Shown: positions 1 to 64,000 of the stretch, piece by piece | How the letters are laid out: each line of letters begins with the position of its first letter | Numbering within the stretch: position 1 is the stretch's first letter | Assembly: GCF_003918875.1 (NCBI RefSeq) | Contig: NW_025767309.1 | Coordinates: 558,001 to 622,000 of the forward strand | DNA length: 64,000 nucleotides | Source of the DNA: Haliotis rubra | Lineage: Eukaryota | Direction: 5' to 3' | Made by a program: the position numbers and the translations under genes | The notes under the pieces: model-generated | What the model was told of the DNA's origin: nothing | The model's database searches: none | The model's input: only the letters and a program-made list of their open reading frames with translations

Positions 1-545
1 CGAATCTGGGTTGTTGACACAATAAGCAAATGTTAAGCCCTTAGCTACCCCATCGCCCCTACTATAAATTATTAGATTTGGGTTTGAAAACTTGGCAAGA
101 AAGTTTAAATGATGTGATAGATACTGAAGAAACCTAGTTAACTCAACAATCTGTGGACTGTGTCTATGGAATCATGGATGTACGGTAAGATAACAAACCA
201 TACAACCAATATTCTACAAATAGGTTAGCCTGTTAGTAACTTTGAGCATCACTATGACATGTTAAAGACCAATGTTTAATTACCTACATAGGTATATTAA
301 TGTCAAACAAAATGTCACAGCTATGACATTGACTCCAGGGCTCAGTACCAGTAGTGAGACTATTTATAAAGAAAATGAAGAAAGACATTTTAAACTTTAC
401 AAACCTTACTTATATTAATATAACGCAATACAAAATAACTGTAATACATTTTGAGCCTACAAACCATTTTCACCAAATCATGTCTGAGGTAAATGTATGT
501 CCATGTCTCAGGTATGGATAGACTATAAAAATTTAAATTAGCTTA

Positions 546-701
<156 letters not shown>

Positions 702-1755
702 CTATGTCATTGACATGATGCAATAAGAGTACTAGCCCACTCCATATCTAAGTCTGACACTGTCAAAAGAAAACGCTTTACCAGATTATTTAACTTAACA
801 TGTGTCTCTGAAACATTATTCATTCATGATTCACCTGTTCACTGACAGTAGTTGTACTTCTGTTCATATGGGACATTTACTATCCTTGGAAAGTGACTTT
901 TCACTTCCCTTGAAGTAGGATTCACCAAATTTTTAAATTAGACATTTTATTCTAAAAATTCAAGTTTTAATGCTGATTTTGAAGGTCAATGTTGACAACT
1001 GCGTGCTAAACATGGCTGTTCATTCATTAATACCCATGTGAAGGTACCAAACCAATCGAGAGTTTGAAAACTGGTGAAAACGGTAAAAGGAACCTTTACA
1101 TTACAACAGGTTTTTTCTATAGGAAAACAGATGAAATCTATCTTCAACAACATAACCTACTGGTATGAAGAGGAACAAAAGTTTGACTTACTCATACATC
1201 AGCATATCACTATCAGCAATGCCATCTTAACTGATTAGTCTTAAGAAAATGGCACACAAAGTTATACTTATGCTGACATGACAGAATATTGTACTTGACT
1301 CTTACATCATGTCAGTGTTTCAACTACAAAGTTAAACATCCTCACTACACTCTACGCTTTTCCTCACCTTCTTACCACACATAATGTTGCACAAACTAAT
1401 ATATACTCCTGATACTGGATGTCCTATGATTGTCAACAAAAGGGTCATGTCTCTTTCTATAAAGGTAAACAGTGGTAAGAGTAAATTTGTCGATGGTTGC
1501 AATTAGACAAGTTTATTTTTATTACCATGATTACATGAAAAGACAATGACAATTAACGAGTTGTTAATACATTAAAATATCTGTTTTCTTAATTAGTTTC
1601 AGTACTACTAGAAATGCTGTCGCCAAATGAAATTATCACCCTCTTTCAGTGAGCTGACGTTGGTTTTATGAATCTCTGATCATTACGACATGCATGATCG
1701 ATAGAACAGATCTTGTGTATAATTGAATAGACAGATTCTAATCCTGGTAAAATAC

Positions 1756-1812
1756 CTGCATGATAGTTTTTCGGATGCGCCATAATTTGTATGTTTCTTG
1801 TTCGTCATCCAT
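1756..1812 (-). CDS. POLR2E: RNA polymerase I/II/III subunit RPABC1 (RPB5), coding exon 1
   Basis: Translates MDDEQETYKLWRIRKTIMQ, the RPB5 N-terminus. ATG at 1812, phase-0 GT donor at 1755-1754. Confidence 0.95.
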
Positions 1813-2335
1813 TACGAGTCAAAATCGTAATATAACAATGAAGAAGCTTTCACGTGTTGTGTTATTTACCACGACAAATACTAATACGCTTCTCCTCAAA
1901 ACTAGTTACATTCAACTATATGTATTTTAAAACTAATACTTTAATATTCTTTACAATACTTTTCTTATGATAGAAATGGCTAAAGTAAAACTTGTTTATC
2001 AAACTTGAATAACATTAGGCAGTTGTTACGAAAATGACTGTTGAAATAATTTCAACATCCCTTTTTTCAATTTTAGGCTGTAAACAAATAGTACACATAT
2101 ATCAAGTAAAGCTGTCTAAATGTTGTTTCAATGTTTTGAGATATAAATAATGCAAATATTACTTTTTATGAAGTAAATATATACAATATAATAATAACAC
2201 ACCTATTTTTCGTTATAAAACTACATTTCTTTTTAATGTACGAAACTCTAATAGGTTGATTCGTCAAAACTCTGCACAGGGTATACGTGTAAGGAGTAAA
2301 CGTACATTTGTTTACATGTATCTTAGCTATCTAGA
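1813..2335. promoter_or_regulatory. Putative bidirectional promoter/5'UTRs of POLR2E and GPX4-A
   Basis: About 520 bp between divergent start codons. Contains TTGTTTAC (FoxO-type) at 2308-2315 in a block also present upstream of GPX4-B. Confidence 0.6.
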
Positions 2336-2371
2336 ATGGAGCTTGGTACAACATGCTCATCGTCGAAAATG
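2336..2371 (+). CDS. GPX4: GPX4 copy A exon 1 (ATG 2369-2371; in-frame upstream ATG at 2336 would add MELGTTCSSSK)
   Basis: AAAATG|gtatgt donor, phase 0, compatible with exon 2. Same ATG|gt layout and upstream motifs as copy B. Confidence 0.7.
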
Positions 2372-3238
2372 GTATGTCTGTTACATTGGCGAGCTGACAG
2401 TTGTATAGACATATGTAAATTCACAGTTTGGCCAAATTTATCGTCTGTTTCCAAAATTTATTTTAACTTGTTTAAATTCTTTTCTAAATATATACGCTGG
2501 ACGCGACTAACAGTAACAGTGCCCGCGGGAAGCATGCACTCATCAGATATGCATGATTACCCAATCACAAAATTCAATTGCGAAACCATGTTTATCTACT
2601 CCATTATGTAACAATCTTCATTCAGTCATTGCTTTCGTGTGTTATGACCAATGATGATATTTTGTGATGCCCAGTGAAAATACTACCTTAATTAGTCAAA
2701 ATAAAAATAAAAATCCTTCATTTTCTAATACCTAGAATCTATATCTTTAGAATGACATAGATATTTGTCTGCTCGTTATCAAATTCCAGTTAAACCTCTT
2801 TCCAATACTCCAATGTAAGCCCTGATTTTCTACTCAAAATGGAGCAAACAATCAAAATGATTGTTGAAATGTAGACACAATTTTTTGGGGTATATTAATG
2901 AATACATATTTGTTTTTAAATCCCCAAACCAAATTGTTACTTTAATGTACATAATTATTCAAAGGATAAATATATAAAAATCAGTGTTCATTTCTACGTT
3001 ATTATCATCTATACAGTGTTTCTTTGTTTATTGTTTAATGCCACACTCAGCAATATTCCAGCTATATGTCAGCAGTCTGTAAATAATAAAGTCTGAATCA
3101 GACAATCCAGTGATTAGCAGCATGAGCATCAATCCACACAACTGGAATATGATCACTGTACTATGCTATTATGCATCGCCTGATATAGTTTACACAAAAG
3201 CACACTCACACAGATTATAACTGGTGTTGCTATGTCAG

Positions 3239-3339
3239 TCAGAGGCAGACAGAAACAATGCCTGGAAGAATGCTGCCTCCATCTATGAGTTCACAGCTGA
3301 AGATATTGATGGAAGGGAAGTTTCTCTGGACAAATACAG
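3239..3339 (+). CDS. GPX4: GPX4 copy A exon 2
   Basis: SEADRNNAWKNAASIYEFTAEDIDGREVSLDKY(R), the typical PHGPx N-terminus. AG/GT flanks. Confidence 0.92.
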
Positions 3340-4093
3340 GTAGGGTTCTTGTATCGTTAAAGTCTTTGTAGATATTTGTTGGGGCAGTGGTGTAGCCTAA
3401 TGGTTAAGGCGTTCGCTCGTCATGCCGAAAGACCCGGGTTTGATTCCCCATATGGGCACAATGTCTGAAGCCCATTTCTGGTGTTTTTTTTATCAAGACT
3501 ATTTATATTAATATTTCTTCAATAAAGTGATTAGCTTGATTCATATTTCTCTCACCACCTGTATGTAAATTGACAAGAAAAAATTAGCATAAAACCAGAA
3601 CTCAAAAAGTAAAGAAATGATTTTATAAACATCAAACACAGATATTAAAAACACTCTATTTGCAGGCTCATCTGTAAAACAATAAAAAGATACAGCTCTG
3701 AAAAATCTGTAGTTTTCATGAGAGTTGTAAACATCATTTTATGCACAATCAGTACCATATTCAAATCTGTGTACAGACAGTGTAAATTGTGTTGTGTTTT
3801 CCTGTGTTCAAAGGCAAGTTGGGATCATGTTAAAGTGACAGTCACCAAGATTCAGAAATAAAAATTAGGATACACTATAGTCGAGTTGATACATATTGAC
3901 AACACCCCTAGTAATTTATCACCTTTATCAAAGTATTAAGGCTATAATAGCATTTTTCTAGTTTCATGCAGTGATATTAAGGCACCCTTTAGTAAAATCA
4001 TTTTATGCACAATCAGTTTCCATACACCATTCAAATACTGTGTACAGACAGTGCGAAGGTTTGATTGTGTTGTGTGTTCCTGTGTTCACCCAG

Positions 4094-4253
4094 GGGCAAG
4101 TTGGTGATCATTGTGAATGTGGCATCCAAGTGACAGTACACCAAGGAATACTACACTCAGCTACAACAACTCTAGTGATATTAAGGCACCCTGTCTCTGT
4201 TTAGCTTCTAGGATCCCCTGTGCGCCTTCCCTTTGTAACCAGTTTGGGGACAG
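4094..4253 (+). pseudogene. GPX4: GPX4 copy A exon 3 (Sec exon), disrupted in this sequence
   Basis: Reads [15 protein letters not shown](4131-4133)-QYTKEYYTQLQQL, then TAG at 4173 and sequence from the adjacent 61-bp repeat, then remnants of [13 protein letters not shown] and cag|gtc. 160 nt versus 148 nt in copy B. Confidence 0.8.
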
Positions 4254-4257
4254 GTCA

Positions 4258-4453
4258 AAGTGATATTAAGGCACCCTGTCTCTGTTTAGTTCTATAATCT
4301 ACCCCTGTGCTAGTTGTAAAAGTGATATTAAGGCACCCTGTCTCTGTTTAGTTCTATAATCTACCCCTGTGCTAGTTGAAAAGTGATATTAAGGCACCCT
4401 GTCTCTGTTTAGTTCTATAATCTACCCCTGTGCTAGTTGAAAAGTGATATTAA
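4258..4453 (+). repeat. ~61-bp tandem repeat, about 3 copies
   Basis: Unit aagtgatattaaggcaccctgtctctgtttagttctataatctacccctgtgctagttg repeated, ending at the TTAA of the adjacent transposon. Confidence 0.9.
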
Positions 4454-5546
4454 AGGTCACATGCAATCAAAAAATCAAACATAATTAAAACACAATTATC
4501 ACTTATTCACGACATATAATATACCTTGTTGATTATGAAAAAACATATAAACAAAATTATAAGCATACAATCGCAAATCAAAAGTGCAATATTTTGTACT
4601 TGGGTTTACTTCCCTCGAAACGAAGCACCCGGGAGACCGAACCCAGTCAGAGCGGGTGGGTGTGCACTCAAGTGTAACGGCTGGTTAATTTCCAGATGCC
4701 CTCACGGCTCATTGTGTGTGTATATATAGAGATGTTGGGTTTTGTAAATACATGCTCATTTTTTGTGTATAACATTTTGCAATCAACAGACATCATAACA
4801 TGTCATGTGTACAAGTATCACACCTGCCTGTCTGTGTAATTACATAATGTGACAGAGACCGAACTCGGGCCATAAATCAATGCGTTTTGTTTATGGTGTA
4901 TAGCCTGATAGGTGTTAAGTTCAAATTGCATGTGGTCAGTGATCGAAGTTGAGTATTGAATATTGTCATTAGCAGACAGGCAGGCAGACACAAAGGTGTC
5001 AGTAAAACAGACATTGAGTTTTGTCTGTGACAACGACATATCTATATCACAGTTAGAAATTCTGTCAACGCTAAATAATCAGATTGCTTTTAAGTATCGA
5101 ACTGAGAAAGTGACTCGGTAAGAAGAACGTGTGGTGAAATAGACAAATGAAATTATATAAACAGTTAAGTCGGTAATCTACTGTCATAACATATAAAAAG
5201 CTCGCGCCTGTGAAATATCAACAAAACATTAGAAAAATAGCTCTCACCAAAGCCTTCACCGAGTATTCACCGGACAACCCGCTTCCAAGCTGCGCGAACC
5301 TATTTCACTGCGCATGTGCTATGAGTGCAGCCCAGCGCATCGCAGCCTAGCTGTTGAAACCACTTTTCCCCCAAGCGCTGGGGGAAAATTAGTGAATTGT
5401 TTGAACTCCGATTTCGCGCGTTTTTTTTCATCGCGTTATTTTTCAACTTTATAAGTTGAATTTGCATTTTTTATGATTTGTTTCGGTAAGTCCGTACCGA
5501 AAGGTATCAGAATCTGCAAAGTTGTGTTTTACGTTGCATGTGACCT
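4454..5546. mobile_element. Non-autonomous Kolobok-type DNA transposon, copy 1
   Basis: TTAA target duplications at 4450-4453 and 5547-5550, TIR AGGTCACATGCAA/TTGCATGTGACCT. Close second copy at 30813-31883. Confidence 0.85.
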
Positions 5547-6231
5547 TTAAGTGTGAGTTTTGACTTAGGTTCGAGCTTTTACTCATATTTGAGAAAACGC
5601 AGGAAAATGCATTTCACAGAATGAACTGAAATCGGTATTAAACTCAAACTATAGTAACTACATATAACATATAACTACAATTTGAGTTTGGTGGATAGAT
5701 TCATTTAAGTAGTTTGGGCTTCTATATTTAAAAATTGCAGTTGAGTTAAAAATTCAGATGTTTCAAATTGTGAAACTCAGTTTGAGATTTGTGTAAAAAA
5801 CGTAAGTTTGTTTCAAAAATCGGAGCCTGGACAGTGAGTTTCAGTTACCAGCAGTGGACAATACACTGGAACATGAAGGGAACTTTATAAAACAATATAT
5901 TAAATGATGTACATGTACTATTGTGTCTGTAATGTTTGGTCCTGTTTGAACCTCTATTCAAAACAATCACACAATCTTATTACAATTATTACATCAGACC
6001 CAGTCAAGATCAGATGCCACTTCTATAGACAGTCGTATCGGGGACTGATGAGCTCAGAGAGAATAGTGACTGCCCTGTCTGAGGCTGCACTGGCTCTTGA
6101 ACCAATCAGATGTCAGCTTCCTAAACCTCTTTGGCTTTATTTCTGTATAACCTTAATTCAGAAATGTTGATCTTAGCTTCATTTCAACAGATGTGATGTC
6201 CTATGTAATTTTATGTTGTGTAATATTACAG

Positions 6232-6381
6232 GAGCCTTGGCCCGAACAATCGCATCAAGAGGTTTGTTTTGAAGGAGTTTGACGTTCAGTTCGACATGTA
6301 CAGCAAGACAGACGTGAATGGCAGAAAAGCCCATCCACTCTACAAATTCATCAAAGAACAGCAGAAAGGCATTTTAGGAAA
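6232..6381 (+). CDS. GPX4: GPX4 copy A exon 4 (+1 C at 6241-6243)
   Basis: Removing one C gives EPWPNNRIKRFVLKEFDVQFDMYSKTDVNGRKAHPLYKFIKEQQKGILG(N). 150 nt versus 149 nt in copy B. Confidence 0.88.
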
Positions 6382-7290
6382 GTTAGTATAACATTATTTA
6401 CAGTTTTAAAAACTTCATCTGCATATGTGGAATGATTTGACAAAACTGTTAGCCCTTGTTGCCAGCACCACAACACACAGAGAGCAGTGGGACAAATGAA
6501 GACCAGACTGATTCCCTTACAACATCTCTGATGATACCTTTCTAACTATGACAATAACTGTGTTGGAAGCAGTCTATAAGTTTCAACTAGAGATCATAAT
6601 CAACAAAATCTTCTAATTAGTCTGTAAAATGTGCTTGTACTGAAATTGCCCTTGTTGAAGGTGCAAACCCTATCTCTGTATCTTGAAAAACACTTAACTT
6701 ATCTCACCATCAAAGTTAAGAATTCTTGAATCAGTGCACAGCTGGTACAAGTAAATTAGACTGAGATTGATATTACACATATAATGCATGACCATGCATG
6801 CTCATAAGCTGAGGAAATCTATTTTATTGATTTATCACTCTTTGCCAAAAATGAAGACAAAAATATTTTTGAAATTTCATGTGTCCAGCTGACCACACTA
6901 CTGCATCTGGAATTCCACTTAATACGGCTCGGCATCAGGAGTACTGATACAGGGTTGGAAGCCCCTTGTTGTCCAATTTCTCCAAATGATTATATAATTG
7001 AACATACTACATTCCTTATCACAGTTGGGGCGGTAGGGTAGCATGGTGGTTAAAGCCTTCGCTTGAAGACCCGGGTTCGATTCCCACACGGGTACAATGT
7101 GTGAAGCCTGTTTCTGGTGTCCCCTGCTGATATTGCTGGAATATTGCTAAAAGCGACATAAAACTATACACACTCCCTTACCCCTATCATAGTTACCATG
7201 TTACCTGCTGTTCTGATCAGCAGGTCTCTTCCACATGTCACATGTCTTTCCAGGATCATGATGTTGTACAAACATATTATCTTCTTTCAG

Positions 7291-7375
7291 CATGCTGAAG
7301 TGGAACTTTACAAAATTTCTCATTGATCGCCAAGGAAAGCCTGTGAAGAGATTCGCGCCCCACATAGATCCCCAG
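7291..7375 (+). CDS. GPX4: GPX4 copy A exon 5
   Basis: [28 protein letters not shown], containing the KWNF catalytic Trp/Asn. Canonical splice sites. Confidence 0.95.
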
Positions 7376-7755
7376 GTAAGCTATGTTTCAGCAGCATGTG
7401 TGACAAGGTATCACAGATTTTACATATGGGGGACAAAAGTCCCAAAGTGAAGACTGATATATGGAAAGGTGATAAATACTACTAAAAAATCTCAAGGACC
7501 ACGGATTAACTAAAATGTGATATCAAAGAATTGGATGGTCCTTAAATTTTTTTTAACCCGTCCTCCACAAAAATTCACCCGTCTCCGGACGCTCAGTTTA
7601 TATGAAGCCTTATGAATTTTGTATAATGATTCACCATCCACCACTATTTTAATTTGTCAGTATATATTTCTGTCTCAAATATTAGTGAATCAGTCTGTTC
7701 TGTTGATATGTGTACACATGTTGCAATTTCTTAAGAATGGTTGTCTTTTCTTCAG

Positions 7756-7794
7756 GGAATGATGAAGGACCTTGTTCCATACTTCTATCGGTAG
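7756..7794 (+). CDS. GPX4: GPX4 copy A last coding exon
   Basis: ttcag|GMMKDLVPYFYR-TAG. Same length as the copy B last exon. Confidence 0.88.
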   Translation, partial: GMMKDLVPYFYR

Positions 7795-7870
7795 TCTCCA
7801 GTTTACTGCTTCCCTTGAGCTTATTGCAAGTCATCGTCCAGATCTTGTGTCTGTCTAGACCCAGCTTCAG

Positions 7871-7940
7871 CGTCAGTCAGAATAAATGAAGGTTGATCCC
7901 TAAACCTTGAAGGGGATTGACTGGAGATGGTTTGCTGGCG
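7871..7940 (+). promoter_or_regulatory. Type II SECIS element, GPX4-A 3'UTR
   Basis: ATGA at 7886-7889, helix GGTTGATCCC/GGGATTGACT, apical AAA at 7902-7904 with mini-stem CCT/AGG, 3' GA at 7924-7925, lower helix CGTCAG/CTGGCG. Confidence 0.92.
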
Positions 7941-10900
7941 TACAAACCACTCTGACTGGACACTGGTCAGTGCTGGACCTAGCTGGACATAACCATGGGT
8001 AGTGACTAGTTGTATGTGTAATAGTATCAGAGACACTTAACATTGTCTTAGCATAAATCAGATACTGCCTTGGCTTATTAGATGTATTACATCAAGACAA
8101 ACAATAAATGCAGTTTAATGATATTATAAATCACATTTTAAGTGCCCATTAATCGATAGTTCGGATACAGGAATTACTATGTGCTATTTGTCTTCTTTTG
8201 GACATGTTGTAGAACTTTTCTATTAAAGAAAGATGTTATGATGTTTATCAAATACAGACTGATCTCAGAAACTATGGCAATGTAACAATAAGTGTGATAA
8301 AAACAAATATACATGTATGTGTTATATGCAGTCGAAACTAAAGGGTTACTCAAGGGCAATAACTGTGATATTCTCCGCCAGCTGTGTAATATACCCATCT
8401 TATTCTTATTGTCTGCGATACTTTGCTGTGTTATTGGGAAGGTACGTAGATGTTTCTCAAGAAAATCTGTATTTCCTTGTGCATACATGGACACTCGAGC
8501 GTAATGTGCAGCCCCATTCTTGAGTATAAGTTTCAGTATGATGTCATACCATGCACAGTCAAAAGAATACTGCATTGCTTCAGATAAACGAACAAGAGAA
8601 AACAGACTTGATCATAGGCAGCAGTATTGGTAATATTCAGAAATATTCTTAACACTTTTCAGAATCAGATACTGTTGAAACAAATCTGGCATGCTTCAAT
8701 ACTAAGGTGTTGTCTTTGTTTTGGATTTTCAAAACTCATTGCATGTCCAATGCATACACCCTATCAACACAGCTATTTGTTGTGAAAAAAGTATGTGGTA
8801 CCCATTTTATGCATAGAGTAATAATTTAACAACTGATTAAGTTTATTCATTTTTATGGGAGAACGTGAGTGCTGCCCAGGGTCTGGTTGTTTATTGTTGT
8901 TTTTTACTTCAACAGAACGTCAAATGACACTGATATATGTATTGTTTGAGCGGAATCTAGAAGCATGTCTATTTTATACCACAATATTATATTTTATAAT
9001 TAACAATATATTCTTTTATACAGTATTAACAGTCTGATGTTAATTGTTGTTGATGCATTTGAAAGGAAACCTTGAGTCATGAATTGTTGATAGAGATCAG
9101 CAGACACAATACGTGGGCTGGATGCAGGACGGATCCATTACCTGCTTGGGATCTATATCCTGTTTGATGAAAGAAGGGTGGTTACAGTGCTCACATTTCT
9201 TTTGTCATCTGATTACTGACTAGTTTTTTTTATCACGTGCTGCATATTTTGGTGAACACACTGTGCTAGTGTTGACTTTGACAGTTTCCTTCTTGAAAGG
9301 TGGGGTAGCCTAATGGTTAAAGCGTTGGCCACCCCTGGGTACAATGTGTGAAGCCCATTTCTGGTGTCCCCTGCCGTGATGTTGCTGGAATATTGCTAAA
9401 AGCGGCGTAAAATCAAACTCAGTCAGTCAGTCAGTCCTTGAAAGGTCCATCCCTAAAAGTCATTGATAGTAGATATCTTTCTAAGGGATTCTTCTGAAGA
9501 TTTTGTTATCCTGTTATATTCATATTTAGGTTTGAGAAGTAATTTTGAAATTGTTATTATTTCAAATATCAAAATGAATATTTTTAGCTCACCTGACTAA
9601 TAGTCAAGTTCATCTTTCATCCTTTCAACAGAAACCAGTAGACCAATGAAGCTGAAATGTAACAGACATTTTCAACCACCTCAATTTGTTTCCAGATGTT
9701 TGAATCTTGTTTGGCACTCATATTGGAAAAGGTATTTATGACAATTTTTCTCATATTTGTTCAAAATGGATTAGTTTTGTGGCTCTAAATGTGTGTTTGT
9801 TTTTTCTGATGTGTTAATTTTTAAGTTTATATTTGACCATTGCACTTTGAAAATGGTCCAATATTGTTGCAAAATTCTTTTCCTCAGGAACTAATGGGCC
9901 AGTAAAACTCCATATGCTCATTCATTCACAATGATGACACCTGATCTTGTTCAGGAAATCTGTTTTTCAGTGTGGCGACCACAATGGCCATGTTGAAAAT
10001 TCTTGTATGGCCATTACACAGACATTTTTTTACAAAATATTATGAATTTGTTATGGGATGCAATAATTGCAGTAGTTGCTAAGGTGCTATGTGAGTGGAC
10101 ACAGGGTGACTGTTTGCCTGTTCCACCACACATAGTGGTTCTAACCTGACACAGATTATGTTTCAGACATTTATTTACATCACTGGTGCATGCTTAAAAA
10201 TTGTAAATTGGTTGTTATGTTTTAATGTTTATATACAGAGATGAAGTTATAGATATTTTGTCTCTGCATCCATATTTATTGTATCTAATATCTGTTTATA
10301 TACAAGGGTAAAGGTTTATTTTGTGTGATGTCACCAATATATTTGTACGGACATAATCATGGTGACAAAAGTAAATGTTATTCATGTGGTTCGTTTTTCA
10401 ATGTCAGATGACAACAATAAGAAATAAATTGAGTCTGGTGCTGCATAATTACTGGGGTAAATATTTCAACTTTATAAAGGCATCCTGTTCATCACTGGGC
10501 CAATGTAATTACTCACTGATTTACTGGACACTTAATAATGTAGTTATCTAACAAGATTGGTCCGGCAGAAAGGATATTTTGGCACAAACTCATTACAATC
10601 TTCTTGACATCTTTGAGACATTTAGAAGTTAAACAAATATAAATACATGATTCTTTGTCCTTTCATTCAAAACAAGATAAAAATGTGTTTGTGTGAAATA
10701 ATTAGTATGCTGCTGCCTTTTTGTGGTTTGTATTTATTTGCTGAGTTAGTTTTAGTGAAAGTTCTAGTCCTGTGATTTTTGTGAACTACAATTATTATAC
10801 TCAGATACATAGTCAGCGTCTTGTTGGTTGTTTAGTCACGTCTTTCAATATATTTATATTATCGGTATATATTTTTATGTATCTGAGCAACATTATATTC

Positions 10901-12546
10901 ATATTGTGTGTCATTTTTGCCAAGATATAGATGTTTTAGTATCCATGCTCACTTTATATACAGTTTGTTGTTGAAGTTGAAGGTACCAACATAAATACTT
11001 TGGGTTGCCCGAGGTTCAACACAGCCGCAAAGTGATTACTAAATATAAGGAATGTCCAGGAAGAAGCGTTAACTTTGATACAACCATAAGTTCAACTCCT
11101 CAAAATTTGACAAAGCAGTGTCTAACTGTATTTGTTTGTACAGGGTGCGGTGGTGTAGCCCAGTGGTTAAAGTGTTCACTCGTCACACTCAAGAACCGGG
11201 TTCGAATCCCCACATGGGTACAATGTGTGAAGCCCATTTCTGGTATGCCCTGATATTGCCATCCTCATAATCTTCTATGTTGACATAAATCTCCCACTAT
11301 ACCCGGATGCATCACGGAGGCGATTTTTATTACCTCCCTTGGCTACTCAGGTTTCTAGAAAGTTGAGCTACCAATCACAACCAGCTTTTTAAATTATCTA
11401 ACCGGCAGGTAATGGCAACACAATAATATATTGTTGCACAGGTACTCTGACTTTTCAATTTGTCTGTATGTTTTCCCAAATCTGAGACTACATCCACTGC
11501 AATCGCTATCTTTGTTGACACTGGCAAGCTCGGTTGTAACGAGGCTTATCTGATTGGCTACTACCATGGAGGTAATAAGATCATCCAGGGTATTGAGATT
11601 TATGTGATATTGGAGATGGAATATTGCTGGAATATTGCTAAAAGCAGCATAAAACTGAGCTCAGTCACTGTTCGTACAGTGTAACCTTTACTTTGTGGAA
11701 ACCAAGGTTAGCATAAATTTTCCAGGTTAACAACGAATCATGGGTACCCTGTGGGCATATCAAATTTTTCTATTGTGTTAGTTTGACATTTTGATGATAA
11801 TGGCATCATCAGAAGTATATTTTTGGTACACTTTAAAATGATTGTGAAAAATTATATCCATCTACCCAGAGATCTCAGTAAGACAATACCAGGGTAACTG
11901 ACAAGGAAGTGTAGTGTTCCTCAGAAATATGATTGTGTGTTATTTCTTCTATTTTGGATTTCTCCCAAAGTGTGATACTGGTGATAACCGCCTCAATTAT
12001 ACAGTGAATCTTATCTCCATAATGGTGCAAGAATCAACATTGAAAAGCCACTCTATGCAATAAACAAGAAACTGTTATCCATAAAGTCATATGTTTCATT
12101 ATTGACTCACCAACTTCTAGAAATTCAAACAATTCAATCTCCATTTTGTTTTGACATATAACCCACACCTATTCTTAGCTTTGCTTTGTTTTGGGAGTAA
12201 TGTCACCTGCTGCCTGTCTGTCATTGAATGCTTACCTCAGAATTTCTTTTGTGTGAGCTGGAAATCAAAATGTCTCTTCTGAATGTGGTTTCGTCAGAAA
12301 TCAAGAATAAATAATGTGGTCTCATCGGAACAAGGCCTTGACATATTTAAATGAAAGATATTGCAGCTCTAAGTTATATTTTAGCCAGAAAAGATGCTTC
12401 ATAAGTACTAAAATGGGAGTGGGTGAAGTGTCTTTATGCTACGAAAAGTTTGGGGTGTATTTGCAATGGCACGCAATAGTTGACATGAATATTTCCATGC
12501 TTCTTTCAATGAAGGACCACCATAATTTGATTGGAAGTCTTTTTTA

Positions 12547-12842
12547 GGCCAGACCAATTTTATTTCTTGTTTTACGGATTTTTGTCCTCAGGAAACCTAA
12601 AGGCAGGAGGGAAAAAAAATATTAAAAAAATACTAAAAGTATTGTACTTTTGGAAGTTTATGAAGTGTATATGGGGCAAAACACAATCTGAAAAAAAAAT
12701 AACTTGTAAATTTACATGTTTGACCAATAAAAAATTGGGATTTTATTTTTTGAGCGAGGAAAATTGACTTTCATTTTTTTTCATATTCTTGAAAAAATAT
12801 GACCGGCGAGTCCGTAAAACAAGAAATAAAATTGGTCTGGCC
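12547..12842. mobile_element. PIF/Harbinger (Tourist-like) MITE, copy 1
   Basis: ~30-bp TIR GGCCAGACCAATTTTATTTCTTGTTTTACGGA and 3-bp TTA TSD. Confidence 0.85.
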
Positions 12843-13229
12843 TTAGCACTATATTCAAACAAGCCTCAAAACGGTATTATCTAGGTTGTGGTGTTCTTTG
12901 CTTAGGAGTGTTCCACTGCGTCACTTTACCTGCTTTTATCAAATTGTTATCATTTTATATACAGAGTTTAGATGTACCAGTACCTGAATTCTTCAACATC
13001 ATGAAAAGATTTGTATAGTTTCTTAATTTGCAGAAAATAAACATATACTGAAAATAGTCTTCTCAAGCCTTTGTTTTTTATAGTTATTGAATGGGTTCAT
13101 ACAGCGACAAATTATGTTTCTTTATTGTAATGAGTGGACAAGACTGCAATGTGATGATGTATTAGAAAAATGGATTTATGATATGTCATCATATGTTTAC
13201 TTGTACAAGAATGTAAGCTACACTGATTA

Positions 13230-14020
13230 CTCTGTCAGAATTGACTTGACATGGTGCTGTTGAGAAGAATCTTTTCTACACTGACTTGACATAGAGCCTT
13301 GAGGACAGGAATCTTGTCTTGACTGTCAGAATACAAGAATCTTGTCAACAATGTCAGAATTGACTCATGGCAGCCTTTGCAGACATGAATCTTGTCTTCT
13401 CTGTCAGAATTGACTAGACATGGTGCCTTAAAGACAAGAATCTTGTCAACAATGTCAGAATTGACTCATGGCAGCCTTTGCAGACATGAATCTTGTCTTC
13501 TCTGTCAGAATTGACTAGACATGGTGCCTTAAAGACAAGAATCTTGTCAACAATGTTGCCTTAAAGACAAGAATCCTTGTCAACAATGTCAGAATTGACT
13601 CATGGCAGCCTTTGCAGACATGAATCTTGTCTTCTCTGTCAGAATTGACTAGACATGGTGCCTTAAAGACAAGAATCTCTTGTCAGCCTTTGCAGACATG
13701 AGTCTGTCAGAAATTGACTAGACATGGTGCCCTTGCAAGACATGAATCTTGTCTTCTTTGCAGACATGAATCTTGTCTTCTCTGTTGGATTTGACTAGAC
13801 ATAGTGCCTTAAAGACAAGAATCTTGTCAACAATGTCAGAATTGACTCATGGGAGCCTTTGCAGACATGAATCTTGTCTTCTCTGTCAGAATTGACTAGA
13901 CATGGTGCCTTAAAGACGAGAATCCTGTCAACAATGTCAGAATTGACTCGACATGGAGCCTTGAGGACAAGAATCTTTTCTACATTGTCAGAATTGAGTA
14001 AATGTGGTGCCTTGAGGATG
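13230..14020 (+). repeat. Minisatellite of ~50-51-bp monomers in ~101-bp dimers
   Basis: Alternating tgtcagaattgactagacatggtgccttaaagacaagaatcttgtcaacaa and tgtcagaattgactcatggcagcctttgcagacatgaatcttgtcttctc units. Confidence 0.9.
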
Positions 14021-14259
14021 AGTATGTTGTTTCATTCCACCCTTTGTGACAGCTGGTGATATATATCTGCTTCATGATTAAGTATGTGAATATAGAGATA
14101 TGATATAGTAAGAGGGATGGCAGGATATAGCCTGCACACCTTACACTTCAGTGTTCACAAGGGTACGTTGTCTCTCTTGGCATGGGTTAGTGAATTGGGG
14201 TTCATGCTACTTCTGACAATATTCCACCTTCATGACTTAACGTGCCAGGAAAGCCTGAA

Positions 14260-14505
14260 GTGAGTGAGTGAGTTTAGTTTTACACCACACTCAGCAATAT
14301 TCCAGCTATATGATGGCAGTCTGTAAATAATCGAGTTTGGACCAGACAATCCAGTGATCAACAGCATGAGCATCATTATACGCAATTGGGATACGATGAG
14401 ATGTGTCAACCAAGTCAGCGAGCCTGACCACCCGATCCCGTTAGTCGTCTCTTACGACACGTATGGATTAATGAAGATCAATTCTAACCCAGATCTTCAC
14501 GGGTC
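14260..14505 (-). mobile_element. SINE-like retroposon family 2 (no tRNA head, structured 5' end, (CTCA)n tail), full-length copy
   Basis: TSD aaagcctgaag. Other copies at ~3020-3150, 35940-36170(+), 40097-40336, 45490-45675, 50480-50866 and 54920-55040. Confidence 0.8.
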
Positions 14506-15962
14506 AAAGCCTGAAGTGATGCAGGTCACAGGTGTGAATAATTTGAGCACAGGTATGGTGCTTACAAACCTGGAAACATCATTGGAGAGGATGGTGATTC
14601 CATCCCCAAATCATGGGGAGTTACCTTGCTATAAGAAGTTTATATTCATGGATTCCCTGCCTAGATGTGACAAGAATATTGTAAAAAGCAGGCCAAATCA
14701 TAAACTTCACAGTAAAATTTACAAAATAAATAATTTTATAACATCTTTTGGTACCTATATGAAGCAATCAAAATCAATTAACATAAGTAACTAGTGTTAC
14801 CTACAGTTCAACTCAACCCACACACTGGACCATCCTTACACCCACATCAGTAGTCTGTCGTACAGACCCTGAAACAAATATATCCATGAAAGCCTATGCA
14901 ATTCTAGTATACATGGCAAGTCTAGATTTCCACAGTTTCAGGCTGAAAATGAAGAAAGTCTCTGGGCTCCTTTTCATTATATTTTGTGATGATTTTTTAT
15001 GAACAGTAACATATGTTCATTTCAGAGACAAGATGTTAGTCTACCACATCAGCTGACCAGAAATCTACAACTGTATTGAGTTGATTATTGAGTTGATAGG
15101 GAGGACTTCATCCCACCAGATATTGTATGAGCAAAGTACCAGTCTTCCAACAGTATCTCAATCACAAATGATGGCTTTGGTGTTATATTTAAGGCTGATG
15201 TTTCACACATGTTTCTGCTGATAATTGATTATCTTCCTGGAATAATCCATAAAGGTTTTTGGCCTGTGGCTTGCGTGACCATACAGCCCAAAATTCATTT
15301 ACATTGCACATTCAATGCAATATGCTGCAAACACTTGCCCTGGTCTCAGGTCACAGAAAGGCCGAACATCCATCAACTTGAGTGAGTTTGGTTTTACGCG
15401 GCTTTTAGCAATATTCCAGCAATATCATGGCAGGGGACACCAGAAATGGGCTTCACCCATGTGGGGAATCGAACCCGAGTACTCAGCATGATGAGCGAAC
15501 ACTTTAACCACTAGGCTACCCCCACCCCCAGCCCCCATCAACATGAACAATTGATGATTTAGACAACAAAGATAGGTTTAATCATCACTGTAACCAGATT
15601 TTTTTGTCTACAGGAAGATCAAATTTCAAATATTATCACGAACAGGATGCACATTCACCCACCAGCACTATGCGACACCTATATTTAGGAGAGGCTTGAC
15701 TGACCTGACAGTCACATAATAGAGCCTGTTGTCACTGACTGTCAGTTACCACACATAAGGATAGGCTTTAACCAGATCAAATAAACACATACCATACATA
15801 ATAGCATTGACAGATCAACTATCATACTGAAGTAGGCCAACTCATGGATGACAGGGACAGTTAGGATAGGATAAAGTTAAGTTCACAATTACCATTGAAG
15901 TTGATAAGACTTCAGGGACCTGTCAGGGAAGAAGTTGGCATTAGGATTTTATATTTTGCTGA

Positions 15963-16251
15963 GGCCAGACCAATTTTATTTCTTGTTTTACAGAGTTTTG
16001 TCCTCTGAAAACCTAAAGGCAAAAAGGGAAAAGGGAAAAAAAAAAAAAAATACTAAAAGTATTTTACTTTTGGCAATCTATGGAGCAAAACACAATCTAA
16101 AAAAATCCTTTCTTGTAAATTTACATGTTTGACCAATAAAACATTACGATTTTATTTTTGAAGTGGGGAAAATCAACTTTTTTTTTTCTTCTTATTCTTG
16201 AAAAAATACAACCGGCGGATCCGCAAAACAAGAAATAAAATTGGTCTGGCC
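15963..16251. mobile_element. PIF/Harbinger MITE, copy 2
   Basis: Same TIRs as 12547-12842, TGA TSD. Confidence 0.85.
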
Positions 16252-18539
16252 TGACTACCCATTTTATTTTCATTTTTTCATGACCACCTCCCCAACACAC
16301 ACACACACACTCCTTAAAATAACTGACCATTCCCTAACTAACATTTAACTTAAATAAATAATTTATAACCTCTGGAAAAATAGGTATAGAGCTGTCACGT
16401 TTTCATGGCCTACTAAACCTTTAATTGTGATAAATGTGTATGTTCTCAAAAAGATATGCTTAAAAGAATATGGTAAAAAATCCTAGTTTTGTAATCTTTT
16501 CAGCTCACTGAAAAACATGAGTTGTAACTATACATTTTTACTTTTGCATTGGGATCTACAATCTTTTAAAGTAATGTCTGAGGATAGAAAGATGGAACTA
16601 CCATATACCCCAGAATAAAAATTAACACAAATGGAATGTTCAACATGGTTCCTATGGTGTTAGGAGACTCCATCACTATCAGTGACAATGAAGTAATTAT
16701 GACTGAAACATATAAACATTATGATTCATGTATCACCATCATGTATCACAATGTGATAAGCAACGATACAAAGCAAGAGGCTACTCCAAATGCCATCAGT
16801 ATATGGTGTCTGTCTACTTAAAGTCTGAAAATACATAATTTTGATATGAACAAATAACTCCATATAAATTGAGGAGCTCTAATGAGCTCGGAGTTTCAGA
16901 AGCTATGGAAATCTATACTTGTTTCATTTATGGCTATCACATTGCAAAAAGGGTTTGGGTGAAGGGAAAATAATGTGGTTCAGGGATTGAAGCAGACTAG
17001 GCAACTCAAGAGATTGGTTTTGAAATTCATAGATATGGCACAGTTGGGAAGGTTCTAGAAATGGGTTTCTTGTCACTTTAGGGGACGGCTTCACTCATTG
17101 TGCCCATGTGGGCATCGAACTCAGGTCTTTGGTGTGACAAGTGAATGCTCTAACCACAAGGCTACCCCACTGCCCTGATGCACATAAAAATTTGTTCCAA
17201 AAGGTTGTGTTATTTCTAGGGGTGACAATTGGGGTAGAAAACAACTATTGTGATAGCGATAGTCTATTGCGACCAATTCTCCTTGAATTGTCTCATTTGA
17301 AGTCATTTCCCAAATGAATAGAAAGTTTATATGAAATAAAAATAAGTCGAAGTAGTTTCGGTCTCTTTTAGCAACTGACAAGAAACTTGAAACCCAGTTC
17401 AGGTAAACAGTTAAAACATAAACTCAATTGAGCTGCAAGTCTGCACCCAAACATCCTGTATTTTTCGCTGAGCATTTATCAACGGAAATCAATTACTAAA
17501 CTATCGACAGTCACACAAACTATCCATAGGTTTTCGTTTCTACCATGATTAATTGCTATCAGAGACTCAACAATTGCAATCCATTGGTAGTACGATGCAT
17601 TGTTACAGCACTAGTTATTTCATTTGAGGCATAAATCTGATTATTTACAGATGCAGTAATTGATGATTAAACTGCCAATTACAACCTTTCACCTGCCTAG
17701 TCTGTTCCCACGTTTAAGTTCAGAACATGACATTCTTTTGCCACATACAGTTATAAACAAGAATTGATGTAGCCTTCAGGCGGTGGGGTGGCCTAGTGGT
17801 TAAAGCATTTCGCTCATCACGCTGATGACCCAGGTTTGATTCCCCACATGGGTACAATGTGTGAAGCGCATTTCTGGTGTCTTGCACCATGATATTGCTG
17901 GAATATTGCTAAAAGCAGCATAAAATCCAACTCACTCACTCACCTGGTGACTGTGGACGGCTCTAAAATAACATCTCCTAAATACCTAATATTTTTTCAT
18001 TCTGTATATGAGGTCTCTTTAGCGTTGGAGAGATCATTTGTAAAAATCAATTTAGGGATTAATTTATAGTTTGAAAAGTAAATAATAGTAATGAAATCCC
18101 TGGCAGCATGTTTCTGATTTTAGTAAGTCAACAGAACAAAAATAATTTTAGTTTGTTCACCATCACATGATAAACATATATAATCTAAGTGAAGCAACTT
18201 TTGTCTCCAGATTTGTCGGTCATGCTGTGTATGTTTACCACAAAATGATCTCACTAAATGGGACTACAGTGTATGTTATGTCAATACAATTTACTGAACT
18301 AGCTGCCTGGAGTATCCATATGAATTCATTTGTAATACCAAGCCTTGGTGACAGATAATCCATATCATATCACCGCTGGTATTTGTCCCATCACTCATAT
18401 TTGATATTCAGTGTTGCATCTGCTAGTGTGGCAGTGGTGCATTGTTATCTGATGACCGTGGAAGTAATGTATAAGCCAGATTATGTATGTGCCAAATGTT
18501 TTAAAGTTCTCATCACATATAACATAGCCACTAAACAGT

Positions 18540-18652
18540 AGTGAGTGAGTGAGTGAGTGAGTGAGTGAGTGAGTGAGTGAGTGAGTGAGTGAGTGATAGA
18601 GTGTGTGAGTGATAGAGTGAGTGAGTGAGTGGAGTGAGTGAGTGAGTGAGTT
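18540..18652. repeat. (GAGT)n microsatellite expanded from a SINE tail
   Basis: Read directly; abuts a minus-strand family-1 SINE at ~18653-18800. Confidence 0.95.
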
Positions 18653-21600
18653 AGTATGGTTTATGCCCTTTTTAGCAATATTCCAGCAATATCATGGCAG
18701 GGGACACCAGAAATTGGCTTCACACATTGCACCCATGTGGGGAATCGAACCCGGGCTTTCGGCATGACGAGCAAACTCTTTAACCACCAGGCTGCCCCAC
18801 AAAACAGCATATCAAATGTAATTACATTTTAATCAACAAAAAACACACAAACAAATAATATATTCTTCAAACCCCATAAGCCCTATCTGCACATTGTATA
18901 CTGTAGAACTCATGGCTGCTTGCTCTTGAAAAATAACTGTCTTTATGCATGATGTGGTCACCATAGTCAAAGGAAGGAAATACAAAAATATATATTTTTT
19001 ACCATTTTCCACAACCACAAATTCAGATTTACAAATGCTGATTTCTTTGGCTTTGTGCATGGTATGAGTGTGAATGAGGGAGTTTGGTTTGTCGCCGCTT
19101 ATAGCAATATTCTAGCAATATCACAGAGGGGGACACCAGAAATTGGATTCAAACACTGTACCCATTATTGCTCAAACCCTACCCCACATTTCGACTTGTA
19201 ATGTATATATCATGGACATTAAACATGCTGTTGTGTCATCATCTCAATATCCACCAATTAAATTTTACATGGTAACTTTTCATTGTTATATTTTCAAATT
19301 TAAAAACAATGCACAATTTCTTTATGTGGCTGGTATACATCAAAAGACAGTAATTTGGCGGCAGTAGGGTAGCCTAGTGGTTAAAGCATTTACTCGTCAC
19401 ACCGAAGCCCTAGGTTCAATTCCCCACATGGGTACAATGTGTGAAGAGCATTTCTGGTGTCCCCTGGAGAGATATTGCTGGACTATTGCCAAAAGCGTAG
19501 TAAAACCCAACTCACTCACTCATTTGCTTACAATGCATTTCTTACTAGTGGTCATGTAAAATGGTATGGTAATATAACAAGAAGTCTGCCTATATTGTTA
19601 CAAGTTGCAGAATAACAGTCTAGTGACCATATGTAACCCTGACAGCCATCTGGCTGGAATATTGCTGAGTGAGGCATTTAACAGCAAAAGCCAGTTGGAA
19701 ACTGCTAAAAAAATTAGGGATCATGAATATTCTGGGTGTTATTTCTATATGAAGACCAAATTTTTGTATATGTGTATGGTATGTAAATATATTTCATGAT
19801 TCCAAGCCCTTTTTGTTCAACATAAGAGTTTTCACCACTTCTGTTTCAAAGAGAAGGGCAACATTATTCACTTTGTTTATAGTTTAATGACAGAGTCAAC
19901 AATATTTCAGTATCAGTCAACCAGTAAATAGTCTGGACCAGACAAATCCTGCACAGGTTCGATGTAATGAGGAATGCACATATCGGTCTCGCCAGTAGAC
20001 TATGACATGCAAGCTCTGAAGTTACCGGGCATAATCAATCAATCTAATTCTACTGCCTCTGACAACATATATTAGTGTGCTGTAAACCTATGATATGTAT
20101 CTTGTGGCACATTGTACGAGAGCAGATTATACTACGGGAATTTCTATATGCCTAATGATACGTCATGCTGCTCATCAAATTCACGGATAAGTCATTCAAA
20201 GTCACTTCGTCTCCTTGTTTACAGTTATTCCATTCAATAACTACCCTAATTACATCCACACAGATGAGACAGGTTTCACACATGACATTCCCCATAAAAA
20301 ACTTCATCTTGGCTTGAACTGAACAGGAGGTCATGGAATTATAAAGTCTTTGTAACACCAATTCTCACGATATGATTTTACCGAATCTATAGTAGCAATT
20401 GTGGAACATGCATTATCTATGCATGCAGACTACTGAAAATATATCAGGCGGCCCATATATACAAGGCAGGATGAATGTGTCATTAGATAATGAATCATCA
20501 TGTAGTTTATTGAATGCAGTTATGACATTTATACCTAGACGTGTATTGTCCGACAGGGAAATAATTCACATACCAACTTGTCCTGTCAGTATGATCAATG
20601 AAACTCATTCACTTGCAATGAATTCTGTAAATAGTGGCGGTAATATTTCCTTGTCACTTCCTGGTCTCCACACTCATTATGAATGACAGGGAAATGTTAT
20701 GCATATCATTTTGTTGTGAGGTTCTTCAGTTAGACATGTTGGAGATACTGTCAACACAATAATAAATGTCTCTCAAAAACCATGGAAAAAAAAATATAAT
20801 GAAAGTGAGTGAGTATGGTTTTACACCGCTTTTAGCAATATTCCGGCAATATGACAGCAGGGGGACACCAGAAATGGGCTTCACACAAGTTCTAATGAAA
20901 ACAATATAAATCTGATCAATCCGAGTTTATAACAATCCATTACAGCCTTGCCAAATGTCATAAACAATTCATTTAATGAATAAAACCTTCACAGCCTTTC
21001 TATGATTTATAAAAAATGTAGTTGTGTTTCATATAAAGTGGTGTAAATGTCACGTTACTGAAAATAACATCATACTTGGTCATTTCGTCTGATCAATGTT
21101 TTACCATAACAAAATCATTGACAAAACCCATACCTAGTAACAGGAGGCAGTGGGACACGCCCTGAAGGACGGGTGGTGTAATAACTCGGATAACGCGTCA
21201 ATACTGGGTGTGACCACCATTTGTGCTAATAAAGCATGGCAGTGGCAGTGCATTGGAGACACCGGATGATTGACACAGTCTGGGAGATGTTGGTCCAAAT
21301 GTCAACCAAAGATTGCCCAACTGAATAGTGTCAGACATGTTGTATGGAGGAGAGGTTGGGGGGGGGGGCAGCCGAGCAATGTTATGGTGCCATAAAAAGT
21401 CAGTTACAGAAAGTGCCACATGTTGGCAGGCATATATTTCCCTGCTACAACCGCAGAAGAGGATGGAACATGATCAGATAATCTTGGACAATTTTGTTTC
21501 TGTCATTTCATACCCACACTCTTGAAACTGACTTCACTTTGTAACACAGGTGTCCCTTATTCATTCTCTTGGGTCCTGTAGACGACCTTGCACGACCTCT

Positions 21601-22231
21601 CAAGATGAAACCTATCTGAACATGGTACCGTCCCTGTCTTATCCTATCATTTTCAGATGCTGTCCGCACCATGTGGATGTTGTAGCGCCAATAAATGTAT
21701 CACTGGAATACTGCTGAATGAGGCATTAAACACAAGACATCAATTGCTTTTAGTATCAGAAACAAACAGAACTGACTTTCACTTTATTTATTTGGAGTAT
21801 GAGCCTTCTAAGAAGAGCACCCAGCTGTATGAACGTTGGAGTTTGGATGTGCATTTCATCGTTATGATCAGTCAAAGTGACAATATTCTTGATAGTACAT
21901 GCAATTAAACTAACTGCCTTATCCCAATTTATACTAAAATATTAAGTTCAAGATAAAAGCTAGGTTATGAATGATCACTATAGTGATCTTATAGTACTCA
22001 GAACACAATAGTTCTCAGAAAATACAGAATGCAGTCTTGTGAAAAAAAATATGTGAATTTCAAAATGTGTCGTTCATACACTTAAGAACTTCAGATTTCA
22101 TGTGATGACTTCTGGTCCAATTGAAAAGCAGTATTTCATGTAAACTTCACATTAAAAATTCTTTCATTTTGGAAGGGGTCCAATGTTCATTCGCTGCATG
22201 TACTTCCAAACTCAATGGTAGACTTTTTCTA

Positions 22232-23496
22232 CCAGGGGTGGATGAACAGTTCTGAGTCTAACTATGATGGACTGCATTGATAGAGTTGGTTGCAAGTCAT
22301 CTTTCAAAATGATCCCCTCTGAAGTCCACACATTTCACCCAACAACACAAACATGCCTGGATCCCAATGGTGTAGATGTCCTCTTGGTAGTGGATACATC
22401 CTTCATGGCGGAACTGATGTAATATCACTTGCATAATTCTTAACAGGACATTCTTTGATCGAGTGAGGGAAGAGGAGGAAATCTGACGGTGCCCACATCT
22501 TGTGAATGTGGATGATGTCAATAAATTTAAACAACAGACGCATTGCAGACTGAGGTGCAAGTACAGTCTTTAATTAAGAGACGACACATCTTTATTTTTC
22601 CCCCACAATTGTGTCTGATATTCCTATTTAGCGGGCTTTTCAGACCAGCCATTTGTGGTCTGACCTTTCCCATGGTAGTCCTTCAGCAGGATTACTGTGG
22701 AATCTCAGAAAGGCAAAGCCGTATCACATTGCCAAACATGCTTTGTTGTCTTCTTCTTTGTTGGAGATGTTATATGACGGCACAGGTTTGACTGTTGTTT
22801 AACTGTTTTGTCGGTTGTTCTGGTGAACGACCCAATCCTGATCCATGGTTACAAAACAGTCCAACTGCAGCCTGGTCTGTTCAAAACAACATGAATTCTC
22901 ACCAGAAATGGAGAAATCTGGAGCGTTTCTGATCAGGAGTTTGAAGCATCTGAACTTTCTGTCATGCCTAGTTTATTACTGAGAATGTTGGAAACTCTCT
23001 CTTGAGAGATACCTACTTTATTGGCTATGCGGCGTGCACTGATTCCTGGATCATTCAAAATAATACCACATATTTTATCAACATTTTCCTTAGTGGTCAC
23101 AGTTGTGGGTCTTCCTGATCTTGGATCATCTTGGAGACTCTCTTTTCCCCTCCTGAACTCCGCTGCCCACCTTTTAACAGTGGCAAAGGAAGGAGCATCC
23201 TCTCCTAACGTTGACACCATGTCGGCATGGATGGCTGTTGGGGTGAGCCCTTTCATGTGGAGATACTTGATGACAGCTCGGTTGCCTATTTTGTCCATTT
23301 TCATCAACAGAGAATGCCTGGTGACTTTGGTGCCAGCAGAAACCGCTGCCTGGTTTTGTAGCTGGTTCCAGTGCAGTTTGTAAGCACTTGGTGAACAAGT
23401 TGTCTTATTGAGTAGGCGAAGGCTTTTATGTAATACATGCAAACCGTAGCTTCTGATTTCATTTATTTAGGCTCAGAACTTTTCAGCCACCCCACG
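22232..23496 (-). mobile_element. Mariner element, ~1.27 kb, catalytic domain decayed
   Basis: TA-flanked 29-bp TIRs at 22232-22260 and 23468-23496 (5 mismatches). Remnants TPDQKRSR, FVTMDQDW, ILLKDYHGKGQT and WVKCVDFRGDHFER are interrupted by stops and frameshifts. Confidence 0.9.
22933..23298 (-). CDS. Mariner paired-like (bipartite HTH) DNA-binding-domain-only protein, 121 aa (GVQW3-like), possibly domesticated
   Basis: Uninterrupted MDKIGNRAVIKYLHMKGLTPTAIHADM...PSFATVKRWAAEFRRGKESLQDDPRSGRP...ISARRIANKVGISQERVSNIL. Stops where the WVP linker should be. Confidence 0.6.
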   Translation of the reverse strand: MDKIGNRAVIKYLHMKGLTPTAIHADMVSTLGEDAPSFATVKRWAAEFRRGKESLQDDPRSGRPTTVTTKENVDKICGIILNDPGISARRIANKVGISQERVSNILSNKLGMTESSDASNS

Positions 23497-23639
23497 TATT
23501 TCTTTGTAGTGAATATACGATAGTGCTTAGTCATCATATTATAAGAACTATAAGGAGATGGAGAGCTGGTACATTTTTCACTCTCTCTAATACACGTATG
23601 TATGGAAATGTACACGCTATATAGTGTGACAGTAGTAAG

Positions 23640-23794
23640 AGTGATGTACGAAACTACTTGGGTCGTCGACACTTCGAACTCCAAACAGCGCATGCGTCCG
23701 CTCCATCGCCCGGTGTCATCGCTGTAAGGAGTGCGTCAGCTATTTCCCACATTTGTTTACATGCTGAAAGGTCCATTGTCGAGAAGGAGCTGAA
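23640..23794. promoter_or_regulatory. CpG-rich promoter/5'UTR of GPX4-B, potentially bidirectional
   Basis: Locally CpG-rich. NRF1-like GCGCATGCG at 23688-23696; TGTAAGGAGT and ACATTTGTTTACATG shared with GPX4-A. Confidence 0.6.
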
Positions 23795-23797
23795 ATG
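23795..23797 (+). CDS. GPX4: GPX4 copy B exon 1 coding part (ATG only)
   Basis: GAAATG|gtaatg, phase 0 matching exon 2. Context is homologous to copy A exon 1. Confidence 0.65.
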
Positions 23798-24701
23798 GTA
23801 ATGTACCGCACTTATCGTTTTCAAATTTCTTATTTCTTACTATTCTATTCTTAAACACTGCAGTCGCATACAACGGTTTTCAATCATGCAGGTGTGTGAA
23901 TCAGATACCTTCGTCAATTGTCACTATCACCTATTCCATTTGATTATATAAACGCTAGCACTGAGAGTATGTTTCGTGTATCGACGTAAGTTTACATGGT
24001 TAAATAGGGTAAGCTAGTAGGTCTTATCCTTTAAGTTGGATGTTTTGTTATTTATTCACCAAATTCTAGAAAACCAATCAAGCAGTTACTGTCAGCGAGT
24101 GTTGGAAGCCTGTCAGTTCAAAGGTTCACTCTACTGCTGACCCAGATCAAACATGGCTAGAGAGTGCATGCAAGCATCGAATCAAGTTCAAACAGGTGTT
24201 GGCAAGAGTAGATGGACTTTGATAGATACCCAGCCTTCAAATGATGTCAGGAAAAGAATTAGTCGATATGAGAATTTTGTTCATGGGGGCTTGTAGTGCA
24301 GTGTAACCTGGTAAGGTACAAACGTGGTCATTCATTTATTGGTGGGGGATTGGATGATGGGGTTGAGGGGGGAGGTAGAGTGGTTAAGGGGGTCTTCACT
24401 TTTCCTCAACTGACCCAGCCATGATTATCATGATTGTGAGTCAGCATGCTTCAATGTGATAGTTGATCTGTCAACACTGTGATGTATGTCATGAGTTTAT
24501 TTGATCTGGTTATCCTTAAGCGTGGTAACTGACAGTCACTGACAACAGGCTATTATATGTCAGTAAGAGGACAGTCTAGCCTCTCCTATATAGGTGCAGG
24601 TGCATCCTGTTCATGCTAAGGTTTAGAATTTGATCTTCCTGTGGATTAAAAACACTGATAATGAAACATGTCTGTGATCTGGGTACAAGTTTTACTTGTG
24701 A

Positions 24702-25056
24702 GTTGAGGTGAGGTGAAATTGGGTTTAACGTTCTGCTTGAGAATATTTTGCTCATATGACGACGTGCATGTGTGTGTATGTGTATGTGTGGCTGCTTGTA
24801 CTAGCCCAGACTTAAGCTGGTTTTATAGTGCTAGCCCACTGAGATACCATGCCGCAGTGAAGCATGAATACCCCATTCAGACACATTATACTGACTCGAG
24901 CCGACCAGTCCTTGTCGCACCCATTAATGCCGAGCGCCAGGCAGGGACCAACAAGTACCATATTTTAACATCTTTTGGTATGACGCGGCCAGGATCGAAC
25001 CCACGACCTTCCGCACTCCGGGCGGACGCTCTAACCACTAGACCACGGAAGCGGTC
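24702..25056 (-). mobile_element. tRNA-derived SINE family 3 (~350 bp, (CCTCA)n tail)
   Basis: A box TGGTCTAGTGG and B box GGTTCGATCC on the minus strand. Other copies at 29407-32558 (split), 38798-39125 and 45982-46325. Confidence 0.85.
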
Positions 25057-25831
25057 TTTACTTTTGAAGTTGAAGTAAGCTCAGTGACCAGAGACCATGT
25101 CTCACTGGCAATTATATTTGAAACATACGGACATGAGTTTGTAAATAGGGTTCAACAAGTGTTTGGCATCTCACTGTGCTATGTCCTCTATATAGCAGAG
25201 ATATTCCTCATGGGATTGAATCCCAGGATCCCTGATGGTGCTTCATGGTTTGTCTGCACCATGCTGTCATCTTTACTCTGTAATGTAAATGGTTTGCCAA
25301 CCAAGCCAGAGGCCATTATAGAATGTGTTTTGAGATTATTCGAGGAAAGAATATTAGTTATAAGCAGAAAGACACCTTTTGCTTAGTCTTGTGTGAAACA
25401 TTAATTATAAATATATAGCAAAACATCATCCTCATCATTTGTGAATCAGATACTGGTGTAAGACAGATAGTTTGCCTGTTCAGTATTTGGTGGGATACTT
25501 ACCAACTCAATAAAATTCACTGTTTCTGTTCAAAACCATGTGCGCATGTGTGTGTCTAAACCCTAGAAAACACCAAGTTTAGTGGAGTCATAGTTTTGGA
25601 CTGTTTCACACTGACATTGGCAGCATATTGTAAAATCAATTTGATGAGCAATTTATCTCCAGCTTATCACTGTTCAAAGTTTTCAGTTTATAATATAGCA
25701 AACTAGACTGAATAATTAAACCAGGTAAACAGCACGGATTTAATCCAGCTTTGTACTATATTCCAACCATATCAGAGCAGCTATACCTAAGATTGGGTTT
25801 ACCACAATCAAAGTTCTAGGGATCTAACCTA

Positions 25832-26205
25832 TAAGGGTGGGTAGTGCAGAGAATTTTCATATTGCGATATATTGCATGCGAAAGCATGTATTGCAGTATA
25901 TTGCATGAAGTATTTCTAAACAAAAACTACTTATAATCCAGTTAATGCTTGAATTATAGAGGAAAAACACAACAAAATCACTATGCTTGATTAAGCTTTA
26001 ATAACAACTTTTAATCATGATAAAATATAAATGTGAATAATATTTGGCACAAACGAAACAAGGAAATATCGGAAGATTTTCAAGTGTTACGAAGTTTTCC
26101 GAATGCAAGTCAAAATACCGGTTTTCGATCAGCATATTGCAATACGTATCGTTTTCACGTCTGAACCGGTAAATACCGGTAAACCGGTTATATTGCGCAG
26201 CCCTA
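25832..26205. mobile_element. hAT-type MITE
   Basis: 8-bp TSD CTAACCTA at 25824-25831 and 26206-26213, TA(A)GGG...CCCTA ends, subterminal ACCGGT repeats. Confidence 0.75.
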
Positions 26206-27486
26206 CTAACCTAGAGGCAGAGGTGACCACTTCGTTACTCAACCACCAATCTGAATTTAGATAACAGGTATGTCATGTTGAAGACAGCTAACAACTCATT
26301 GAAGATAAACCCTGTGGGCATGGCACTTGAAGACTAACTTGATATGGTAGAGGTCATATCAAACTGACCTGTACAGCATTTGTGCAGCCAGTGAACAGTG
26401 TGCAGGTGTGAAACAGCTGCAGTCTTGTACACGACACATGTAATATCCTGTCAGCAGGAAATATGTGGGATGATAGCTGCCACACATGAGGCCCATGACA
26501 CACCCTGGACAATGAGTCCAAACAGATGCTGATTTTGAGCAGCTCAAACTAAAAATATCCAACCAAAACTATGAGAACTCTATCTCAAACTGTTTGATAA
26601 GAAACATACATGACCAAAATGACACTGGGGTTTGATCAAAGGCTTCCCCAGTGGTAGCTAGGCTAACCATCTTCATCTTCATTACGGTATAAAGGAGATA
26701 TATTAAATAAAAACTTCTTAATATGTGTTAAATGGTCAAACAGAATGTACATTTTCAGTTACTAAAAAGTGATATTATTGTTGTCTATAAAACAAATGAC
26801 AACTGCCCAAATCCCACCAGCAGTGCATTAGATAAATGTTAAATAGTCAAATACAGTATATAATTACCCATAGAAAAAAGTCCTATGTGATTTTATTGTT
26901 ATCTATAAAAAACAACAGACAACTGCCCAAATCCTACCACCAGCTCATATGCCTATTAAAATCCCAGCTAAGGTGTTTTGACGTCGATAATTAAATTAAA
27001 ATTTATCTTGGGAACTCTCTGTTTTACTGGTTACTGATAATGTGAAAAGTGTTTGTGTGTCAGTTTTACTAGGTAATCATGGATGTGTTTCATTGGACTT
27101 ATGTTTATTTTCAATCATTAATGATCATTCAAAGGTTAATCTAGGGTTTACAAATGGGTTATGTGACAAAAAACTGTTTCAGGATAGAAAATAGAAATAT
27201 GGTGCACATTCCTTCATAAATCATAAAGTGACAGGTATAGATGAGTGCTATATTATCAGTTTTATGTCAGTATCTTTTGTTAAACTATTGTCTGTCTATT
27301 TATTCGTTTATGTGTGACCCTCTCTCTCATGTACAGTAGTCAATGGCAAAATTATGTGTGTTTTGGGACAACAGTAGTAGAGTGCTTATTGCTAGCTAAA
27401 TGTCAGTCACTATTATACATCTCTATATCAATGAAGTACCACTTTTAAAACCACCCATAGCTAGCCCACATGTTATGTTTGGGATT

Positions 27487-27683
27487 TGTGGAAGTTCGCT
27501 GGCTGAGTGGGTTAGATGGCTGACTTTGTGTGCTGGCGATTTGGTGCCTGACTCTGAGGATTCAAATCCCAGATTGGACTCAACCCAATAAAAGTACTAG
27601 AATCTGTACTTTAGTCAGAAAATGTAATCCCAAACATAACATGAGTTACATTTGATCACTTTCTAAATGGCACTGTGTATTCA
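27487..27683 (-). mobile_element. Diverged solo copy of the 295-bp element
   Basis: Reverse-complement homology to 60930-61130 (gctgagtgggttag...gcctgactctgagg...aaagtactagaat...ttctaaatggca). Confidence 0.8.
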
Positions 27684-28719
27684 AACGGGCTATGTGACAA
27701 AAAGCTGTTTCAGCTCAGAAAATAGGAATGTGATGTACATTCTTTCATAAATTATAAAGTGACAGGTATTATCAGTATTATTATCTGTGCAGTATTATCA
27801 GTTTTATGTCATTATCTTTTGTTCAACAATTGTCTGTCTCAAACTGTTATCATGTATTAAATTTATCTTAGAAGAATATAGTCGCTTTTGTACCATGGTA
27901 TAGATTAAGACTAAAGACACTTTCGCCTGAACTATTTTTAACGTTAAAGCACTCGGATGCAAGCGTCTTCGTGACTTTAACTATAATAGTTCAGGGCGAA
28001 AGTGTGCTTTATTACACTGTACATGGTGGTAGAGCGAACTGTATTTCTTAAATGTGTGTCTCTCTTACATGCAGTAGTCAATGGCAAAATGTAAGCTGAT
28101 GTATAAAAGACAGTAAACACTTGAGGGGGATAGTGATAGTCTATTGCAACATTCTATTGCGACCAAATATTGCAATACTATTGGATTAGTCTTTTTCTCT
28201 TTGAATTGTCTCAGTTTTAGTCTCTTTTACTAACTGACAAGAAACTTGAAACCCAGATCAAGTAAACAGTTAAAACAAACTTATTTTTATATACAATTTC
28301 AAACTCCAAGATGCATGCTGTGTTTGCCGCCATGTTTGTTTAAGAGGTAACAGGGGTGAATAACTAAAGATCTGGTACTTCCTGTATTTTGTGCTGCGCA
28401 TTTATCAACGGAAGACAATTACTAAACTATGGATAGTCACACATACTATCAGTGCATCAATATTTTTTCATTTCTACCATCGATTGATTGCAATCAGAGA
28501 CTCAACAACTGCAATCCATCGATAGTTCAATGAATCATTACAGCCCTGGTACACATGTGGTGCTTTGGGTTAATTCCCCCCACCACCCCCAAAGTGTTAC
28601 TTAACTAAACCACAGGGGCTTGTAATGCAAAAAAAACTGACCCAGTCAGTGATAATACATACCTTGATGCCAGATTTTTTTCTGTTACAAGCCCTGTGAA
28701 CTAAACAGTAAACTATTTA

Positions 28720-29215
28720 GAAAAGCGTTCTGATTGTCTGATTTACAAGTCTCTGTGTACATGTTGTGTACATCACATATATTGCACCCTGTTGCAGCGT
28801 TACTTGTGCCTCGAGTTCCTCACCCAACATAAATGATGATGTTGATGGGTTAATTACATGCCCTGAAATGGTCAAATGGCCCAATGACCCAGAATGCTGA
28901 CAGCTAGTCTTAGTCTCATCACTGTGGTCCACCTGATGCAGTCACCCAACTTTGTTAATGCTGATGACATTTCTGTGAGCCTCTGGTTGTGCAGATGGAG
29001 AATGTTCAGGTGATGGTCATCTTGCGGGATAGTCAGTCCTGGTCTTCCAGTTCTTGGACTGTCTCATGTCTGTCCAGTCTGGTAGATGCGTCTCATTAGA
29101 CAGATGACAGTCTGCCTCGTACAGATAAACATTCTGGCAATTTTGCTGTTCGAAGCTAACAGCTTCGACATTCCAATGGATTGTTCTTGCTCCTTTGCTG
29201 ATAATCTTGGTGTTT
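28720..29215 (-). mobile_element. Degenerate Tc1 transposase fragment
   Basis: Minus strand reads PRLSAKEQEQSIGM...IARMFICTRQTV...QTGQT*DSPRTGRP...HLHNQR, a Tc1 N-terminal HTH with stops. Confidence 0.7.
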
Positions 29216-29578
29216 TGATTTGTGCCTTTAACAGCTATATCACTAACAATCTCAGTCCACTGTGTTTAATACATAACAATTTGGCTATTAGCATCCCCCA
29301 TCTGATATTAGTGATATGAAAGGACATGTGTTCCTCAATTCAACTTCACTCCTGTAGTCCAACCATGGATTTTAGAGGCATGATCATATCACTCCTTGTC
29401 ACTTTCGGACCGCCTCTGTGGTGTAGTGGTAAGAGCGTCCGCCCGGAAAGCGGAAGGTCGCGGGTTTGATCCCCGGCCGCGTCATACCTAAAGACGTTAA
29501 AATATGGTACTTGTTGGTCCCTGCCTGGCACTCGGCATTAATGGGTACATCAAGAACTGGTCGGCTCAGAGTCAGTAT

Positions 29579-32361
29579 GGTTTAAACATATTAATTTCCA
29601 AAAGAGGAACCGGATTGGTAAACAAGCAGTATGGTGCTTATATGAATACCGCTCCGGAATACAGATATATTATAGATATAATAATCGTACGGAGAAAAAC
29701 ATGATATTAACAAACGATAAACAATAGCTTTCTGGAAATGTGACAATCATAAACTGTAACATAGCCGCTTTTAACGTTAGAACCATTAGTGTCGGAAAAT
29801 ACTTAATAGTAAGTGCAATTTCGTTTTTATATTACAACACAAATCTGCCTGACAGTACATTGAAAGAATGGATAGATTCTAATAATTCAACATTACCTTT
29901 AGTAGATCCATGAGAGTGGCCGTATAGCATTGATTTGATGTCATATCCTTTAGTATAGAAGTGCATTTTATGTCTTATGTCAGTGTAATTAACGCACGAA
30001 AAGAAATAGTGAATTGGATCTTCGTAACAGTAGCCACAAGAACAAGAGGGATTTGAAGATATAAATCGTTGATATTTATGTGTGTTTAAATCGCTGCAAC
30101 TGAGCCTGAGGCGTGAATGGATAATCTGACAGAATCTTGTTCCAAAGCTTAAATTGAAGTAATTTTGACTATTATTATTATTTTACCAATTAACCTGTTT
30201 CTTAAAACTACCCAAAGTAGCCGTTTCTCTATAATCGGTAGACAAACAATTCCACAATCTTACTGTATCTGGGAGAAATGACTTAGCATAACTTGCACTT
30301 TTACTATCGATAGTTTGGAGCTTCAAACGGTCTCGGAAAATGTAGCTTGTTGTGTCAGATACCTTAGGAGGGACGAGATCGCTCAGATATTTTGGAGTTA
30401 AATTATTAACCATCTTATAGAAAAACGTTAGTTTTTGGATGTTTATTCGAGTACATAGTGGTTGGAAGTTTGTCTCATCATAAATTTTGTTGTGACTCGT
30501 GCCGCGAACAGCACCGCAAATAGTTCTAAGTGCATCAAGATTAAGTTTTTCCAGTGTTAGTGCTTGCTGTTTGGTACAATTGTCCCAGATGTGACAACAA
30601 TAGTTGAAAATAGGTAAGATATATTGTTTGTACATTGTTTGTAAAGTTCTACGTGAGAGACGATATTTAAAACCTCTAAGACAGTTTACCATGGGTGCAA
30701 CCTTTTTAGCGATACAGTTAACATGGTCAGTCCAGGAACAATCGTGCTGTAAAGTAAGTCCCAAATGTTTATGGCTATTAACGTCATTAATATTACCATC
30801 CTTCATTGTTAAAGGTCACATGCAACCAAAAAATCAAACATAATTAAAACACAATTATCACTTCTTCATGACATATAATATGCATTGCTGATTATGAAAA
30901 AAGAAATAAACAAAATTATAAGCGTATAATCGCAAATCAAAAGTGCAATATTTTGTACTTGGGTTTACCTCCCTCGAAACAAAGCAGCCGGGATACCGAA
31001 CCCAGTCAGAGCGGATGGTTGTGCACTCAAGTGTAACGGCTGGTTCATTAGCAGATGCTGCCTTCACGGCTCATTGTGTGTGTATATATAGAGATGTTGG
31101 GCTGTATAAATACCCCCTTTTTTTTGTGTGTATAACATTTTGCAATCAACAGACATCATAACATGTCATGTGTTCAAGTATCACGCCTGCCTGTCTGTGT
31201 AATTACATAATGTGACAGAGACCGAACTCGGGCCATAAATCAATGCGTTTTGTTTATGGTGTATAGCCTGATTGGTGTTAAGTTCAAATTGCATGTGGTC
31301 AGTGATCGCAGTTGTGTATTGAATATTGTCATTAGCAGACAGGCAGGCAGACACACAGGTGTCAATAAAACAAGACATTGAGTTTTGTCTGTGACAGCGA
31401 CATCTATATCACAGTTAGAAATTGTGTCAACGCTAAATAATGACATTGCTTTTAAGTATCGAACTGAGAAAGTGACTCGGTAAGAAGAACGTGTGGTGAA
31501 ATAGACAAATGAAATTATATAAACAGTTTAGTTACTGTCATAACATATAAAAAAATGCTCGCTTGTGAGATATCAACAAAACATTAGGAAAATAGCTCAC
31601 ACCAAAGCCTTCACCGAGTATTCACCAGACAGCCTGCTTCCAAGTTGCGCAAACCTATTTCACTGCGCACGTGCTATGAGCGCAGCCCAGCTGTTGAAAC
31701 CCGTATTCCCCAGAAAAGTCTGGGGAAAATTAGTGAAACGTTTGAACTCCGATTTCGCGCGTTTTCATCGCGTTATTTTTCAACTTTATAAGTTGAATTT
31801 GCATTTTTGACGCTTTGTTTCGGTAAGTCCATACTGAAAGGTATCAGAATCTGCAAAGTTGTGTTTTACGTTGCATGTGACCTTTAAGTTCCGTTTTGGG
31901 CTGGGCTGAACTTTACGAGAGAATTGTATAGAATCTGTTTTATTATGATTAAATGTAACTTGCCATTTGTCAGCCCAATCAGAAATTTTACGTAGATCAT
32001 TATTAAGAGACAGAGCAGTTTCATCAGGATCATTTATTATAGCATAAAGTGATGTGTCATCTGCGAAGAGGCGGATATTGCTGTTTATTCCTTCAACGAT
32101 GTCGTTGATATAAACTATAAACAATAATGGTCCTAAGACAGAGCCTTGGGGAACCCCGGCTAGGATTGATCTTTGATCAGACGCGTAACCATTAGTAACA
32201 ACTCGCTGAACTCTATTGTCTAGATAACTCTCAAACCATTTCAACAAGTTACCCCCGATACCATAACGTCTTAGTTTATGTATAATACCTTTATGCCAGA
32301 CCTTGTCAAAAGCCTTACTTACGTCACAAAATACAGCCCTAATTTCCTTACCGCTATCTAA
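29579..32361 (-). mobile_element. 5'-truncated non-LTR retrotransposon (CR1/L2-group ORF2: RT plus C-terminal Cys/His region)
   Basis: RT motifs DVSKAFDKVWH, GVPQGSVLGPLLF, LFADDT and HKHLG. 7-bp TSD TCAGTAT at 29572-29578 and 32362-32368. Interrupted at 30813-31883. Confidence 0.92.
30813..31883. mobile_element. Non-autonomous Kolobok-type DNA transposon, copy 2, nested in the LINE
   Basis: TTAA TSDs at 30809-30812 and 31884-31887, same TIRs as copy 1. Excision restores the LINE frame (PKRNLTMKDG). Confidence 0.88.
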
Positions 32362-32662
32362 TCAGTATAATGTGTCTGAGTGGGGTATTCATGCTTCACT
32401 GCGGCATGGTATCTCAGTGGGCTAGCACTATAAAACCAGCTTAAGTCTGGGCTAGTACAAGTAGCTGTACATACACAAACACACATGCACGTCGTCATAT
32501 GAGCGAAAATATTCTCAAGCACGACGTTAAACCCAATTTCGCCTCACCTCACCTCACCATGTCACTTTCAGCACTGTTCATGTATTTAGTACTCTCTTCA
32601 GTTTCAGACAGCATGTTGACAGTGGCAAGGTGTGTCATTATTTTATCATTGAATGTTGACAG

Positions 32663-32760
32663 GCGACAGAGGATCCCAACGCCTGGAAGAAGGCCACCTC
32701 CATCTATGAGTTTACAGCCCAAGACATTGAAGGCAATGAAGTTTCCCTGGACAAATACAG
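32663..32760 (+). CDS. GPX4: GPX4 copy B exon 2
   Basis: ATEDPNAWKKATSIYEFTAQDIEGNEVSLDKY(R). ag/gt flanks. Confidence 0.93.
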
Positions 32761-33965
32761 GTAAATATATGACAATCAGATAACAGGAGATGCTGATACT
32801 GGTCCTGGCCATGATGTTTCTGAGCTATGCATTACCTCTGTGCAGGATGTGCTCTGTACAACATGTGCTCTGGACAAGATGTGCTCTGTGCAAGATGTGC
32901 TCTGTACAACATGTGCTCTGTACAACATGTGCTCTGTACAAGATGGGTGTTTATCAGTCTTCATAACACATGACCAATTTATCATATTGGAATGCAGGTA
33001 TTACAATAAACTCAAAGAAATGAAATTATATACTTGTTGTCTATATATGAATATGAACATGATCAATGAAAATAAGGAACTAAATATGATCTTGTACAAA
33101 TCATGCTATGTGTTAATTACTTAAATACTTGTTTACAGGGGTGGTTCTAGTTTCTGTTCAGGTCTCAGTGGATATCTTGCTTTTACTTCAGCCTCCAGTT
33201 TCTATATGTTAAGGGTCAGAATTTCATGCAATGTCGCTAACATCTAGTTAAGAACGCGTGATTACAATGTTTCTTGTCTGTGGGAACACACCCTGCTTTG
33301 TAAAAGCCTCTTTCATTGTATATGTGCATATCTTGTTTCACCTTTTGTATTGCAATAATGGGTATGAGGAATGTCAGCCACACAACCATAGATAAGCTGT
33401 TGCAATGGTGTCAACCTGCCACATGTTTGAAACAGATGGGTCATAACTATATGTATTTTTGAGGACTAATAATAAACTAATAACTAAACATTCCGTCATG
33501 CTGTATTGTGACAATATATGTTGAATATTGATTATAGTTTAATTCCTGTTAGGCCTTACAACATGTGTACAGGGTCTGTCAATTGTTGCACTGAATCCAA
33601 TATCACGTTTGCTGTTTCATACTGAACACATGTTAAATGGTCAAATATAGTATACCTATTCACACAGAAGAAAAATTTGTAAGTGACTTTAGTGTTATCT
33701 AAAAGCCAACAAACATCTGCTCTAATCCCACAAACTGTACATGTGCATATCATATTATAATCCCAGCCCAGGCAGAGATTTGGCTGTGACGTCATAGTGG
33801 AGAGGCGTCTGCCATTTCCCTTTGTTTACAGTGCAATCATCTACATGATGATGAAGTAATTTTTCCGTTATCCTTGTTGTGTAGCAGATCCTAGATGTGA
33901 TGTTGTATTGCATGGGGGGTGCAGTTCATCAAATAAGGTACAAAGTGTCATATCTTGAGACATCC

Positions 33966-34443
33966 CATCCTCGATAATCTCCAGGGTATACGTTCTGATA
34001 AATCTTTGCCCTGGATTCATCTATGACTCGGCCCGATAATTTTATTACCTCCCTTTGCTGGCTCCGCATTCTCACAGTAGCCAATCAGCTAAGCCGCCGT
34101 TACAACTAAGCTTGCCAGTGTCAACAAAGACAGCGGTCGCACTCAGATTTTTGGGGAAAACATACAGACAAATTGACAGGTCTGAAACCTTAATAAATAT
34201 ATGCAAGAACTCTTTCTACCTCCTTCAGAGTATCTATTCAACAATTTTGTTTCCAAGTTTTATCGGTTAGATAAAAGAAGCGAAAGTGAATTGTGATTGG
34301 TACGCTCAACTTCCCAGCGTAGACACCTGATTGGATAAAAAGCCAGCCAAGGGAGGTACTAAAATCATGGGGCCGAGCCGTAGATGCATCCAGGGTATAG
34401 TGGAGATTTATCGGAATGTATACCCTGGAGATTATCGAGGATG
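33966..34443. mobile_element. Mutator/MULE-like MITE
   Basis: Long TIR CATCCTCGATAATCTCCAGGGTATAC..., 9-bp TSD GAGACATCC at 33957-33965 and 34444-34452. Related decayed piece at ~11275-11590. Confidence 0.8.
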
Positions 34444-35299
34444 GAGACATCCAAGCTAAAGGACCAATTTACTGTGGAGGAAATTTTGCATACAGCAGTG
34501 TCTTGTATTCCTTGCATTTTGAGAGATCCAGACAAACTGGAGAAACGTGGTTATGAAAATGTGAGAGCAAAATTGAAGAAAGATGGCTTGTCAAATAAGT
34601 CTGAAAAGAAGTAACTTAACTAACATGATTTAATGATGGGAAAGCCTTTCTGATTATATTCACAACATATGCAGGGAACTTTTCTGCAATGTTTAGGAAA
34701 TCTATGGCAAACTAGTCTTGAGAATCTTGTGTGAATACGGTACGGTATATATACATCTGTGCATAAAATACGCACCACCCTGTATTTTTACCAATTAATT
34801 TTGTCTGAAATAAAAATTTGAAACTCTTTCCAAAAAATAACCTTTATAATTTGATAGAGCAAGCATTTAACATTTCAAAAACGAACATCATTGAAATTAC
34901 CATGTACTCTAATTAGGAAAATTGCCTATATTAGGTCTATTTCTGTCCTAAAACAAGTTACCTTATTTTGAAAAGTGAAAGTAATAATTGATTGTTGTGT
35001 GGCCTATAAATTCGTTATTTATTGTGAATGGATGAAAGTTTGTAAACTAAGATTGAGGAAAAGTTACAGTCAAACTAAAAAAAAGGAAAATTTTAAAGTG
35101 TAGTAAAAGTTGTTTTACAAACAAAACAAACAGGTTTTAGCTGTAAATATCAGTATCCGTCATCTTGGTATATAACAGAATTGTTATTTTTAGTCAAAAC
35201 TTAATTTAATTGTGTAGTTTGAGCAGGAGAGGAATAGTTATTTGGGGTAAAACTTCAGTCCCATCACATTTTCATCAACGTATTCTTTCATAAAGAATA

Positions 35300-35477
35300 G
35301 GGGCGGTGGGGTAGCCTAGTGGTCAAAGCGTTGGCTCGTCACGCCGAAGACCCGGGTTCGAATCCCCACATGGGTACAATGTGTGAAGCCCATTTCTGGT
35401 GTCCCCCGCCGTGATATTGCTGGAATATTGCTAAAAGCGGCATAAAACCAAACTCAGTCAGTCAGTCAGTCAGTCAG
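35300..35477 (+). mobile_element. tRNA-derived SINE family 1 (~150-180 bp), representative copy
   Basis: A box TAGCCTAGTGG, B box GGTTCGAATCC, tetranucleotide tail, TSD tcataaagaatag. At least 15 further copies, e.g. 3380, 7027, 9298, 11143, 15380, 17778, 18653, 19356, 39759, 45240, 50536 and 62313. Confidence 0.92.
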
Positions 35478-37095
35478 TCATAAAGAATAGAAAAGGTTAT
35501 AGTATTTGTAAAACTGTCAGTGGATAAAGCTTTTTTAACTACAGGTTGATCAAATTGATGGCTATACCCCAACTTTTCTGTAGCATCACATCTTATTTTC
35601 AAAATTGGGTGGTGCTTAATTAATGCATGGGTGTATATAAGCCCTAAAATCAATGAATTTTTCATTTAGATATTCATACATAAATGTTTAATACTCATGA
35701 CCATGTACATTACACACACCTTTTTTAAAATAAAGTCAGCCTATCTCCTATAAATAGAGAAGTGTTAGACATCGATAATGAAAATATATTGTAAAGGTTT
35801 TTGCCCCCTGAACTGCTTTTTATAAATAAATGACAAATTGCAAAATTGTCCGTTTAACAGGATAAACATGTGTGTGATGCACTGGATATGTATTTATTGT
35901 CAACCATTCATGGTCAGTCGGACCTGTGATGGACAGTTGGATCCGTGAAGATCTGGGTTAGAATTGGTCTTCAGTAACCTATGCTTGTCGTAAGAGGTGA
36001 CTTACACGATCTGATGGTCAGTCTTGCTAACTTGTCATCATATCCCAATTGTGTAGATTGATGCTCATGATGTTAATCACAGGAGTGTCTGGTCCAGACT
36101 CCATTATATATAGACCGCCACAATATAACTGGAACAGTGCTGAGTGCGGCGTTAAACAGCAAACAAACAGGAAGATTTTCCAAATGGGTTGTTGTGTGAC
36201 AAAAAGCAGTTATAGCGATAGATATTAATAATAAATTAGTGTGATGGGTATATTATAGTGTATATTATAAGTTTTATTTCAATTACTTGTGTTGAAATAC
36301 ATTATCTGTTTATTTATGTCTTCATTTGTGTTTGTTAGTGTGTGTTTCTCTATGTGACAGTCAATGATATAGTGCAGGATGTTTGGGTCAAGACTAATTA
36401 GTGTTTATTGTAAGCTAAATACTGGGCACTAAGGGACCATTATTAATGGCTACCGGGGGTGATGATGATTTTTAAGGGGGGTCACCCATTTTGTTCTGGG
36501 ATCTAGGGGGGTCATCAATTTTGTACACATGTTCTAAGGGGTCATCAATTTTGTACATATACATATTAAAAAGTCATGGTTATGAAATTAAGGGAGGGGG
36601 GAATTTGATTTTGTACATGACATGGGGGGGCACTTACATTGTACATAAATTTCAGGGGGGGTCATTCACATTGTACATGCTTCTCCATTAAGATTATCAT
36701 CACCCACCCCACTCCAATGTCTAGTTTAAAGTAGACACTCCTAGATCTACTATTTATTAGCATTTGTGTGTATGTTTATGTATAAATGTATAAACATGTG
36801 CTCATTTGTGAATTAATTTCTATGTAGGTATAGGTACACATACCCCACAGTCACGCTGAACACATAAAATATACCTGCGTGAAGAAGACTCGCCATTGTT
36901 TCATGATTTGAATGGGAGATAATTTTAGTTGGAAGTTAGTAAACAATAGCATAATATAAGATCGCCATCGTTTCATAAATTGGATAGGAGATAATTGTAG
37001 TTTGAAGTTAATAAAGAATAGCATTATATGAGATCTAGTCTAAATAAATAAAACATTCTACCAAAATTGCAAAGAAATGTTTGTTTATTTTCCAG

Positions 37096-37243
37096 GGGCA
37101 ACCTTGTCATCATCGTGAATGTGGCATGCAAGTGAGGATTTACTCAGAAGCACTACACTCAGCTACAAAAATTGTACGCCGATTATGCTGAGTCACAGGG
37201 CTTGAGGATCCTTGCTTTTCCATGCAACCAGTTTGGGGGGCAG
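37096..37243 (+). CDS. GPX4: GPX4 copy B exon 3, in-frame TGA (selenocysteine) at 37133-37135
   Basis: [49 protein letters not shown], containing both GPx signature motifs. Confidence 0.97.
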
Positions 37244-38388
37244 GTCAGTGTAGAGGCAATGTGCTATTCTTCATGGAATGGTGCCTGAAATAGGCTGAAT
37301 TGGAAGTCAAAGCAACATTTTTCAATTGTGTTTTTAGAGGTCAGAGTATGGACAAGACGATTTAATTGAAAAGTCGAAATGTATAAGTACGTTTGTTATG
37401 GCCTGAACATTATCATGTTACCTGCATCATGATACAGTGGCAAAGGTAGTTTTCATACTCTGGGTTGGTAACAGTCATAAGGAAACTGTATTTTGAATTA
37501 ACATACCAGTGAATTTCTCTTTGAATTTGTTTTTGAAAAATGTAAATTAGGGACCTTTCATAGTTTATGTCTAGGGGAGGTGATGATAATTTTAAGGGAG
37601 GGTCATCCATTTTGTTCTGGGGAGGTAGGGGGGTCATACATTTTGTACACATGTACTTGGGGGGTCAGCAATTTTGTGCATAAAAGTATTTTAAAAATAT
37701 GCTTAGAAATTAGGGGGGGGGGGCATTGATTTTCTACACGACATGCATGGGGGTTCACCTTCTTTGTACATAAACTTTAGGGGGGGATTCACATTGTACA
37801 TGCTTCTCAATAAAAATCATCATCACCCTCCCTGTAGCCATAAATCATGAATGTTAATTGTTTTGGGTTAAAGTGTGAAAATCTATCAGTTACTATTTAC
37901 TGAAATTTATATTTATAAGAAGGCCAAACCCTGATTGCTTGTGTACAACATACAAATCATTGCGTTTAGTGTGCTTCAAAACAGGGATGGTGGTGTCATT
38001 GTTAAGGCTGTGATACACTGGGTCTTGATGCAGTGGTTTTAGCAACATTATCTTAGACAAATGTCAAGAAAAATGTGATAATATGGAAACTTGTTTTTCA
38101 ATCTGCAATATAATTTATAATTACTAATTTACGTGCTGAAAGAGTTTGAAGAATGAATGATGTTGGGTGATAAATAAAATCTCACCTTTGTAGCCTATTC
38201 TCTATGTTAGGAACAAGAATGAGAAAACCTCTAGGATAGACATGCTTGATTAGAAAACCCCAACTCTTTGATGTGTCGTTTATCATTTTTGTAATACACA
38301 GGAATGTTTTTGCCATGTTTGTGCAGGGATGTTGGTCTGAGGGAGAACTGAGTGGTTGTTATATATCTTGGGGTTACATGTTTTGTAG

Positions 38389-38537
38389 GAACCGTGGCCG
38401 AACGACCAAATCCTAAGGTTTGTGAAGAAGGAGTTCCAGGTTGGGTTCGACATGTTCAGCAAGATTGAAGTCAATGGAAACAATGCACATCCACTTTTTA
38501 AGTTCCTTAAGGAGAAACAGAAAGGTTTATTTGGAAA
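38389..38537 (+). CDS. GPX4: GPX4 copy B exon 4
   Basis: EPWPNDQILRFVKKEFQVGFDMFSKIEVNGNNAHPLFKFLKEKQKGLFG(N). Lacks the oligomerisation loop, as in monomeric PHGPx. Confidence 0.95.
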
Positions 38538-39379
38538 GTAAGTGGTGTCATTATGAATGGTTGAAGACTTGAGTGTAGTTTTGATAAGGTTTATATTATT
38601 TTATGTAACCTTTAGTATATTTAGTGCAGCAAATTTTTATTGATTGAAGTAATTCTTTCTGTGGCACATCTGAACTGATGAAATAATGCAATTTGTGTTT
38701 ATCGTAGTATTGCAATGTTAGGCAAATTTTAATCTGAGAAATAATGCAATTTGTGTTTCTTGAAATATTGCAGTGTTTGGCACATCTTATTTGCAGTAGC
38801 GAGCGGAAGGTCGCGGGTTCGATCCCTGACCGCGTCATACCAATACCAATAGATGTTAAAATATGGTACTTGTTGGTCCCTGCCTGGTGCTCGGCATTAA
38901 TGGGTACAACAAGGACTGGTCGGCTCGGGAGTCAGTAATATGTGTCTGAGTGGGGTATTCATGCTTCACTGCGGCATGGTATCTCAGTGGGCTAGCACTA
39001 TAAAACCAGCTTCAGTCTCTGCTAGTACAAGCAGCCGCACATACACATACACACGCATGCACGTCGTCATATGAGCGAAATATTCTCAAGCATGACGTTA
39101 AACCCAATTTCACCTCACCTCACCTTAGTTGCAGAAGTTATGCAATTTATGATTATGGCAGTGATGTACGTTACGGTTAGTTGTATACATTTGTATGATG
39201 CAGATTTGACTGATTTCAGAATCTTATTGTCAGTATGGCCCTATTGACGGTTGCATTCATATTCTTGGATAACTTTTGTAGTGTGTATGTAAATTCCATT
39301 TATATTGTTTTCAGTTCTATCTGTACAGACTCAAAATGTAGCATGGAAATGCTTACTCCCATGTATTTCTTGTTTTCAG

Positions 39380-39464
39380 TTTTATCAAGTGGAACTTTAC
39401 AAAATTCATCATTGATCGTGAAGGAAAACCTGTCAAAAGATTTGCCCCAAATACAGAACCATTG
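39380..39464 (+). CDS. GPX4: GPX4 copy B exon 5
   Basis: [28 protein letters not shown] with canonical splice sites. Confidence 0.96.
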
Positions 39465-40544
39465 GTAGGTGTCATGTAGTCGGAAGGTGTCACAATGTTA
39501 GTTCATGTAGAGTTCATGTCAGTGAATTGTTAGACAGGAAACATTTATGACATTTGATAAATGGCCTACGCAGATTTCTAAATGGAATACTTAACTAAGC
39601 TGATAGTTATAAGTGAAGACGTTTATGGTAATACTAGTAATTCACGAGTGATAGAATGTCGTAATATGATTAGTGATGACAGGGACATGAATATATCAGT
39701 AAAAACACATTTATCTACCAAGTCATCATTTATTTGAGATATGTTGTGTTATGGAAGACTGACTGACTGACTGAGTTTAGTTTTACGCTGCTTTTAGCAA
39801 TATTCCAGCAATATCACGGCAGGGGACACCAGAAATGGGCTTAACACATTGTGCCCATGTGGGGAATCGAACCCGGGTCTTCGGCGTGACGAGCCAACGC
39901 TTTAACCACTAGGCTACCCCACCGCCCCTGTTATGGAAGAAGTGAATGTAATATATTCACATAATTAAACCACGTTATTCAATCAGCTAGTTTGATTGAC
40001 CATTTTAACAAATGTGAAGCTATTGATGAATGTCTGAAGGGTTTTTTACTCAAATTTTAGTAACTTTATAAAATATCATGTACTGTCTCCAAATAGAGTG
40101 AGTGAGTGAGTTTACTTTTACGCTGCACTTAGCAATATAGCAGCTATATGGCAGCAGCCTGTAAATAATTGAATCTGGACCAGTGATCAACAGCACGAGC
40201 ATCGATCTGCGCAATTGGGAACCGATGACATATGTCAACCAAGTCAGCGAGCCTGACCAACCCGATCCAGTTAGTTGCCTCTTACACCAAGCATGGGTTA
40301 CTGAAGGCACATTCTAACCCGGACCTTCATGGGTGACCAAATAGTTAGAAGTTATAGAACTATACCCAAAAATATACCATGGTTTAATTGTGAAGGAAAA
40401 GAACATTGTATGGAAAATAAGGAAAATATGGTAAGCAGTACAAAATATTATGGAAAGGAAATGTTTTTATTTAAATTTAGATGATTTCATTTTGAATTAT
40501 ACTTTCAAACCAAATCTTCTTCATATAAAGTTTTGCGATATGTA

Positions 40545-41120
40545 GTGAAATTAAGGGTAAGACTCTGCTTGTTACCCTTCAGTGCAGGTATAGTGCCGAT
40601 AAAAAACAAATATATACTCAGGATCAGATAAAGCTAGTCAGTTAAACTTGTATTTTCCATCCACAAGAGATGCTAATGAAACTAAGGGGAGACTACTGAT
40701 TATGAAAAAGCATACAGATGAAACGTTTTCCATATTGAGAATAAACAAATTTGAAATAAGTGATGTAATAAATTCTCTCCCTTTGAATAAAGCTTTGGGC
40801 CTGATTCCATGTGCCATAAAATTCTAAAACATACTGTAGCGTCTTTAATTATATGTACTTATATTATTATTATTAAATTTAATGATTTTATATATTTATT
40901 ATTATTATCTCATTGAGAACTTGTACTTACCCAAGCTAATGAAATATAACTGATGTAATCATTATAATGCCACTTTAAAAAAAACTGCTGACCCCATACT
41001 ATACATAGGACACAGATCAACATGTTTGATTAGCTTGCACAATTATTTTCATGAGAATTCATTGTTGTACAAAGACCTGTCAGGATTTGAAGCTGGTCAT
41101 TCCACCATTCACCAACTGAT
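40545..41120 (+). mobile_element. Heavily decayed LINE RT fragment
   Basis: Remnants LPLNKA.GPDSMCHKILK and GFEAGHSTIHQL with frameshifts. Confidence 0.55.
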
Positions 41121-41127
41121 GTAATCA

Positions 41128-41450
41128 TAATGATGATAATAATAACAATGGCCAAAGCACTTGTTTCCACACACTTGTGCATGCTCAAAGCGCTGACACA
41201 TTATTACCCCGGATAACCCAAGCTGTTAAGCGCTAGAAGGTTTTAGTCACCTGGTACCCATTTTCTGCTGGGTGAACAGAGGCAATATTGAACAAACTCA
41301 CTTGTCTAAGGTGAGACCACATGCATCACATATGCTTCGTTGTGGGGAAGGACTGAAGTCCGAGAAACTCACAGGAGTCAAGCTGCCAAACATGGTCACC
41401 CATCCAAGGACTCTGCACGCCCAATGTTGTGACTGAGCTCGATGCACAGG
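41128..41450 (-). mobile_element. 5S rRNA-derived SINE with CORE-like middle and L2-like tail
   Basis: Minus strand: caacattgggcg...cttggatgggtgacc (5S box C-like), cctctgttcacccagcagaaaatgggtacc (CORE-like), aagcgctttgag...(att)n tail. Confidence 0.6.
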
Positions 41451-41593
41451 ACCACAAACTTCAATGGTATTTGTGTCGTTCAGAGTGCATCCCAGCAGCT
41501 CTGGATCAGTTACCCTTGTTTGTTTAGATGTCTTCCTTTCAGCTTCAAACCAAAATTGTTTTCATTTATTATTTTCATGATGTATATTTTCAG

Positions 41594-41632
41594 TCTATGT
41601 TGAAAGACCTTGAACCCTACTTCAACAAGTAA
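41594..41632 (+). CDS. GPX4: GPX4 copy B last coding exon
   Basis: SMLKDLEPYFNK-TAA. The six exons sum to 522 nt (173 aa). Confidence 0.9.
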   Translation, partial: SMLKDLEPYFNK

Positions 41633-41722
41633 CCTCCCATGATTGTTGCCCTCCACGTCTACCATGTAATGCTGCAGCAAAGTCATCATCCAGATCTTGT
41701 GTCTGTCTAGACCCAGCTTCAG

Positions 41723-41792
41723 CGTCAGTCAGAATGAATGAAGGTTGATCCCTAAACCTTGAAGGGGATTGACTGGAGATGGTTTGCTGGCG
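41723..41792 (+). promoter_or_regulatory. Type II SECIS element, GPX4-B 3'UTR
   Basis: ATGA at 41738-41741 with the same AAA loop, helices and GA as copy A. Confidence 0.93.
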
Positions 41793-44700
41793 TACAAACC
41801 ACTCTGACTGGACACTGGTCAGTGCTGGACCTAGCTGGACATAACCATGGGTAGTGACTAGTTGTATGTGTAATAGTATATGATATTTATCTGCAAGTGT
41901 ATTTATATACCAGATGTGTATATTACTGTTTATGAGTGTGTATGAGGTGAATTTAAAGAAAGGTTGTTTCAAAATTTCAGGAACTATTGGCAATTGGGAG
42001 TTTGGTTGATTCTGTCCAGTTTGTTTGTTAGGATGCAGTATTTTATATTTTGCATTGAACGTGTTGAATCAGTTTTATGTTGTTCATGTGGTTTTAAATC
42101 TACTTGGTCTTTGTATAAAAACCATAAGTGCTGCCAGTTAAGTTTACTTCAAAAGATCACACTACTATATAATTTGAGAAATACTGAAAATCATTGGTTA
42201 AGTTCCAATTAAAATCATATCTTTTTATTTTGATGCAATTTTTAAATTTGAAAGAGCTGTGACAGATAAAATATATTTTTCAATTCATGAACTAAAACAT
42301 TAGATCTTCACTCGTTATTTGTACATTTTATTCAGATATTAATCAGTTCCAGTCCTTAGTGAAAGTACCGGTATATGTTCGAGATACTCAAGTTCATCTT
42401 TATCAAATAACATTTGTGTTTGTATTTATACTTAAAAAATGATTAATTCTTGGTGTTTTGCCTGCATATCTAATTACATTTAAGTTTGTTTATTTATGCA
42501 TATACTTAAGAGTTGTGTTCCCAGTTATGATTCCAGCATGATTATGTAAATGTTGTTTAAGTTTGTCAAGGCTTTTTAACCTTTTATGTTTTTTAGTGCT
42601 GTATGTTCTGTATTCATAACTCTTATACAGTCCCAATGTGCCAGTTTCTAACCTTATCTTCACAGCCTGGTGTAAGTCCAACATCTATGACTGGTCCAAG
42701 TCGGTCCAAAGTGAATCAGTAGTTGGTGCTATTATTCAGATGACATATGCTTTAACAGCCAGTGAAATATACTTTATTGTATTATCTTTCTATGAATAAA
42801 AGTTATAAATATCTAAATTTTAAACATTAAATATTTGTCATTTTGATGATTCTTGCCCATGTTCTCGATGCCTGTTCTTGAACTGAGAACTGGATTATCC
42901 TTAGGTCGGTGTCCTGTTCTGTTTGTCCAAACAGAAAAAAACAAGAGGGCTTTGATTTTACTTTAATACAATGTCATTCAAAGTGCCAAGTTTAGTTTGC
43001 CAGAAGTTATAAATTTAATGCTGAAGACCTTGAGGAATGCCAAGCCAATTCCTGGTGTTCCTTTCCATCTTGTTCCAGGATTGTTTCTTAGGCAGGTAAA
43101 CATTTTATTCACTTGACAGTTAAAAGATGATTTTTGAATTCAAGTTATCGTGGTTATGGAGAATATGGTTTATGTAAATTGAAGGTATCAAAATCACATG
43201 CTGTGTTATAAGAGGTATGCTATATTTACAAAAAATGGCAACCTCCCCACGCGACTTGCTGTTCCCCAAACCTCACTTGTTTTCTTTTTACTTGGGTTTA
43301 TTAAGCACTCTTTCTTTCAAATTCTTGGATCAACCTCTAGTAAAATATGTTACATTCCATTCCACAAGAAGGAAAATACTTCTAGGAAATAGCTGAAGAA
43401 CTTCAATGGTCACGATAGTGAATATTTGCAATGTCAATCAGCAACAAGCAATGTTTCATTCCAGCAATCGATATTAATTACAGCATTACCTCCTGTTCGA
43501 ATCACTAAGTGGAGTATAAGTGAAATATATCTCCTATCATTGTATGTAACATGTTGTTGTTGGTTGAGTCCAAGGTGGTTGTTGAACTGTGAAGTTGTGC
43601 CAGTTTTTCTTGATGGATCATTGCTCATATATCATGAAAAAGTGAAACGTGAAGAGTAGAACTGGAAAATGGCATTTTTTGTTTAAGATAGACTACTTCA
43701 AATTAATAATTTCTTTTGATATATTTTCTCAGATGAATATATCAAGTTGCAGAATTAATGGGTTTATATGGAAAGGTGTTTATTTTTGGATGTTTAATGT
43801 ATTGTTAATATCTCATTAGTTCATGTTTACTTTAGATTTGTTTCTTTTACTGATTTTCTCATATCTGTGACTTTGTAGTCCATTTTAGAGTTATTCTGTA
43901 AGTAAATGTTTGTTGAAACAAAACAAAACAACATTTTGAGAAAGCAAATAATCACTTGGTTATGTCAGGAGGATTGATTTAGATTGTTGTATTTGTTTAT
44001 ATCAATGAGACTGTGTAATCCGAATGCTCTTAAAACTATTTCCAAGACAGTGATTGGGAACCTCCGTGTCCATGTAATATCAGGAGATAATTTTACTTGC
44101 TGTTTCATAGCCTGTTGATTATTTGTTAATGATGAACACAATCCTGTTTTTGATACGGATTCATCTGTTTTACTTCTGGTACCAAGTAAGAAAAGTTTAG
44201 TGGATATATATATCCATATAGGAAAGCTTCTCTTGCATTTTATCTGTTAGAAGTATTACATGATATATCCATCCTTTGATCCAAGGTTTCCAAACTCTAG
44301 ATACGGTAAGAACTGATACAATTTGTTGTGTAAAACATTTTTAGGTAAAGGGAATAAGACACCTTATGACTTGTCATTTAGCAAAACAGTTTCGTAAAGA
44401 TTATTTCACCCCAAATATAATTATAAATGATATTATTATTTAAACAGGGTCTTGTCATTGTATATTTTGTATTGATACAAACCATTGTTTGTTTCCAGCA
44501 TGGTTTCTAAAAATAATTGCCATATCTGAAGCCATATAACTTATACAAAACAGGCCTCTAGTTGTGCCATAAGTCGGGTAGGAACCATCAGAGTTTCGGG
44601 AAACATTGGTGTCTCAGTATAAACATGTTATCATGTATTGATTTGCTGTAAATCTTTACAGAATTAAGCCTTGATCTCTTGTTTAACCCGTCTATATAAT

Positions 44701-47488
44701 TTAATTTTTGGTGTACTCCATGTATTTTGACAAACAATAATCTATGTATTTTATATGTCTGTCTTGTTTTCTCATTTCTGCAAGTTTTCTTCAACCAGAT
44801 GAAATAAATTGTCAATTGTTAATTTTCTGTATCAATATCTGTTGTATTTGCTGAAGTGCCTTTTCTTCCTATTTGAGTAAGTGGTCATATATCTTTAATT
44901 TTGGTCAAAATGTTTCCAAAGTGTTATGTTTCTTTGGATCCAAGGCGGCATTAAGACACTAGTTTCATCCATATTGTTTAACACTGTGAGCTAGATTCCC
45001 ATTGAATTATTCCCCAGGTTTGAAAAGCAGAGGACATGCTTATTAGTAGGTCGGTGGGTCTGATGTTTTTCTGTTTGCGGAGCAGAACTCCACAATCATT
45101 GAATATATCTTGATGAAGTTTGCTAGACTTATCAGTCTAGTGGTTAGCTGGTTCCTTTTGATGTTTGGAATATTGAAACACTTGTGTTTTATATATTTTA
45201 TTGAAGAATAACCCAAAAGTGTGTGCACATCATCGATGGTGGGGGTGGGGGTAGCCTAATGGTTAAAGCATCCGCTCATCACACTGAAGACCTGGATTGT
45301 TTTCCCATAGTGTGTGAAGCCCCTTCCTGGTGTCCCCTGCCGTGTCCCCTGCAATATTGCTAATGCAGCGTGAAGCCATACTCACTCACACTTATCGATG
45401 GTGGATCATAGGAAGCTTGAATGCATGGTGCATGTGGGACATTGTACTTGAGTATGGTGTTCTGGTATTTCATAAAGTAAACAAACAAGAGTGAGTGAGT
45501 GAGTTCAAGACAAGACAATCCAATGATCAACAGCATGAGCAATCAATCTAGGCAATTGGGATACGATGACATGTGTCAACCAAGTCAGCGAGCCTGACCA
45601 CCTGATCCCATTAGTCGCCTCTTATGACAAGCATGGGTTACTGAAGATCAATTCTAACCCAAATCTTCACGGGTCTAAACAGACAAGAGAATTTAGTGAA
45701 TTTCTGTTATCCATAGGAACATGAGAACAATAAATTAGGTTGGAAGGGATGAAAATGGACTAATTAATTGATCATGTCTTTAGGAACTGAGTTTTGGTAA
45801 CACAACCTTGAATGAGGCAACTCCGAAGGTCTCCGGAATTACCAATACTCACCAGAGTCTGCAAATTCTGTGTGATTTTAACTAAGATCAGTATGTAACT
45901 GTACATGATTTTTGAAAATAAGTCAACCGAGAGGTGAAGGTGAAGCTTTAGGTCTTTTTCTATAATTGAAGTCTTCAGGAAGGTGAGGTGAAAAAGAGTT
46001 TAACATCGTACTCGAGAATATTTTGCTCATATGACGACGTGCATGCATGTGTATGTGTGGCTGCTTGTGCTAGCCGAGACTGAAGCTGGTTTTATAGTGC
46101 TAGCTCACTGAGATACCATGCCGCAGTTAAGCATGAATAGCCTCTCGGACACATTATACTGACTCCGAGATGACCAGTCCTTGTTGTACCCATTAATGCT
46201 GAGTGCCAGGCAGGGACCAACAAGTACCATATTTTAGCGTCTTTTGGTATGACACAGCTGGGGATCGAACCCACGACCTTCCTCTCTCCGGGTGGACGCT
46301 CTAACCACTACACCACGGAGGCAGCTTAGTTTTCATGAAATCCAACTGTGCAGGTTACTTTGAAGTTCAAGTTGAATACGTGGTGTATTCCCAAACATTT
46401 CAAATTAAGTCAAATTCTGATCTTGTTAATGGGATAACTGATTTTCAGTTAAGGCTGAATGAAAATATTAAATATAAAATCTAACTATTAGTAGTGTTTA
46501 AACCATTTTCAGGATATAAGTGGAGTCTTTATAAATGAACATAATTGTGATTTGAAAATGTGTTTATTTAAGATGTCGTTGTATGTGAACTTAAGCATTG
46601 TAGGGAATGGACACATATGGAATTTCTTGAACTTCTGTCAGATCTGTCCAACTCCAACATGCTCACTGTAATCTTATGACTCATCTCTTCTTCGAGACAG
46701 CAATTTTACAGACACTAACTTCTTTGAGAACAAGGAGCTGTTGGTTGGACGAGTGGTATAGGTGCTTGTCATGCCAAAGTTTGATTCCCTCCATGGGTAC
46801 AATGATGGTAGTAGCTATTTCTGGAGTTCATACAAGGATAATGCTGGATTTCATCCAACACATTCACTGTTCGAAAGAAGGTGCCCACAATGTTCTGTTG
46901 GTGTTCATTAGAGATGTTTAGGAATGGCTCGTACAATGATTTGATACTGTGGCATTTTCACCTCCTTTCCCCTACTCTACCAGACAAAAGGTGTTTATCA
47001 TATAAATATCATTTTTTAACTCATTCATCCAGTGAGGCTGAAGGCTTTTATACTTCTTGGTCTTTATTTTATAAAATACATGGGTCATGAAAAGTGATAA
47101 CTGATGCACAGCTTCAATTGTCTGTATCCAGAACGACTACAGTCTATCAGTTGAATCATCATCACATCTACTGCATCTATGTGATTCCCCTTCCACTCTC
47201 CAGGAGGTAGATTTGTTGTATATCACCCTAGTCTTTGAGGATACAGCTTCAGATATAGCTTCATTGTCTGTCATCCATTTCTGCTACTCATCTGTACATT
47301 TAGGTACACAGCTCACTTTCTAATAATTTCTTATCACTGTCTGCGTGATTGATTTCTGCTCTTTTCTTGGATATGTTGTCTCAAAAATAGTATTTGATAT
47401 CACTGTGCTGGCTTGAGCTATGACATGTCCTCAGTTACACCAGCATGGCAGATTAACTTTAGGTGTCTTCAATACCTGTGTAGTAGTA

Positions 47489-48777
47489 CAGTACAACCAG
47501 AAATTATTGAGAATTTAAAGATTGTAAATTTTTAATTTTTTTCACTCATTACTCACGTATTAAATGTGAATATTAGCAGAACATAACTCCAGATTCAAAG
47601 ACAGGTGAACAGTTAGTATTTTGTCAAGTCACCATGGGCAGCAATGCAGGCTTCAATGCGGCGGGGCATACTACTATCAAAGAAGTTAGAATGTCATGGT
47701 CAATGCAGTCCCACCTCTTCTTTCATTTCAGCAATATTTGTCAGATTTTTCTTATTGACACTTTCCTTCATAAGACCCCAAACATTTTCTATTGGATTTA
47801 GGTCAGGGCTATAGCTTGGCCAATCTAATAATGTCATATTTTGGATCCGAAACCAGGCCTGTGAATGCTTGGAACGATGTTTTGGGTCTTTGTCCTGCTG
47901 GAAAATCCAAAAATGTCCATAGAACACGTGAGCAGATGGAAGTAAATGTCCCTCGAGAATATCTGTGTACCACTCACTGTTCATATTCCCTTCAAATACA
48001 CAGAGGGGCGTTGCCCCTTACACAGATATGCCACCCCACACGTTTAATTTCAGACTGTACTTTGGGCGCTGATACAAAGGTTTTTCAGTTTGTTTGGTCC
48101 AGAATTTCAGTGTATTAGGAAACATCCACACAGAACTTTCATCTGAGAAAATCACATTGTCCCAGTTAAAATTTCTATGCTGTAAGCACCAGTTCAACCT
48201 TGGCTCCTTTTGTTCAGGTTTCATGATCGGTGATGGAATTGCTCGACTTTTCTGCCAACCCATTGCATGCAGCTCAGTTCTAATTGTCTCCTTACAGACA
48301 GCCACAGTTCCTCTATCAATCGTATCCAGCCTTAAGTTTTCTAAACCGCTTCGTTTGTTTTTAGAAACAAGAATACCAAGCGGCCTCCTGTCACCGACAG
48401 TCAATTTTCTGGGCCTACCTGCGCCTCCCTGGTGCTCAATGCCATATCCATTTGCAATATTTTTCAAAACACGATAAACAGTGGACAAATGGATGCCTGT
48501 TCTACTTGAAATCACTTTAGCTGATCTGATGTCCTTGTTATAATACTCTATAAAATCAAATTCCTCTTCTCTAAATCATCCATACTGAGGATCACTGAAA
48601 ATGTCGTCTGCTAGCAAGTAAACAAAGGGGGATAACTCTTCACAAACTAATGAAAAAGGATTAACGGAGTTGTCTCTCTTGAATGAAACCAAGCACTTGA
48701 TAGCTGGTCAAGGTTGTTTATACTAGAAATCCAATTAAACATATTCCTAAAATTCTCAATAATTTCTGGTCATACTA
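47489..48777 (-). mobile_element. Tc1 (DD34E) transposon, full length, frameshifted transposase
   Basis: TA-flanked TIRs CAGTACAACCAGAAATTATTGAGAATTT. ORFs 48018-48515 (GRPRK, FSDES) and 47700-47984 (FQQD...SPDLNPIEN, 34 aa D-E spacing). Confidence 0.93.
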
Positions 48778-48899
48778 TATATGTGTAGACCACTATTAAC
48801 CAGACAACCTTCAGGGCTAAATCTTCTTGCCGTCTGCTGGCTCATCATCCCCATCTTGATAACTCTCATTCTGTCTCTCACTCAGTGAGGCAGTGTTGA

Positions 48900-49131
48900 C
48901 TACTCATCTGTCTCCCCATCCATCCTTGTCACCGAGACACCCCTTGTCTCGGAGAATGTTCGACTTAAAGACACATTGTCTGCCAGGCTTGCTGCGCTCT
49001 GCCAACTCCGGAAACAGATCATTCCCTTGTCTTGAACGTCCTTGCGTCCTCTCATTGTGATGACCTCCCCGTCTGGCCGCAACACAACAAGCTTGGGGAT
49101 AGCATTGATGTTGAACTTGTTGGCAAGCTGC
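48900..49131 (-). CDS. NXNL2: Nucleoredoxin-like protein, last coding exon (total 199 aa)
   Basis: (E)QLANKFNINAIPKLVVLRPDGEVITMRGRKDVQDKGMICFRSW... matches the NXNL2 C-terminus (AIPKLV...GEVIT.KGRK....G..CF..W). Confidence 0.88.
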
Positions 49132-49884
49132 CTGCAAATAATTAAATGATTAAAGATAATTGCAAACTATTTAGACAAAATAATTATGTTTTCACTTTTT
49201 CTTTGATTTTCCTGTGCTTCTGCAGTTTGGCTCAGTGAGATTGGTTTAATGCTGCTGTGTCCACTCTTCCAGCTTTATCGCAGTGTGTTACCTAAGTGTG
49301 GGAGGAAAACCCAAGGTGATGAAGCCCTTGATGTTTACCATCTAAGTGAGAACCATGTATGTGTGTGACGTGCTGACAAATCCAAGAAACTTGATCAAGT
49401 TGAACCATGATTCAAACCAGTGATCATCGAGCATGATGTGTATCACTGTGGTGAAACCCACATGCAAGGGTATGGTGCTGATGAACCTAAAAAAACCATG
49501 ATCACAGTTTTTGGGAATAGCTCAAGGACTGCAACTATGCCCCAAGGAATGCAACTCTGCAGAGGAAGCTGTAGTGCCTTTGATGACTGGGCCCCTGTAT
49601 CCCCGACTTGAGACAATAACGCAGAGTAGTGATGCTCTTACGCATGTTGCAAAAGACGCATTGACTCTGGACATAATCCACAATCAGCACTGACCCTTGG
49701 GTACCTTTTTTATTCAAGTCATTGTATCCAATTGCATATATATTGATGCGCATGAAGTCAATCACTGGATTGTCTCAAGTATATACACTGCCATCATGCT
49801 GGACTATTGCTGTGTTCAACAACAAACAATAACCAATTTCTATATACAAAGTATATACACAAAGTATATAAAAACATAACCTAC

Positions 49885-50252
49885 TCTCTTAGGGGGTCGT
49901 CATAGGGCACTGCAAGCCAGTCACCGTGACAGTTTAAGAAGTATTCTTTCATCATCTCCTTGGTTCTGTCAAAGCTGATGAAGATAACTTGAAGAGGGGC
50001 ATTCCTGTTCCTGAGATCCTCGTACATCTGCTTGAGGAGGGGTGTAAACTTCTGACATGGGGGGCACCAGGAAGCGGAGAAGTAGACAGCGGTCACTCTC
50101 TCCTTTGTCACCTCTTCTCCACTGACCAGGGCATAACTGGCCCGGTCAGGAACATACTTATCAGTATTGAAGTGTTCTTTTGTCAACAGCCAGCAGTCTT
50201 TGAAAGGGTTTGGAGGAGGTTGTGGTGTTGATTCAGGTTTGTCAGACTCCAT
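49885..50252 (-). CDS. NXNL2: Nucleoredoxin-like protein (NXNL2/RdCVF2L-like), first coding exon
   Basis: MESDKPES...AVYFSASWCPPCQKFTPLL...VIFISFDR...HGDWLAVPYDDPLR. Acceptor at 50262-50261, phase-2 donor GA|gtaggt. Confidence 0.88.
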
Positions 50253-53042
50253 TGCCTTCACTGAGGAACAGAAACACTGGTGGTTGTATTGCATATAAAA
50301 TTTCAAACCGATCAATTTTCATTTTTAAGGAATGAACCCATCTGCTTTTGAATTAAATTAAAATTGTATTGAAGGGGTTTTTTTTAATATATTTTTTCTT
50401 CTTTGACAAATTACTGTTTTGTTACACATGAGTATATGATATAAAAGCACAGCTGATTAAGCTTCAAATACAATGGTTACTTAGTGCTGCATTCAGCAAT
50501 ATTCCAGCTATTTGGCGGCAGTCTGTAAATAGTGGAGGGCGGTGGGGTAGCCTGGTGGTTAAAGCGTTCGCTCGTCATGCTGAAAACCCGGGTTCGATTC
50601 CCCACATGGGTACTATGTGTGAAGCTTATTTCTGGTGTCCCCTGCCGAGATTTTACTGGAATATTGCTAAAAGCGGTGTAAAACTAAACTCACTCACTCA
50701 CTCACTCACTGTAAATAGTGGAGACAATCCACCATCAATCTACGCAATTGGGATACGATGACATGTGTCAGCCAAGCCAATGAGCCTGACCACTGGATCC
50801 CGTTAGTTGCCTTTTACTACAAGCATAGGTTGCTGAAGACCAATTCTAATGCGGATCTTCACAGGTACTGTAAATATAATGAGATCTCTATTTGTGTATG
50901 TAGGAATGATAATGTCAACATTCTGAACTAAATGATTATTCACATGAGGAAGTTGATGCATGCAAAAGTCGGGACCATATTTATATTCTAACACTTCCAT
51001 GGGAGATATAATATAGAGCTGGATATTCTTGTTTAATTATCTCCATTTTGGATATATAGGTATTTTTTCAAATATTGATAGCTTGTCTCATTGTTTTTCT
51101 AATAATTTGTCGACATAAATATTATCCGCCAACCTACGAAAACAGGATCATTCATAAAAGATAATATTTCTAACAAATGTGAAAATTGCCTGCATTTATG
51201 TTCATACTAATTTGGTTTGTTTCAAATTACAATATATAAAAAATACAACACACGTATCTGTTGAGACCCTCACTCGCACATCCCGCAGCCTTCGCGATAG
51301 AAATCATCCGCTAAGGAAGTAATGAAATACTTCAACATCTAATACAACATCTATTTGAGAGGCTAAGCAGTGTACTATGTATCCGATCCCTTTAGATACT
51401 AGTTAACAAATGATGGTGATACTGTGATCCAGGGTCAACGCTAACATCATGTAATCCTCAAAATGTTAAGTGATAATTCTCTAAACAGTAACTAAAATGG
51501 TCGTATTTATTTCAAAGACAAGGTTATTGTAAGTATGTGGATTTCAGCCCTACAACTACACGCACACACAAGGAAAAAGCGTAAAGTCAATGCAAGAAAA
51601 TATTGATAATATTTACCTTAGCAACAATGCTTCTTATCACAACATTGGAGTTATGTCCCTTGTGAGGGAAACAACGTATGGGTTTATAAGAATCGCCGCA
51701 TCTTTGATCCAGAACAACCCTGGATTTATTACATTTATTGACATTTCCATGTAGATTCTTAATCTTGTCAAGCTAAATGAAAGTGAAGTGATTATTCATA
51801 AAGTTGTGTGTGTTTTTTCTTTACCCACTTCTAGAAGGAAATTTAAAACAGATACACTTATAAATACGTCATACCTGAATGGCAACGGGGCCACTAATAT
51901 TTCGAGGTACATCATAACATCTTATTTTTGAAAATTACTTTAAATAAAAACTTAAGCCGATAGCTAAATTTATAATGTGGTTAAATCACTCTTACGCAGC
52001 GCCATCCAGAGTACGAACAGTTAATAGGAGTGTATAAGGAGACAAGTGCTGAGAACATGACTCAATCTTATTTCCTTTCTAAATCGTGGTATGTGTGATA
52101 ATTTCTTTTCAATGAGAACTTTTGCATACGTGAATCATTAACGGTGACAATCACCATGAAAGTGATTCCCGGTCAATTTTCTTTTACGTCAACTCGGCAT
52201 GAGGCAATTAGAGACTGGTGTCTCGCTGTTCCGGGCACGGAAGAGGCATTGTTTTGAAGTATAATCATTCATGTTTTTTACCTGACGATTAAAGATTTCC
52301 CCTTATGAGCAGACCGTCACGAACCTATGAGCTAGAAGTTCCGACAGCCGACATGATTTTAATATGAAATCCACGTTCATGTTCACGGGGCACCAATGCA
52401 TACAATCTTCAGCCCATGGGAGGCTTTTTAGATTCTTTTCGATAATTTAACATGAATAGATTTTTAAAAAATGTTCATGATGATAAGGTTTTACAATCAC
52501 CTGAAGTATTGATTCTCGGGTTTGCTGTAAGTTTACATACTCCGTTATTCTCAAGACGTAGAATGTAACACAAACAGAATGGGTTGAAATATCTTGAGCC
52601 AAGCTAAGATTCAACAAAACTAGAAATAATGGTTGTCGAAATCATTACAACAGTCTCGCCTATGTCAAAATAGGTAGTAAGTTTGCTCTCATTATAGTGT
52701 ACATTAGGCTGTCTTCTCGGTCGTTCTTCAGCAAAATTTAATTGTAAATCTGAATTAGAGTTTGAATTTACCACATAATATCAACATATATATAAATAAT
52801 TTCAAATGACCCTGACAAAAAGTATTTCTCAATCCCTGTGTATCCTCTATATAGACAATATGTTTGACATAAATGCAAGGTCATTGTAAGCAGATTTCAC
52901 TAATTATTTCACTTTATTGCTCTTTACAAAGTCATGATATATGCTACACAATTAGTCAAAACAGACACCAAATGTTTTTCTCTACTGTTGGCTGAGATTG
53001 GGGAGGAGATAGACGTACAACACGCACAATGAATGGACTTAC

Positions 53043-53181
53043 CTGCGTAGTCATGACGTAAACAATGCGTGACGTCATAATATTATTTTTGACGTCACAT
53101 AGCGGAAGTGTGACGAGACGGTTTCCATGTTGCAACGGGACGGTTTGGCTATCGGTTTCGCTCAGAATATCTATTCATGCA
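53043..53181. promoter_or_regulatory. Compact bidirectional promoter / overlapping first exons of NXNL2-like and the uncharacterised gene
   Basis: TGACGTCA at 53070 and 53090, TGACGTAA at 53054, GTAAACA at 53058, CGGAAGTG at 53103. Consensus minus-strand donor CAG|GTAAGT at 53043/53042. Confidence 0.55.
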
Positions 53182-56100
53182 ATGTCTTCGGGAATGAGAC
53201 AGGATCGTTTTCAGAATTTTGAGCACGGTTCTGAGAGGGAAAGCGAACCAGATGGCATATGTGAATTTTCTTATGAGTCCTCTCTCGACAGCATCAGAGC
53301 TCGCATAAATGACATATGGCAAGATGATCCTTCGAAATATGATGTCCTTACACCAGCCTTATGCAACATTTGCCTTACGAGTGAACTTCTGCAGAAAAGA
53401 TTTTCTTCAGTGACTTCCGCTGATATTTTAGCTGGTATTGCTGTAGGCGCTAAAACGGAAAGTCCACTAACTGAGAAAGGGGAAGCAGAATTCGCAAAAG
53501 AGAACGACTTTTTCGGCAGTGATGTGTAAGTTCAAAATACCGTCCTAAATGGAAATTTGTCAAATTGCTAAAAATGCCAGTGGCTACCCTGACCGTCTAT
53601 AGGGTGACATTATAATGGCTTAAAACAAGTCATATTGATTATAAGTAATACATGCATAATTCAAGTAGAAGAATGAAACTTCCAACGGGTTGTACTTGTA
53701 GAATATTATTTTTCTTCATTCTTTGCCATGTCGTATTTTCTTATTTCAGATTTCGTTTACACCAGGAATGTACACATGGCATCAACGCAGACCATTCGGA
53801 CAACATACAGCAGGTAGTACGGATAATTGTATCAATTTATCATATAACATCAATCGTATTGTTGAAAGCAATATGAGTCATGAAGGCTGCAGAAAACGAA
53901 ATAGTTTTTGTATTTGGAGGGAAAAGTGTACGATCCAGATAAAATATGATTTGTAAATTAAACAGCTAAATTCCTCAGAAGATTCATACTGAGAACTACA
54001 GTTAGTTATTTTTGCTTCGGTCAGTTGTTTGAGTTATGACAGCGGTGTATACTAGTTTCAAAGAGGATCAGAATTGGTTTTGTTTCCATATTGTGTTTAT
54101 TATTCAATTTGTGTTTCAACACATGGTCTCCATTTAAAACAGAAACTGAAAAAGGGACGAAAACACATTTGTAATGATAAATATTTTTATTCTTAAGATG
54201 AGAAAAGAGTATGATAAAAGAATAATAGGCTTGTTTGATCAAAGGTTGGCTTGTACTCTTTATTGCACAAGTTTCCGTTTTAGGCCAAAGTTAGGTTAAA
54301 ATAAGCGCGAATGGCTTTGTATGGGGCTTGCAAAATACGCCAGTCTGCTGTTTACGCTTGCAAAGGGCACTGCATAATAGAACCTATGCGACGGCTGTCT
54401 GTAAACAATCGAGTATGTGCTAGGCCAGGGATAATGAAGCTGTGATAACAGGGATAATTGACATCAGTATTTTTATATTTATGAACGGGCCATTGTAGTA
54501 TGGGGATTTCAATGTATCAAAAGTAATGGGATGTGTAAATTCATGTCTGAGTTATAATATTTTGACAAGCTAACCAGGTTTACCCTCCTCACAACAGGGT
54601 GATGCAAGGGCAGTTGGCTATGGTCGGAGTGAACGACAACCTGGTGTTTCCTACAACGATCCTTTCGATCCCAGATTGTAAGTGTAAGGTGTAGCGTGAT
54701 TTATCCTTTATCTGCAGATCAACAACATCCAGTTAAGTATATCTCCAAATGGGTCTTCGTGTAATTTAACATGATTATTATATACTCATAATCTGCATGA
54801 GAAACATGACGAAATATATTGGTTGTGTGTCTCGGATGTCAAATATTCTATCGCGAACTCAAACTGAGCACAACGGAACAACGTCTCCGTCGATTGGAAG
54901 CAGGGCTTGGTCTAGTTCGGTTGTTGTTTAACGCTGCACTCAGCAATATTCCAGCTATATGGCGGCGATCTGTAAATAATCAGATAATCCAGTGATGAAG
55001 AGCATGTGCATAGATCTACGCATTAAGGATACGATGACATTGGAATCGCTGGCTCGCAGTCTGCAGTAGCCACGTCCTCAAATATTACCGGATGGCGTTT
55101 CGGTAAACCCTACAAAACGTACACTATCCCCAGGATCACACACACACACACACAAAATGCAAGTTACAAACCGGGCTCAGTGTCGGGATGGCCATACTTA
55201 CAGCATTGCGGCCATACCACTGATTATGATGGAGGTTTCACGAACATCACTGTTGGAAAACTGAAAGAAGGTGTTAAAATAGTTTTGTTTTGGCAATATG
55301 TCCTCATGTCCATTAAAACTGTCGATGCCTTTGGATGTTTAGGTAAAACGAAGTTTACTTTCCTTACCCTTACCCTTCCCGTATGTAGACGCCTGATTCG
55401 CAGGCTAAATGTTAATGAAAATCATAATTTGTGATCAATTGAGATGCAGACGATGCAGTAGCCAATACATTGCATGTATCCCATTGGCATCCAACTGTCC
55501 ATGTCAGCGGGCGGCAGGTAGTGCTCGTATAGTGCTTGCATGTTCGGCGTCTGTGATCCTCCTCCGTCTGTAGATAGCATCTTCCCAGAAACCAAATGAA
55601 GCTTAAATTTCACATGCTTGTTCCCATGATTTGTTCAAGAGGTTCAAATCCGAATTTCAGTATAACCACTACCGCAGCCATTTTGGACCGCAACTATATG
55701 CGTCTTTGTAACCAAAGTTGGTGTATGTCTTTTTTGGGGTAAAGTTTTGACAGTTCTATGAAAATGTATTTGTAGCTCTGTAAACATCTCTGAAAGTACC
55801 GGGTTGAGGAAGCTGAATTGTGATATCGTAGTATGTCCAGAACACAGCTATGTTAGAGGGTCAGAAGTGATACTGATAGCATTTAACTTAAACTCAAGGC
55901 CGGCAGCAGCATTTAATAACATCTGTCTTTGTTGGCATTGTACACAGATGAGCTACCGTCAGACTATTCTTATTACAATGGCTTTGCTTTTGTAAGTTTG
56001 ACTTGTTTTTCGATAGTAGTTGTATATACATGTACTGACAATTTTACATCCTTTTATGTTGACAAAAAGCTCGTGGTCTCTTATAATTCGATAATTTGGG

Positions 56101-59100
56101 TATTTATTACATTCGTCAGTGATGAGTATATAATGTAATGTACTTTAGTAATTTTGTCTATTTGTCCATGTAATGTTCACTAATTACGATATATTGCCTT
56201 TCAATGCTTTGAAATTTGAATTTGTTTTTTCGATCGACCTTGGCAGGTCATTTGCTGGCCTTCAGGACATTGTGTTTCCCAACGCCCAGTTTATAAGACC
56301 AGATAAGGAACCCCAAGACAACATCTGTCTCGCCGTAGACGACGTCGGTGACATCGTCCACGAGTACCTGAACAAATATCACGACTGCTTGGATTGCATG
56401 CGGTCAAGGTCACCATGTGGAAACTGGGTACACATGCCCGAAGCCGTTCTTCCTGCGAAGTTTGCTTCCTATGAGTTGTGGTTGGCAGCCAAGAACGAGG
56501 CAGCAGTTGACAACGAGACTAATGAGGACTGTCGTCTGCTCGCATCCGAACTCACTTCTCACGGTGTCAGACGACTCTGGTTAGATTTATCTTCCTACAG
56601 TCCAAGCACCTCAGATGACCAAGATGTGTTTTCACAACAGGGATCTGTGAGCTGCGGGTCAAGTTCACCTAGGGACTCCTCATCAGCTGTGAACGAAGAT
56701 CTGACCTGTAGCGACCCTGACCAGTGTCCCCATTACAAGCAGTTGCTCTATTATCCTGTAGGCGCTGAACCCAGTGCCCCCCACATCGGAGCTGTGGGCA
56801 GAAAGAAATTGCGACTCCATCAAGGACTTCGTCCCCCGTGTGTCTTACGGCTTCAACCTCCCAGTGCCAGATGTGGTCAAAGAGAAGTCGCTGGCTTCTG
56901 AAGCTGGCATGGACGAAGCTGATGAGGACTTGGATTCCAAAACCGACAGGCATACCAGCAGGCTGTTTGACCTTTGTGTGCCAGAGCAGAACGATGGCCA
57001 AGGGGATGGAAGCCCGAACAGGTATGTAACAGGCTGGTACACAGGAGGACCTTTTGGAATGAATAGGTACGAGTGAGTGAGTTTGGTTGTTCGCGGACTT
57101 AAATTCAAGCGAGTAACATCATAAATCGGCTTCACATGCCCACCTGATCCCAGATAGTTATCAGGAACCTCGTCGCTGCCTAGTAAGACGTACAAAGATG
57201 CTCTACATTTGTAGCAACTGTCCGTTTCCAAGACGCCTGTATTTCATATATGGTAGCCGCATTTTCTCTCTCTAGGTCACATGAGTGGTCTCCACGAGAT
57301 GTCCAACCTCCAGAACAGCATTCGTCCCCAGAAACCGGCTTACAAATCCCACTCCTGGTGTCCACCAAGAGGAGGGAACGTCCAGTGAGGGGAGTCAGGA
57401 ACGCCAGGAGGTCCAACTACCGAGACTACCAAGTCACATTTGTCGATGACGTACAGTTCTCGGATCCATGCAGGTGCGGTGGCTGCTCCTATACAGTATG
57501 ACATTGGTATCTACAATGAACGCTTCATAACTGTTTAATTTATCACGACTTGTTTGTTTCATAAGTGAAGAAAGCTAAACCAGACGCTGGACGTGGATTA
57601 TTTAGTGAGCATGGGTACAGGTATGATTCTGGCAAATCAAAAATCATGATTGGCCCGAAATTGGAATTTCACTTGCATCTTAGTTTACGGAGTTTGAACT
57701 ACAAATCCCAGAAGGATAAGATTCCTTAATATCATGACTCTGTAACCTACATATGTCATGGCCTACATGTTTCAGATACTCGGAGCCAGAAACTGTGTCC
57801 AGTTCCAGGGCCACCATTTCAGACACTAGAGTATGGACTGTTAAAAACAATGGTGTAGAGGGATGTCCCGCAAACAACAAACACGGCTTCAGCAGGAGCG
57901 AAACCCACCAGGAATACAGAGATGCTCATGTGAGAGACAACAGTTACCCTGCTAATCAGAGGATAGAACTGTCAGCACACAGTGAGCCCTTCATTCCAAG
58001 GTGGCGAGTATCGGATGAGAACAGCTTTATGGGATGTGAGAGTGAAAAAAGATTGAATAAGATCGAGGAAGAGCTAACAGATATGAGAACTTCTCCGCAA
58101 CAGAGGCACGAGAACCAGAATAGTCTTAGTCCTCGCAGTCAGCCCCTGCTGCTCAAAACGCCCTCTCCGGAGCAGATGAAGCGATCGCCAGTGGGGGATC
58201 ACGAGCTTCAGTTCCAGCTAGATGACAACGACCACCACCAGCAAAGCCTTGTCTGTAATGTTCAGAGCGACGAGTTCCTAAATAGTCCTGAAAGTCATAA
58301 GTCAGCAGAATCATATCAGCAGTGGTCCCCAGCCCATGACTCGGAGGAAAGTCCAGTCAAAGAGTACGAGCTGTTCGATACGAAGAAATCGTTCTATGAC
58401 AATTCCCTTCTGGACAGGGTTCAACCCATCACCAGTGTGGGTAAGTCAGCCAGCAAACCCTGTGGTCTTATAGGCAATATGAAGTTTACTGGGAACGGAT
58501 GGAAGAAGATATATGAAAAAGGAAACACCGTTGATGATTTGTGGAACATATGGAGCAGCCATTCAGAGACCAAGACAGATGTCAAAGATCAGTCATGGAC
58601 AAATGGTGATGCAAAACTCCTCAAGCCTCTTTCAACCTCTTTTCAGTGCAGTGTGAACGATCTGCAGCCAACGCCAACGTCCGTTCCGACAACAGTTTGG
58701 CAACGTACATCTCAGAGTGTATGGACAAAGCCCGAAGCACCTGTCCAATCGCAGTATACCTATGTACCCAATCAGTCCCACCTGACTCCACGGTCTGTGA
58801 GGTCCAGTCTGGCGTCCTATTCCCGCACCTCGCAGCACCAGAGTAGCATGCCCTCTGACAAATCTGACCAGATCCCCCCAGGCACGAATAATACGGCCAC
58901 AGACCCAGCACCAGCTGGAACTCAAACCATGTATAGATGTATTCCCTCGTGGTGCTTTGGCAGAGCCACATCCGCGCCAGTATCAGACATCTCCTTGGAC
59001 GGCGGCAGAGCGGAATGTGGTGACGAATCTACACCAGTCACAAGACAACACACGATATATTCAGGTAAGCTGTTCTGTTGCATGGACAACTTGTTTTAAG

Positions 59101-59798
59101 AAAGGTCTGAATATGTATGATGCGATGTGTTGCATGGTGCTGTATCAGATACAAAGTTAATCTCACAAAATTGTGTGTGTTTTTTTCAGTCTCAAGGAAT
59201 GGGTGCAGTTCGACCAAACCAAAACATCTCGTTTGTGTCCAACAGGATGGCGTGTGTGCCGACTCCTCAGCCTTACGACTACCGCAATATGGTGGTTCTA
59301 CAGCCTCACCAGAAACAGCCCGATCCCAGGCCCACGTTGCAGCCAACAGTTTTATCTCATGGGTTCGCACCTCAACCTTCTTCTCTCAAACCTACCACAT
59401 ATCACACGTTTGGACCGTCTCTCGCTTCAACCCTCCACCGAGTCCCATTTGATCAACACTCACGTCTGCAACCCTCTATCATTTCCCGCCCAAATGCAGC
59501 CTTTGCGCCTCCGGCTGGTTTTGCCCCAACCTTGCCCACCCAGACCTACAGACATGTGACTGTCGCAGCCAATTACAATCCACCGAAGTTGGTGGCTGTT
59601 CCAGCGTTTGATGCCCGCCCCCGGCCGAGGTATTATACGTCATTTCTCAACTTCAACAACCACAACGAGGCATATAGCTCAGACTCTGAACTGTCCGAAG
59701 CGTCGGTTGACCGGGAGGAAGATCAGGACGTGTTTGATAGACATGGTCGAGCTCGTCCAATCCGTGCTAATCCAGCCAATCTCATACATTTGACCTGA
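53182..59798 (+). CDS. Uncharacterised ~1118-aa protein; exons 53182-53525, 53750-53813, 54598-54677, 56247-57021, 57276-57473, 57776-59064, 59190-59798
   Basis: Long ORFs bounded by GT-AG. Phases are compatible if one base is removed at the C-run 56777-56782 and one within 58801-59064 (likely the C-run 58874-58879). No family recognised; largely Ser/Pro/Gln-rich with Cys/His clusters. Confidence 0.7.
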
Positions 59799-60929
59799 TG
59801 GAACCAGATAATGTGAAACGTTTGTTCTTTTGGCTTTTGTAATTTGTCGTTTTCTTCATTGGTTGCCTTTTTACCAGAAAGCATAGATCTCTTCAACGTT
59901 AATGTCATTTCAGTTTTGACATGACGGATGATGTTTAATGTCTTTTTCTTGTTTTTGACACTGTGTACACAGAAATCACTGGCATGTGTGAACGTACACA
60001 AAATCGTTGAGGAATGGCATGGAATTATTTTGATGAGAATTCATATATTGTACACATTCTTATTAACACGGACATATTTAATGCCTCATTTATAGAAAGA
60101 AATAATAGAATGATAAACCAAGAAAATAATTTTGAGTTGTTTTCACCAGAGCATGTGGTATTTATATCAGTGCTGTACTTGTTAATGTCGGAATGTGACA
60201 CACTGACAGATTGTTACATGGTGAAATGAAAACGTCCTCGTGGTAGACTGCGACGTTGTGGTCAGTACTGTTGTCGTCGCAGCCATTTAAATGTACACGG
60301 ATGGTATAAAGTATTATTTACCACCAACCCCAACGCCACACTCACGACACAAAGTCATGGTCATCATAACCCACATGCGTACAATGTGTGAAGCCCATTT
60401 CTGGTGTCCCCACAGTCGTCATCTTGCTGGAATATTGCTAATAGCAGCGTAAAACTAAACTCACTCACTCGATCATCATCACCATCCCGTTACCACCACA
60501 AGCTGAACAACTAACCTCAACTCGGCATCACCTCCAAACTCAGCATCGCCACACCACTACTACATGAACAGTACTCATACCATCATCATCAACAACAACA
60601 ACAACAACATCATCATCAACAACATATCACTACCACTACGCTAACAACACCCAGCAACCTTGTCATCACCAACAGGACGACTATACTATGATCAATTACA
60701 AGGACCTGCGTCACCGCCACGTCGTCACCGCCTTAATATAACAAATATTCAATGTCAAATATGAGTCCACAACTCATCAAGAGTGCAACATACCCCCACA
60801 TGTATATTAGGAACTCGTAAACCAACTGGAATACCCAGTACATATATATGTGTCTTTCAAATCGACGCTGAACACTAAATACTCAATGACTATATGAGCT
60901 CATGCATATAGCAGAACACTACACCATGA

Positions 60930-61766
60930 TGATTACACAATGCCATTTAGAAAGTGGTCAAATGCAACATGTGTTATATTTGGGATTACACTTTCTTAGT
61001 AAAGTACAAATTCTAGTACTTTTTGAGTTGAGTCCCATCCGGGATTCGAACTCACACCCTCAGAGTCAGGCACCCAATCGCCAGCACACAAAGTCAGCCG
61101 CCTAACCCACTCAGCTACCGCGACTTCCACAAAAATGGAAGTCGGACAACTATTAGTCTAGACTGCGGGCTTTGTGTACCCTCTGATAAGTGTTAATTGG
61201 CACGGCTCCCACGGCCGAAAGCTATGATTACACAATGCCATTTAGAAAGTGGTCAAATGCAACATGTGTTATATTTGGGATTACACTTTCTTAGTAAAGT
61301 ACAAATTCTAGTACTTTTTGAGTTGAGTCCCATCCGGGATTCGAACTCACACCCTCAGAGTCAGGCACCTAATCGCCAGCACACAAAGTCAGCCGCCTAA
61401 CCCACTCAGCTACCGCGACTTCCACAAAATGGAAGTCGGACAACTATTAGTCTAGACTGCGGGCTTTGTGTACCCCTCTGATAAGTGTTAATTGGCACGG
61501 CTCCCACGGCCGAAAGCTATGATTACACAATGCCATTTAGAAAGTGGTCAAATGCAACATGTGTTATATTTGGGATTACACTTTCTTAGTAAAGTACAAA
61601 TTCTAGTACTTTTTGAGTTGAGTCCCATCCGGGATTCGAACTCACACCCTCAGAGTCAGGCACCCAATCGCCAGCACACAAAGTCAGCCGCCTAACCCAC
61701 TCAGCTACCGCGACTTCCACAAAAATGGAAGTCGGACAACTGGTAGTCTAGACTAGACTAGACTAG
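60930..61766 (+). mobile_element. Tandem array of a 295-bp retro-element unit (2.8 copies) with hammerhead-like junction motif and antisense tRNA-like A/B boxes
   Basis: Near-identical units 60930-61224, 61225-61519 and 61520-~61753. (TAGAC)n tail; 13-bp TSD ACTACACCATGAT at 60918-60930 and 61767-61779. Confidence 0.8.
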
Positions 61767-64000
61767 ACTACACCATGATATCTGTCTTTCAGCTTAACCA
61801 GTTATATGTATTCAAGTGCTGGAAAGAATATATGCCCCTATCTGGATGTAACACACTGACTTTGACTACCTTAGGGAAGGACAAATAGAAACAATGTTTC
61901 AGTGAATCAGTTTATTGTTTAGTTTGAATATTTTTTCTCACCGCGATTTGTGTTTGTAGGAGTCCAATGAACACACTATTTTGATAATAAATTATCTAAA
62001 CAGCCATGTGTTTATAATCTCACCCTCTCGTACAAAGGACATACTCCCCATGAACCGAATCTATATGTTTTCATGGCCTGATTTGGCGGAAGGTTGCTGT
62101 CAAAAGGTTGTGCACTTTGAGCTTACATTGTTTTCCATAGTTGTGATGATGACATGTTTATAAACATGCCACATCACCAGGGCTCAACCCACACAAAGCT
62201 CCTTTAGAGCTAAATAGCTTGGGCCCCATACTTTACCATAGTCACCAACCAGCAGTCTCTCTACCCTCGTATAGCAGCGCGGAGGAAAATATGTTTTCTC
62301 TTTATAAAACGGGAGTGAGTGAGTGAGTGTGGTTTTACGCCATTTTTCGCAGTATACAATCAATATCACGGCGGGGGACACCAGAAACAGACTTCACACA
62401 TTGTACCTAGGTGGGGAGTCGAACCCGGGTCTTCAACCTGACGAGCGGACGCTTTTACAATAAGGCTACCCAGCGGCCTGCAAGTAATAGAGTCTGAAAA
62501 CACAAGTGATGCATACTGTGATCAACTTCAATAAAACTAAAAGCTGAATATTGTTCGTACGGTATAATTACAAAAGTTAGAAACATGAAAATATCGTGAT
62601 ACATTAAATATTCGCAGAAGAAAACGAATTGTTTTTATTCTCTCTCTCTGGTTGTACGTGCTTTGTGAAAATGACCTAAATTGGAAACGGCTCGTTGCCC
62701 TGCCAACGTGACCTCTCTCAAGGCCCCGACAATATCTTTACATGAGTGTGAATGTGTCATCAGTTCGTAACTGTCGGATGTTACAAATTGTGTCAGATTA
62801 TGTCCAACAGGTTGGGCGAGTTCAGTGGTGACTTCTTACAACTTTACAATAATACTCTTTACGGAATCTATAACAATACGCAAGCAATTGGAAATGATTA
62901 ACTTCGTGCCAAAACGTGCAAATGGTAATCTTTTGAAAACTAGCACGGTATAAGTTAGCCTTGCTCCAAGGCTTTACTGAATGCTAAACCCATGGATGTA
63001 TAGTAATTCTATCCTTCGAAGAGGCAATAGATAAGATAAGCGGACCCCAGCCTGTATTTATGATTTTTAATAGAAATTTTCATTTAAACTAGTAATTATT
63101 ACCTTAGAGACTTGAGCAAGTCAAGGTATAAGTGTACACACTAACACAGTCCGCACCCCCTTTATGTGCAATAGCAGGTCCCGTAGACTGGCGACAATGA
63201 AACAAGTTTGCCCCGGTCCTATGTCAACATGATCTGTCCGGATGGGGCGCGGTACTGTTTACGTGAGCTGGATCCTGTCTCTCATATCGCAATATAACCG
63301 ACTCTTAGCTTTGGCGCAGGTTGACGCGCGCAAAGGGAGCTGGGAACCAGCATAATTATTAAACGTCAACAGGCAATGGTGACGTCATTTGAACTTTATT
63401 GTGAGCAGGTGCCTTCTGGGAACCCACTAATGAAGATTGTACGGTCAGAGTTAGGTTTGTTTGTTTGAGGGTTGACTGTGTACTTTTCCCCCTGTTCATT
63501 TTGACGTGTAAATCGAAAAACCCATATGCAAACTGTATAACCAACGGGGCCTGTTATAACCCCGATAGAATCTCGAATGGCTGTGTCAATGGCTTATTTC
63601 TATGCTCATTCGTTTAGCCACCGGTTTGAATACACATGACTCGTTTATTTACACAACCCCGTGATATGGTTGAAATGTTTTTGACTGCATTGATAAAAAG
63701 ACAAGTAGGCCTACGCAACGTACGCTTCAACAAAGATACATACACTGTACCATTCCGTGGGCTATTACGTATGCCACGACCCCTAAGTCAGGTAACACCC
63801 GTCTATGTCAGATACATGACATCCATCCGATGGCCAAGGGCAACCCTCCGACCAGGGTCAAGGCGACCTCAGGTTGCGGTGTCAACTTCTCAGGTCAGTG
63901 CCGGATAATCCGTATATCCGTAACTCTACTCATGGATGACCGATCAGTTGTGGGTCAGTCGGCACGCTAGTTCCGTATAACCCACATATGGTTATATGAC

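Follow-up and report, generated by a model that had tools for sequence, protein, structure and literature searches.

We analyzed 64,000 nucleotides of DNA from the abalone Haliotis rubra (the window), which contains two GPx4-like genes, A and B. The 3' UTRs of these genes share a 200-nt block that is identical at 198 of 200 positions. A locus from this species, the blacklip abalone (GCA_003918875.1, contig QXJH01000606.1), matched the window with 100% identity over 11 kb. Genes A and B are old tandem duplicates, and all of their sequence outside of the block has diverged to saturation. We consider it likely that two processes together explain the identity of the block: strong purifying selection, and non-allelic gene conversion (the repair of one copy from the other), which would have made the two blocks nearly identical. 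The preliminary description of this sequence had proposed gene conversion as the cause. We found that at least one copying event after the duplication is indeed needed, but that constraint is the other half of the explanation.

The positions of the two genes and of the elements within them are given in Table 1. The genes have the same orientation and are 34 kb apart. Their products are 68% identical at the amino acid level, and over 139 codons we estimated dN = 0.20, dS = 1.07, and omega = 0.19 between them. Given this value of omega, gene A was functional over most of its evolution. The exons of gene B form a single open frame of 172 codons with one TGA, which lies directly after the codons for NVACK, and the NCBI annotation has a 173-residue product that is read through the UGA. 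Along with selenocysteine (Sec), the reading frame of gene B retains the Gln motif (FPCNQF) and the Trp/Asn motif (KWNF). Its best protein matches (E = 1e-50) all carry PF00255 (GSHPx). For the 126-amino-acid piece past the Sec codon, the best matches were 65–68% identical, in a database without abalone selenoproteins. In gene A, the Sec TGA lies directly after the codons for NVASK. In public transcript contigs, three gene calls have the Sec codon of a GPx read as W (NVASKWGFT); the gene caller's genetic code had TGA as a sense codon.

Table 1. Features of the two GPx4-like genes and of the 3' UTR block (positions within the window).
Feature	Position	Strand	Details
Gene A, GPx4-like	3243..7794	+	exons ~3243-3339, 4094-4253, 6232-6381, 7291-7375, 7756-7794; Sec TGA 4131-4133; AG/GT splice sites
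Lesion in Sec exon of gene A	4175..4209	+	35 nt like intron minisatellite unit in place of 28 nt of coding sequence
Block copy, 3' UTR of gene A	7828..8027	+	starts 33 nt past stop codon; 198/200 identical to gene B copy
SECIS-like element, gene A (AUGA, helix II, AAA, GA)	7876..7939	+	RF00031, 30.6 bits, E = 0.0012, full model length
Gene B, GPx4-like, intact from exon 2	32663..41632	+	exons 32663-32760, 37096-37243, 38389-38537, 39380-39464, 41594-41632; Sec TGA 37133-37135
Block copy, 3' UTR of gene B	41680..41879	+	starts 47 nt past stop codon; orthologous blocks in three other abalones
SECIS-like element, gene B	41728..41791	+	RF00031, 30.6 bits, E = 0.00027
Unpaired 20-nt tail of block	41860..41879 (gene B); 8008-8027 (gene A)	+	outside hairpin; every column invariant in 5/5 copies

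The two mismatches within the block are G at 7836 versus A at 41688 and A at 7884 versus G at 41736. Beyond both edges of the block, the ungapped identity of the two copies drops at once to the random level, and the flanks cannot be aligned (the best alignment has E = 0.16). As for the nearest coding sequence, the two genes differ at 22 of 85 positions in exon 5 and at 13 of 39 positions in the last exon. The preliminary description had reported the same counts for the block and for both exons, as well as the lack of any alignment of the flanking UTRs, and all of these are correct. There are no N bases in the window.

In another sample of H. rubra, position 7884 is G instead of A, so the true number of differences between the blocks may be just 1 in 200. 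This discrepancy may reflect allelic variation or a mistake in an assembly, or it may stem from a popped bubble (the removal of a variant during contig building). The A-specific base at 7884 makes an AATAAA (7881–7886), three bases ahead of the SECIS core. There is another AATAAA at 8103, past the block.

When we compared the window to itself with BLAST, the pair of blocks was the sole high-identity pair besides copies of transposons or SINEs, and there was no third copy of the block. Among the other repeats, SINE copies at 3430–3484 and 6999–7181 have depths of 10^5–10^6 in every DNA run. A 1.1-kb repeat, which also has a very high copy number in all of the DNA runs, is found in intron 3 of gene A (4450–5562) and upstream of exon 2 of gene B (30809–31898), and these two copies are 90% identical. 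Their positions are not collinear, and the copy near gene B adjoins reverse-transcriptase-like ORFs (30183–30806 and 31786–32247, minus strand); this repeat is a retroelement and is not part of the A/B duplication. A mariner-like ORF (22936–23304, minus strand) is absent from the gene records.

By using the neighboring NXNL2 gene as an anchor, we reached the 3' end of gene B in three other abalones: H. asinina (GCA_037392515.2, CM074532.1), H. cracherodii (GCA_022045235.1), and H. rufescens (GCA_023055435.1). With both copies from H. rubra, this gave five copies of the block to compare. Per 200 positions, the A and B copies from H. rubra have 2 differences; the B copy from H. rubra differs from the B copies of H. 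asinina, H. cracherodii, and H. rufescens at 6, 11, and 12 positions, respectively; and the copies from H. asinina and H. rufescens differ at 17 positions. In other words, the block of H. rubra gene B is 94–97% identical to those of the other three abalones. In the same comparisons, the sequences around the block are 61–90% identical (61–70% for the upstream intron, 80–90% for the first 200 nt downstream, and 67–81% for 200–400 nt downstream). Each of the 22-kb orthologous loci in the four genomes contains one copy of the block. These sequence comparisons indicate that all 200 nt of the block are under strong purifying selection within the genus, and because of this selection, homology between genes A and B survives only there.

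In each of the two H. rubra copies, the block lies within a long antisense ORF (for gene B, it has 123 codons and lies at 41622–41993 on the minus strand), which raises the question of whether a protein-coding gene on the other strand lies behind the conservation. We give this explanation next to no credence: stop codons interrupt the frame in all three of the other abalones, which rules out antisense coding as the cause. Also, the variable sites are spread over the three codon positions (5, 8, and 5 sites), and a word search of 5.8 billion proteins found no such protein.

Each copy of the block contains a SECIS-like element, and each lies in the 3' UTR of a gene whose Sec position is an in-frame UGA. 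The scores for the Rfam model RF00031 (SECIS_1) fall below its gathering score of 35, and the E values in Table 1 refer to the local stretch. In both copies, the cmscan alignment runs through the entire model, with the 5' AAUGA and the 3' GA at its conserved positions. Helix II has 11 invariant pairs (columns 64–74 with 85–95) and is followed by UAAAC. The entire block is predicted to fold as a single hairpin of about 180 nt (-71.2 kcal/mol, z = -3.55, 61 pairs), with the SECIS at the tip of the hairpin, followed by a second hairpin of 7 bp and then by the unpaired tail. Across the five copies, 98.7% of the 61 predicted pairs are kept. Six of the pairs have changes on one side only, via wobble, and three are broken in some copies. 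There are no double-sided compensatory changes among the five copies, so the long hairpin is plausible on the basis of its folding energy but is unproven by covariation. Overall, the block is probably the Sec-recoding module of an abalone GPx4 mRNA, comprising a SECIS-like stem-loop, the long predicted hairpin, and the tail, close behind the stop codon. As noted in the preliminary description, the conserved unit extends well beyond a 70-nt SECIS; it is about three times as long.

The block was not similar to three GPx4-like transcripts from other animals, though these transcripts have SECIS elements (one of them has its own SECIS with a score of 34.7 bits). Exact-pattern scans of metagenomes with two invariant words from the block gave no matches.

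If constraint were the full explanation, then every base of the block would be needed, and both copies would have remained unchanged since the duplication with no conversion at all. In the four species, no other part of the 3' UTR of gene B is nearly as conserved as the block, and the H. rubra B copy has barely changed since the split from H. asinina (its branch is very short, with about 0.5 substitutions), as this explanation would have it. But the B orthologues have accumulated 6–17 differences at dS values of 0.26 (H. rubra versus H. asinina), 0.40 (H. rubra versus H. rufescens), and 0.48 (H. asinina versus H. rufescens). If the rate for the block in the B lineages is scaled to the age of the A/B split, with dS of about 1 or more, then we would expect 18–32 differences instead of 2 (P = 3e-6 to 7e-12, Poisson; P would rise to about 0.06 if the B lineage of H. 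rubra evolved about five times more slowly than the others). Furthermore, other GPx4-like mRNAs have SECIS elements that are unlike the block, so this particular sequence is not a universal requirement. We therefore consider pure constraint to be very unlikely. With 2 of 200 differences between the paralogs at dS of about 1.07, as compared to 6–12 of 200 between H. rubra and the other B orthologues at dS of 0.26–0.40, the earlier argument that selection alone is an improbable cause is upheld. Because 2 differences are seen where 18–32 are expected, conversion or an equivalent copying event is needed, and constraint alone is insufficient.

The states of individual sites in the block bear on when this copying took place. 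At all nine of the sites that separate H. rubra and H. asinina from H. cracherodii and H. rufescens, the gene A copy has the state of the former pair. The only state that is private to H. rubra (C at 7994) is common to the A and B copies. At 7836, which is 9 nt from the edge of the block, the A copy has the state of H. cracherodii and H. rufescens, unlike the B copy of H. rubra. As judged from the distances in an unrooted tree, the A copy joins the tree of B copies within about one substitution of the node for H. rubra and H. asinina; this is also the point at which an outgroup would attach, as pure constraint would predict. Taking the rates and the site states together, it is well supported that the block was copied between A and B after the crown split of the line of H. 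rubra from that of H. cracherodii and H. rufescens. It is likely that the copying also postdates the split of H. rubra from H. asinina (2 versus 6 differences, which by itself is not significant).

Another potential explanation is that the near identity of the blocks is an artefact of assembly, polishing, or cross-mapping, or that the block belongs to a dispersed repeat or to a mobile element. The reference combines long and short reads in a hybrid assembly, and the difference at 7884 is absent from another sample of H. rubra, as mentioned above. However, independent contigs have the block at about 1.7–3 times the depth of its flanks in three organisms, rather than at the hundreds-fold depth that SINEs reach nearby. 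Words from the block were present in runs from six organisms, and contigs from four of these runs were aligned to 3150–8350 (bubble popping during contig building could hide differences between A and B). In the other sample of H. rubra, a contig with the block covers 7837–8027 at a depth of 11.6, as compared to about 7 for the flanks, and a flanking contig starts at 7998. The break in the block contig at 7836 is consistent with a real difference between A and B at that position. In organism C, whose flanks are about 3–7% diverged from those of H. rubra, one unitig corresponds to exactly 7828–8027 and has a depth of 16.3 versus 5–6 for the flanks (about threefold). Among the contigs from organism C with the context of gene A, one ends at 7857 and one starts at 7998. 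The edges of the block in organism C are thus the same as in H. rubra, and the unitig is not broken by any A/B difference. In organism D, a contig with the context of gene A ends at 7858, and the depth of the block is 112.9 versus 54 for the flanks (2.1-fold).

Given the roughly twofold depth of the block and the contigs with the context of gene A at its edges (upstream in organisms C and D, downstream in H. rubra and organism C), the identity is not an assembly artefact. A repeat or mobile element also does not fit with a single copy of the block in each of the four orthologous loci or with the lack of further copies in the window. Overall, we consider an artefact or a repeat to be extremely improbable, and the contigs from three organisms refuted the artefact reading that the preliminary description had raised.

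A run from organism A, which is probably RNA, yielded a 3400-nt contig in which the block has B-type letters and is flanked by sequence that could not be aligned to gene A. This contig includes about 2.6 kb of 3' UTR behind the gene B block (41880–44460 in the window). No contigs from this run lie on exons 4–6 or the UTR flanks of gene A, but contigs prove presence, not absence.

The contigs also give a hint about whether conversion happened more than once. In organism C, the share of the block's words that were found is 0.67–0.78, and there are two other letters relative to the A copy. Indirectly, this suggests a private substitution within a unitig that represents two copies, which would mean that conversion took place after organism C split from H. 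rubra. In organism D, the share of block words is 0.56, which is the value that the block from gene B of H. asinina would give, but we draw no conclusion from this match. We had considered that both paralogs of organism D might share the base at 7834 that is specific to H. asinina, but we dropped this idea because the end points disagree (7858 versus an aligned start of 7834).

Instead of conversion, a single recent transplant might have occurred. In this scenario, the module of gene B would have been placed into the UTR of gene A just once, before H. rubra and its relatives diverged, by non-homologous or microhomology-mediated copying (either templated repair or a patch made from gene B mRNA), and constraint or the short time since then would have kept the two alike. 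This would account for the sharp edges and for flanks without any homology. The identical edges in organisms C and D are as expected from one old event that became fixed, and the time of the A/B split of the block is compatible with the node for H. rubra and H. asinina. But gene A was under purifying selection during most of its evolution (omega = 0.19) and kept its Sec codon, so a SECIS would always have been needed at about this location, and there is no fossil SECIS nearby in gene A. The putative private substitution in the two-copy unitig of organism C, albeit indirect evidence, would also need a later conversion. On balance, we view a single transplant as unlikely.

We therefore return to gene conversion, which would have occurred at least once after the line of H. 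rubra split from that of H. cracherodii and H. rufescens, as the rates indicate, and which was probably repeated. In this mechanism, selection would slow divergence inside the module alone and so maintain an island of homology in which recombination can start and end, and each round of conversion would renew the identity of the island. The sharp edges of the block are best explained in this way. Recurrence across species is only hinted at by the data.

The later exons of gene A are open and conserved (omega = 0.10), but in this assembly, the Sec exon is disrupted. After the codon at 4170–4172, there are in-frame stops at 4173, 4176, 4182, 4209, and 4236, and CNQF is read in a different frame from the Sec codon. 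The Sec exon also has a deletion of one base in a run of G and an insertion of one base in a run of C, 25 nt apart, which compensate for each other. Behind the Sec exon is a minisatellite with units of about 62–85 nt (4174–4453), and one 30-nt piece of a unit lies inside the exon in place of coding sequence. A minor conversion or slippage event seems to have disabled gene A in this way. The lesion may be confined to H. rubra or to the present assembly; a contig from organism C aligned to the Sec exon of gene A up to 4174 and was then unmatched for 198 nt. Also, dS between A and B is uneven, with 0.60 for the N-terminal half and 1.98 for the C-terminal half (3242–4174 and 6259–7791 of gene A, respectively), which may be due to chance or may be a trace of an older conversion over exons 2–3.

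The preliminary description suggested that conversion keeps the UGA readthrough of the two selenoproteins matched or that it rescues a decayed SECIS. We found no support for matched readthrough, given the five in-frame stops in the Sec exon of gene A in this assembly and the probable transcriptome, where the block was found only in the context of gene B. As for the rescue of a decayed SECIS, we found no positive evidence for it: a search of the 3' region of gene A with RF00031 did not identify a second, fossil SECIS. The conversion can be explained without any functional purpose of this kind, and such a purpose is not supported for H. rubra.

A broader idea is that the long hairpin with the SECIS at its tip, the small second hairpin, and the invariant tail together form an autonomous cassette for Sec recoding, which would undergo concerted evolution within each species of Haliotis, in both of the GPx4 paralogs. 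Breaks that initiate conversion would be promoted by the palindromic DNA of the cassette, and selection would favor the same standing for both mRNAs in the selenium hierarchy. We regard this idea as doubtful.

SECIS elements are usually treated as structures of about 60–80 nt whose helices drift freely. A 200-nt SECIS unit that is nearly frozen across a genus and that has been homogenized between paralogs with saturated coding sequences is a natural experiment on which of the surrounding sequence matters. More generally, a small RNA element under selection can act as an island of homology, which would allow gene conversion to persist long past a duplication. There is also a warning for annotation: a perfect SECIS behind a gene is no proof of function, as gene A is broken in this assembly.

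Interlocus gene conversion, or the concerted evolution of tandem paralogs, is known from classic cases such as the globin and heat-shock gene pairs. In the literature that we searched, we found no report of the conversion of a SECIS. As in the globin and heat-shock pairs, the abalone paralogs are in tandem and in the same orientation, and a short tract is more similar than its surroundings and is younger than the duplication. In contrast to those cases, the abalone tract lies wholly within the 3' UTR and coincides with a cis-acting recoding RNA module, and the coding exons are saturated. The block also resembles ultraconserved or strongly constrained 3' UTR elements, in that it is far more similar across species than the neighboring UTR and introns are. 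It differs from them in that constraint alone underpredicts the identity of the paralogs by an order of magnitude. Finally, the block shares with the SECIS elements of RF00031 the AUGA...GA quartet, the 11-pair helix II, the apical AAA, and a location in the 3' UTR of a UGA-containing GPx gene, but it scores just 30.6 bits, below the threshold for that family, and its conservation extends over about three times the length of a SECIS, with an extra 7-bp hairpin and an invariant 20-nt tail.

What the first reader, a model, noticed from the sequence alone, without database searches (positions are those of the whole stretch)
22232..23496. Candidate domesticated mariner DNA-binding protein sharing a promoter with GPX4-B
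Seen: the element is old (TIRs differ at 5/29 positions; the catalytic half is riddled with stops and indels). Yet the 121-codon bipartite HTH region is stop-free and consensus-like, and it ends through a frameshifting deletion exactly at the WVP linker (TPDQKRSR resumes in another frame). Its 5' end lies about 300 bp from the GPX4-B ATG across a CpG-rich, NRF1-motif promoter, the position POLR2E occupies next to copy A. Inference: the duplicated bidirectional promoter captured a transposon-derived HTH gene, possibly a TIR-binding transcription factor or transposition repressor co-regulated with GPX4.
Basis: partly seen in the sequence, partly recalled or inferred. Interest (0 to 1): 0.75.

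Follow-up and report, generated by a model that had tools for sequence, protein, structure and literature searches.

The report
Dead mariner transposon, DNA-binding half intact
A 1.27-kb relic of a mariner jumping gene sits just upstream of one abalone GPX4 gene, and although its DNA-binding half is truly better preserved than its wrecked enzyme half, nothing yet shows that the host uses it as a gene or drives it from the GPX4 promoter.

Summary
A TA-flanked mariner copy lies on the minus strand at 22232-23496 in Haliotis rubra, and its terminal repeats differ at 5 of 30 positions. The first 121 codons (both helix-turn-helix motifs) are open. They end just after a 14-nt deletion that removes the WVP linker. 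The rest carries 10-13 frameshifts.

The contrast is not luck under even decay:
- No lesion in 366 nt has P about 0.0004-0.004.
- N-terminal identity to intact transposases (59-66%) equals that between intact ones.
- Catalytic identity (37-42%) falls below all 820 calibration pairs.

The insertion is shared with two other abalone species. Two RNA runs of the sister species hold low-depth contigs over the element.

Domestication is not shown:
- No RNA contig links the ORF to the GPX4-B promoter (mRNA start about 23718).
- Two upstream ORFs would precede the start codon.
- The ORF is as CpG-depleted as the junk around it.
- The non-coding 5' repeat is also consensus-like.
- Preservation tracks where paralogous, mostly internally deleted copies exist.
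- Between-species divergence is not clearly below background.

The best reading is a relic whose 5' part is younger or homogenised. A host-selected HTH protein remains possible, at about 20%. Such ORFs are routinely annotated as "GVQW3-like".

The parts
22232..23496 (-). Whole mariner relic, 1265 bp. It is flanked by the TA target duplication at 22230-22231 and 23497-23498.
   Evidence: Pieces of the relic match intact mariner transposases in order.
23467..23496 (-). 5' terminal inverted repeat. It has one derived change relative to the closest relative's repeats.
   Evidence: A paralogous RNA contig matches 23469-23492 with one difference.
22232..22261 (-). 3' terminal inverted repeat. It has 3-4 derived changes.
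23299..23466 (-). 5' untranslated part of the element. It holds a 52-codon upstream ORF (23462-23304) that ends 5 nt before the HTH start codon.
   Evidence: Two indels separate species A and B here, at 23415 and 23433.
22933..23298 (-). Open 121-codon reading frame plus its stop codon. It encodes the complete bipartite helix-turn-helix DNA-binding domain (P0001).
   Evidence: It is recorded as a called gene in GCA_003918875.1.
22949..22950 (-). Site of the 14-nt frameshifting deletion that removes the ARWVP linker codons.
22300..22948 (-). Dead catalytic (DD34D) part, with 10-13 frameshifts and 0-1 stop. It is 37-42% identical to intact transposases on the codons that align.
23647..23797 (+). 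GPX4-B core promoter and exon 1. The mRNA 5' ends seen lie at 23718 and 23748, the ATG at 23795-23797 and the splice donor at 23798. The NRF1-like motif is at 23688-23696.

Best explanation
This is a dead mariner DNA transposon. It inserted at a TA about 220 bp upstream of the GPX4-B transcription start, before three abalone species split. The catalytic part is destroyed.

The 5' 550 bp (terminal repeat, leader and HTH-coding part) is far less decayed. I think the cause lies in transposon biology rather than host use. The most likely route is that the 5' part is younger than, or has been homogenised against, the many paralogs that keep only this part. That could happen by template switching during gap repair or by ectopic gene conversion. 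A modest share of luck then kept 121 codons free of stops and indels.

The ORF is therefore a 'GVQW3-like' HTH relic. It is transcribed at a low level, probably as part of pervasive or read-through RNA, and not as a GPX4-coupled gene.

Shown: the element's anatomy, the asymmetry between its halves, the shared insertion, the presence of RNA contigs, and the position of the GPX4-B start. Inferred: the cause of the asymmetry and the lack of host function.
For: - Anatomy of the element.
- The asymmetry is real. The catalytic/N-terminal identity ratio is 0.61-0.71, against a minimum of 0.85 in 820 pairs of intact transposases. No lesion in 366 nt has P 0.0004-0.004.
- Preservation is not limited to coding DNA. 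The 5' repeat has 1 derived change and the 3' repeat has 3-4.
- Depth from paralogs (at least 85% alike) in species B and C is 4-10 times single-copy over 22900-23500 and at the 3' tip, and about single-copy over 22300-22900. Joints such as 22275>23174, 22281>23111 and 22294>23290 point to internally deleted copies. The best-preserved stretch is therefore the one with the most potential conversion partners.
- CpG observed/expected is 0.33 in the ORF, 0.34 in the catalytic part and 0.38 in the flank.
- The ORF carries 19-21 unique amino-acid changes, against 4 in its closest relative.
- No RNA contig joins the ORF to the promoter, and upstream ORFs precede the start codon.
- Comparable HTH-only ORFs are common in other genomes and are auto-named GVQW3-like.
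Against: - No paralog sequence of this genome could be fetched, so the mosaic or conversion origin is inferred from depth profiles only. That profile is partly circular, because paralogs can be laid only where this copy is still consensus-like.
- CpG depletion is equal in both halves, which suggests equal age. The counts are small.
- In species C the stretch 23171-23344 (the first HTH motif plus the start region) has 4 changes where 11.7 are expected (P 0.009).
- The ORF shows no indel between species A and B over 22879-23288. Both points would also fit selection.
- RNA coverage is confined to 22157-23288 in two samples and is absent from both flanks. This looks like a discrete transcript.
- Ten of the 18 unique amino-acid changes cluster in residues 76-87. 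There SETMAR also has a DP motif. The excess of changes may therefore be a feature of the lineage and not decay.
Confidence: 0.55

Rival explanations
1. Domesticated gene. The host keeps the 121-residue HTH protein under purifying selection, for example as a protein that binds terminal repeats and regulates genes or represses transposition. It is expressed from near the GPX4-B promoter or from a start inside the element.
For: - The asymmetry between the halves is strong in both indels and substitutions.
- The DNA-binding domain is complete, with hits to the SETMAR and Mos1 structures.
- The insertion is shared by three species.
- There is no indel in species B across almost the whole ORF, and at most 2 gap letters in species C over 22737-23200.
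- Divergence is low over the first HTH motif in species C (P 0.009).
- RNA contigs carrying the species-B variants of this locus cover 22157-23288 in two samples, at a depth of 3-4 against 10-17 for GPX4-B.
- The precedent for transposase DNA-binding domains becoming host regulators is strong (bioRxiv 10.1101/2020.05.07.082677).
Against: - No contig links the ORF to the promoter, and two long upstream ORFs lie in that leader.
- The strand of the RNA is unknown, and the RNA runs through the dead part and past the element end.
- Overall A-C divergence is near background: 34 changes against 41 expected.
- The non-coding 5' repeat is equally preserved.
- The ORF lies in CpG-depleted DNA outside the CpG-rich island.
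- No protein more than 71% identical was found in any other annotated genome in the 67-212 aa range, although Haliotis cracherodii proteins are in the database.
- The decay of the catalytic part implies an age several times the A-C split. An old host gene should therefore be visible in more distant annotated abalones.
Confidence: 0.2
2. Pure chance. The copy decayed evenly, and its first 121 codons simply escaped stops and indels. It was picked out because a scan of many windows meets many mariner relics.
For: - HTH-only ORFs of 110-210 aa from mariner relics are numerous in public genomes.
- For a young 5' part, survival for the time since insertion is of the order of 1%, by my estimate from the indel rates. 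Ten or more paralogs are seen.
Against: Even decay is rejected independently by substitutions. N-terminal identity shows no loss, while the catalytic part has lost about a third. Even at the most lenient calibration ratio, the binomial P is 1e-3 to 1e-5. The lesion count gives P 0.0004-0.004.
Confidence: 0.1
3. Selection within the transposon lineage. The copy descends from a non-autonomous line that was mobilised in trans. In that line the terminal few hundred bases were kept because they are needed in cis for transposition, while the middle decayed before this insertion.
For: - Both ends are better kept than the middle. Nucleotide identity to the closest relative is 76% in the ORF and 69% over 22300-22499, but 50-56% over 22500-22935.
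- Internally deleted derivatives that keep the same ends exist in two species.
Against: - Paralogs that shared the same decayed middle would have been laid on 22300-22900, and none were.
- The 3' 270 bp still carries 3-4 frameshifts.
- A cis requirement does not explain why no indel at all fell within 366 nt.
Confidence: 0.1

Closest known systems
Mariner (Tc1/mariner, DD34D) transposon relics; the closest sequence found is a mariner on a 1348-bp contig filed under a Candidatus Thiodiazotropha MAG (L002), probably clam host DNA
   Same: - TA target duplication.
- Terminal repeats of about 30 bp.
- Length of about 1.27 kb.
- An HTH_48 plus HTH_32 N-terminus.
- Ordered remnants of the catalytic domain.
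- 71% amino-acid and 76% nucleotide identity to L002 over the HTH part.
   Different: The decay of this copy is strongly lopsided. No intact or closely related family member could be retrieved from abalone.
'Protein GVQW3-like' gene models (mariner-derived proteins containing HTH_48)
   Same: A short protein made only of the mariner N-terminal HTH region. Models with this name from Gigantopelta, Oratosquilla and Haliotis cracherodii are among the hits. The name is described as Mos1-derived with an HTH_48 domain in PMC9783078. This ORF is itself a called gene in the public record.
   Different: These are independent relics, 56-58% identical to this ORF, and not orthologs. The name carries no tested function.
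SETMAR, KRABINER and other host-transposase fusion genes
   Same: A mariner DNA-binding domain is kept while transposition is lost. The expected targets would be the family's terminal repeats scattered through the genome (bioRxiv 10.1101/2020.05.07.082677). The SETMAR DNA-binding domain structure 7S03 is the best solved match (E 1.4e-8).
   Different: Those genes arose by splicing of host exons onto the transposase. They keep a full-length frame and show dN/dS below 1 across more than 50 My. Here there is no host exon and no splice. The protein is HTH-only, and there is no evidence of selection.

Membership tests
mariner family of Tc1/mariner DNA transposons | TA target-site duplication and terminal inverted repeats of about 28-30 bp | tested here: met
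mariner family of Tc1/mariner DNA transposons | Transposase N-terminus with a bipartite helix-turn-helix (HTH_48 plus a second HTH) | tested here: met
mariner family of Tc1/mariner DNA transposons | DD34D catalytic domain (Transposase_1) | tested here: inconclusive
   Ordered remnants match residues 117-349 of intact 349-aa transposases, but the frame is broken 10-13 times. The catalytic triad was not scored.
domesticated (host-selected) transposase-derived gene | Single orthologous insertion shared across species | tested here: met
   Contigs of species B and C span the element-flank junctions: X5 record 21, X12 records 7 and 11.
domesticated (host-selected) transposase-derived gene | Reading frame open in all orthologs | tested here: inconclusive
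   Species B has no gaps over 22879-23288. Species C has 2 gap letters at an unknown position within 22737-23200. Substitutions were not listed.
domesticated (host-selected) transposase-derived gene | dN/dS significantly below 1 since insertion | not testable with these tools
   Ortholog sequences could not be retrieved. Total A-C divergence over 22737-23344 is 34 changes against 41 expected. dN/dS of 0.25 against L002 reflects mostly the active phase of both elements.
domesticated (host-selected) transposase-derived gene | A defined mRNA of the right strand with its own or a captured promoter | tested here: inconclusive
   Low-depth RNA contigs cover 22157-23288 with unknown strand, and none lies between 23335 and 23717.
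gene driven by a bidirectional promoter shared with GPX4-B (a duplicate of the POLR2E-GPX4-A arrangement) | Promoter homologous to that of copy A on the POLR2E side, with divergent transcripts starting from it | tested here: not met
   Only 12-, 10- and 15-nt islands are shared, all within about 150 bp of the ATG. No divergent RNA contig was seen at the promoter. Contigs can show presence but not absence.

The most novel reading that the evidence does not exclude
The 121-residue HTH-only protein is a host gene of the blacklip/greenlip abalone lineage. It was cut down from a mariner transposase by the 14-nt deletion and is kept by selection. It would bind the family's terminal repeats, which are scattered on internally deleted copies, as a regulator or as a repressor of transposition.
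Probability: 0.2. Interest if true: 0.55.

Novelty: new member of a known kind. Interest (0 to 1): 0.33.

Why it matters
If the HTH part were under host selection, this would be a clean invertebrate case of a stand-alone transposase DNA-binding domain becoming a gene without fusion to host exons. It would come with a ready-made network of binding sites on deleted mariner copies.

As the evidence stands, the main value is a caution. An open HTH reading frame in a mariner relic, even one that is significantly better kept than the rest of the element and is transcribed at a low level, is not enough to call domestication. Mosaic age or gene conversion among paralogs gives the same picture.

Tried and rejected
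- No other copy of the element is in the window.
- A phage-collection BLAST found no match.
- A word search with the ORF found no ortholog or paralog above 71% identity in the 67-212 aa range. This says little, because most abalone assemblies carry no gene calls.
- An exact-protein look-up returned only the source contig.
- A 20-nt conserved word scanned in JGI metagenomes gave two unrelated contigs.
- Look-ups of earlier findings by sequence and by words gave nothing useful.
- The RR-to-PG change in the second HTH motif first looked like decay. I rejected that reading because SETMAR has DP at the same place.
- The relative-rate excess of amino-acid changes first looked like neutral decay of the ORF. 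I downgraded it because 10 of the 18 changes cluster in residues 76-87.
- There is no hypermutation signature in the substitution spectrum of either half.
- I did not run the large representative-protein search. Clusters at 50% identity cannot separate orthologs from the family.
- I did not look up the spliced 173-aa GPX4-B protein to fetch orthologous loci, because it has no contiguous reference and would have had to be typed.

Full report
WHAT IS THERE

The window comes from Haliotis rubra, assembly GCA_003918875.1, contig QXJH01000606.1. Earlier notes of the scan already called the genome an abalone.

At 22232-23496 lies a 1265-bp mariner element on the minus strand.
- It is flanked by TA on both sides.
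- Its terminal inverted repeats differ at 5 of the first 30 positions.
- The repeat core occurs nowhere else in the window, and no second copy is present.

From ATG 23298 to the stop at 22935-22933 there is an open frame of 121 codons (P0001).
- It matches Pfam HTH_48 and HTH_32.
- It matches the solved DNA-binding domains of SETMAR (7S03, E 1.4e-8) and Mos1.

The frame ends five codons after a 14-nt deletion at 22949/22950. The deletion removes the codons for ARWVP, and TPDQKRSR continues in another frame.

HOW BROKEN IS THE REST?

I aligned the element, allowing frameshifts, to eight intact 349-residue mariner transposases found through a word search. Breaks were only marked.
- The first 116 residues align with no stop and no frameshift, at 59-66% identity.
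- The remaining 233 residues need 10-13 frameshifts and 0-1 stop, spread about one per 45 nt between 22375 and 22950.
- On the codons that do align, that part is only 37-42% identical.

For calibration I used 820 pairs among 41 intact transposases. The ratio of catalytic to N-terminal identity has a median of 1.08 and never falls below 0.85. This element gives 0.61-0.71. Its N-terminal identity equals that between intact transposases, whose mean is 58%.

So the HTH part shows no measurable loss, while the catalytic part has lost about a third of its matches.
- At the lesion density of the catalytic part, the chance of none in 366 nt is 0.0004-0.004.
- The substitution contrast alone has P of 1e-3 to 1e-5, even at the most lenient calibration.
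- Even decay plus luck is therefore a poor explanation for this copy, although a scan that meets very many relics will meet outliers.

NEIGHBOURHOOD

The GPX4-B ATG is at 23795-23797 and is followed directly by a splice donor.
- RNA contigs of a sister species start at 23718 and 23748.
- They are spliced at 23798 to the next exon.
- The element therefore ends about 220 bp upstream of the GPX4-B mRNA start.

CpG observed/expected is 1.22 over 23647-23797, but only 12 CpGs are involved. The 150 bp that touch the element are AT-rich. The ORF itself is as CpG-depleted (0.33) as the catalytic part (0.34) and the flank (0.38). The ORF thus lies outside the unmethylated island.

In copy A, POLR2E starts 557 bp from the GPX4-A ATG on the other strand.
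- Between copies A and B, only three short collinear islands (12, 10 and 15 nt) within about 150 bp of the ATG are recognisably shared.
- Nothing on the POLR2E side is shared, even after the element is removed in silico.
- "Duplicated bidirectional promoter" is therefore a matter of geometry and is not shown homology.

OTHER SPECIES AND RNA (the only reads call allowed)

DNA contigs of two other organisms carry the same insertion at the same place. Species B is about 2.6% diverged and species C about 6.8%. Contigs span the right junction in B (23216-24499) and both junctions in C (21887-22456 and 23327-23534). The insertion thus predates their split.

Species B has no gap over 22879-23288. Species C has 2 gap letters somewhere in 22737-23200. 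Their position, and all substitutions inside the ORF, were not listed, so the state of the frame in the orthologs remains open.

A-C divergence by contig:

| Stretch | Divergence |
|---|---|
| Middle of the catalytic part | 11.1% |
| 22737-23200 | 6.5% |
| 23171-23344 | 2.3% (P 0.009 against a background of 6.75%) |

The whole stretch 22737-23344 has 34 changes against 41 expected (P 0.15). My rough Poisson comparison of a neutral and a selected model on these counts gives a likelihood ratio near 1.5. That is uninformative.

Two runs flagged as RNA are shown to be RNA by the spliced GPX4-B contigs.
- They hold low-depth contigs (3-4, against 10-17 for GPX4-B) over 22157-22455, 22317-22599, 22616-22893 and 23047-23288.
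- These contigs carry the species-B variants of this very locus.
- Nothing lies in either flank, and nothing lies between 23335 and 23717.
- The strand cannot be read from contigs.
- The RNA covers the dead part and 75 bp beyond the element.
- A paralogous mariner copy is also present in the RNA together with its flank.

The region is therefore transcribed at a low level in the sister species. The data do not show an mRNA for the HTH protein or a start at the GPX4-B promoter. A leader from that promoter would carry a 76-codon and a 52-codon upstream ORF. The second ends 5 nt before the HTH start codon.

WHY IS THE 5' PART BETTER KEPT?

Four observations point away from selection on the protein.
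1. The non-coding 5' terminal repeat is also consensus-like. It has one derived change, against 3-4 in the 3' repeat, judged against the repeats of the closest relative L002. A paralogous transcript matches it at 23 of 24 positions.
2. Paralog depth in both other species is 4-10 times single-copy over 22900-23500 and at the 3' tip, and about single-copy over 22300-22900. Joints indicate internally deleted derivatives that keep the 5' 200-390 bp and the 3' 50-60 bp. The order of preservation within the element follows this profile. That is what gene conversion against paralogs, or a mosaic made by template switching during gap repair, would give. It is also partly circular, because paralogs can only be laid where this copy still resembles them.
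3. The ORF has 19-21 private amino-acid changes, against 4 in L002 (P 0.001-0.003). However, ten of the 18 changes scored against the majority consensus cluster in residues 76-87. There SETMAR also has a DP motif, so this may be a lineage feature.
4. dN/dS of 0.25 against L002 (dN 0.185, dS 0.755) mostly records the time when both elements were active.

Two observations speak for selection: the low divergence of the first HTH motif in species C, and the lack of indels in the ORF between species. Equal CpG depletion of both halves speaks weakly against a younger 5' part.

I could not fetch any paralog or ortholog sequence, so the cause of the asymmetry remains inferred.

VERDICT

The object is a mariner relic of a known kind. 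It is already a called gene in the public record. Its type is routinely named "GVQW3-like", a label described as Mos1-derived with an HTH_48 domain (PMC9783078).

The lopsided decay is real and is mildly interesting.

| Reading | Weight |
|---|---|
| Transposon-intrinsic explanation (mosaic or homogenised 5' part) | about 0.55 |
| Host-selected HTH protein | about 0.2 |
| Cis-selection within a non-autonomous lineage | about 0.1 |
| Pure chance | about 0.1 |

The known benchmark for domestication is set by SETMAR, KRABINER and 81 host-transposase fusions, which show dN/dS below 1 over more than 50 My together with defined transcripts (bioRxiv 10.1101/2020.05.07.082677). Of those criteria, only the shared insertion is met here.

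Noticed in passing
window 23718-23798 (and 2369-2371 in copy A): In both GPX4 copies exon 1 contributes only the ATG before the splice donor. RNA contigs of the sister species start at 23718 and 23748 and are spliced at 23798 to the next exon. This gives an experimental 5' end for GPX4-B.
   Followed up: partly
window 21700-21799: A roughly 100-bp stretch with contig depth of about 9600 in species B and about 7350 in species C, against 25-50 for single-copy DNA. It is an extremely abundant short repeat. A second repeat covers 22000-22230, right next to the element.
   Followed up: no
window 22275-23290 (joints seen in species B and C): Paralogous copies of this mariner family appear to be internally deleted, MITE-like derivatives. 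Joints such as 22275>23174, 22281>23111 and 22294>23290 are seen. At least one paralog is present in RNA together with its flank.
   Followed up: partly
window 23042-23077 (residues 76-87 of the ORF): Ten of the 18 amino-acid changes private to this copy fall in one 12-residue stretch at the start of the second HTH motif. The conserved RR is replaced by PG. SETMAR has DP at the aligned position. This could be a local complex event or a lineage feature.
   Followed up: partly
L002 (GCA_025656195.1, JAHXHZ010000729.1, 1-1348): The closest relative is a nearly complete mariner on a 1348-bp contig filed under a Candidatus Thiodiazotropha (lucinid clam symbiont) MAG. It is almost certainly host DNA binned by mistake.
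   Followed up: no
window 22444-22739: The middle of the dead catalytic part diverges from species C faster than the local background: 33 changes in 296 nt against 20 expected (P 0.005). This is the opposite of the first HTH motif. The rate gradient along the element is unexplained.
   Followed up: partly
window 7828-8027 and 41680-41879: A 200-nt block is 99% identical between the 3' ends of the two GPX4 copies, while the rest of the genes is barely alignable. This agrees with the earlier SECIS note.
   Followed up: no

What the first reader, a model, noticed from the sequence alone, without database searches (positions are those of the whole stretch)
48900..50252. Invertebrate NXNL gene with the RdCVF-style intron-retention stop
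Seen: the only coding intron is phase 2 after ...WLAVPYDDPLR. Unspliced, GA|G TAG gives Glu-stop at once (123-aa truncated thioredoxin fold); spliced, it gives a 199-aa WCPPC enzyme. Known: vertebrate NXNL1 and NXNL2 produce the trophic factors RdCVF and RdCVF2 by retaining an intron at this position with an immediate stop, while the spliced form is the enzyme. Inference: the bifunctional design may operate in this mollusc-like animal, which keeps a full dithiol where mammalian NXNL2 has CxxS. Caveat: phase-2 GTRR donors often create stops by chance.
Basis: partly seen in the sequence, partly recalled or inferred. Interest (0 to 1): 0.7.

Follow-up and report, generated by a model that had tools for sequence, protein, structure and literature searches.

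The report
Abalone NXNL2 gene, ordinary intron stop
This is the already annotated abalone nucleoredoxin-like 2 thioredoxin gene; the stop codon just inside its intron is what a normal splice-donor sequence gives in this reading phase, and the RNA data available show only the spliced enzyme form.

Summary
A minus-strand gene (CDS 50252-49885 and 49131-48900) encodes a 199-aa WCPPC tryparedoxin-fold thioredoxin. Its 753-nt intron is phase 2 after ...DDPLR. Left unspliced, it reads GAG TAG, giving a 123-aa product.

The protein is 100% identical to Haliotis rubra RefSeq 'nucleoredoxin-like protein 2'. The intron sits at the same codon and phase as in a fish NXNL2 gene, a starfish and six other molluscs.

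The immediate stop is not a special signal. In phase 2, any GTAA/GTAG/GTGA donor gives a stop. The stop codon differs between species (TAG, TAA, TGA). About 71% of 35 family members have it, including all eight annotated genomes checked. The exceptions have GTAY or GTGG donors, among them the nearest non-Haliotis relative found.

Assembled transcripts from four runs of two abalone species all carry the exact 753-nt splice, and none covers the intron. Depth is low (3-13) and tissues are unknown, so tissue-specific retention is not excluded.

Intron retention giving an RdCVF-like product is already published for scallop, Hydra and amphioxus NXNL genes, although the scallop gene studied there is a different locus from this gene's scallop counterpart.

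Verdict: a real gene in a known family, with an unproven and undistinctive bifunctional reading.

The parts
53043..53075 (-). 3' end of an upstream non-coding 5' exon (donor CAG|GTAAGT at 53043/53042). The exon extends further upstream by an unknown length.
   Evidence: The loose end of the X5 transcript contig matches 53046-53075 with 2 mismatches. The donor was read.
51254..51307 (-). Alternative first coding exon (MISIAKAAGCASEGLNRY, donor GTGTGT) of the 218-aa RefSeq H. rubra model. It splices to the acceptor at 50256|50255.
   Evidence: tblastn of P0123 gives a 100% match. Sequence read. The X1 and X2 contigs end at 50255.
49885..50252 (-). Coding exon A: Met1 to Arg122 plus 2 nt. It holds the WCPPC active site (50069-50055) and the HGDW motif.
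49881..49886 (-). GAG TAG: the split Glu codon and the in-frame stop formed by donor positions +2 to +4 (GA|GTAGGT).
49132..49884 (-). Phase-2 intron of 753 nt (GTAGGT...TTTGCAG). It contains a repeat fragment at about 49736-49775 and an AATAAA at about 49713-49708.
   Evidence: The joint that skips 753 nt is present in all four runs laid, with no locus-specific intron contig. Sequence read.
48900..49131 (-). Coding exon B: the third base of Glu123, Gln124 to Glu199, and the stop. It encodes the cis-Pro (Pro135, 49097-49095), the last strands and helix of the fold, the CF..W motif and an acidic tail.
   Evidence: (Thioredoxin_8 profile positions 72-94).
48753..48899 (-). 3' UTR as far as transcript contigs follow it. 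At about 48780 it runs into a repeat or transposon.
   Evidence: X3 record 21 and X5 record 28, with loose ends at 48776-48782.

Best explanation
This is the abalone (Haliotis rubra-identical) ortholog of the bilaterian nucleoredoxin-like (NXNL2-type) gene. It is spliced to give a 199-aa (or 218-aa) single-domain, tryparedoxin-fold dithiol reductase. Cys63 and Cys66 of WCPPC lie in exon A. The cis-Pro135 loop and the C-terminal part of the fold lie in exon B, so only the spliced product can be an enzyme. The phase-2 intron after ...PY-DDPLR is an old feature of the family, shared with vertebrate NXNL2, a starfish and other molluscs. The stop that follows it at once is an automatic by-product. 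In phase 2 the first intronic codon is made of donor positions +2 to +4 (T-R-R), which is TAA, TAG or TGA for GTAA, GTAG and GTGA donors. Shown here: the gene structure, the splicing, the orthology, the shared intron position, and the frequency and variability of the stop across the family. Inferred: the enzyme activity, and that the stop is not under selection of its own in abalone.
For: The structure and the stop are. Pfam Thioredoxin_8 hits at 2.3e-19, with exon A on profile positions 2-69 and exon B on 72-94. The best solved relatives are 16-kDa thioredoxin-related proteins and tryparedoxins, and the alignment shows the 2-residue HG insertion before the Trp. The protein is 100% identical to H. 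rubra XP_046545570.1 'nucleoredoxin-like protein 2', and orthologs are annotated in four Haliotis species. In the tree, molluscs form one clade (95/95) inside a starred group (95/93) with vertebrate NXNL2 and the ambulacrarians, apart from NXN-type proteins. The same intron position and phase, with an immediate stop but different stop codons, is seen in these species: TAG in two Haliotis; TAA in Gigantopelta, Pecten, Babylonia, Mercenaria, Patiria and L002; TGA in Patella and fish NXNL2. Exceptions have GTAY or GTGG donors. L001, 67% identical and the nearest non-Haliotis relative, has GTACGT and nine more sense codons before a stop. Among unspliced ORF calls, 10 of 27 read through, always starting Y-V or W-V/A. 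Overall about 25 of 35 (71%) have the immediate stop. My estimate of what a metazoan donor profile predicts is about 0.7. PMC2911113 states that GTGAGT and GTAAGT always create a stop in phase-2 introns. Transcript contigs of four runs (two species) all carry the exact splice, and none covers the intron. No 123-aa product turned up in the protein collection search.
Against: Contigs drop rare variants, depth was only 3-13 and tissues are unknown, so moderate or tissue-restricted retention would be missed. The homologous intron is reported as retained to give functional or candidate RdCVF proteins in mouse NXNL1 and NXNL2, lamprey, amphioxus, scallop and Hydra, so retention may be a family trait. 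Because the intron is the last one, a retained transcript would have no exon junction downstream of its stop and should escape junction-dependent nonsense-mediated decay (inference). The 0.7 baseline is my estimate from the general metazoan donor profile, not a measurement on abalone introns. All eight annotated genomes with this intron have the stop.
Confidence: 0.7

Rival explanations
1. RdCVF-like bifunctional gene. In some abalone cell types (for example ciliary photoreceptors, tentacles or gonad) the intron is retained in a stable polyadenylated mRNA. The 123-aa truncated, enzymatically dead thioredoxin fragment is made and acts as an extracellular ligand of a basigin/neuroplastin-like receptor. 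The spliced form is the reductase.
For: The intron has the same position and phase and the same one-codon-plus-stop layout as fish NXNL2 and mouse RdCVF-S (PMC2064930). Retention of the corresponding intron, with protein or binding evidence, is reported for Hydra and scallop, and partial retention for amphioxus (bioRxiv 10.1101/2022.01.06.475223 and PMC9396122). The truncation point removes the cis-Pro loop and the C-terminal 'cap', as in RdCVF. It is the last intron, so a retained mRNA should not be a junction-dependent decay target (inference). The donor has a non-consensus exon side (AGA|GT).
Against: No intron-containing contig was found in four transcript assemblies of two species, and no 123-aa product is on record. 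The stop is expected by chance and is absent in the closest non-Haliotis relative and in several fish NXNL2-like ORF calls. The scallop gene with experimental support (XP_021363738.1) is a different locus from the scallop ortholog of this gene (XP_021345285.1). Nothing in the intron sets it apart: it aligns with H. asinina only as neighbouring species' introns do, and it holds a repeat fragment.
Confidence: 0.2
2. Retention occurs at low level, but only as splicing noise or as an unproductive way to lower enzyme output. The 123-aa fragment is unstable and has no function of its own.
For: A weak exon side of the donor is forced by the conserved Glu/Gln/Lys codon (GA|G, CA|G, AA|G) across the family. 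Expression is low (depth 3-13). A thioredoxin fold cut before the cis-Pro loop is unlikely to fold on its own (inference).
Against: No retained form has been observed at all so far. Truncated RdCVF proteins are stable and active in vertebrates according to the literature.
Confidence: 0.1

Closest known systems
Vertebrate NXNL2 (RdCVF2 / RdCVF2L)
   Same: Single tryparedoxin-like domain, HGDWLA.P motif and C-terminal G..CF..W motif. The phase-2 intron lies at the identical codon with a stop right after it (Sinocyclocheilus locus). Fish NXNL2 also keeps WCPPC. RefSeq names the abalone protein 'nucleoredoxin-like protein 2'.
   Different: The abalone protein has a roughly 30-aa N-terminal extension and an acidic C-terminal tail. 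No retained transcript was seen here, whereas mouse RdCVF2-S is a documented mRNA (PMC2064930).
Scallop NXNL (XP_021363738.1) of Ait-Ali et al. 2022, plus Hydra NXNLa/b and amphioxus NXNLa
   Same: Invertebrate NXNL genes in which an intron with an in-frame stop is retained to give an RdCVF-like truncated protein beside the spliced thioredoxin.
   Different: It is a different locus. The scallop counterpart of the abalone gene in my tree is XP_021345285.1 (251 aa), not the 141-aa protein studied. I could not fetch XP_021363738.1 to place it. No experiment exists for abalone.
16-kDa thioredoxin-related proteins (Carcinoscorpius 2LUS, Wuchereria 4FYU) and tryparedoxins
   Same: These are the best solved-structure matches (1.3e-22 and 6.7e-19). 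They share the WCPPC site and the fold, and for the 16-kDa proteins the HGDW motif as well.
   Different: Tryparedoxins lack the 2-residue insertion before the Trp (MPW rather than HGDW). None of these is known for an intron-retention isoform.
Nucleoredoxin (NXN)
   Same: Thioredoxin_8 domain with WCPPC.
   Different: NXN-type proteins are multi-domain and carry EMPWLA rather than HGDWLA. They fall outside the NXNL group in the tree.

Membership tests
NXNL (nucleoredoxin-like, RdCVF gene family) | Single tryparedoxin-like thioredoxin domain (Pfam Thioredoxin_8) | tested here: met
   (2.3e-19 for exon A; exon B completes the profile).
NXNL (nucleoredoxin-like, RdCVF gene family) | Two-residue insertion before the conserved Trp, which separates RdCVF-type proteins from tryparedoxins (Chalmel 2007, 'insertion 3') | tested here: met
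   The alignment shows chGDw against KM--PW of tryparedoxin. The motif table shows the same split.
NXNL (nucleoredoxin-like, RdCVF gene family) | Groups with vertebrate NXNL proteins rather than NXN-type in a phylogeny | tested here: met
   a 95/93 group holds the molluscs, the ambulacrarians (echinoderms and hemichordates), vertebrate NXNL2 and Nematostella. NXNL1 and the published scallop protein were not available to include.
NXNL (nucleoredoxin-like, RdCVF gene family) | Phase-2 intron after the ...P[FYW].D..[RK] codon, followed by an in-frame stop | tested here: met
   The feature is real, but the stop is not discriminating.
RdCVF-type bifunctional gene (works like) | A stable mRNA that retains the intron | tested here: inconclusive
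   One search shows only the spliced joint in four runs, from contigs at depth 3-13 and unknown tissues. One search found no 123-aa product on record.
RdCVF-type bifunctional gene (works like) | Truncated protein is made, exported and binds a basigin/neuroplastin-type receptor | not testable with these tools
   This needs proteomics and binding assays.
Active dithiol thioredoxin | CxxC active site plus a cis-Pro loop | tested here: met
   WCPPC lies at 50069-50055 and IPKL (Pro135) at 49097-49095. Activity itself was not tested.

The most novel reading that the evidence does not exclude
This second molluscan NXNL-type locus (the NXNL2-like one, not the scallop gene already studied) also makes an RdCVF-like 123-aa ligand by tissue-specific retention of its last intron in a gastropod. 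That would make the enzyme/ligand dual use an ancestral property of the whole bilaterian NXNL lineage rather than of single genes.
Probability: 0.15. Interest if true: 0.5.

Novelty: new member of a known kind. Interest (0 to 1): 0.25.

Why it matters
If retention were shown, abalone would give a gastropod model for the origin of RdCVF signalling, with a gene that still has a full dithiol site. As it stands, the useful result is a caution. For this family, conservation of the stop codon after exon 1 cannot be used as evidence for a short isoform. The intron is phase 2, so the donor consensus itself supplies the stop. This applies to the vertebrate argument as well as to invertebrates.

Tried and rejected
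(1) I looked for intron-retaining transcripts with the single reads call. Only spliced contigs were found. The one high-depth intronic block (49736-49775) has loose ends on both sides and is a repeat, not this locus.

(2) I looked for a recorded 123-aa product in the protein collection and found none.

(3) I considered intronic polyadenylation. An AATAAA at about 49713-49708 is also present in H. asinina, but no contig ends there, and one such hexamer in a 753-nt AT-rich intron is expected by chance.

(4) I aligned the intron with H. asinina to look for special conservation. It is partly alignable with large indels and shows nothing beyond what close species show.

(5) I tried to tie the gene to the published scallop NXNL. 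The accession differs, and I had no way to fetch XP_021363738.1, so orthology to the studied gene remains open.

(6) The exact lookup of the Mizuhopecten protein on contigs failed, so Pecten was used instead.

(7) The spliced 199-aa protein could not be passed by reference. Searches used the exon pieces and the identical H. rubra protein.

(8) I did not measure a baseline for immediate stops at phase-2 introns in abalone, because no genome-wide intron set was at hand.

Full report
**What is there**

The gene lies on the minus strand.
- Exon A starts at an ATG at 50252 and runs to 49885, which is 122 codons plus the two bases GA.
- The donor is GA|GTAGGT. The intron is 49884-49132 (753 nt) and ends TTTGCAG.
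- Exon B runs from 49131 to the TAG at 48902-48900.
- Spliced, the product has 199 aa, with WCPPC at 50069-50055 and the cis-Pro (IPKL, Pro135) at 49097-49095.
- Unspliced, the frame reads GAG TAG at 49886-49881, giving 123 aa ending DDPLRE.

**Transcript evidence**

I laid four runs on 48560-50500. The tool only guesses that they are RNA, but their spliced contigs fit that. Three runs are of one organism and one is of a second, more divergent organism.
- Each run has a contig with a joint that skips exactly 753 nt, with CT..AC ends on the + strand, that is GT..AG on the gene's strand.
- No contig covers the intron. The one exception is a short high-depth block at 49736-49775 with loose ends on both sides, which is a dispersed repeat.
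- Depth on the exons is only 3-13. Contigs drop rare variants and the tissues are unknown. This shows that the spliced form is the main form, but it does not exclude tissue-restricted retention.

The same call and follow-ups define the 5' end.
- One transcript joins the acceptor at 50261|50260 to a non-coding exon ending CAG|GTAAGT at 53043.
- The RefSeq-type 218-aa form uses a small coding exon at 51307-51254 joined to 50255.

**Identity**

- Exon A hits Pfam Thioredoxin_8 (2.3e-19, profile positions 2-69). Exon B completes the profile (positions 72-94).
- The best solved structures are the 16-kDa thioredoxin-related proteins of horseshoe crab and Wuchereria, followed by tryparedoxins.
- Relative to tryparedoxin, the protein has the two-residue insertion before the conserved Trp (HGDW against MPW). 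Chalmel et al. 2007 give this insertion as a mark of RdCVF-type proteins.
- The protein is 100% identical to Haliotis rubra XP_046545570.1, 'nucleoredoxin-like protein 2'. Orthologs are annotated in H. asinina, H. cracherodii and H. rufescens. The window is therefore blacklip abalone or a very close relative, and the gene is already annotated.
- In a maximum-likelihood tree, the mollusc proteins form one clade (95/95) with the gastropods together (94/92). This clade lies inside a group (95/93) with echinoderm, hemichordate and vertebrate NXNL2 proteins and Nematostella, apart from NXN-type proteins.

**The intron is old and shared**

I mapped annotated proteins back on their genomic loci. All of the following have a phase-2 intron after the codon that aligns with Arg122.

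| Species or locus | Donor | Unspliced reading |
|---|---|---|
| H. asinina | GTAGGT | E* |
| Gigantopelta aegis | GTAAGT | E* |
| Patella caerulea | GTGAGT | E* |
| Babylonia areolata | GTAAGA | E* |
| Pecten maximus | GTAAGT | E* |
| Mercenaria mercenaria | GTAAGT | E* |
| Patiria miniata (starfish) | GTAAAA | R* |
| Sinocyclocheilus (fish) NXNL2 | GTGAGT | Q* |
| L002 (unnamed Logan contig) | GTAAGT | E* |

The Nematostella gene model has no intron there. For mouse, Chalmel et al. state that RdCVF-S is exon 1 extended by one codon and a TGA.

**Why the stop says little**

In a phase-2 intron, the first codon wholly inside the intron is made of donor positions +2 to +4. With a GTRR donor that codon is TAA, TAG or TGA, except for GTGG. 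PMC2911113 makes the same point for GTGAGT and GTAAGT.

The data fit this reading.
- The stop codon itself is not conserved. It is TAG, TAA or TGA depending on the species' donor variant.
- Where the donor is GTAY or GTGG, the stop is gone.
- The nearest non-Haliotis relative I found (L001, assembly GCA_900175075.1, 67% identical) has GA|GTACGT and reads on for nine codons.
- Among 27 ORF calls that run from exon A into the unspliced intron, 17 stop at once. The other 10 read through, and each begins Y-V or W-V/A. Several of these are fish NXNL2-like sequences.
- Together with the eight annotated genomes, that is about 25 of 35 (71%).
- My estimate from the usual metazoan donor profile is about 0.7 (+3 A about 60% and G about 35%; +4 A about 70% and G about 10%). 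This comes from general knowledge and was not measured here.
- The exon side of the donor is forced to end in A by the conserved Glu/Gln/Lys codon. This should favour a near-consensus intron side, and hence a stop (inference).

Chalmel et al. also list vertebrate exceptions: chicken and zebrafish RdCVF, and pufferfish RdCVFb.

**What is already known**

- Ait-Ali et al. (bioRxiv 10.1101/2022.01.06.475223) and the review PMC9396122 report retention of an intron with an in-frame stop in the NXNL genes of Hydra, the scallop Mizuhopecten yessoensis and amphioxus. Both the RdCVF and RdCVFL mRNAs are reported in scallop ciliary photoreceptors, gill, gonad and muscle.
- The idea of an invertebrate, indeed molluscan, RdCVF-style gene is therefore published.
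- The scallop accession they used (XP_021363738.1, 141 aa) is not the scallop protein that groups with the abalone gene (XP_021345285.1, 251 aa). Scallops therefore seem to have at least two NXNL-type loci, although the review speaks of a unique gene. Which locus matches the abalone gene functionally is open.

**Conclusion**

- The most likely reading (about 0.7) is an ordinary, spliced NXNL2-type dithiol reductase gene whose intronic stop is a by-product of the donor sequence.
- An RdCVF-like retained isoform (about 0.2) remains possible. The family has this habit, and the intron is the last one, so a retained mRNA should escape junction-dependent decay (inference). Nothing in the sequence or the available RNA data speaks for it specifically.
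- The decisive data are raw poly(A)+ or long-read RNA by tissue and a Lys-C proteomic search, neither of which I could run.

Noticed in passing
window 53049-53097: Two perfect CRE/ATF palindromes (TGACGTCA at 53070 and 53090) and a near copy (TTACGTCA, about 53049-53056) lie within 50 bp at the 3' end of the gene's upstream non-coding exon. The whole 64-kb window has only four perfect copies, against 0.85 expected.
   Followed up: partly
window 48018-48780: A Tc1/mariner-type element lies on the minus strand. It has an ORF with an HTH_Tnp_Tc3_2 domain at 48018-48515 and a highly expressed repeat at 48561-48780. It begins about 120 nt after the gene's stop codon. The second abalone species' transcript diverges from the window exactly at 48781, so the element may be an insertion into the 3' UTR in this species.
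   Followed up: partly
window 50520-50710: A tRNA-like SINE head (GGGGTAGCCTGGTGGTTAAAGCG...GGTTCGATTCCCCA) is followed by a (CACT)n run, between the gene's two alternative 5' exons and its ATG exon. ARAGORN calls no tRNA here. It probably belongs to the abalone tRNA-SINE family noted elsewhere in this window.
   Followed up: partly
loci L006 (Pecten maximus) and P0045 (Mizuhopecten XP_021345285.1): Scallops carry an NXNL2-like gene of 250-251 aa with three coding exons and the same phase-2 intron and stop. It is distinct from the 141-aa XP_021363738.1 that the literature calls the unique scallop NXNL gene.
   Followed up: partly
window about 7800-23500 (earlier notes, not checked by me): Earlier first-stage notes place GPX4 paralogs in the same window. 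In trypanosomatids, GPX-type peroxidases take electrons from tryparedoxin-fold proteins, so a redox gene neighbourhood may be worth a look.
   Followed up: no
locus L008 (Nematostella DS469714.1): The Nematostella NXNL-like gene model has no intron at the bilaterian position. Its only intron is phase 1, 12 codons before the stop. Many cnidarian-like ORF calls also run continuously through the site.
   Followed up: partly

What the first reader, a model, noticed from the sequence alone, without database searches (positions are those of the whole stretch)
60918..61779. Retrozyme-like tandem element: 295-nt units joined by an atypical hammerhead-like motif, with an antisense Pol III cassette
Seen: 2.8 near-identical 295-bp units with a (TAGAC)n tail and a 13-bp TSD, so the array inserted recently as a multimer. 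Each junction (61168-61239; 61462-61534) reads GGCTTTGTGTA-ccct-CTGATAA-[hairpin GTGTTA/TGGCAC][hairpin GGCT/GGCC]-GAAAGCTA^TGAT-TACACAATGCC. This has a CUGA...GAAA core, a palindromic AGCU in place of helix III, and an enclosing helix I. The array's 5' end (60930) and the independent solo copy's 5' end (27683) both fall at the predicted cleavage site. The opposite strand has tRNA-like A (TAGCTGAGTGG) and B (GAGTTCGAATC) boxes. Known: minimal type I hammerheads with a palindromic short helix III act as dimers in Penelope-like elements and in small tandem non-LTR retrozymes that yield circular RNAs. Atypical here: C3-A8 instead of C3-G8, two hairpins in the helix II position, and mismatches next to the core. 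It is therefore either a new variant or degenerate.
Basis: partly seen in the sequence, partly recalled or inferred. Interest (0 to 1): 0.82.

Follow-up and report, generated by a model that had tools for sequence, protein, structure and literature searches.

The report
Abalone tRNA-SINE inserted as Penelope-style multimers
The triple 295-bp repeat is a real, recently inserted multi-copy of a tRNA-derived jumping element. Its insertion scars match those of Penelope-like retroelements, and the proposed hammerhead ribozyme lies on the wrong strand and fails every test I could run.

Summary
There are 2.8 units of 295 bp, a 13-bp target-site duplication (TSD) and a tRNA-like A/B-box module on the minus strand. 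The family has at least 4,600 candidate places in this 1.38-Gb abalone genome.

The hammerhead reading is not supported:
- Rfam finds no ribozyme on either strand at E up to 10.
- The core is CUGAUAA in all 81 junction copies examined; none reads CUGAUGA.
- Helix II is replaced by two hairpins, and helix I is set 4 nt away from the core on each side.
- The motif is antisense to the RNA that was copied.

About 45 independent arrays fix the strand. The end at TGATTACAC (unit position q1), or at about q28-43, is the constant end. The other end is variable and has no tail. Eighteen of 19 inverted pairs have one outer end at q1 and the other at q28-76 (mostly q31-43). TSDs of 10-16 bp enclose whole pairs. 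This combination of 5' truncation, tandem copies, an adjacent inverted copy and a ~33-nt "tail" on one side is the published signature of Penelope-like elements (PLEs). An autonomous RT/GIY-YIG PLE family in the same genome shows it too.

The element is therefore a Pol III-type tRNA-SINE, sense on the window's minus strand, most likely mobilised by a PLE. It resembles a retrozyme in size and tandem layout but has no detectable hammerhead. The partner PLE and the RNA itself were not found. Two earlier first-reader notes of this scan describe the same family on other DNA.

The parts
60918..60930 (.). Left copy of the 13-bp target-site duplication ACTACACCATGAT
   Evidence: The longest flank match is 13 bp, against a maximum of 9 in 300 mismatched flank pairs.
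60930..61754 (-). Array of 2.8 units of 295 bp. The sense strand is the minus strand (tRNA sense). Its 3' end with the 'tail' is at 60930 and its 5'-truncated end is at 61754.
   Evidence: TRF, BLAST of the unit and family-wide end statistics.
60930..60962 (-). Terminal ~33-nt 'tail' segment (unit q1-33). It is present at one outer end of each insertion and absent from the other outer end of nearly all inverted pairs.
   Evidence: 26 of 26 tail ends read ...GGCATTGTGTAATCA|flank. Tail-less ends fall at q28-43.
61030..61124 (-). tRNA-Thr-like head of unit 1, with A box TAGCTGAGTGG and B box GAGTTCGAATC
   Evidence: ARAGORN. The Rfam tRNA model gives no hit at E up to 10, so it is tRNA-derived and degenerate.
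61325..61419 (-). tRNA-like head of unit 2
61620..61714 (-). tRNA-like head of unit 3
61131..61135 (-). T5 run in tRNA sense, a Pol III terminator-like site directly upstream of the next tRNA head. It is the loop of the inverted repeat CGACTTCCA/TGGAAGTCG. The equivalent runs are at 61426-61429 (T4) and 61721-61725 (T5).
   Evidence: Sequence. In 51 units the run is T4 in 14, T5 in 35 and T6 in 2.
61136..61224 (-). Spacer of about 91 nt between the SINE 3' end and the next tRNA head. Its 3' half is a degenerate inverted copy of the first ~45 nt of the tRNA head.
   Evidence: 28 of 44 positions identical, score 32 against a shuffle mean of 18.1 (sd 3.4). The spacer is absent from the old copy at 27485-27683.
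61168..61239 (+). Hammerhead-like string (CUGAUAA ... GAAAGCUA). It was tested and not supported as a ribozyme. The second copy is at 61462-61534.
61754..61766 (.). Extra TAGAC repeats at the variable (5'-truncated, tRNA-sense) end. They extend the unit's own TAGTCTAGAC.
   Evidence: None of the other array ends examined has them.
61767..61779 (.). Right copy of the TSD
27465..27683 (+). Old copy of the same SINE family (84% identical to the unit), here in tRNA sense on the plus strand. It is an inverted pair: a short arm at about 27465-27484 (unit q37-55, inverted) and a main arm at 27485-27683 (unit q204-1).
   Evidence: A search with this copy found at least 4,628 candidate places.

Best explanation
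The array is one recent insertion of a tRNA-derived SINE whose sense strand is the window's minus strand.

Each 295-nt unit reads, in that sense: a ~91-nt spacer ending in a T4-5 run, a tRNA-like head with A and B boxes, a ~100-nt body, and a 3' end ...GGCAUUGUGUAAUCA.

Inferred mechanism:
1. RNA polymerase III transcribes the tRNA-sense strand.
2. A Penelope-like element's reverse transcriptase/GIY-YIG endonuclease copies that RNA by target-primed reverse transcription.
3. Synthesis starts either exactly at ...AAUCA (the end with the 33-nt 'tail') or about 33 nt upstream at ...UGCA/UACA. The primer has 1-4 nt of microhomology with the nicked target.
4. Synthesis runs through one to more than seven unit lengths and stops at a variable point.
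5. Often both nicks of the staggered cut prime. This gives two arrays head to head inside one 10-16-bp TSD.

Shown: the anatomy of the unit, the strand of the template, the two classes of 3' end, the TSDs, the single-event nature of inverted pairs, and the same signature in an autonomous PLE family of this genome.

Inferred: Pol III transcription, PLE as the mobiliser, and how the template becomes longer than one unit. The options are read-through of arrays, a template jump between the base-paired ends of a unit-length transcript, or a circular RNA.

The plus-strand hammerhead-like string is a by-product of the unit's rod-like self-complementarity.
For: - Family size: at least 4,632 candidate places, with 144 matches scored.
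- End statistics on about 45 arrays: free ends lie at q1-5 or q28-43. The other end falls anywhere from q29 to q295 and has no tail.
- Inverted pairs: 18 of 19 abut by their variable ends, with one outer end at q1-2 and the other at q28-76 (mostly q31-43).
- TSDs: 19 of 30 whole insertions, inverted pairs included, have TSDs of 10-16 bp. The null maximum is 9.
- Tail ends: 26 of 26 read ...GTGTAATCA|. Tail-less ends overlap the TSD by 2-4 nt at CA sites.
- Published signature: 5' truncation, partial tandems, an adjacent inverted 5'-truncated copy and a 30-40-bp tail at one end only (PMC8557442).
- Internal control: an RVT_1 + GIY-YIG family has 3' ends at 1935 or about 1989, variable 5' ends and inverted neighbours.
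- A and B boxes and ARAGORN tRNA calls lie on the minus strand, and a T4-6 run precedes each head.
- The unit-length tRNA-sense RNA folds at -111.1 kcal/mol, z -6.4.
- In contigs of three organism labels, loose ends cluster at q1 and q37-43.
Against: - No partner PLE with a shared 3' end was found. The one PLE family examined targets (TA)n, which the SINE does not. It shares only a 14-nt word, AAATGGCATT[C/G]TGT (p about 0.02).
- No RNA-seq run holding the element was found, so transcription, strand and RNA ends are untested.
- The tRNA-like head is degenerate and gives no Rfam tRNA hit.
- Twin priming and template switching also occur with LINEs, so the PLE assignment rests on the combination of signatures and not on an enzyme link.
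- The window's own copy has a pentamer repeat at its variable end, which the model explains only as slippage.
Confidence: 0.72

Rival explanations
1. The plus strand is the functional RNA. An atypical type I hammerhead at each junction, acting as a dimer, cuts after 61224/61519 and yields ~295-nt linear and then circular RNAs. These are reverse-transcribed as multimers, that is, a non-LTR retrozyme.
For: - The unit size, tandem layout, low GC and long TSD match animal non-LTR retrozymes (PMC7229834).
- Array ends coincide with the predicted cut.
- The unit folds as a rod on the plus strand too (z -5.5).
- A palindromic AGCU sits where helix III would be.
Against: - No hammerhead family is hit at E up to 10 on the array or on the junction alone.
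- CUGAUAA is invariant in 81 copies, so catalytic G8 is missing and C3 has no partner.
- Two hairpins replace helix II, and there is a 4x4 internal loop between the core and helix I.
- The junction fold has z -0.55.
- The q1 end is the constant, target-joined end on both sides of inverted pairs within one TSD. That marks it as an RNA 3' end on the other strand.
- A second class of ends at q28-43 has no predicted cleavage site.
Confidence: 0.04
2. An ordinary LINE-dependent tRNA-SINE. A LINE reverse transcriptase (for example an RTE or CR1 type) recognises the 3' end. Multimers come from template switching, and inversions come from twin priming.
For: - tRNA head, body and defined 3' end.
- TSDs of 10-16 bp and 5' truncation.
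- Twin priming is known for L1 (my own knowledge).
Against: - There is no A-rich or microsatellite 3' tail.
- The end alternates systematically between the tailed and tail-less form by ~33 nt, with one of each in 18 of 19 pairs.
- About half of the insertions are inverted pairs and multimers are very frequent. These are PLE hallmarks and are reproduced by the autonomous PLE of this genome.
- No LINE partner was looked for, so this reading is not excluded.
Confidence: 0.12
3. A retrozyme analogue without a hammerhead. The tRNA-sense multimeric or unit-length RNA is cut at ...AAUCA^UAGC by an unrecognised ribozyme or a cellular RNase. It is circularised by a tRNA ligase and copied by rolling-circle reverse transcription.
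For: - The tailed 3' end is exact to the nucleotide in 26 of 26 cases.
- Arrays reach more than 7 units.
- The fold is rod-like, z -6.3 linear and -6.2 circular.
- The transcript termini would lie in a ~50-bp panhandle.
Against: - No known ribozyme family is detected on that strand.
- An apparent excess of 5' ends at the same site proved to be a BLAST-splitting artefact.
- The autonomous PLE also has exact tail ends without any need for a circle.
Confidence: 0.1
4. Assembly artefact, or amplification of a satellite at the DNA level.
For: The units are near-identical (98-100%).
Against: - More than 40 dispersed loci carry arrays with different copy numbers and truncation points, and each has its own TSD.
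- Contigs from other runs carry the unit junctions.
Confidence: 0.02

Closest known systems
Animal non-LTR retrozymes (Cervera and de la Pena 2020, PMC7229834). A 2026 preprint (10.64898/2026.07.22.740005) argues that they are non-autonomous derivatives of Penelope-like elements.
   Same: Tandem units of about 300 bp, from dimers to large multimers. No coding capacity and low GC. TSDs longer than 4 bp where present. A presumed dependence on PLE machinery. A highly self-paired unit RNA.
   Different: Retrozymes are defined by a type I hammerhead in every repeat, and none is detectable here on either strand. This element carries a tRNA-type internal Pol III promoter and a T-run terminator instead. 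No circular RNA has been shown.
Schistosoma Sm-alpha / Sj-alpha SINE-like elements (Ferbeyre et al. 1998; Laha et al. 2000). This is from my own knowledge; the papers are not held in the library.
   Same: A repeat of about 330 bp with a tRNA-like Pol III promoter. It is found both dispersed and in tandem in a lophotrochozoan genome and is classed with PLE-type hammerhead elements.
   Different: Sm-alpha has a canonical, active hammerhead in the same sense as the tRNA head. Here the only hammerhead-like string is antisense and lacks G8.
Penelope-like elements and their non-autonomous derivatives, such as MRC1 of Chlamydomonas (Craig et al. 2021, PMC8557442)
   Same: 5' truncation, head-to-tail multicopy insertions, an adjacent inverted 5'-truncated copy, and a 30-40-bp tail at one end only. 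Some clades (Naiad, Chlamys) lack hammerheads.
   Different: The element encodes no RT or EN. It has a tRNA-derived head. Sequence similarity to an autonomous PLE 3' end was not established. The PLE family examined inserts into (TA)n, which the SINE does not.
Classical tRNA-derived SINEs of molluscs (Matetovici et al. 2016, PMC4758252)
   Same: A tRNA-derived head with A and B boxes, a body, variable-size TSDs and thousands of copies.
   Different: The described Haliotis SINEs end in short tandem repeats such as (CACCT)n and are taken to be LINE-dependent. This family has an exact tail-less 3' end, two alternative end points, inverted twin arms and multimers.

Membership tests
Hammerhead ribozyme, type I (canonical or PLE-type minimal) | Conserved core C3 U4 G5 A6 N7 G8 A9 ... 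G12 A13 A14 | tested here: not met
   The string reads CUGAUAA, with A at position 8, in 81 of 81 junction copies. None has CUGAUGA. No CTGA.GA occurs on either strand of the unit.
Hammerhead ribozyme, type I (canonical or PLE-type minimal) | A single helix II closed by the G10.1-C11.1 pair directly between the two core strands | tested here: not met
   Two separate hairpins (GUGUU/GGCAC and GGCU/GGCC) lie between CUGAUAA and GAAA.
Hammerhead ribozyme, type I (canonical or PLE-type minimal) | Helix I starts next to the cleavage site and next to C3 | tested here: not met
   The 10-of-11-bp helix GGCUUUGUGUA/UACACAAUGCC is separated from the core by CCCU and UGAU.
Hammerhead ribozyme, type I (canonical or PLE-type minimal) | Match to Rfam hammerhead covariance models | tested here: not met
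   No hammerhead family is hit at E up to 10 on 60800-61900 or on 61150-61250, either strand.
Hammerhead ribozyme, type I (canonical or PLE-type minimal) | Self-cleavage of monomer or dimer transcripts | not testable with these tools
   Needs in vitro transcription.
Non-LTR retrozyme | Tandem repeats of about 170-400 bp, dispersed in the genome, with TSDs | tested here: met
Non-LTR retrozyme | A type I hammerhead in every repeat | tested here: not met
   See the hammerhead rows above.
Non-LTR retrozyme | Expression as a small circular RNA | tested here: inconclusive
   No RNA-seq run holding the element was found. Only contigs were available.
PLE-mobilised (non-autonomous Penelope-like) element | Constant 3' end, variable 5' truncation and head-to-tail partial tandems | tested here: met
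PLE-mobilised (non-autonomous Penelope-like) element | An inverted 5'-truncated copy adjacent at the 5' side, within the same insertion | tested here: met
   19 inverted pairs, with TSDs enclosing the whole pair.
PLE-mobilised (non-autonomous Penelope-like) element | A 30-40-bp tail at one end only | tested here: met
   One outer end lies at q1 and the other at q28-76 (mostly q31-43) in 18 of 19 pairs. The autonomous PLE of this genome has the analogous ~52-nt tail.
PLE-mobilised (non-autonomous Penelope-like) element | Sequence similarity of the 3' end to an autonomous PLE | tested here: inconclusive
   Only one PLE family and L058 could be examined. The best shared word is 14 nt (p about 0.02).
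tRNA-derived SINE | tRNA-like head with A and B boxes at the 5' side of the sense strand | tested here: met
   ARAGORN tRNA-Thr-like calls in three units. A box TAGCTGAGTGG and B box GAGTTCGAATC are present. The head is degenerate, with no Rfam tRNA hit.
tRNA-derived SINE | Pol III transcription | not testable with these tools
   Only promoter boxes and a T4-6 run were seen.

The most novel reading that the evidence does not exclude
This may be a hammerhead-free counterpart of retrozymes. In this reading, a unit-length Pol III transcript of the tandem gene has its 5' and 3' ends clamped in a ~50-bp panhandle, giving a rod-like 295-nt RNA. That RNA serves a Penelope-like reverse transcriptase as an endless template, either by end-to-end template jumping or after circularisation. 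One priming event at ...AAUCA would then lay down 1 to more than 7 units. It would show that a tRNA-type promoter plus terminator can replace the ribozyme in making unit-length RNAs for PLE-dependent tandem elements, and that PLEs can drive Pol III SINEs.
Probability: 0.3. Interest if true: 0.7.

Novelty: new variant of a known kind. Interest (0 to 1): 0.5.

Why it matters
SINEs are normally treated as parasites of LINEs. Animal tandem 'retrozymes' are defined by their hammerheads. This abalone family combines a tRNA-type Pol III module with the full insertion signature of Penelope-like elements, and it has no detectable ribozyme.

If the PLE link holds, it widens the range of elements that PLEs can mobilise. 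It also shows that the hammerhead is dispensable for multimeric insertion.

The family supplies dozens of young insertions with clean TSDs. These record how PLE integration works: two primings at CA microhomologies, a tail on one side, and joining of the arms at internal inverted repeats. That process has no in vitro system yet (PMC8557442).

For annotation, hammerhead-like strings in such units should not be counted as ribozymes.

Tried and rejected
- Rfam on the whole array, on the junction alone and on five PLE loci gave no hammerhead, no other ribozyme and no tRNA.
- A genome search with RF00163 scored only 73 of about 150,000 candidates, and its controls were silent, so it is uninformative.
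- I looked for a partner in 30 GIY-YIG loci. There was no significant similarity to the unit. The repeated 15-nt hit at q36-50 is a single event in one PLE family (E 3.4). The 3'-end word match is marginal.
- I first read as showing sharp 5' ends at a Pol III start site. I withdrew this because the query's own boundary limits the alignments, and the query copy is itself an inverted pair.
- I saw an apparent hot spot of 5' ends exactly at the unit boundary (q295). Inspection showed continuing diverged units, or joints at the internal GATTACAC/GTGTAATC inverted repeat, so I withdrew it.
- T-run length variation at the unit junction is no greater than at an internal A run, so it does not show template jumping.
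- HDV-like ribozyme downstream of the tRNA-sense site: the first 7 nt (UAGCUUU) have only a 5-bp partner (AAAGC) that does not start at +1. I rejected it by eye.
- Two searches for RNA runs found no abalone RNA-seq holder. The one read-laying run had only contigs, so it gave no strand or RNA ends.
- Subfamily differences give one compensatory pair in the tRNA-like 3' hairpin (61321 with 61347). This is too little to build on and does not distinguish the strands.
Full report
**1. The observation**

- The window holds 2.8 head-to-tail units of 295 bp at 60929-61754, with 98% matches (TRF).
- A 13-bp duplication, ACTACACCATGAT, flanks them at 60918-60930 and 61767-61779.
- ARAGORN calls a tRNA-Thr-like gene on the minus strand of each unit. 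The A box (TAGCTGAGTGG) and B box (GAGTTCGAATC) are there.
- According to earlier notes of this scan, the genome is a 1.38-Gb abalone assembly.
- A search with one unit found at least 4,632 candidate places. It scored 144 matches in 40 of them, most of them arrays of 1.3 to more than 7 units.
- An assembly artefact is excluded. More than 40 loci carry arrays with different lengths and their own target-site duplications.

**2. The hammerhead reading**

- Rfam release 15 gives no hammerhead, no other self-cleaving ribozyme and no tRNA at E up to 10, on either strand. This holds for 60800-61900 and for the junction alone.
- The proposed core reads CUGAUAA. In 81 junction copies from about 40 loci it is invariant, and none reads CUGAUGA. 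The family master therefore lacks G8. G8 pairs with C3 and takes part in catalysis (established hammerhead biochemistry, my own knowledge).
- Two hairpins stand where the single helix II should be.
- The good 10-of-11-bp helix, GGCUUUGUGUA/UACACAAUGCC, is held 4 nt away from the core on each side.
- The features that mark PLE-type minimal hammerheads are a G10.1-C11.1 pair, a long helix II and a short helix I next to the core (PMC4209133). They are not met.
- The 86-nt junction folds no better than shuffled sequence (z -0.55).

**3. Which strand moved**

I numbered the unit so that q1 is the T of TGATTACAC (window 61225). I then mapped the ends of about 45 independent arrays.

- In plus-strand terms the 5' ends are fixed. 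They lie exactly at q1-2, or at q28-43, with a few at q61-76.
- The plus-strand 3' ends lie anywhere between q29 and q295 and carry no tail.
- The (TAGAC)4 of the window copy is unique to it. It extends the unit's own TAGTCTAGAC.
- About half of the insertions are two arrays in opposite orientation. They abut by their variable ends.
- In 18 of 19 such pairs, one outer end is at q1-2 and the other at q28-76 (mostly q31-43).
- Target-site duplications of 10-16 bp (mode 13-14) enclose 19 of 30 whole insertions, inverted pairs included. In 300 mismatched flank pairs the longest match was 9 bp. Each pair is therefore one event.
- In target-primed reverse transcription, the ends joined to the target are the 3' ends of the RNA.
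- The copied RNA is therefore the tRNA-sense strand, which is the window's minus strand. It has a constant 3' end and variable 5' truncation.
All 26 tailed ends read ...GGCATTGTGTAATCA|flank.
- The tail-less ends read mostly ...GTTGCA|...GTTACA| or ...ATAACA|. They overlap the duplicated target by 2-4 nt. This suggests priming at CA microhomologies.
- In contigs from three organism labels, loose ends also pile up at q1 and q37-43.

**4. What makes such insertions**

- Four traits together are the published hallmark of Penelope-like elements: strong 5' truncation, partial tandems, an adjacent inverted 5'-truncated copy, and a 30-40-bp 'tail' at one end only. Some PLE clades lack hammerheads (PMC8557442).
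- I checked this inside the same genome. A GIY-YIG search found at least 232 candidates.
- That family's 3' ends fall into two classes about 52 nt apart. One reads ...CTATGCAATAT|(AT)n and the other ...TTTTGTGCG|TATATA.
- Its 5' ends vary, and inverted partial copies lie next to the truncated ends.
- The SINE arrays reproduce this pattern with a 33-nt tail.
- That PLE family has no Rfam hammerhead within 1.5 kb of its endonuclease domain.
- It is probably not the direct partner. It inserts into (TA)n, and it shares with the SINE's 3' region only the word AAATGGCATT[C/G]TGT (p about 0.02 by shuffling).

**5. Anatomy of the unit in tRNA sense**

- The order is: a ~91-nt spacer, a T4-6 run (T5 in 35 of 51 units), the tRNA-like head, a ~100-nt body, and the 3' end.
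- The T run sits directly upstream of the next head. In a tandem array, each unit therefore looks like a complete Pol III gene with its own terminator.
- The 3' half of the spacer is a degenerate inverted copy of the first ~45 nt of the head, centred on the T run. The match is 28 of 44, score 32 against 18.1 +/- 3.4 for shuffles.
- A transcript running from just after one T run to the next would therefore have its ends paired in a long panhandle.
- That 295-nt RNA folds at -111.1 kcal/mol with z -6.4. My own runs gave z -6.3 linear and -6.2 circular. The plus strand gave -92.6 kcal/mol and z -5.5.
- The old copy in the window (27485-27683, 84% identical) covers only the head and body. It has a 20-nt inverted arm at about 27465-27484.
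- A search with the old copy found at least 4,628 candidates. Two loci had hits spaced by 92-94 nt, so the spacer is old too.

**6. Mechanism, and what remains inferred**

- Shown: the strand of the template, the two start points, the TSDs, the single-event inverted pairs, and the parallel with an autonomous PLE.
- Inferred: Pol III transcription, which rests on boxes and a T run only.
- Inferred: a PLE as the mobiliser, which rests on the signature and not on sequence.
- Inferred: the way a template longer than one unit arises. The options are read-through of weak T4-5 terminators in existing arrays, a jump of the reverse transcriptase between the paired ends of a unit-length RNA, or a circular RNA.
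- I withdrew two tempting supports after checking them. The 'sharp 5' ends at the start site' cannot be shown by that search. The excess of 5' ends at the unit boundary was an artefact of BLAST splitting and of joints at the internal GATTACAC/GTGTAATC repeat.
- No RNA data could be brought to bear.

**7. Comparison with known elements, and verdict**

- The element works like a non-autonomous PLE or retrozyme in how it inserts. It has the size and tandem habit of animal non-LTR retrozymes (PMC7229834; preprint 10.64898/2026.07.22.740005).
- It fails the defining test of a retrozyme, which is a hammerhead in each repeat.
- Its nearest analogue is the schistosome Sm-alpha element, which has a tRNA promoter plus a hammerhead (my own knowledge). 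Here there is no sense-strand ribozyme.
- The Haliotis SINEs described by Matetovici et al. end in (CACCT)n and look LINE-dependent (PMC4758252).
- I found no paper describing a hammerhead-free, tRNA-headed SINE with PLE-type insertions. I could not consult Repbase.
- I rate it a new variant of a known kind, of moderate interest.
Its link to the Penelope world should be kept.
- Two other first-reader notes of this scan (s1-320428, s1-333143) describe the same family elsewhere in this genome with the same hammerhead reading.
- At this locus, a contig of a related organism label covers both flanks at one depth. This suggests an empty site there, and hence a recent insertion (weak evidence).

Noticed in passing
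L051-L080 (e.g. L072:1-1989): An abundant, young (95-99% alike) canonical PLE family (RVT_1 plus a C-terminal GIY-YIG domain). It inserts into (TA)n microsatellites. Its 3' ends are either ...CTATGCAATAT or extended by a ~52-nt tail, and inverted 5'-truncated partners are frequent. No Rfam hammerhead lies within 1.5 kb of the endonuclease domain.
   Followed up: partly
L003:779-1138 (G000:C1079, about 360 bp upstream of a SINE array): A 28-bp minisatellite of 12.9 copies (94% matches). Its unit, TAAAGTACAGATTCTAGTACTTTGTCAG, is derived from positions q61-99 of the SINE body (the AGTAC...GTACT hairpin).
   Followed up: partly
window 27146-27352 and 27677-28090: Three blocks of a direct repeat (85-91% identity, spacing 531-738 bp) lie on both sides of the old SINE copy. 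The second copy starts right at the SINE's 3' end. This may be another repeat family or a local duplication that the SINE inserted into.
   Followed up: no
L034, L035, L036 (G000:C331); L023 and L028 (C682); L024 and L050 (C2546): Identical complex SINE insertions recur two or three times within one contig, some in opposite orientation. They were therefore carried along by segmental duplications of at least tens of kb.
   Followed up: no
TSDs of the arrays: Many TSDs begin with CA or TA and end with TG or TA (for example CAGTAAACACATATG, CATGATCGTTAGTG, CATAGGTACAATG). This hints at a nick preference that leaves ...TG-3' primers on both strands, matching the CA at both alternative element ends.
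   Followed up: partly
window 61321 and 61347 (and the equivalent positions in the other units): The window's subfamily differs from the bulk of the family by a paired change, A>G and T>C on the plus strand, which keeps a base pair in the tRNA-like 3' hairpin (A-U against G-C).
   Followed up: partly
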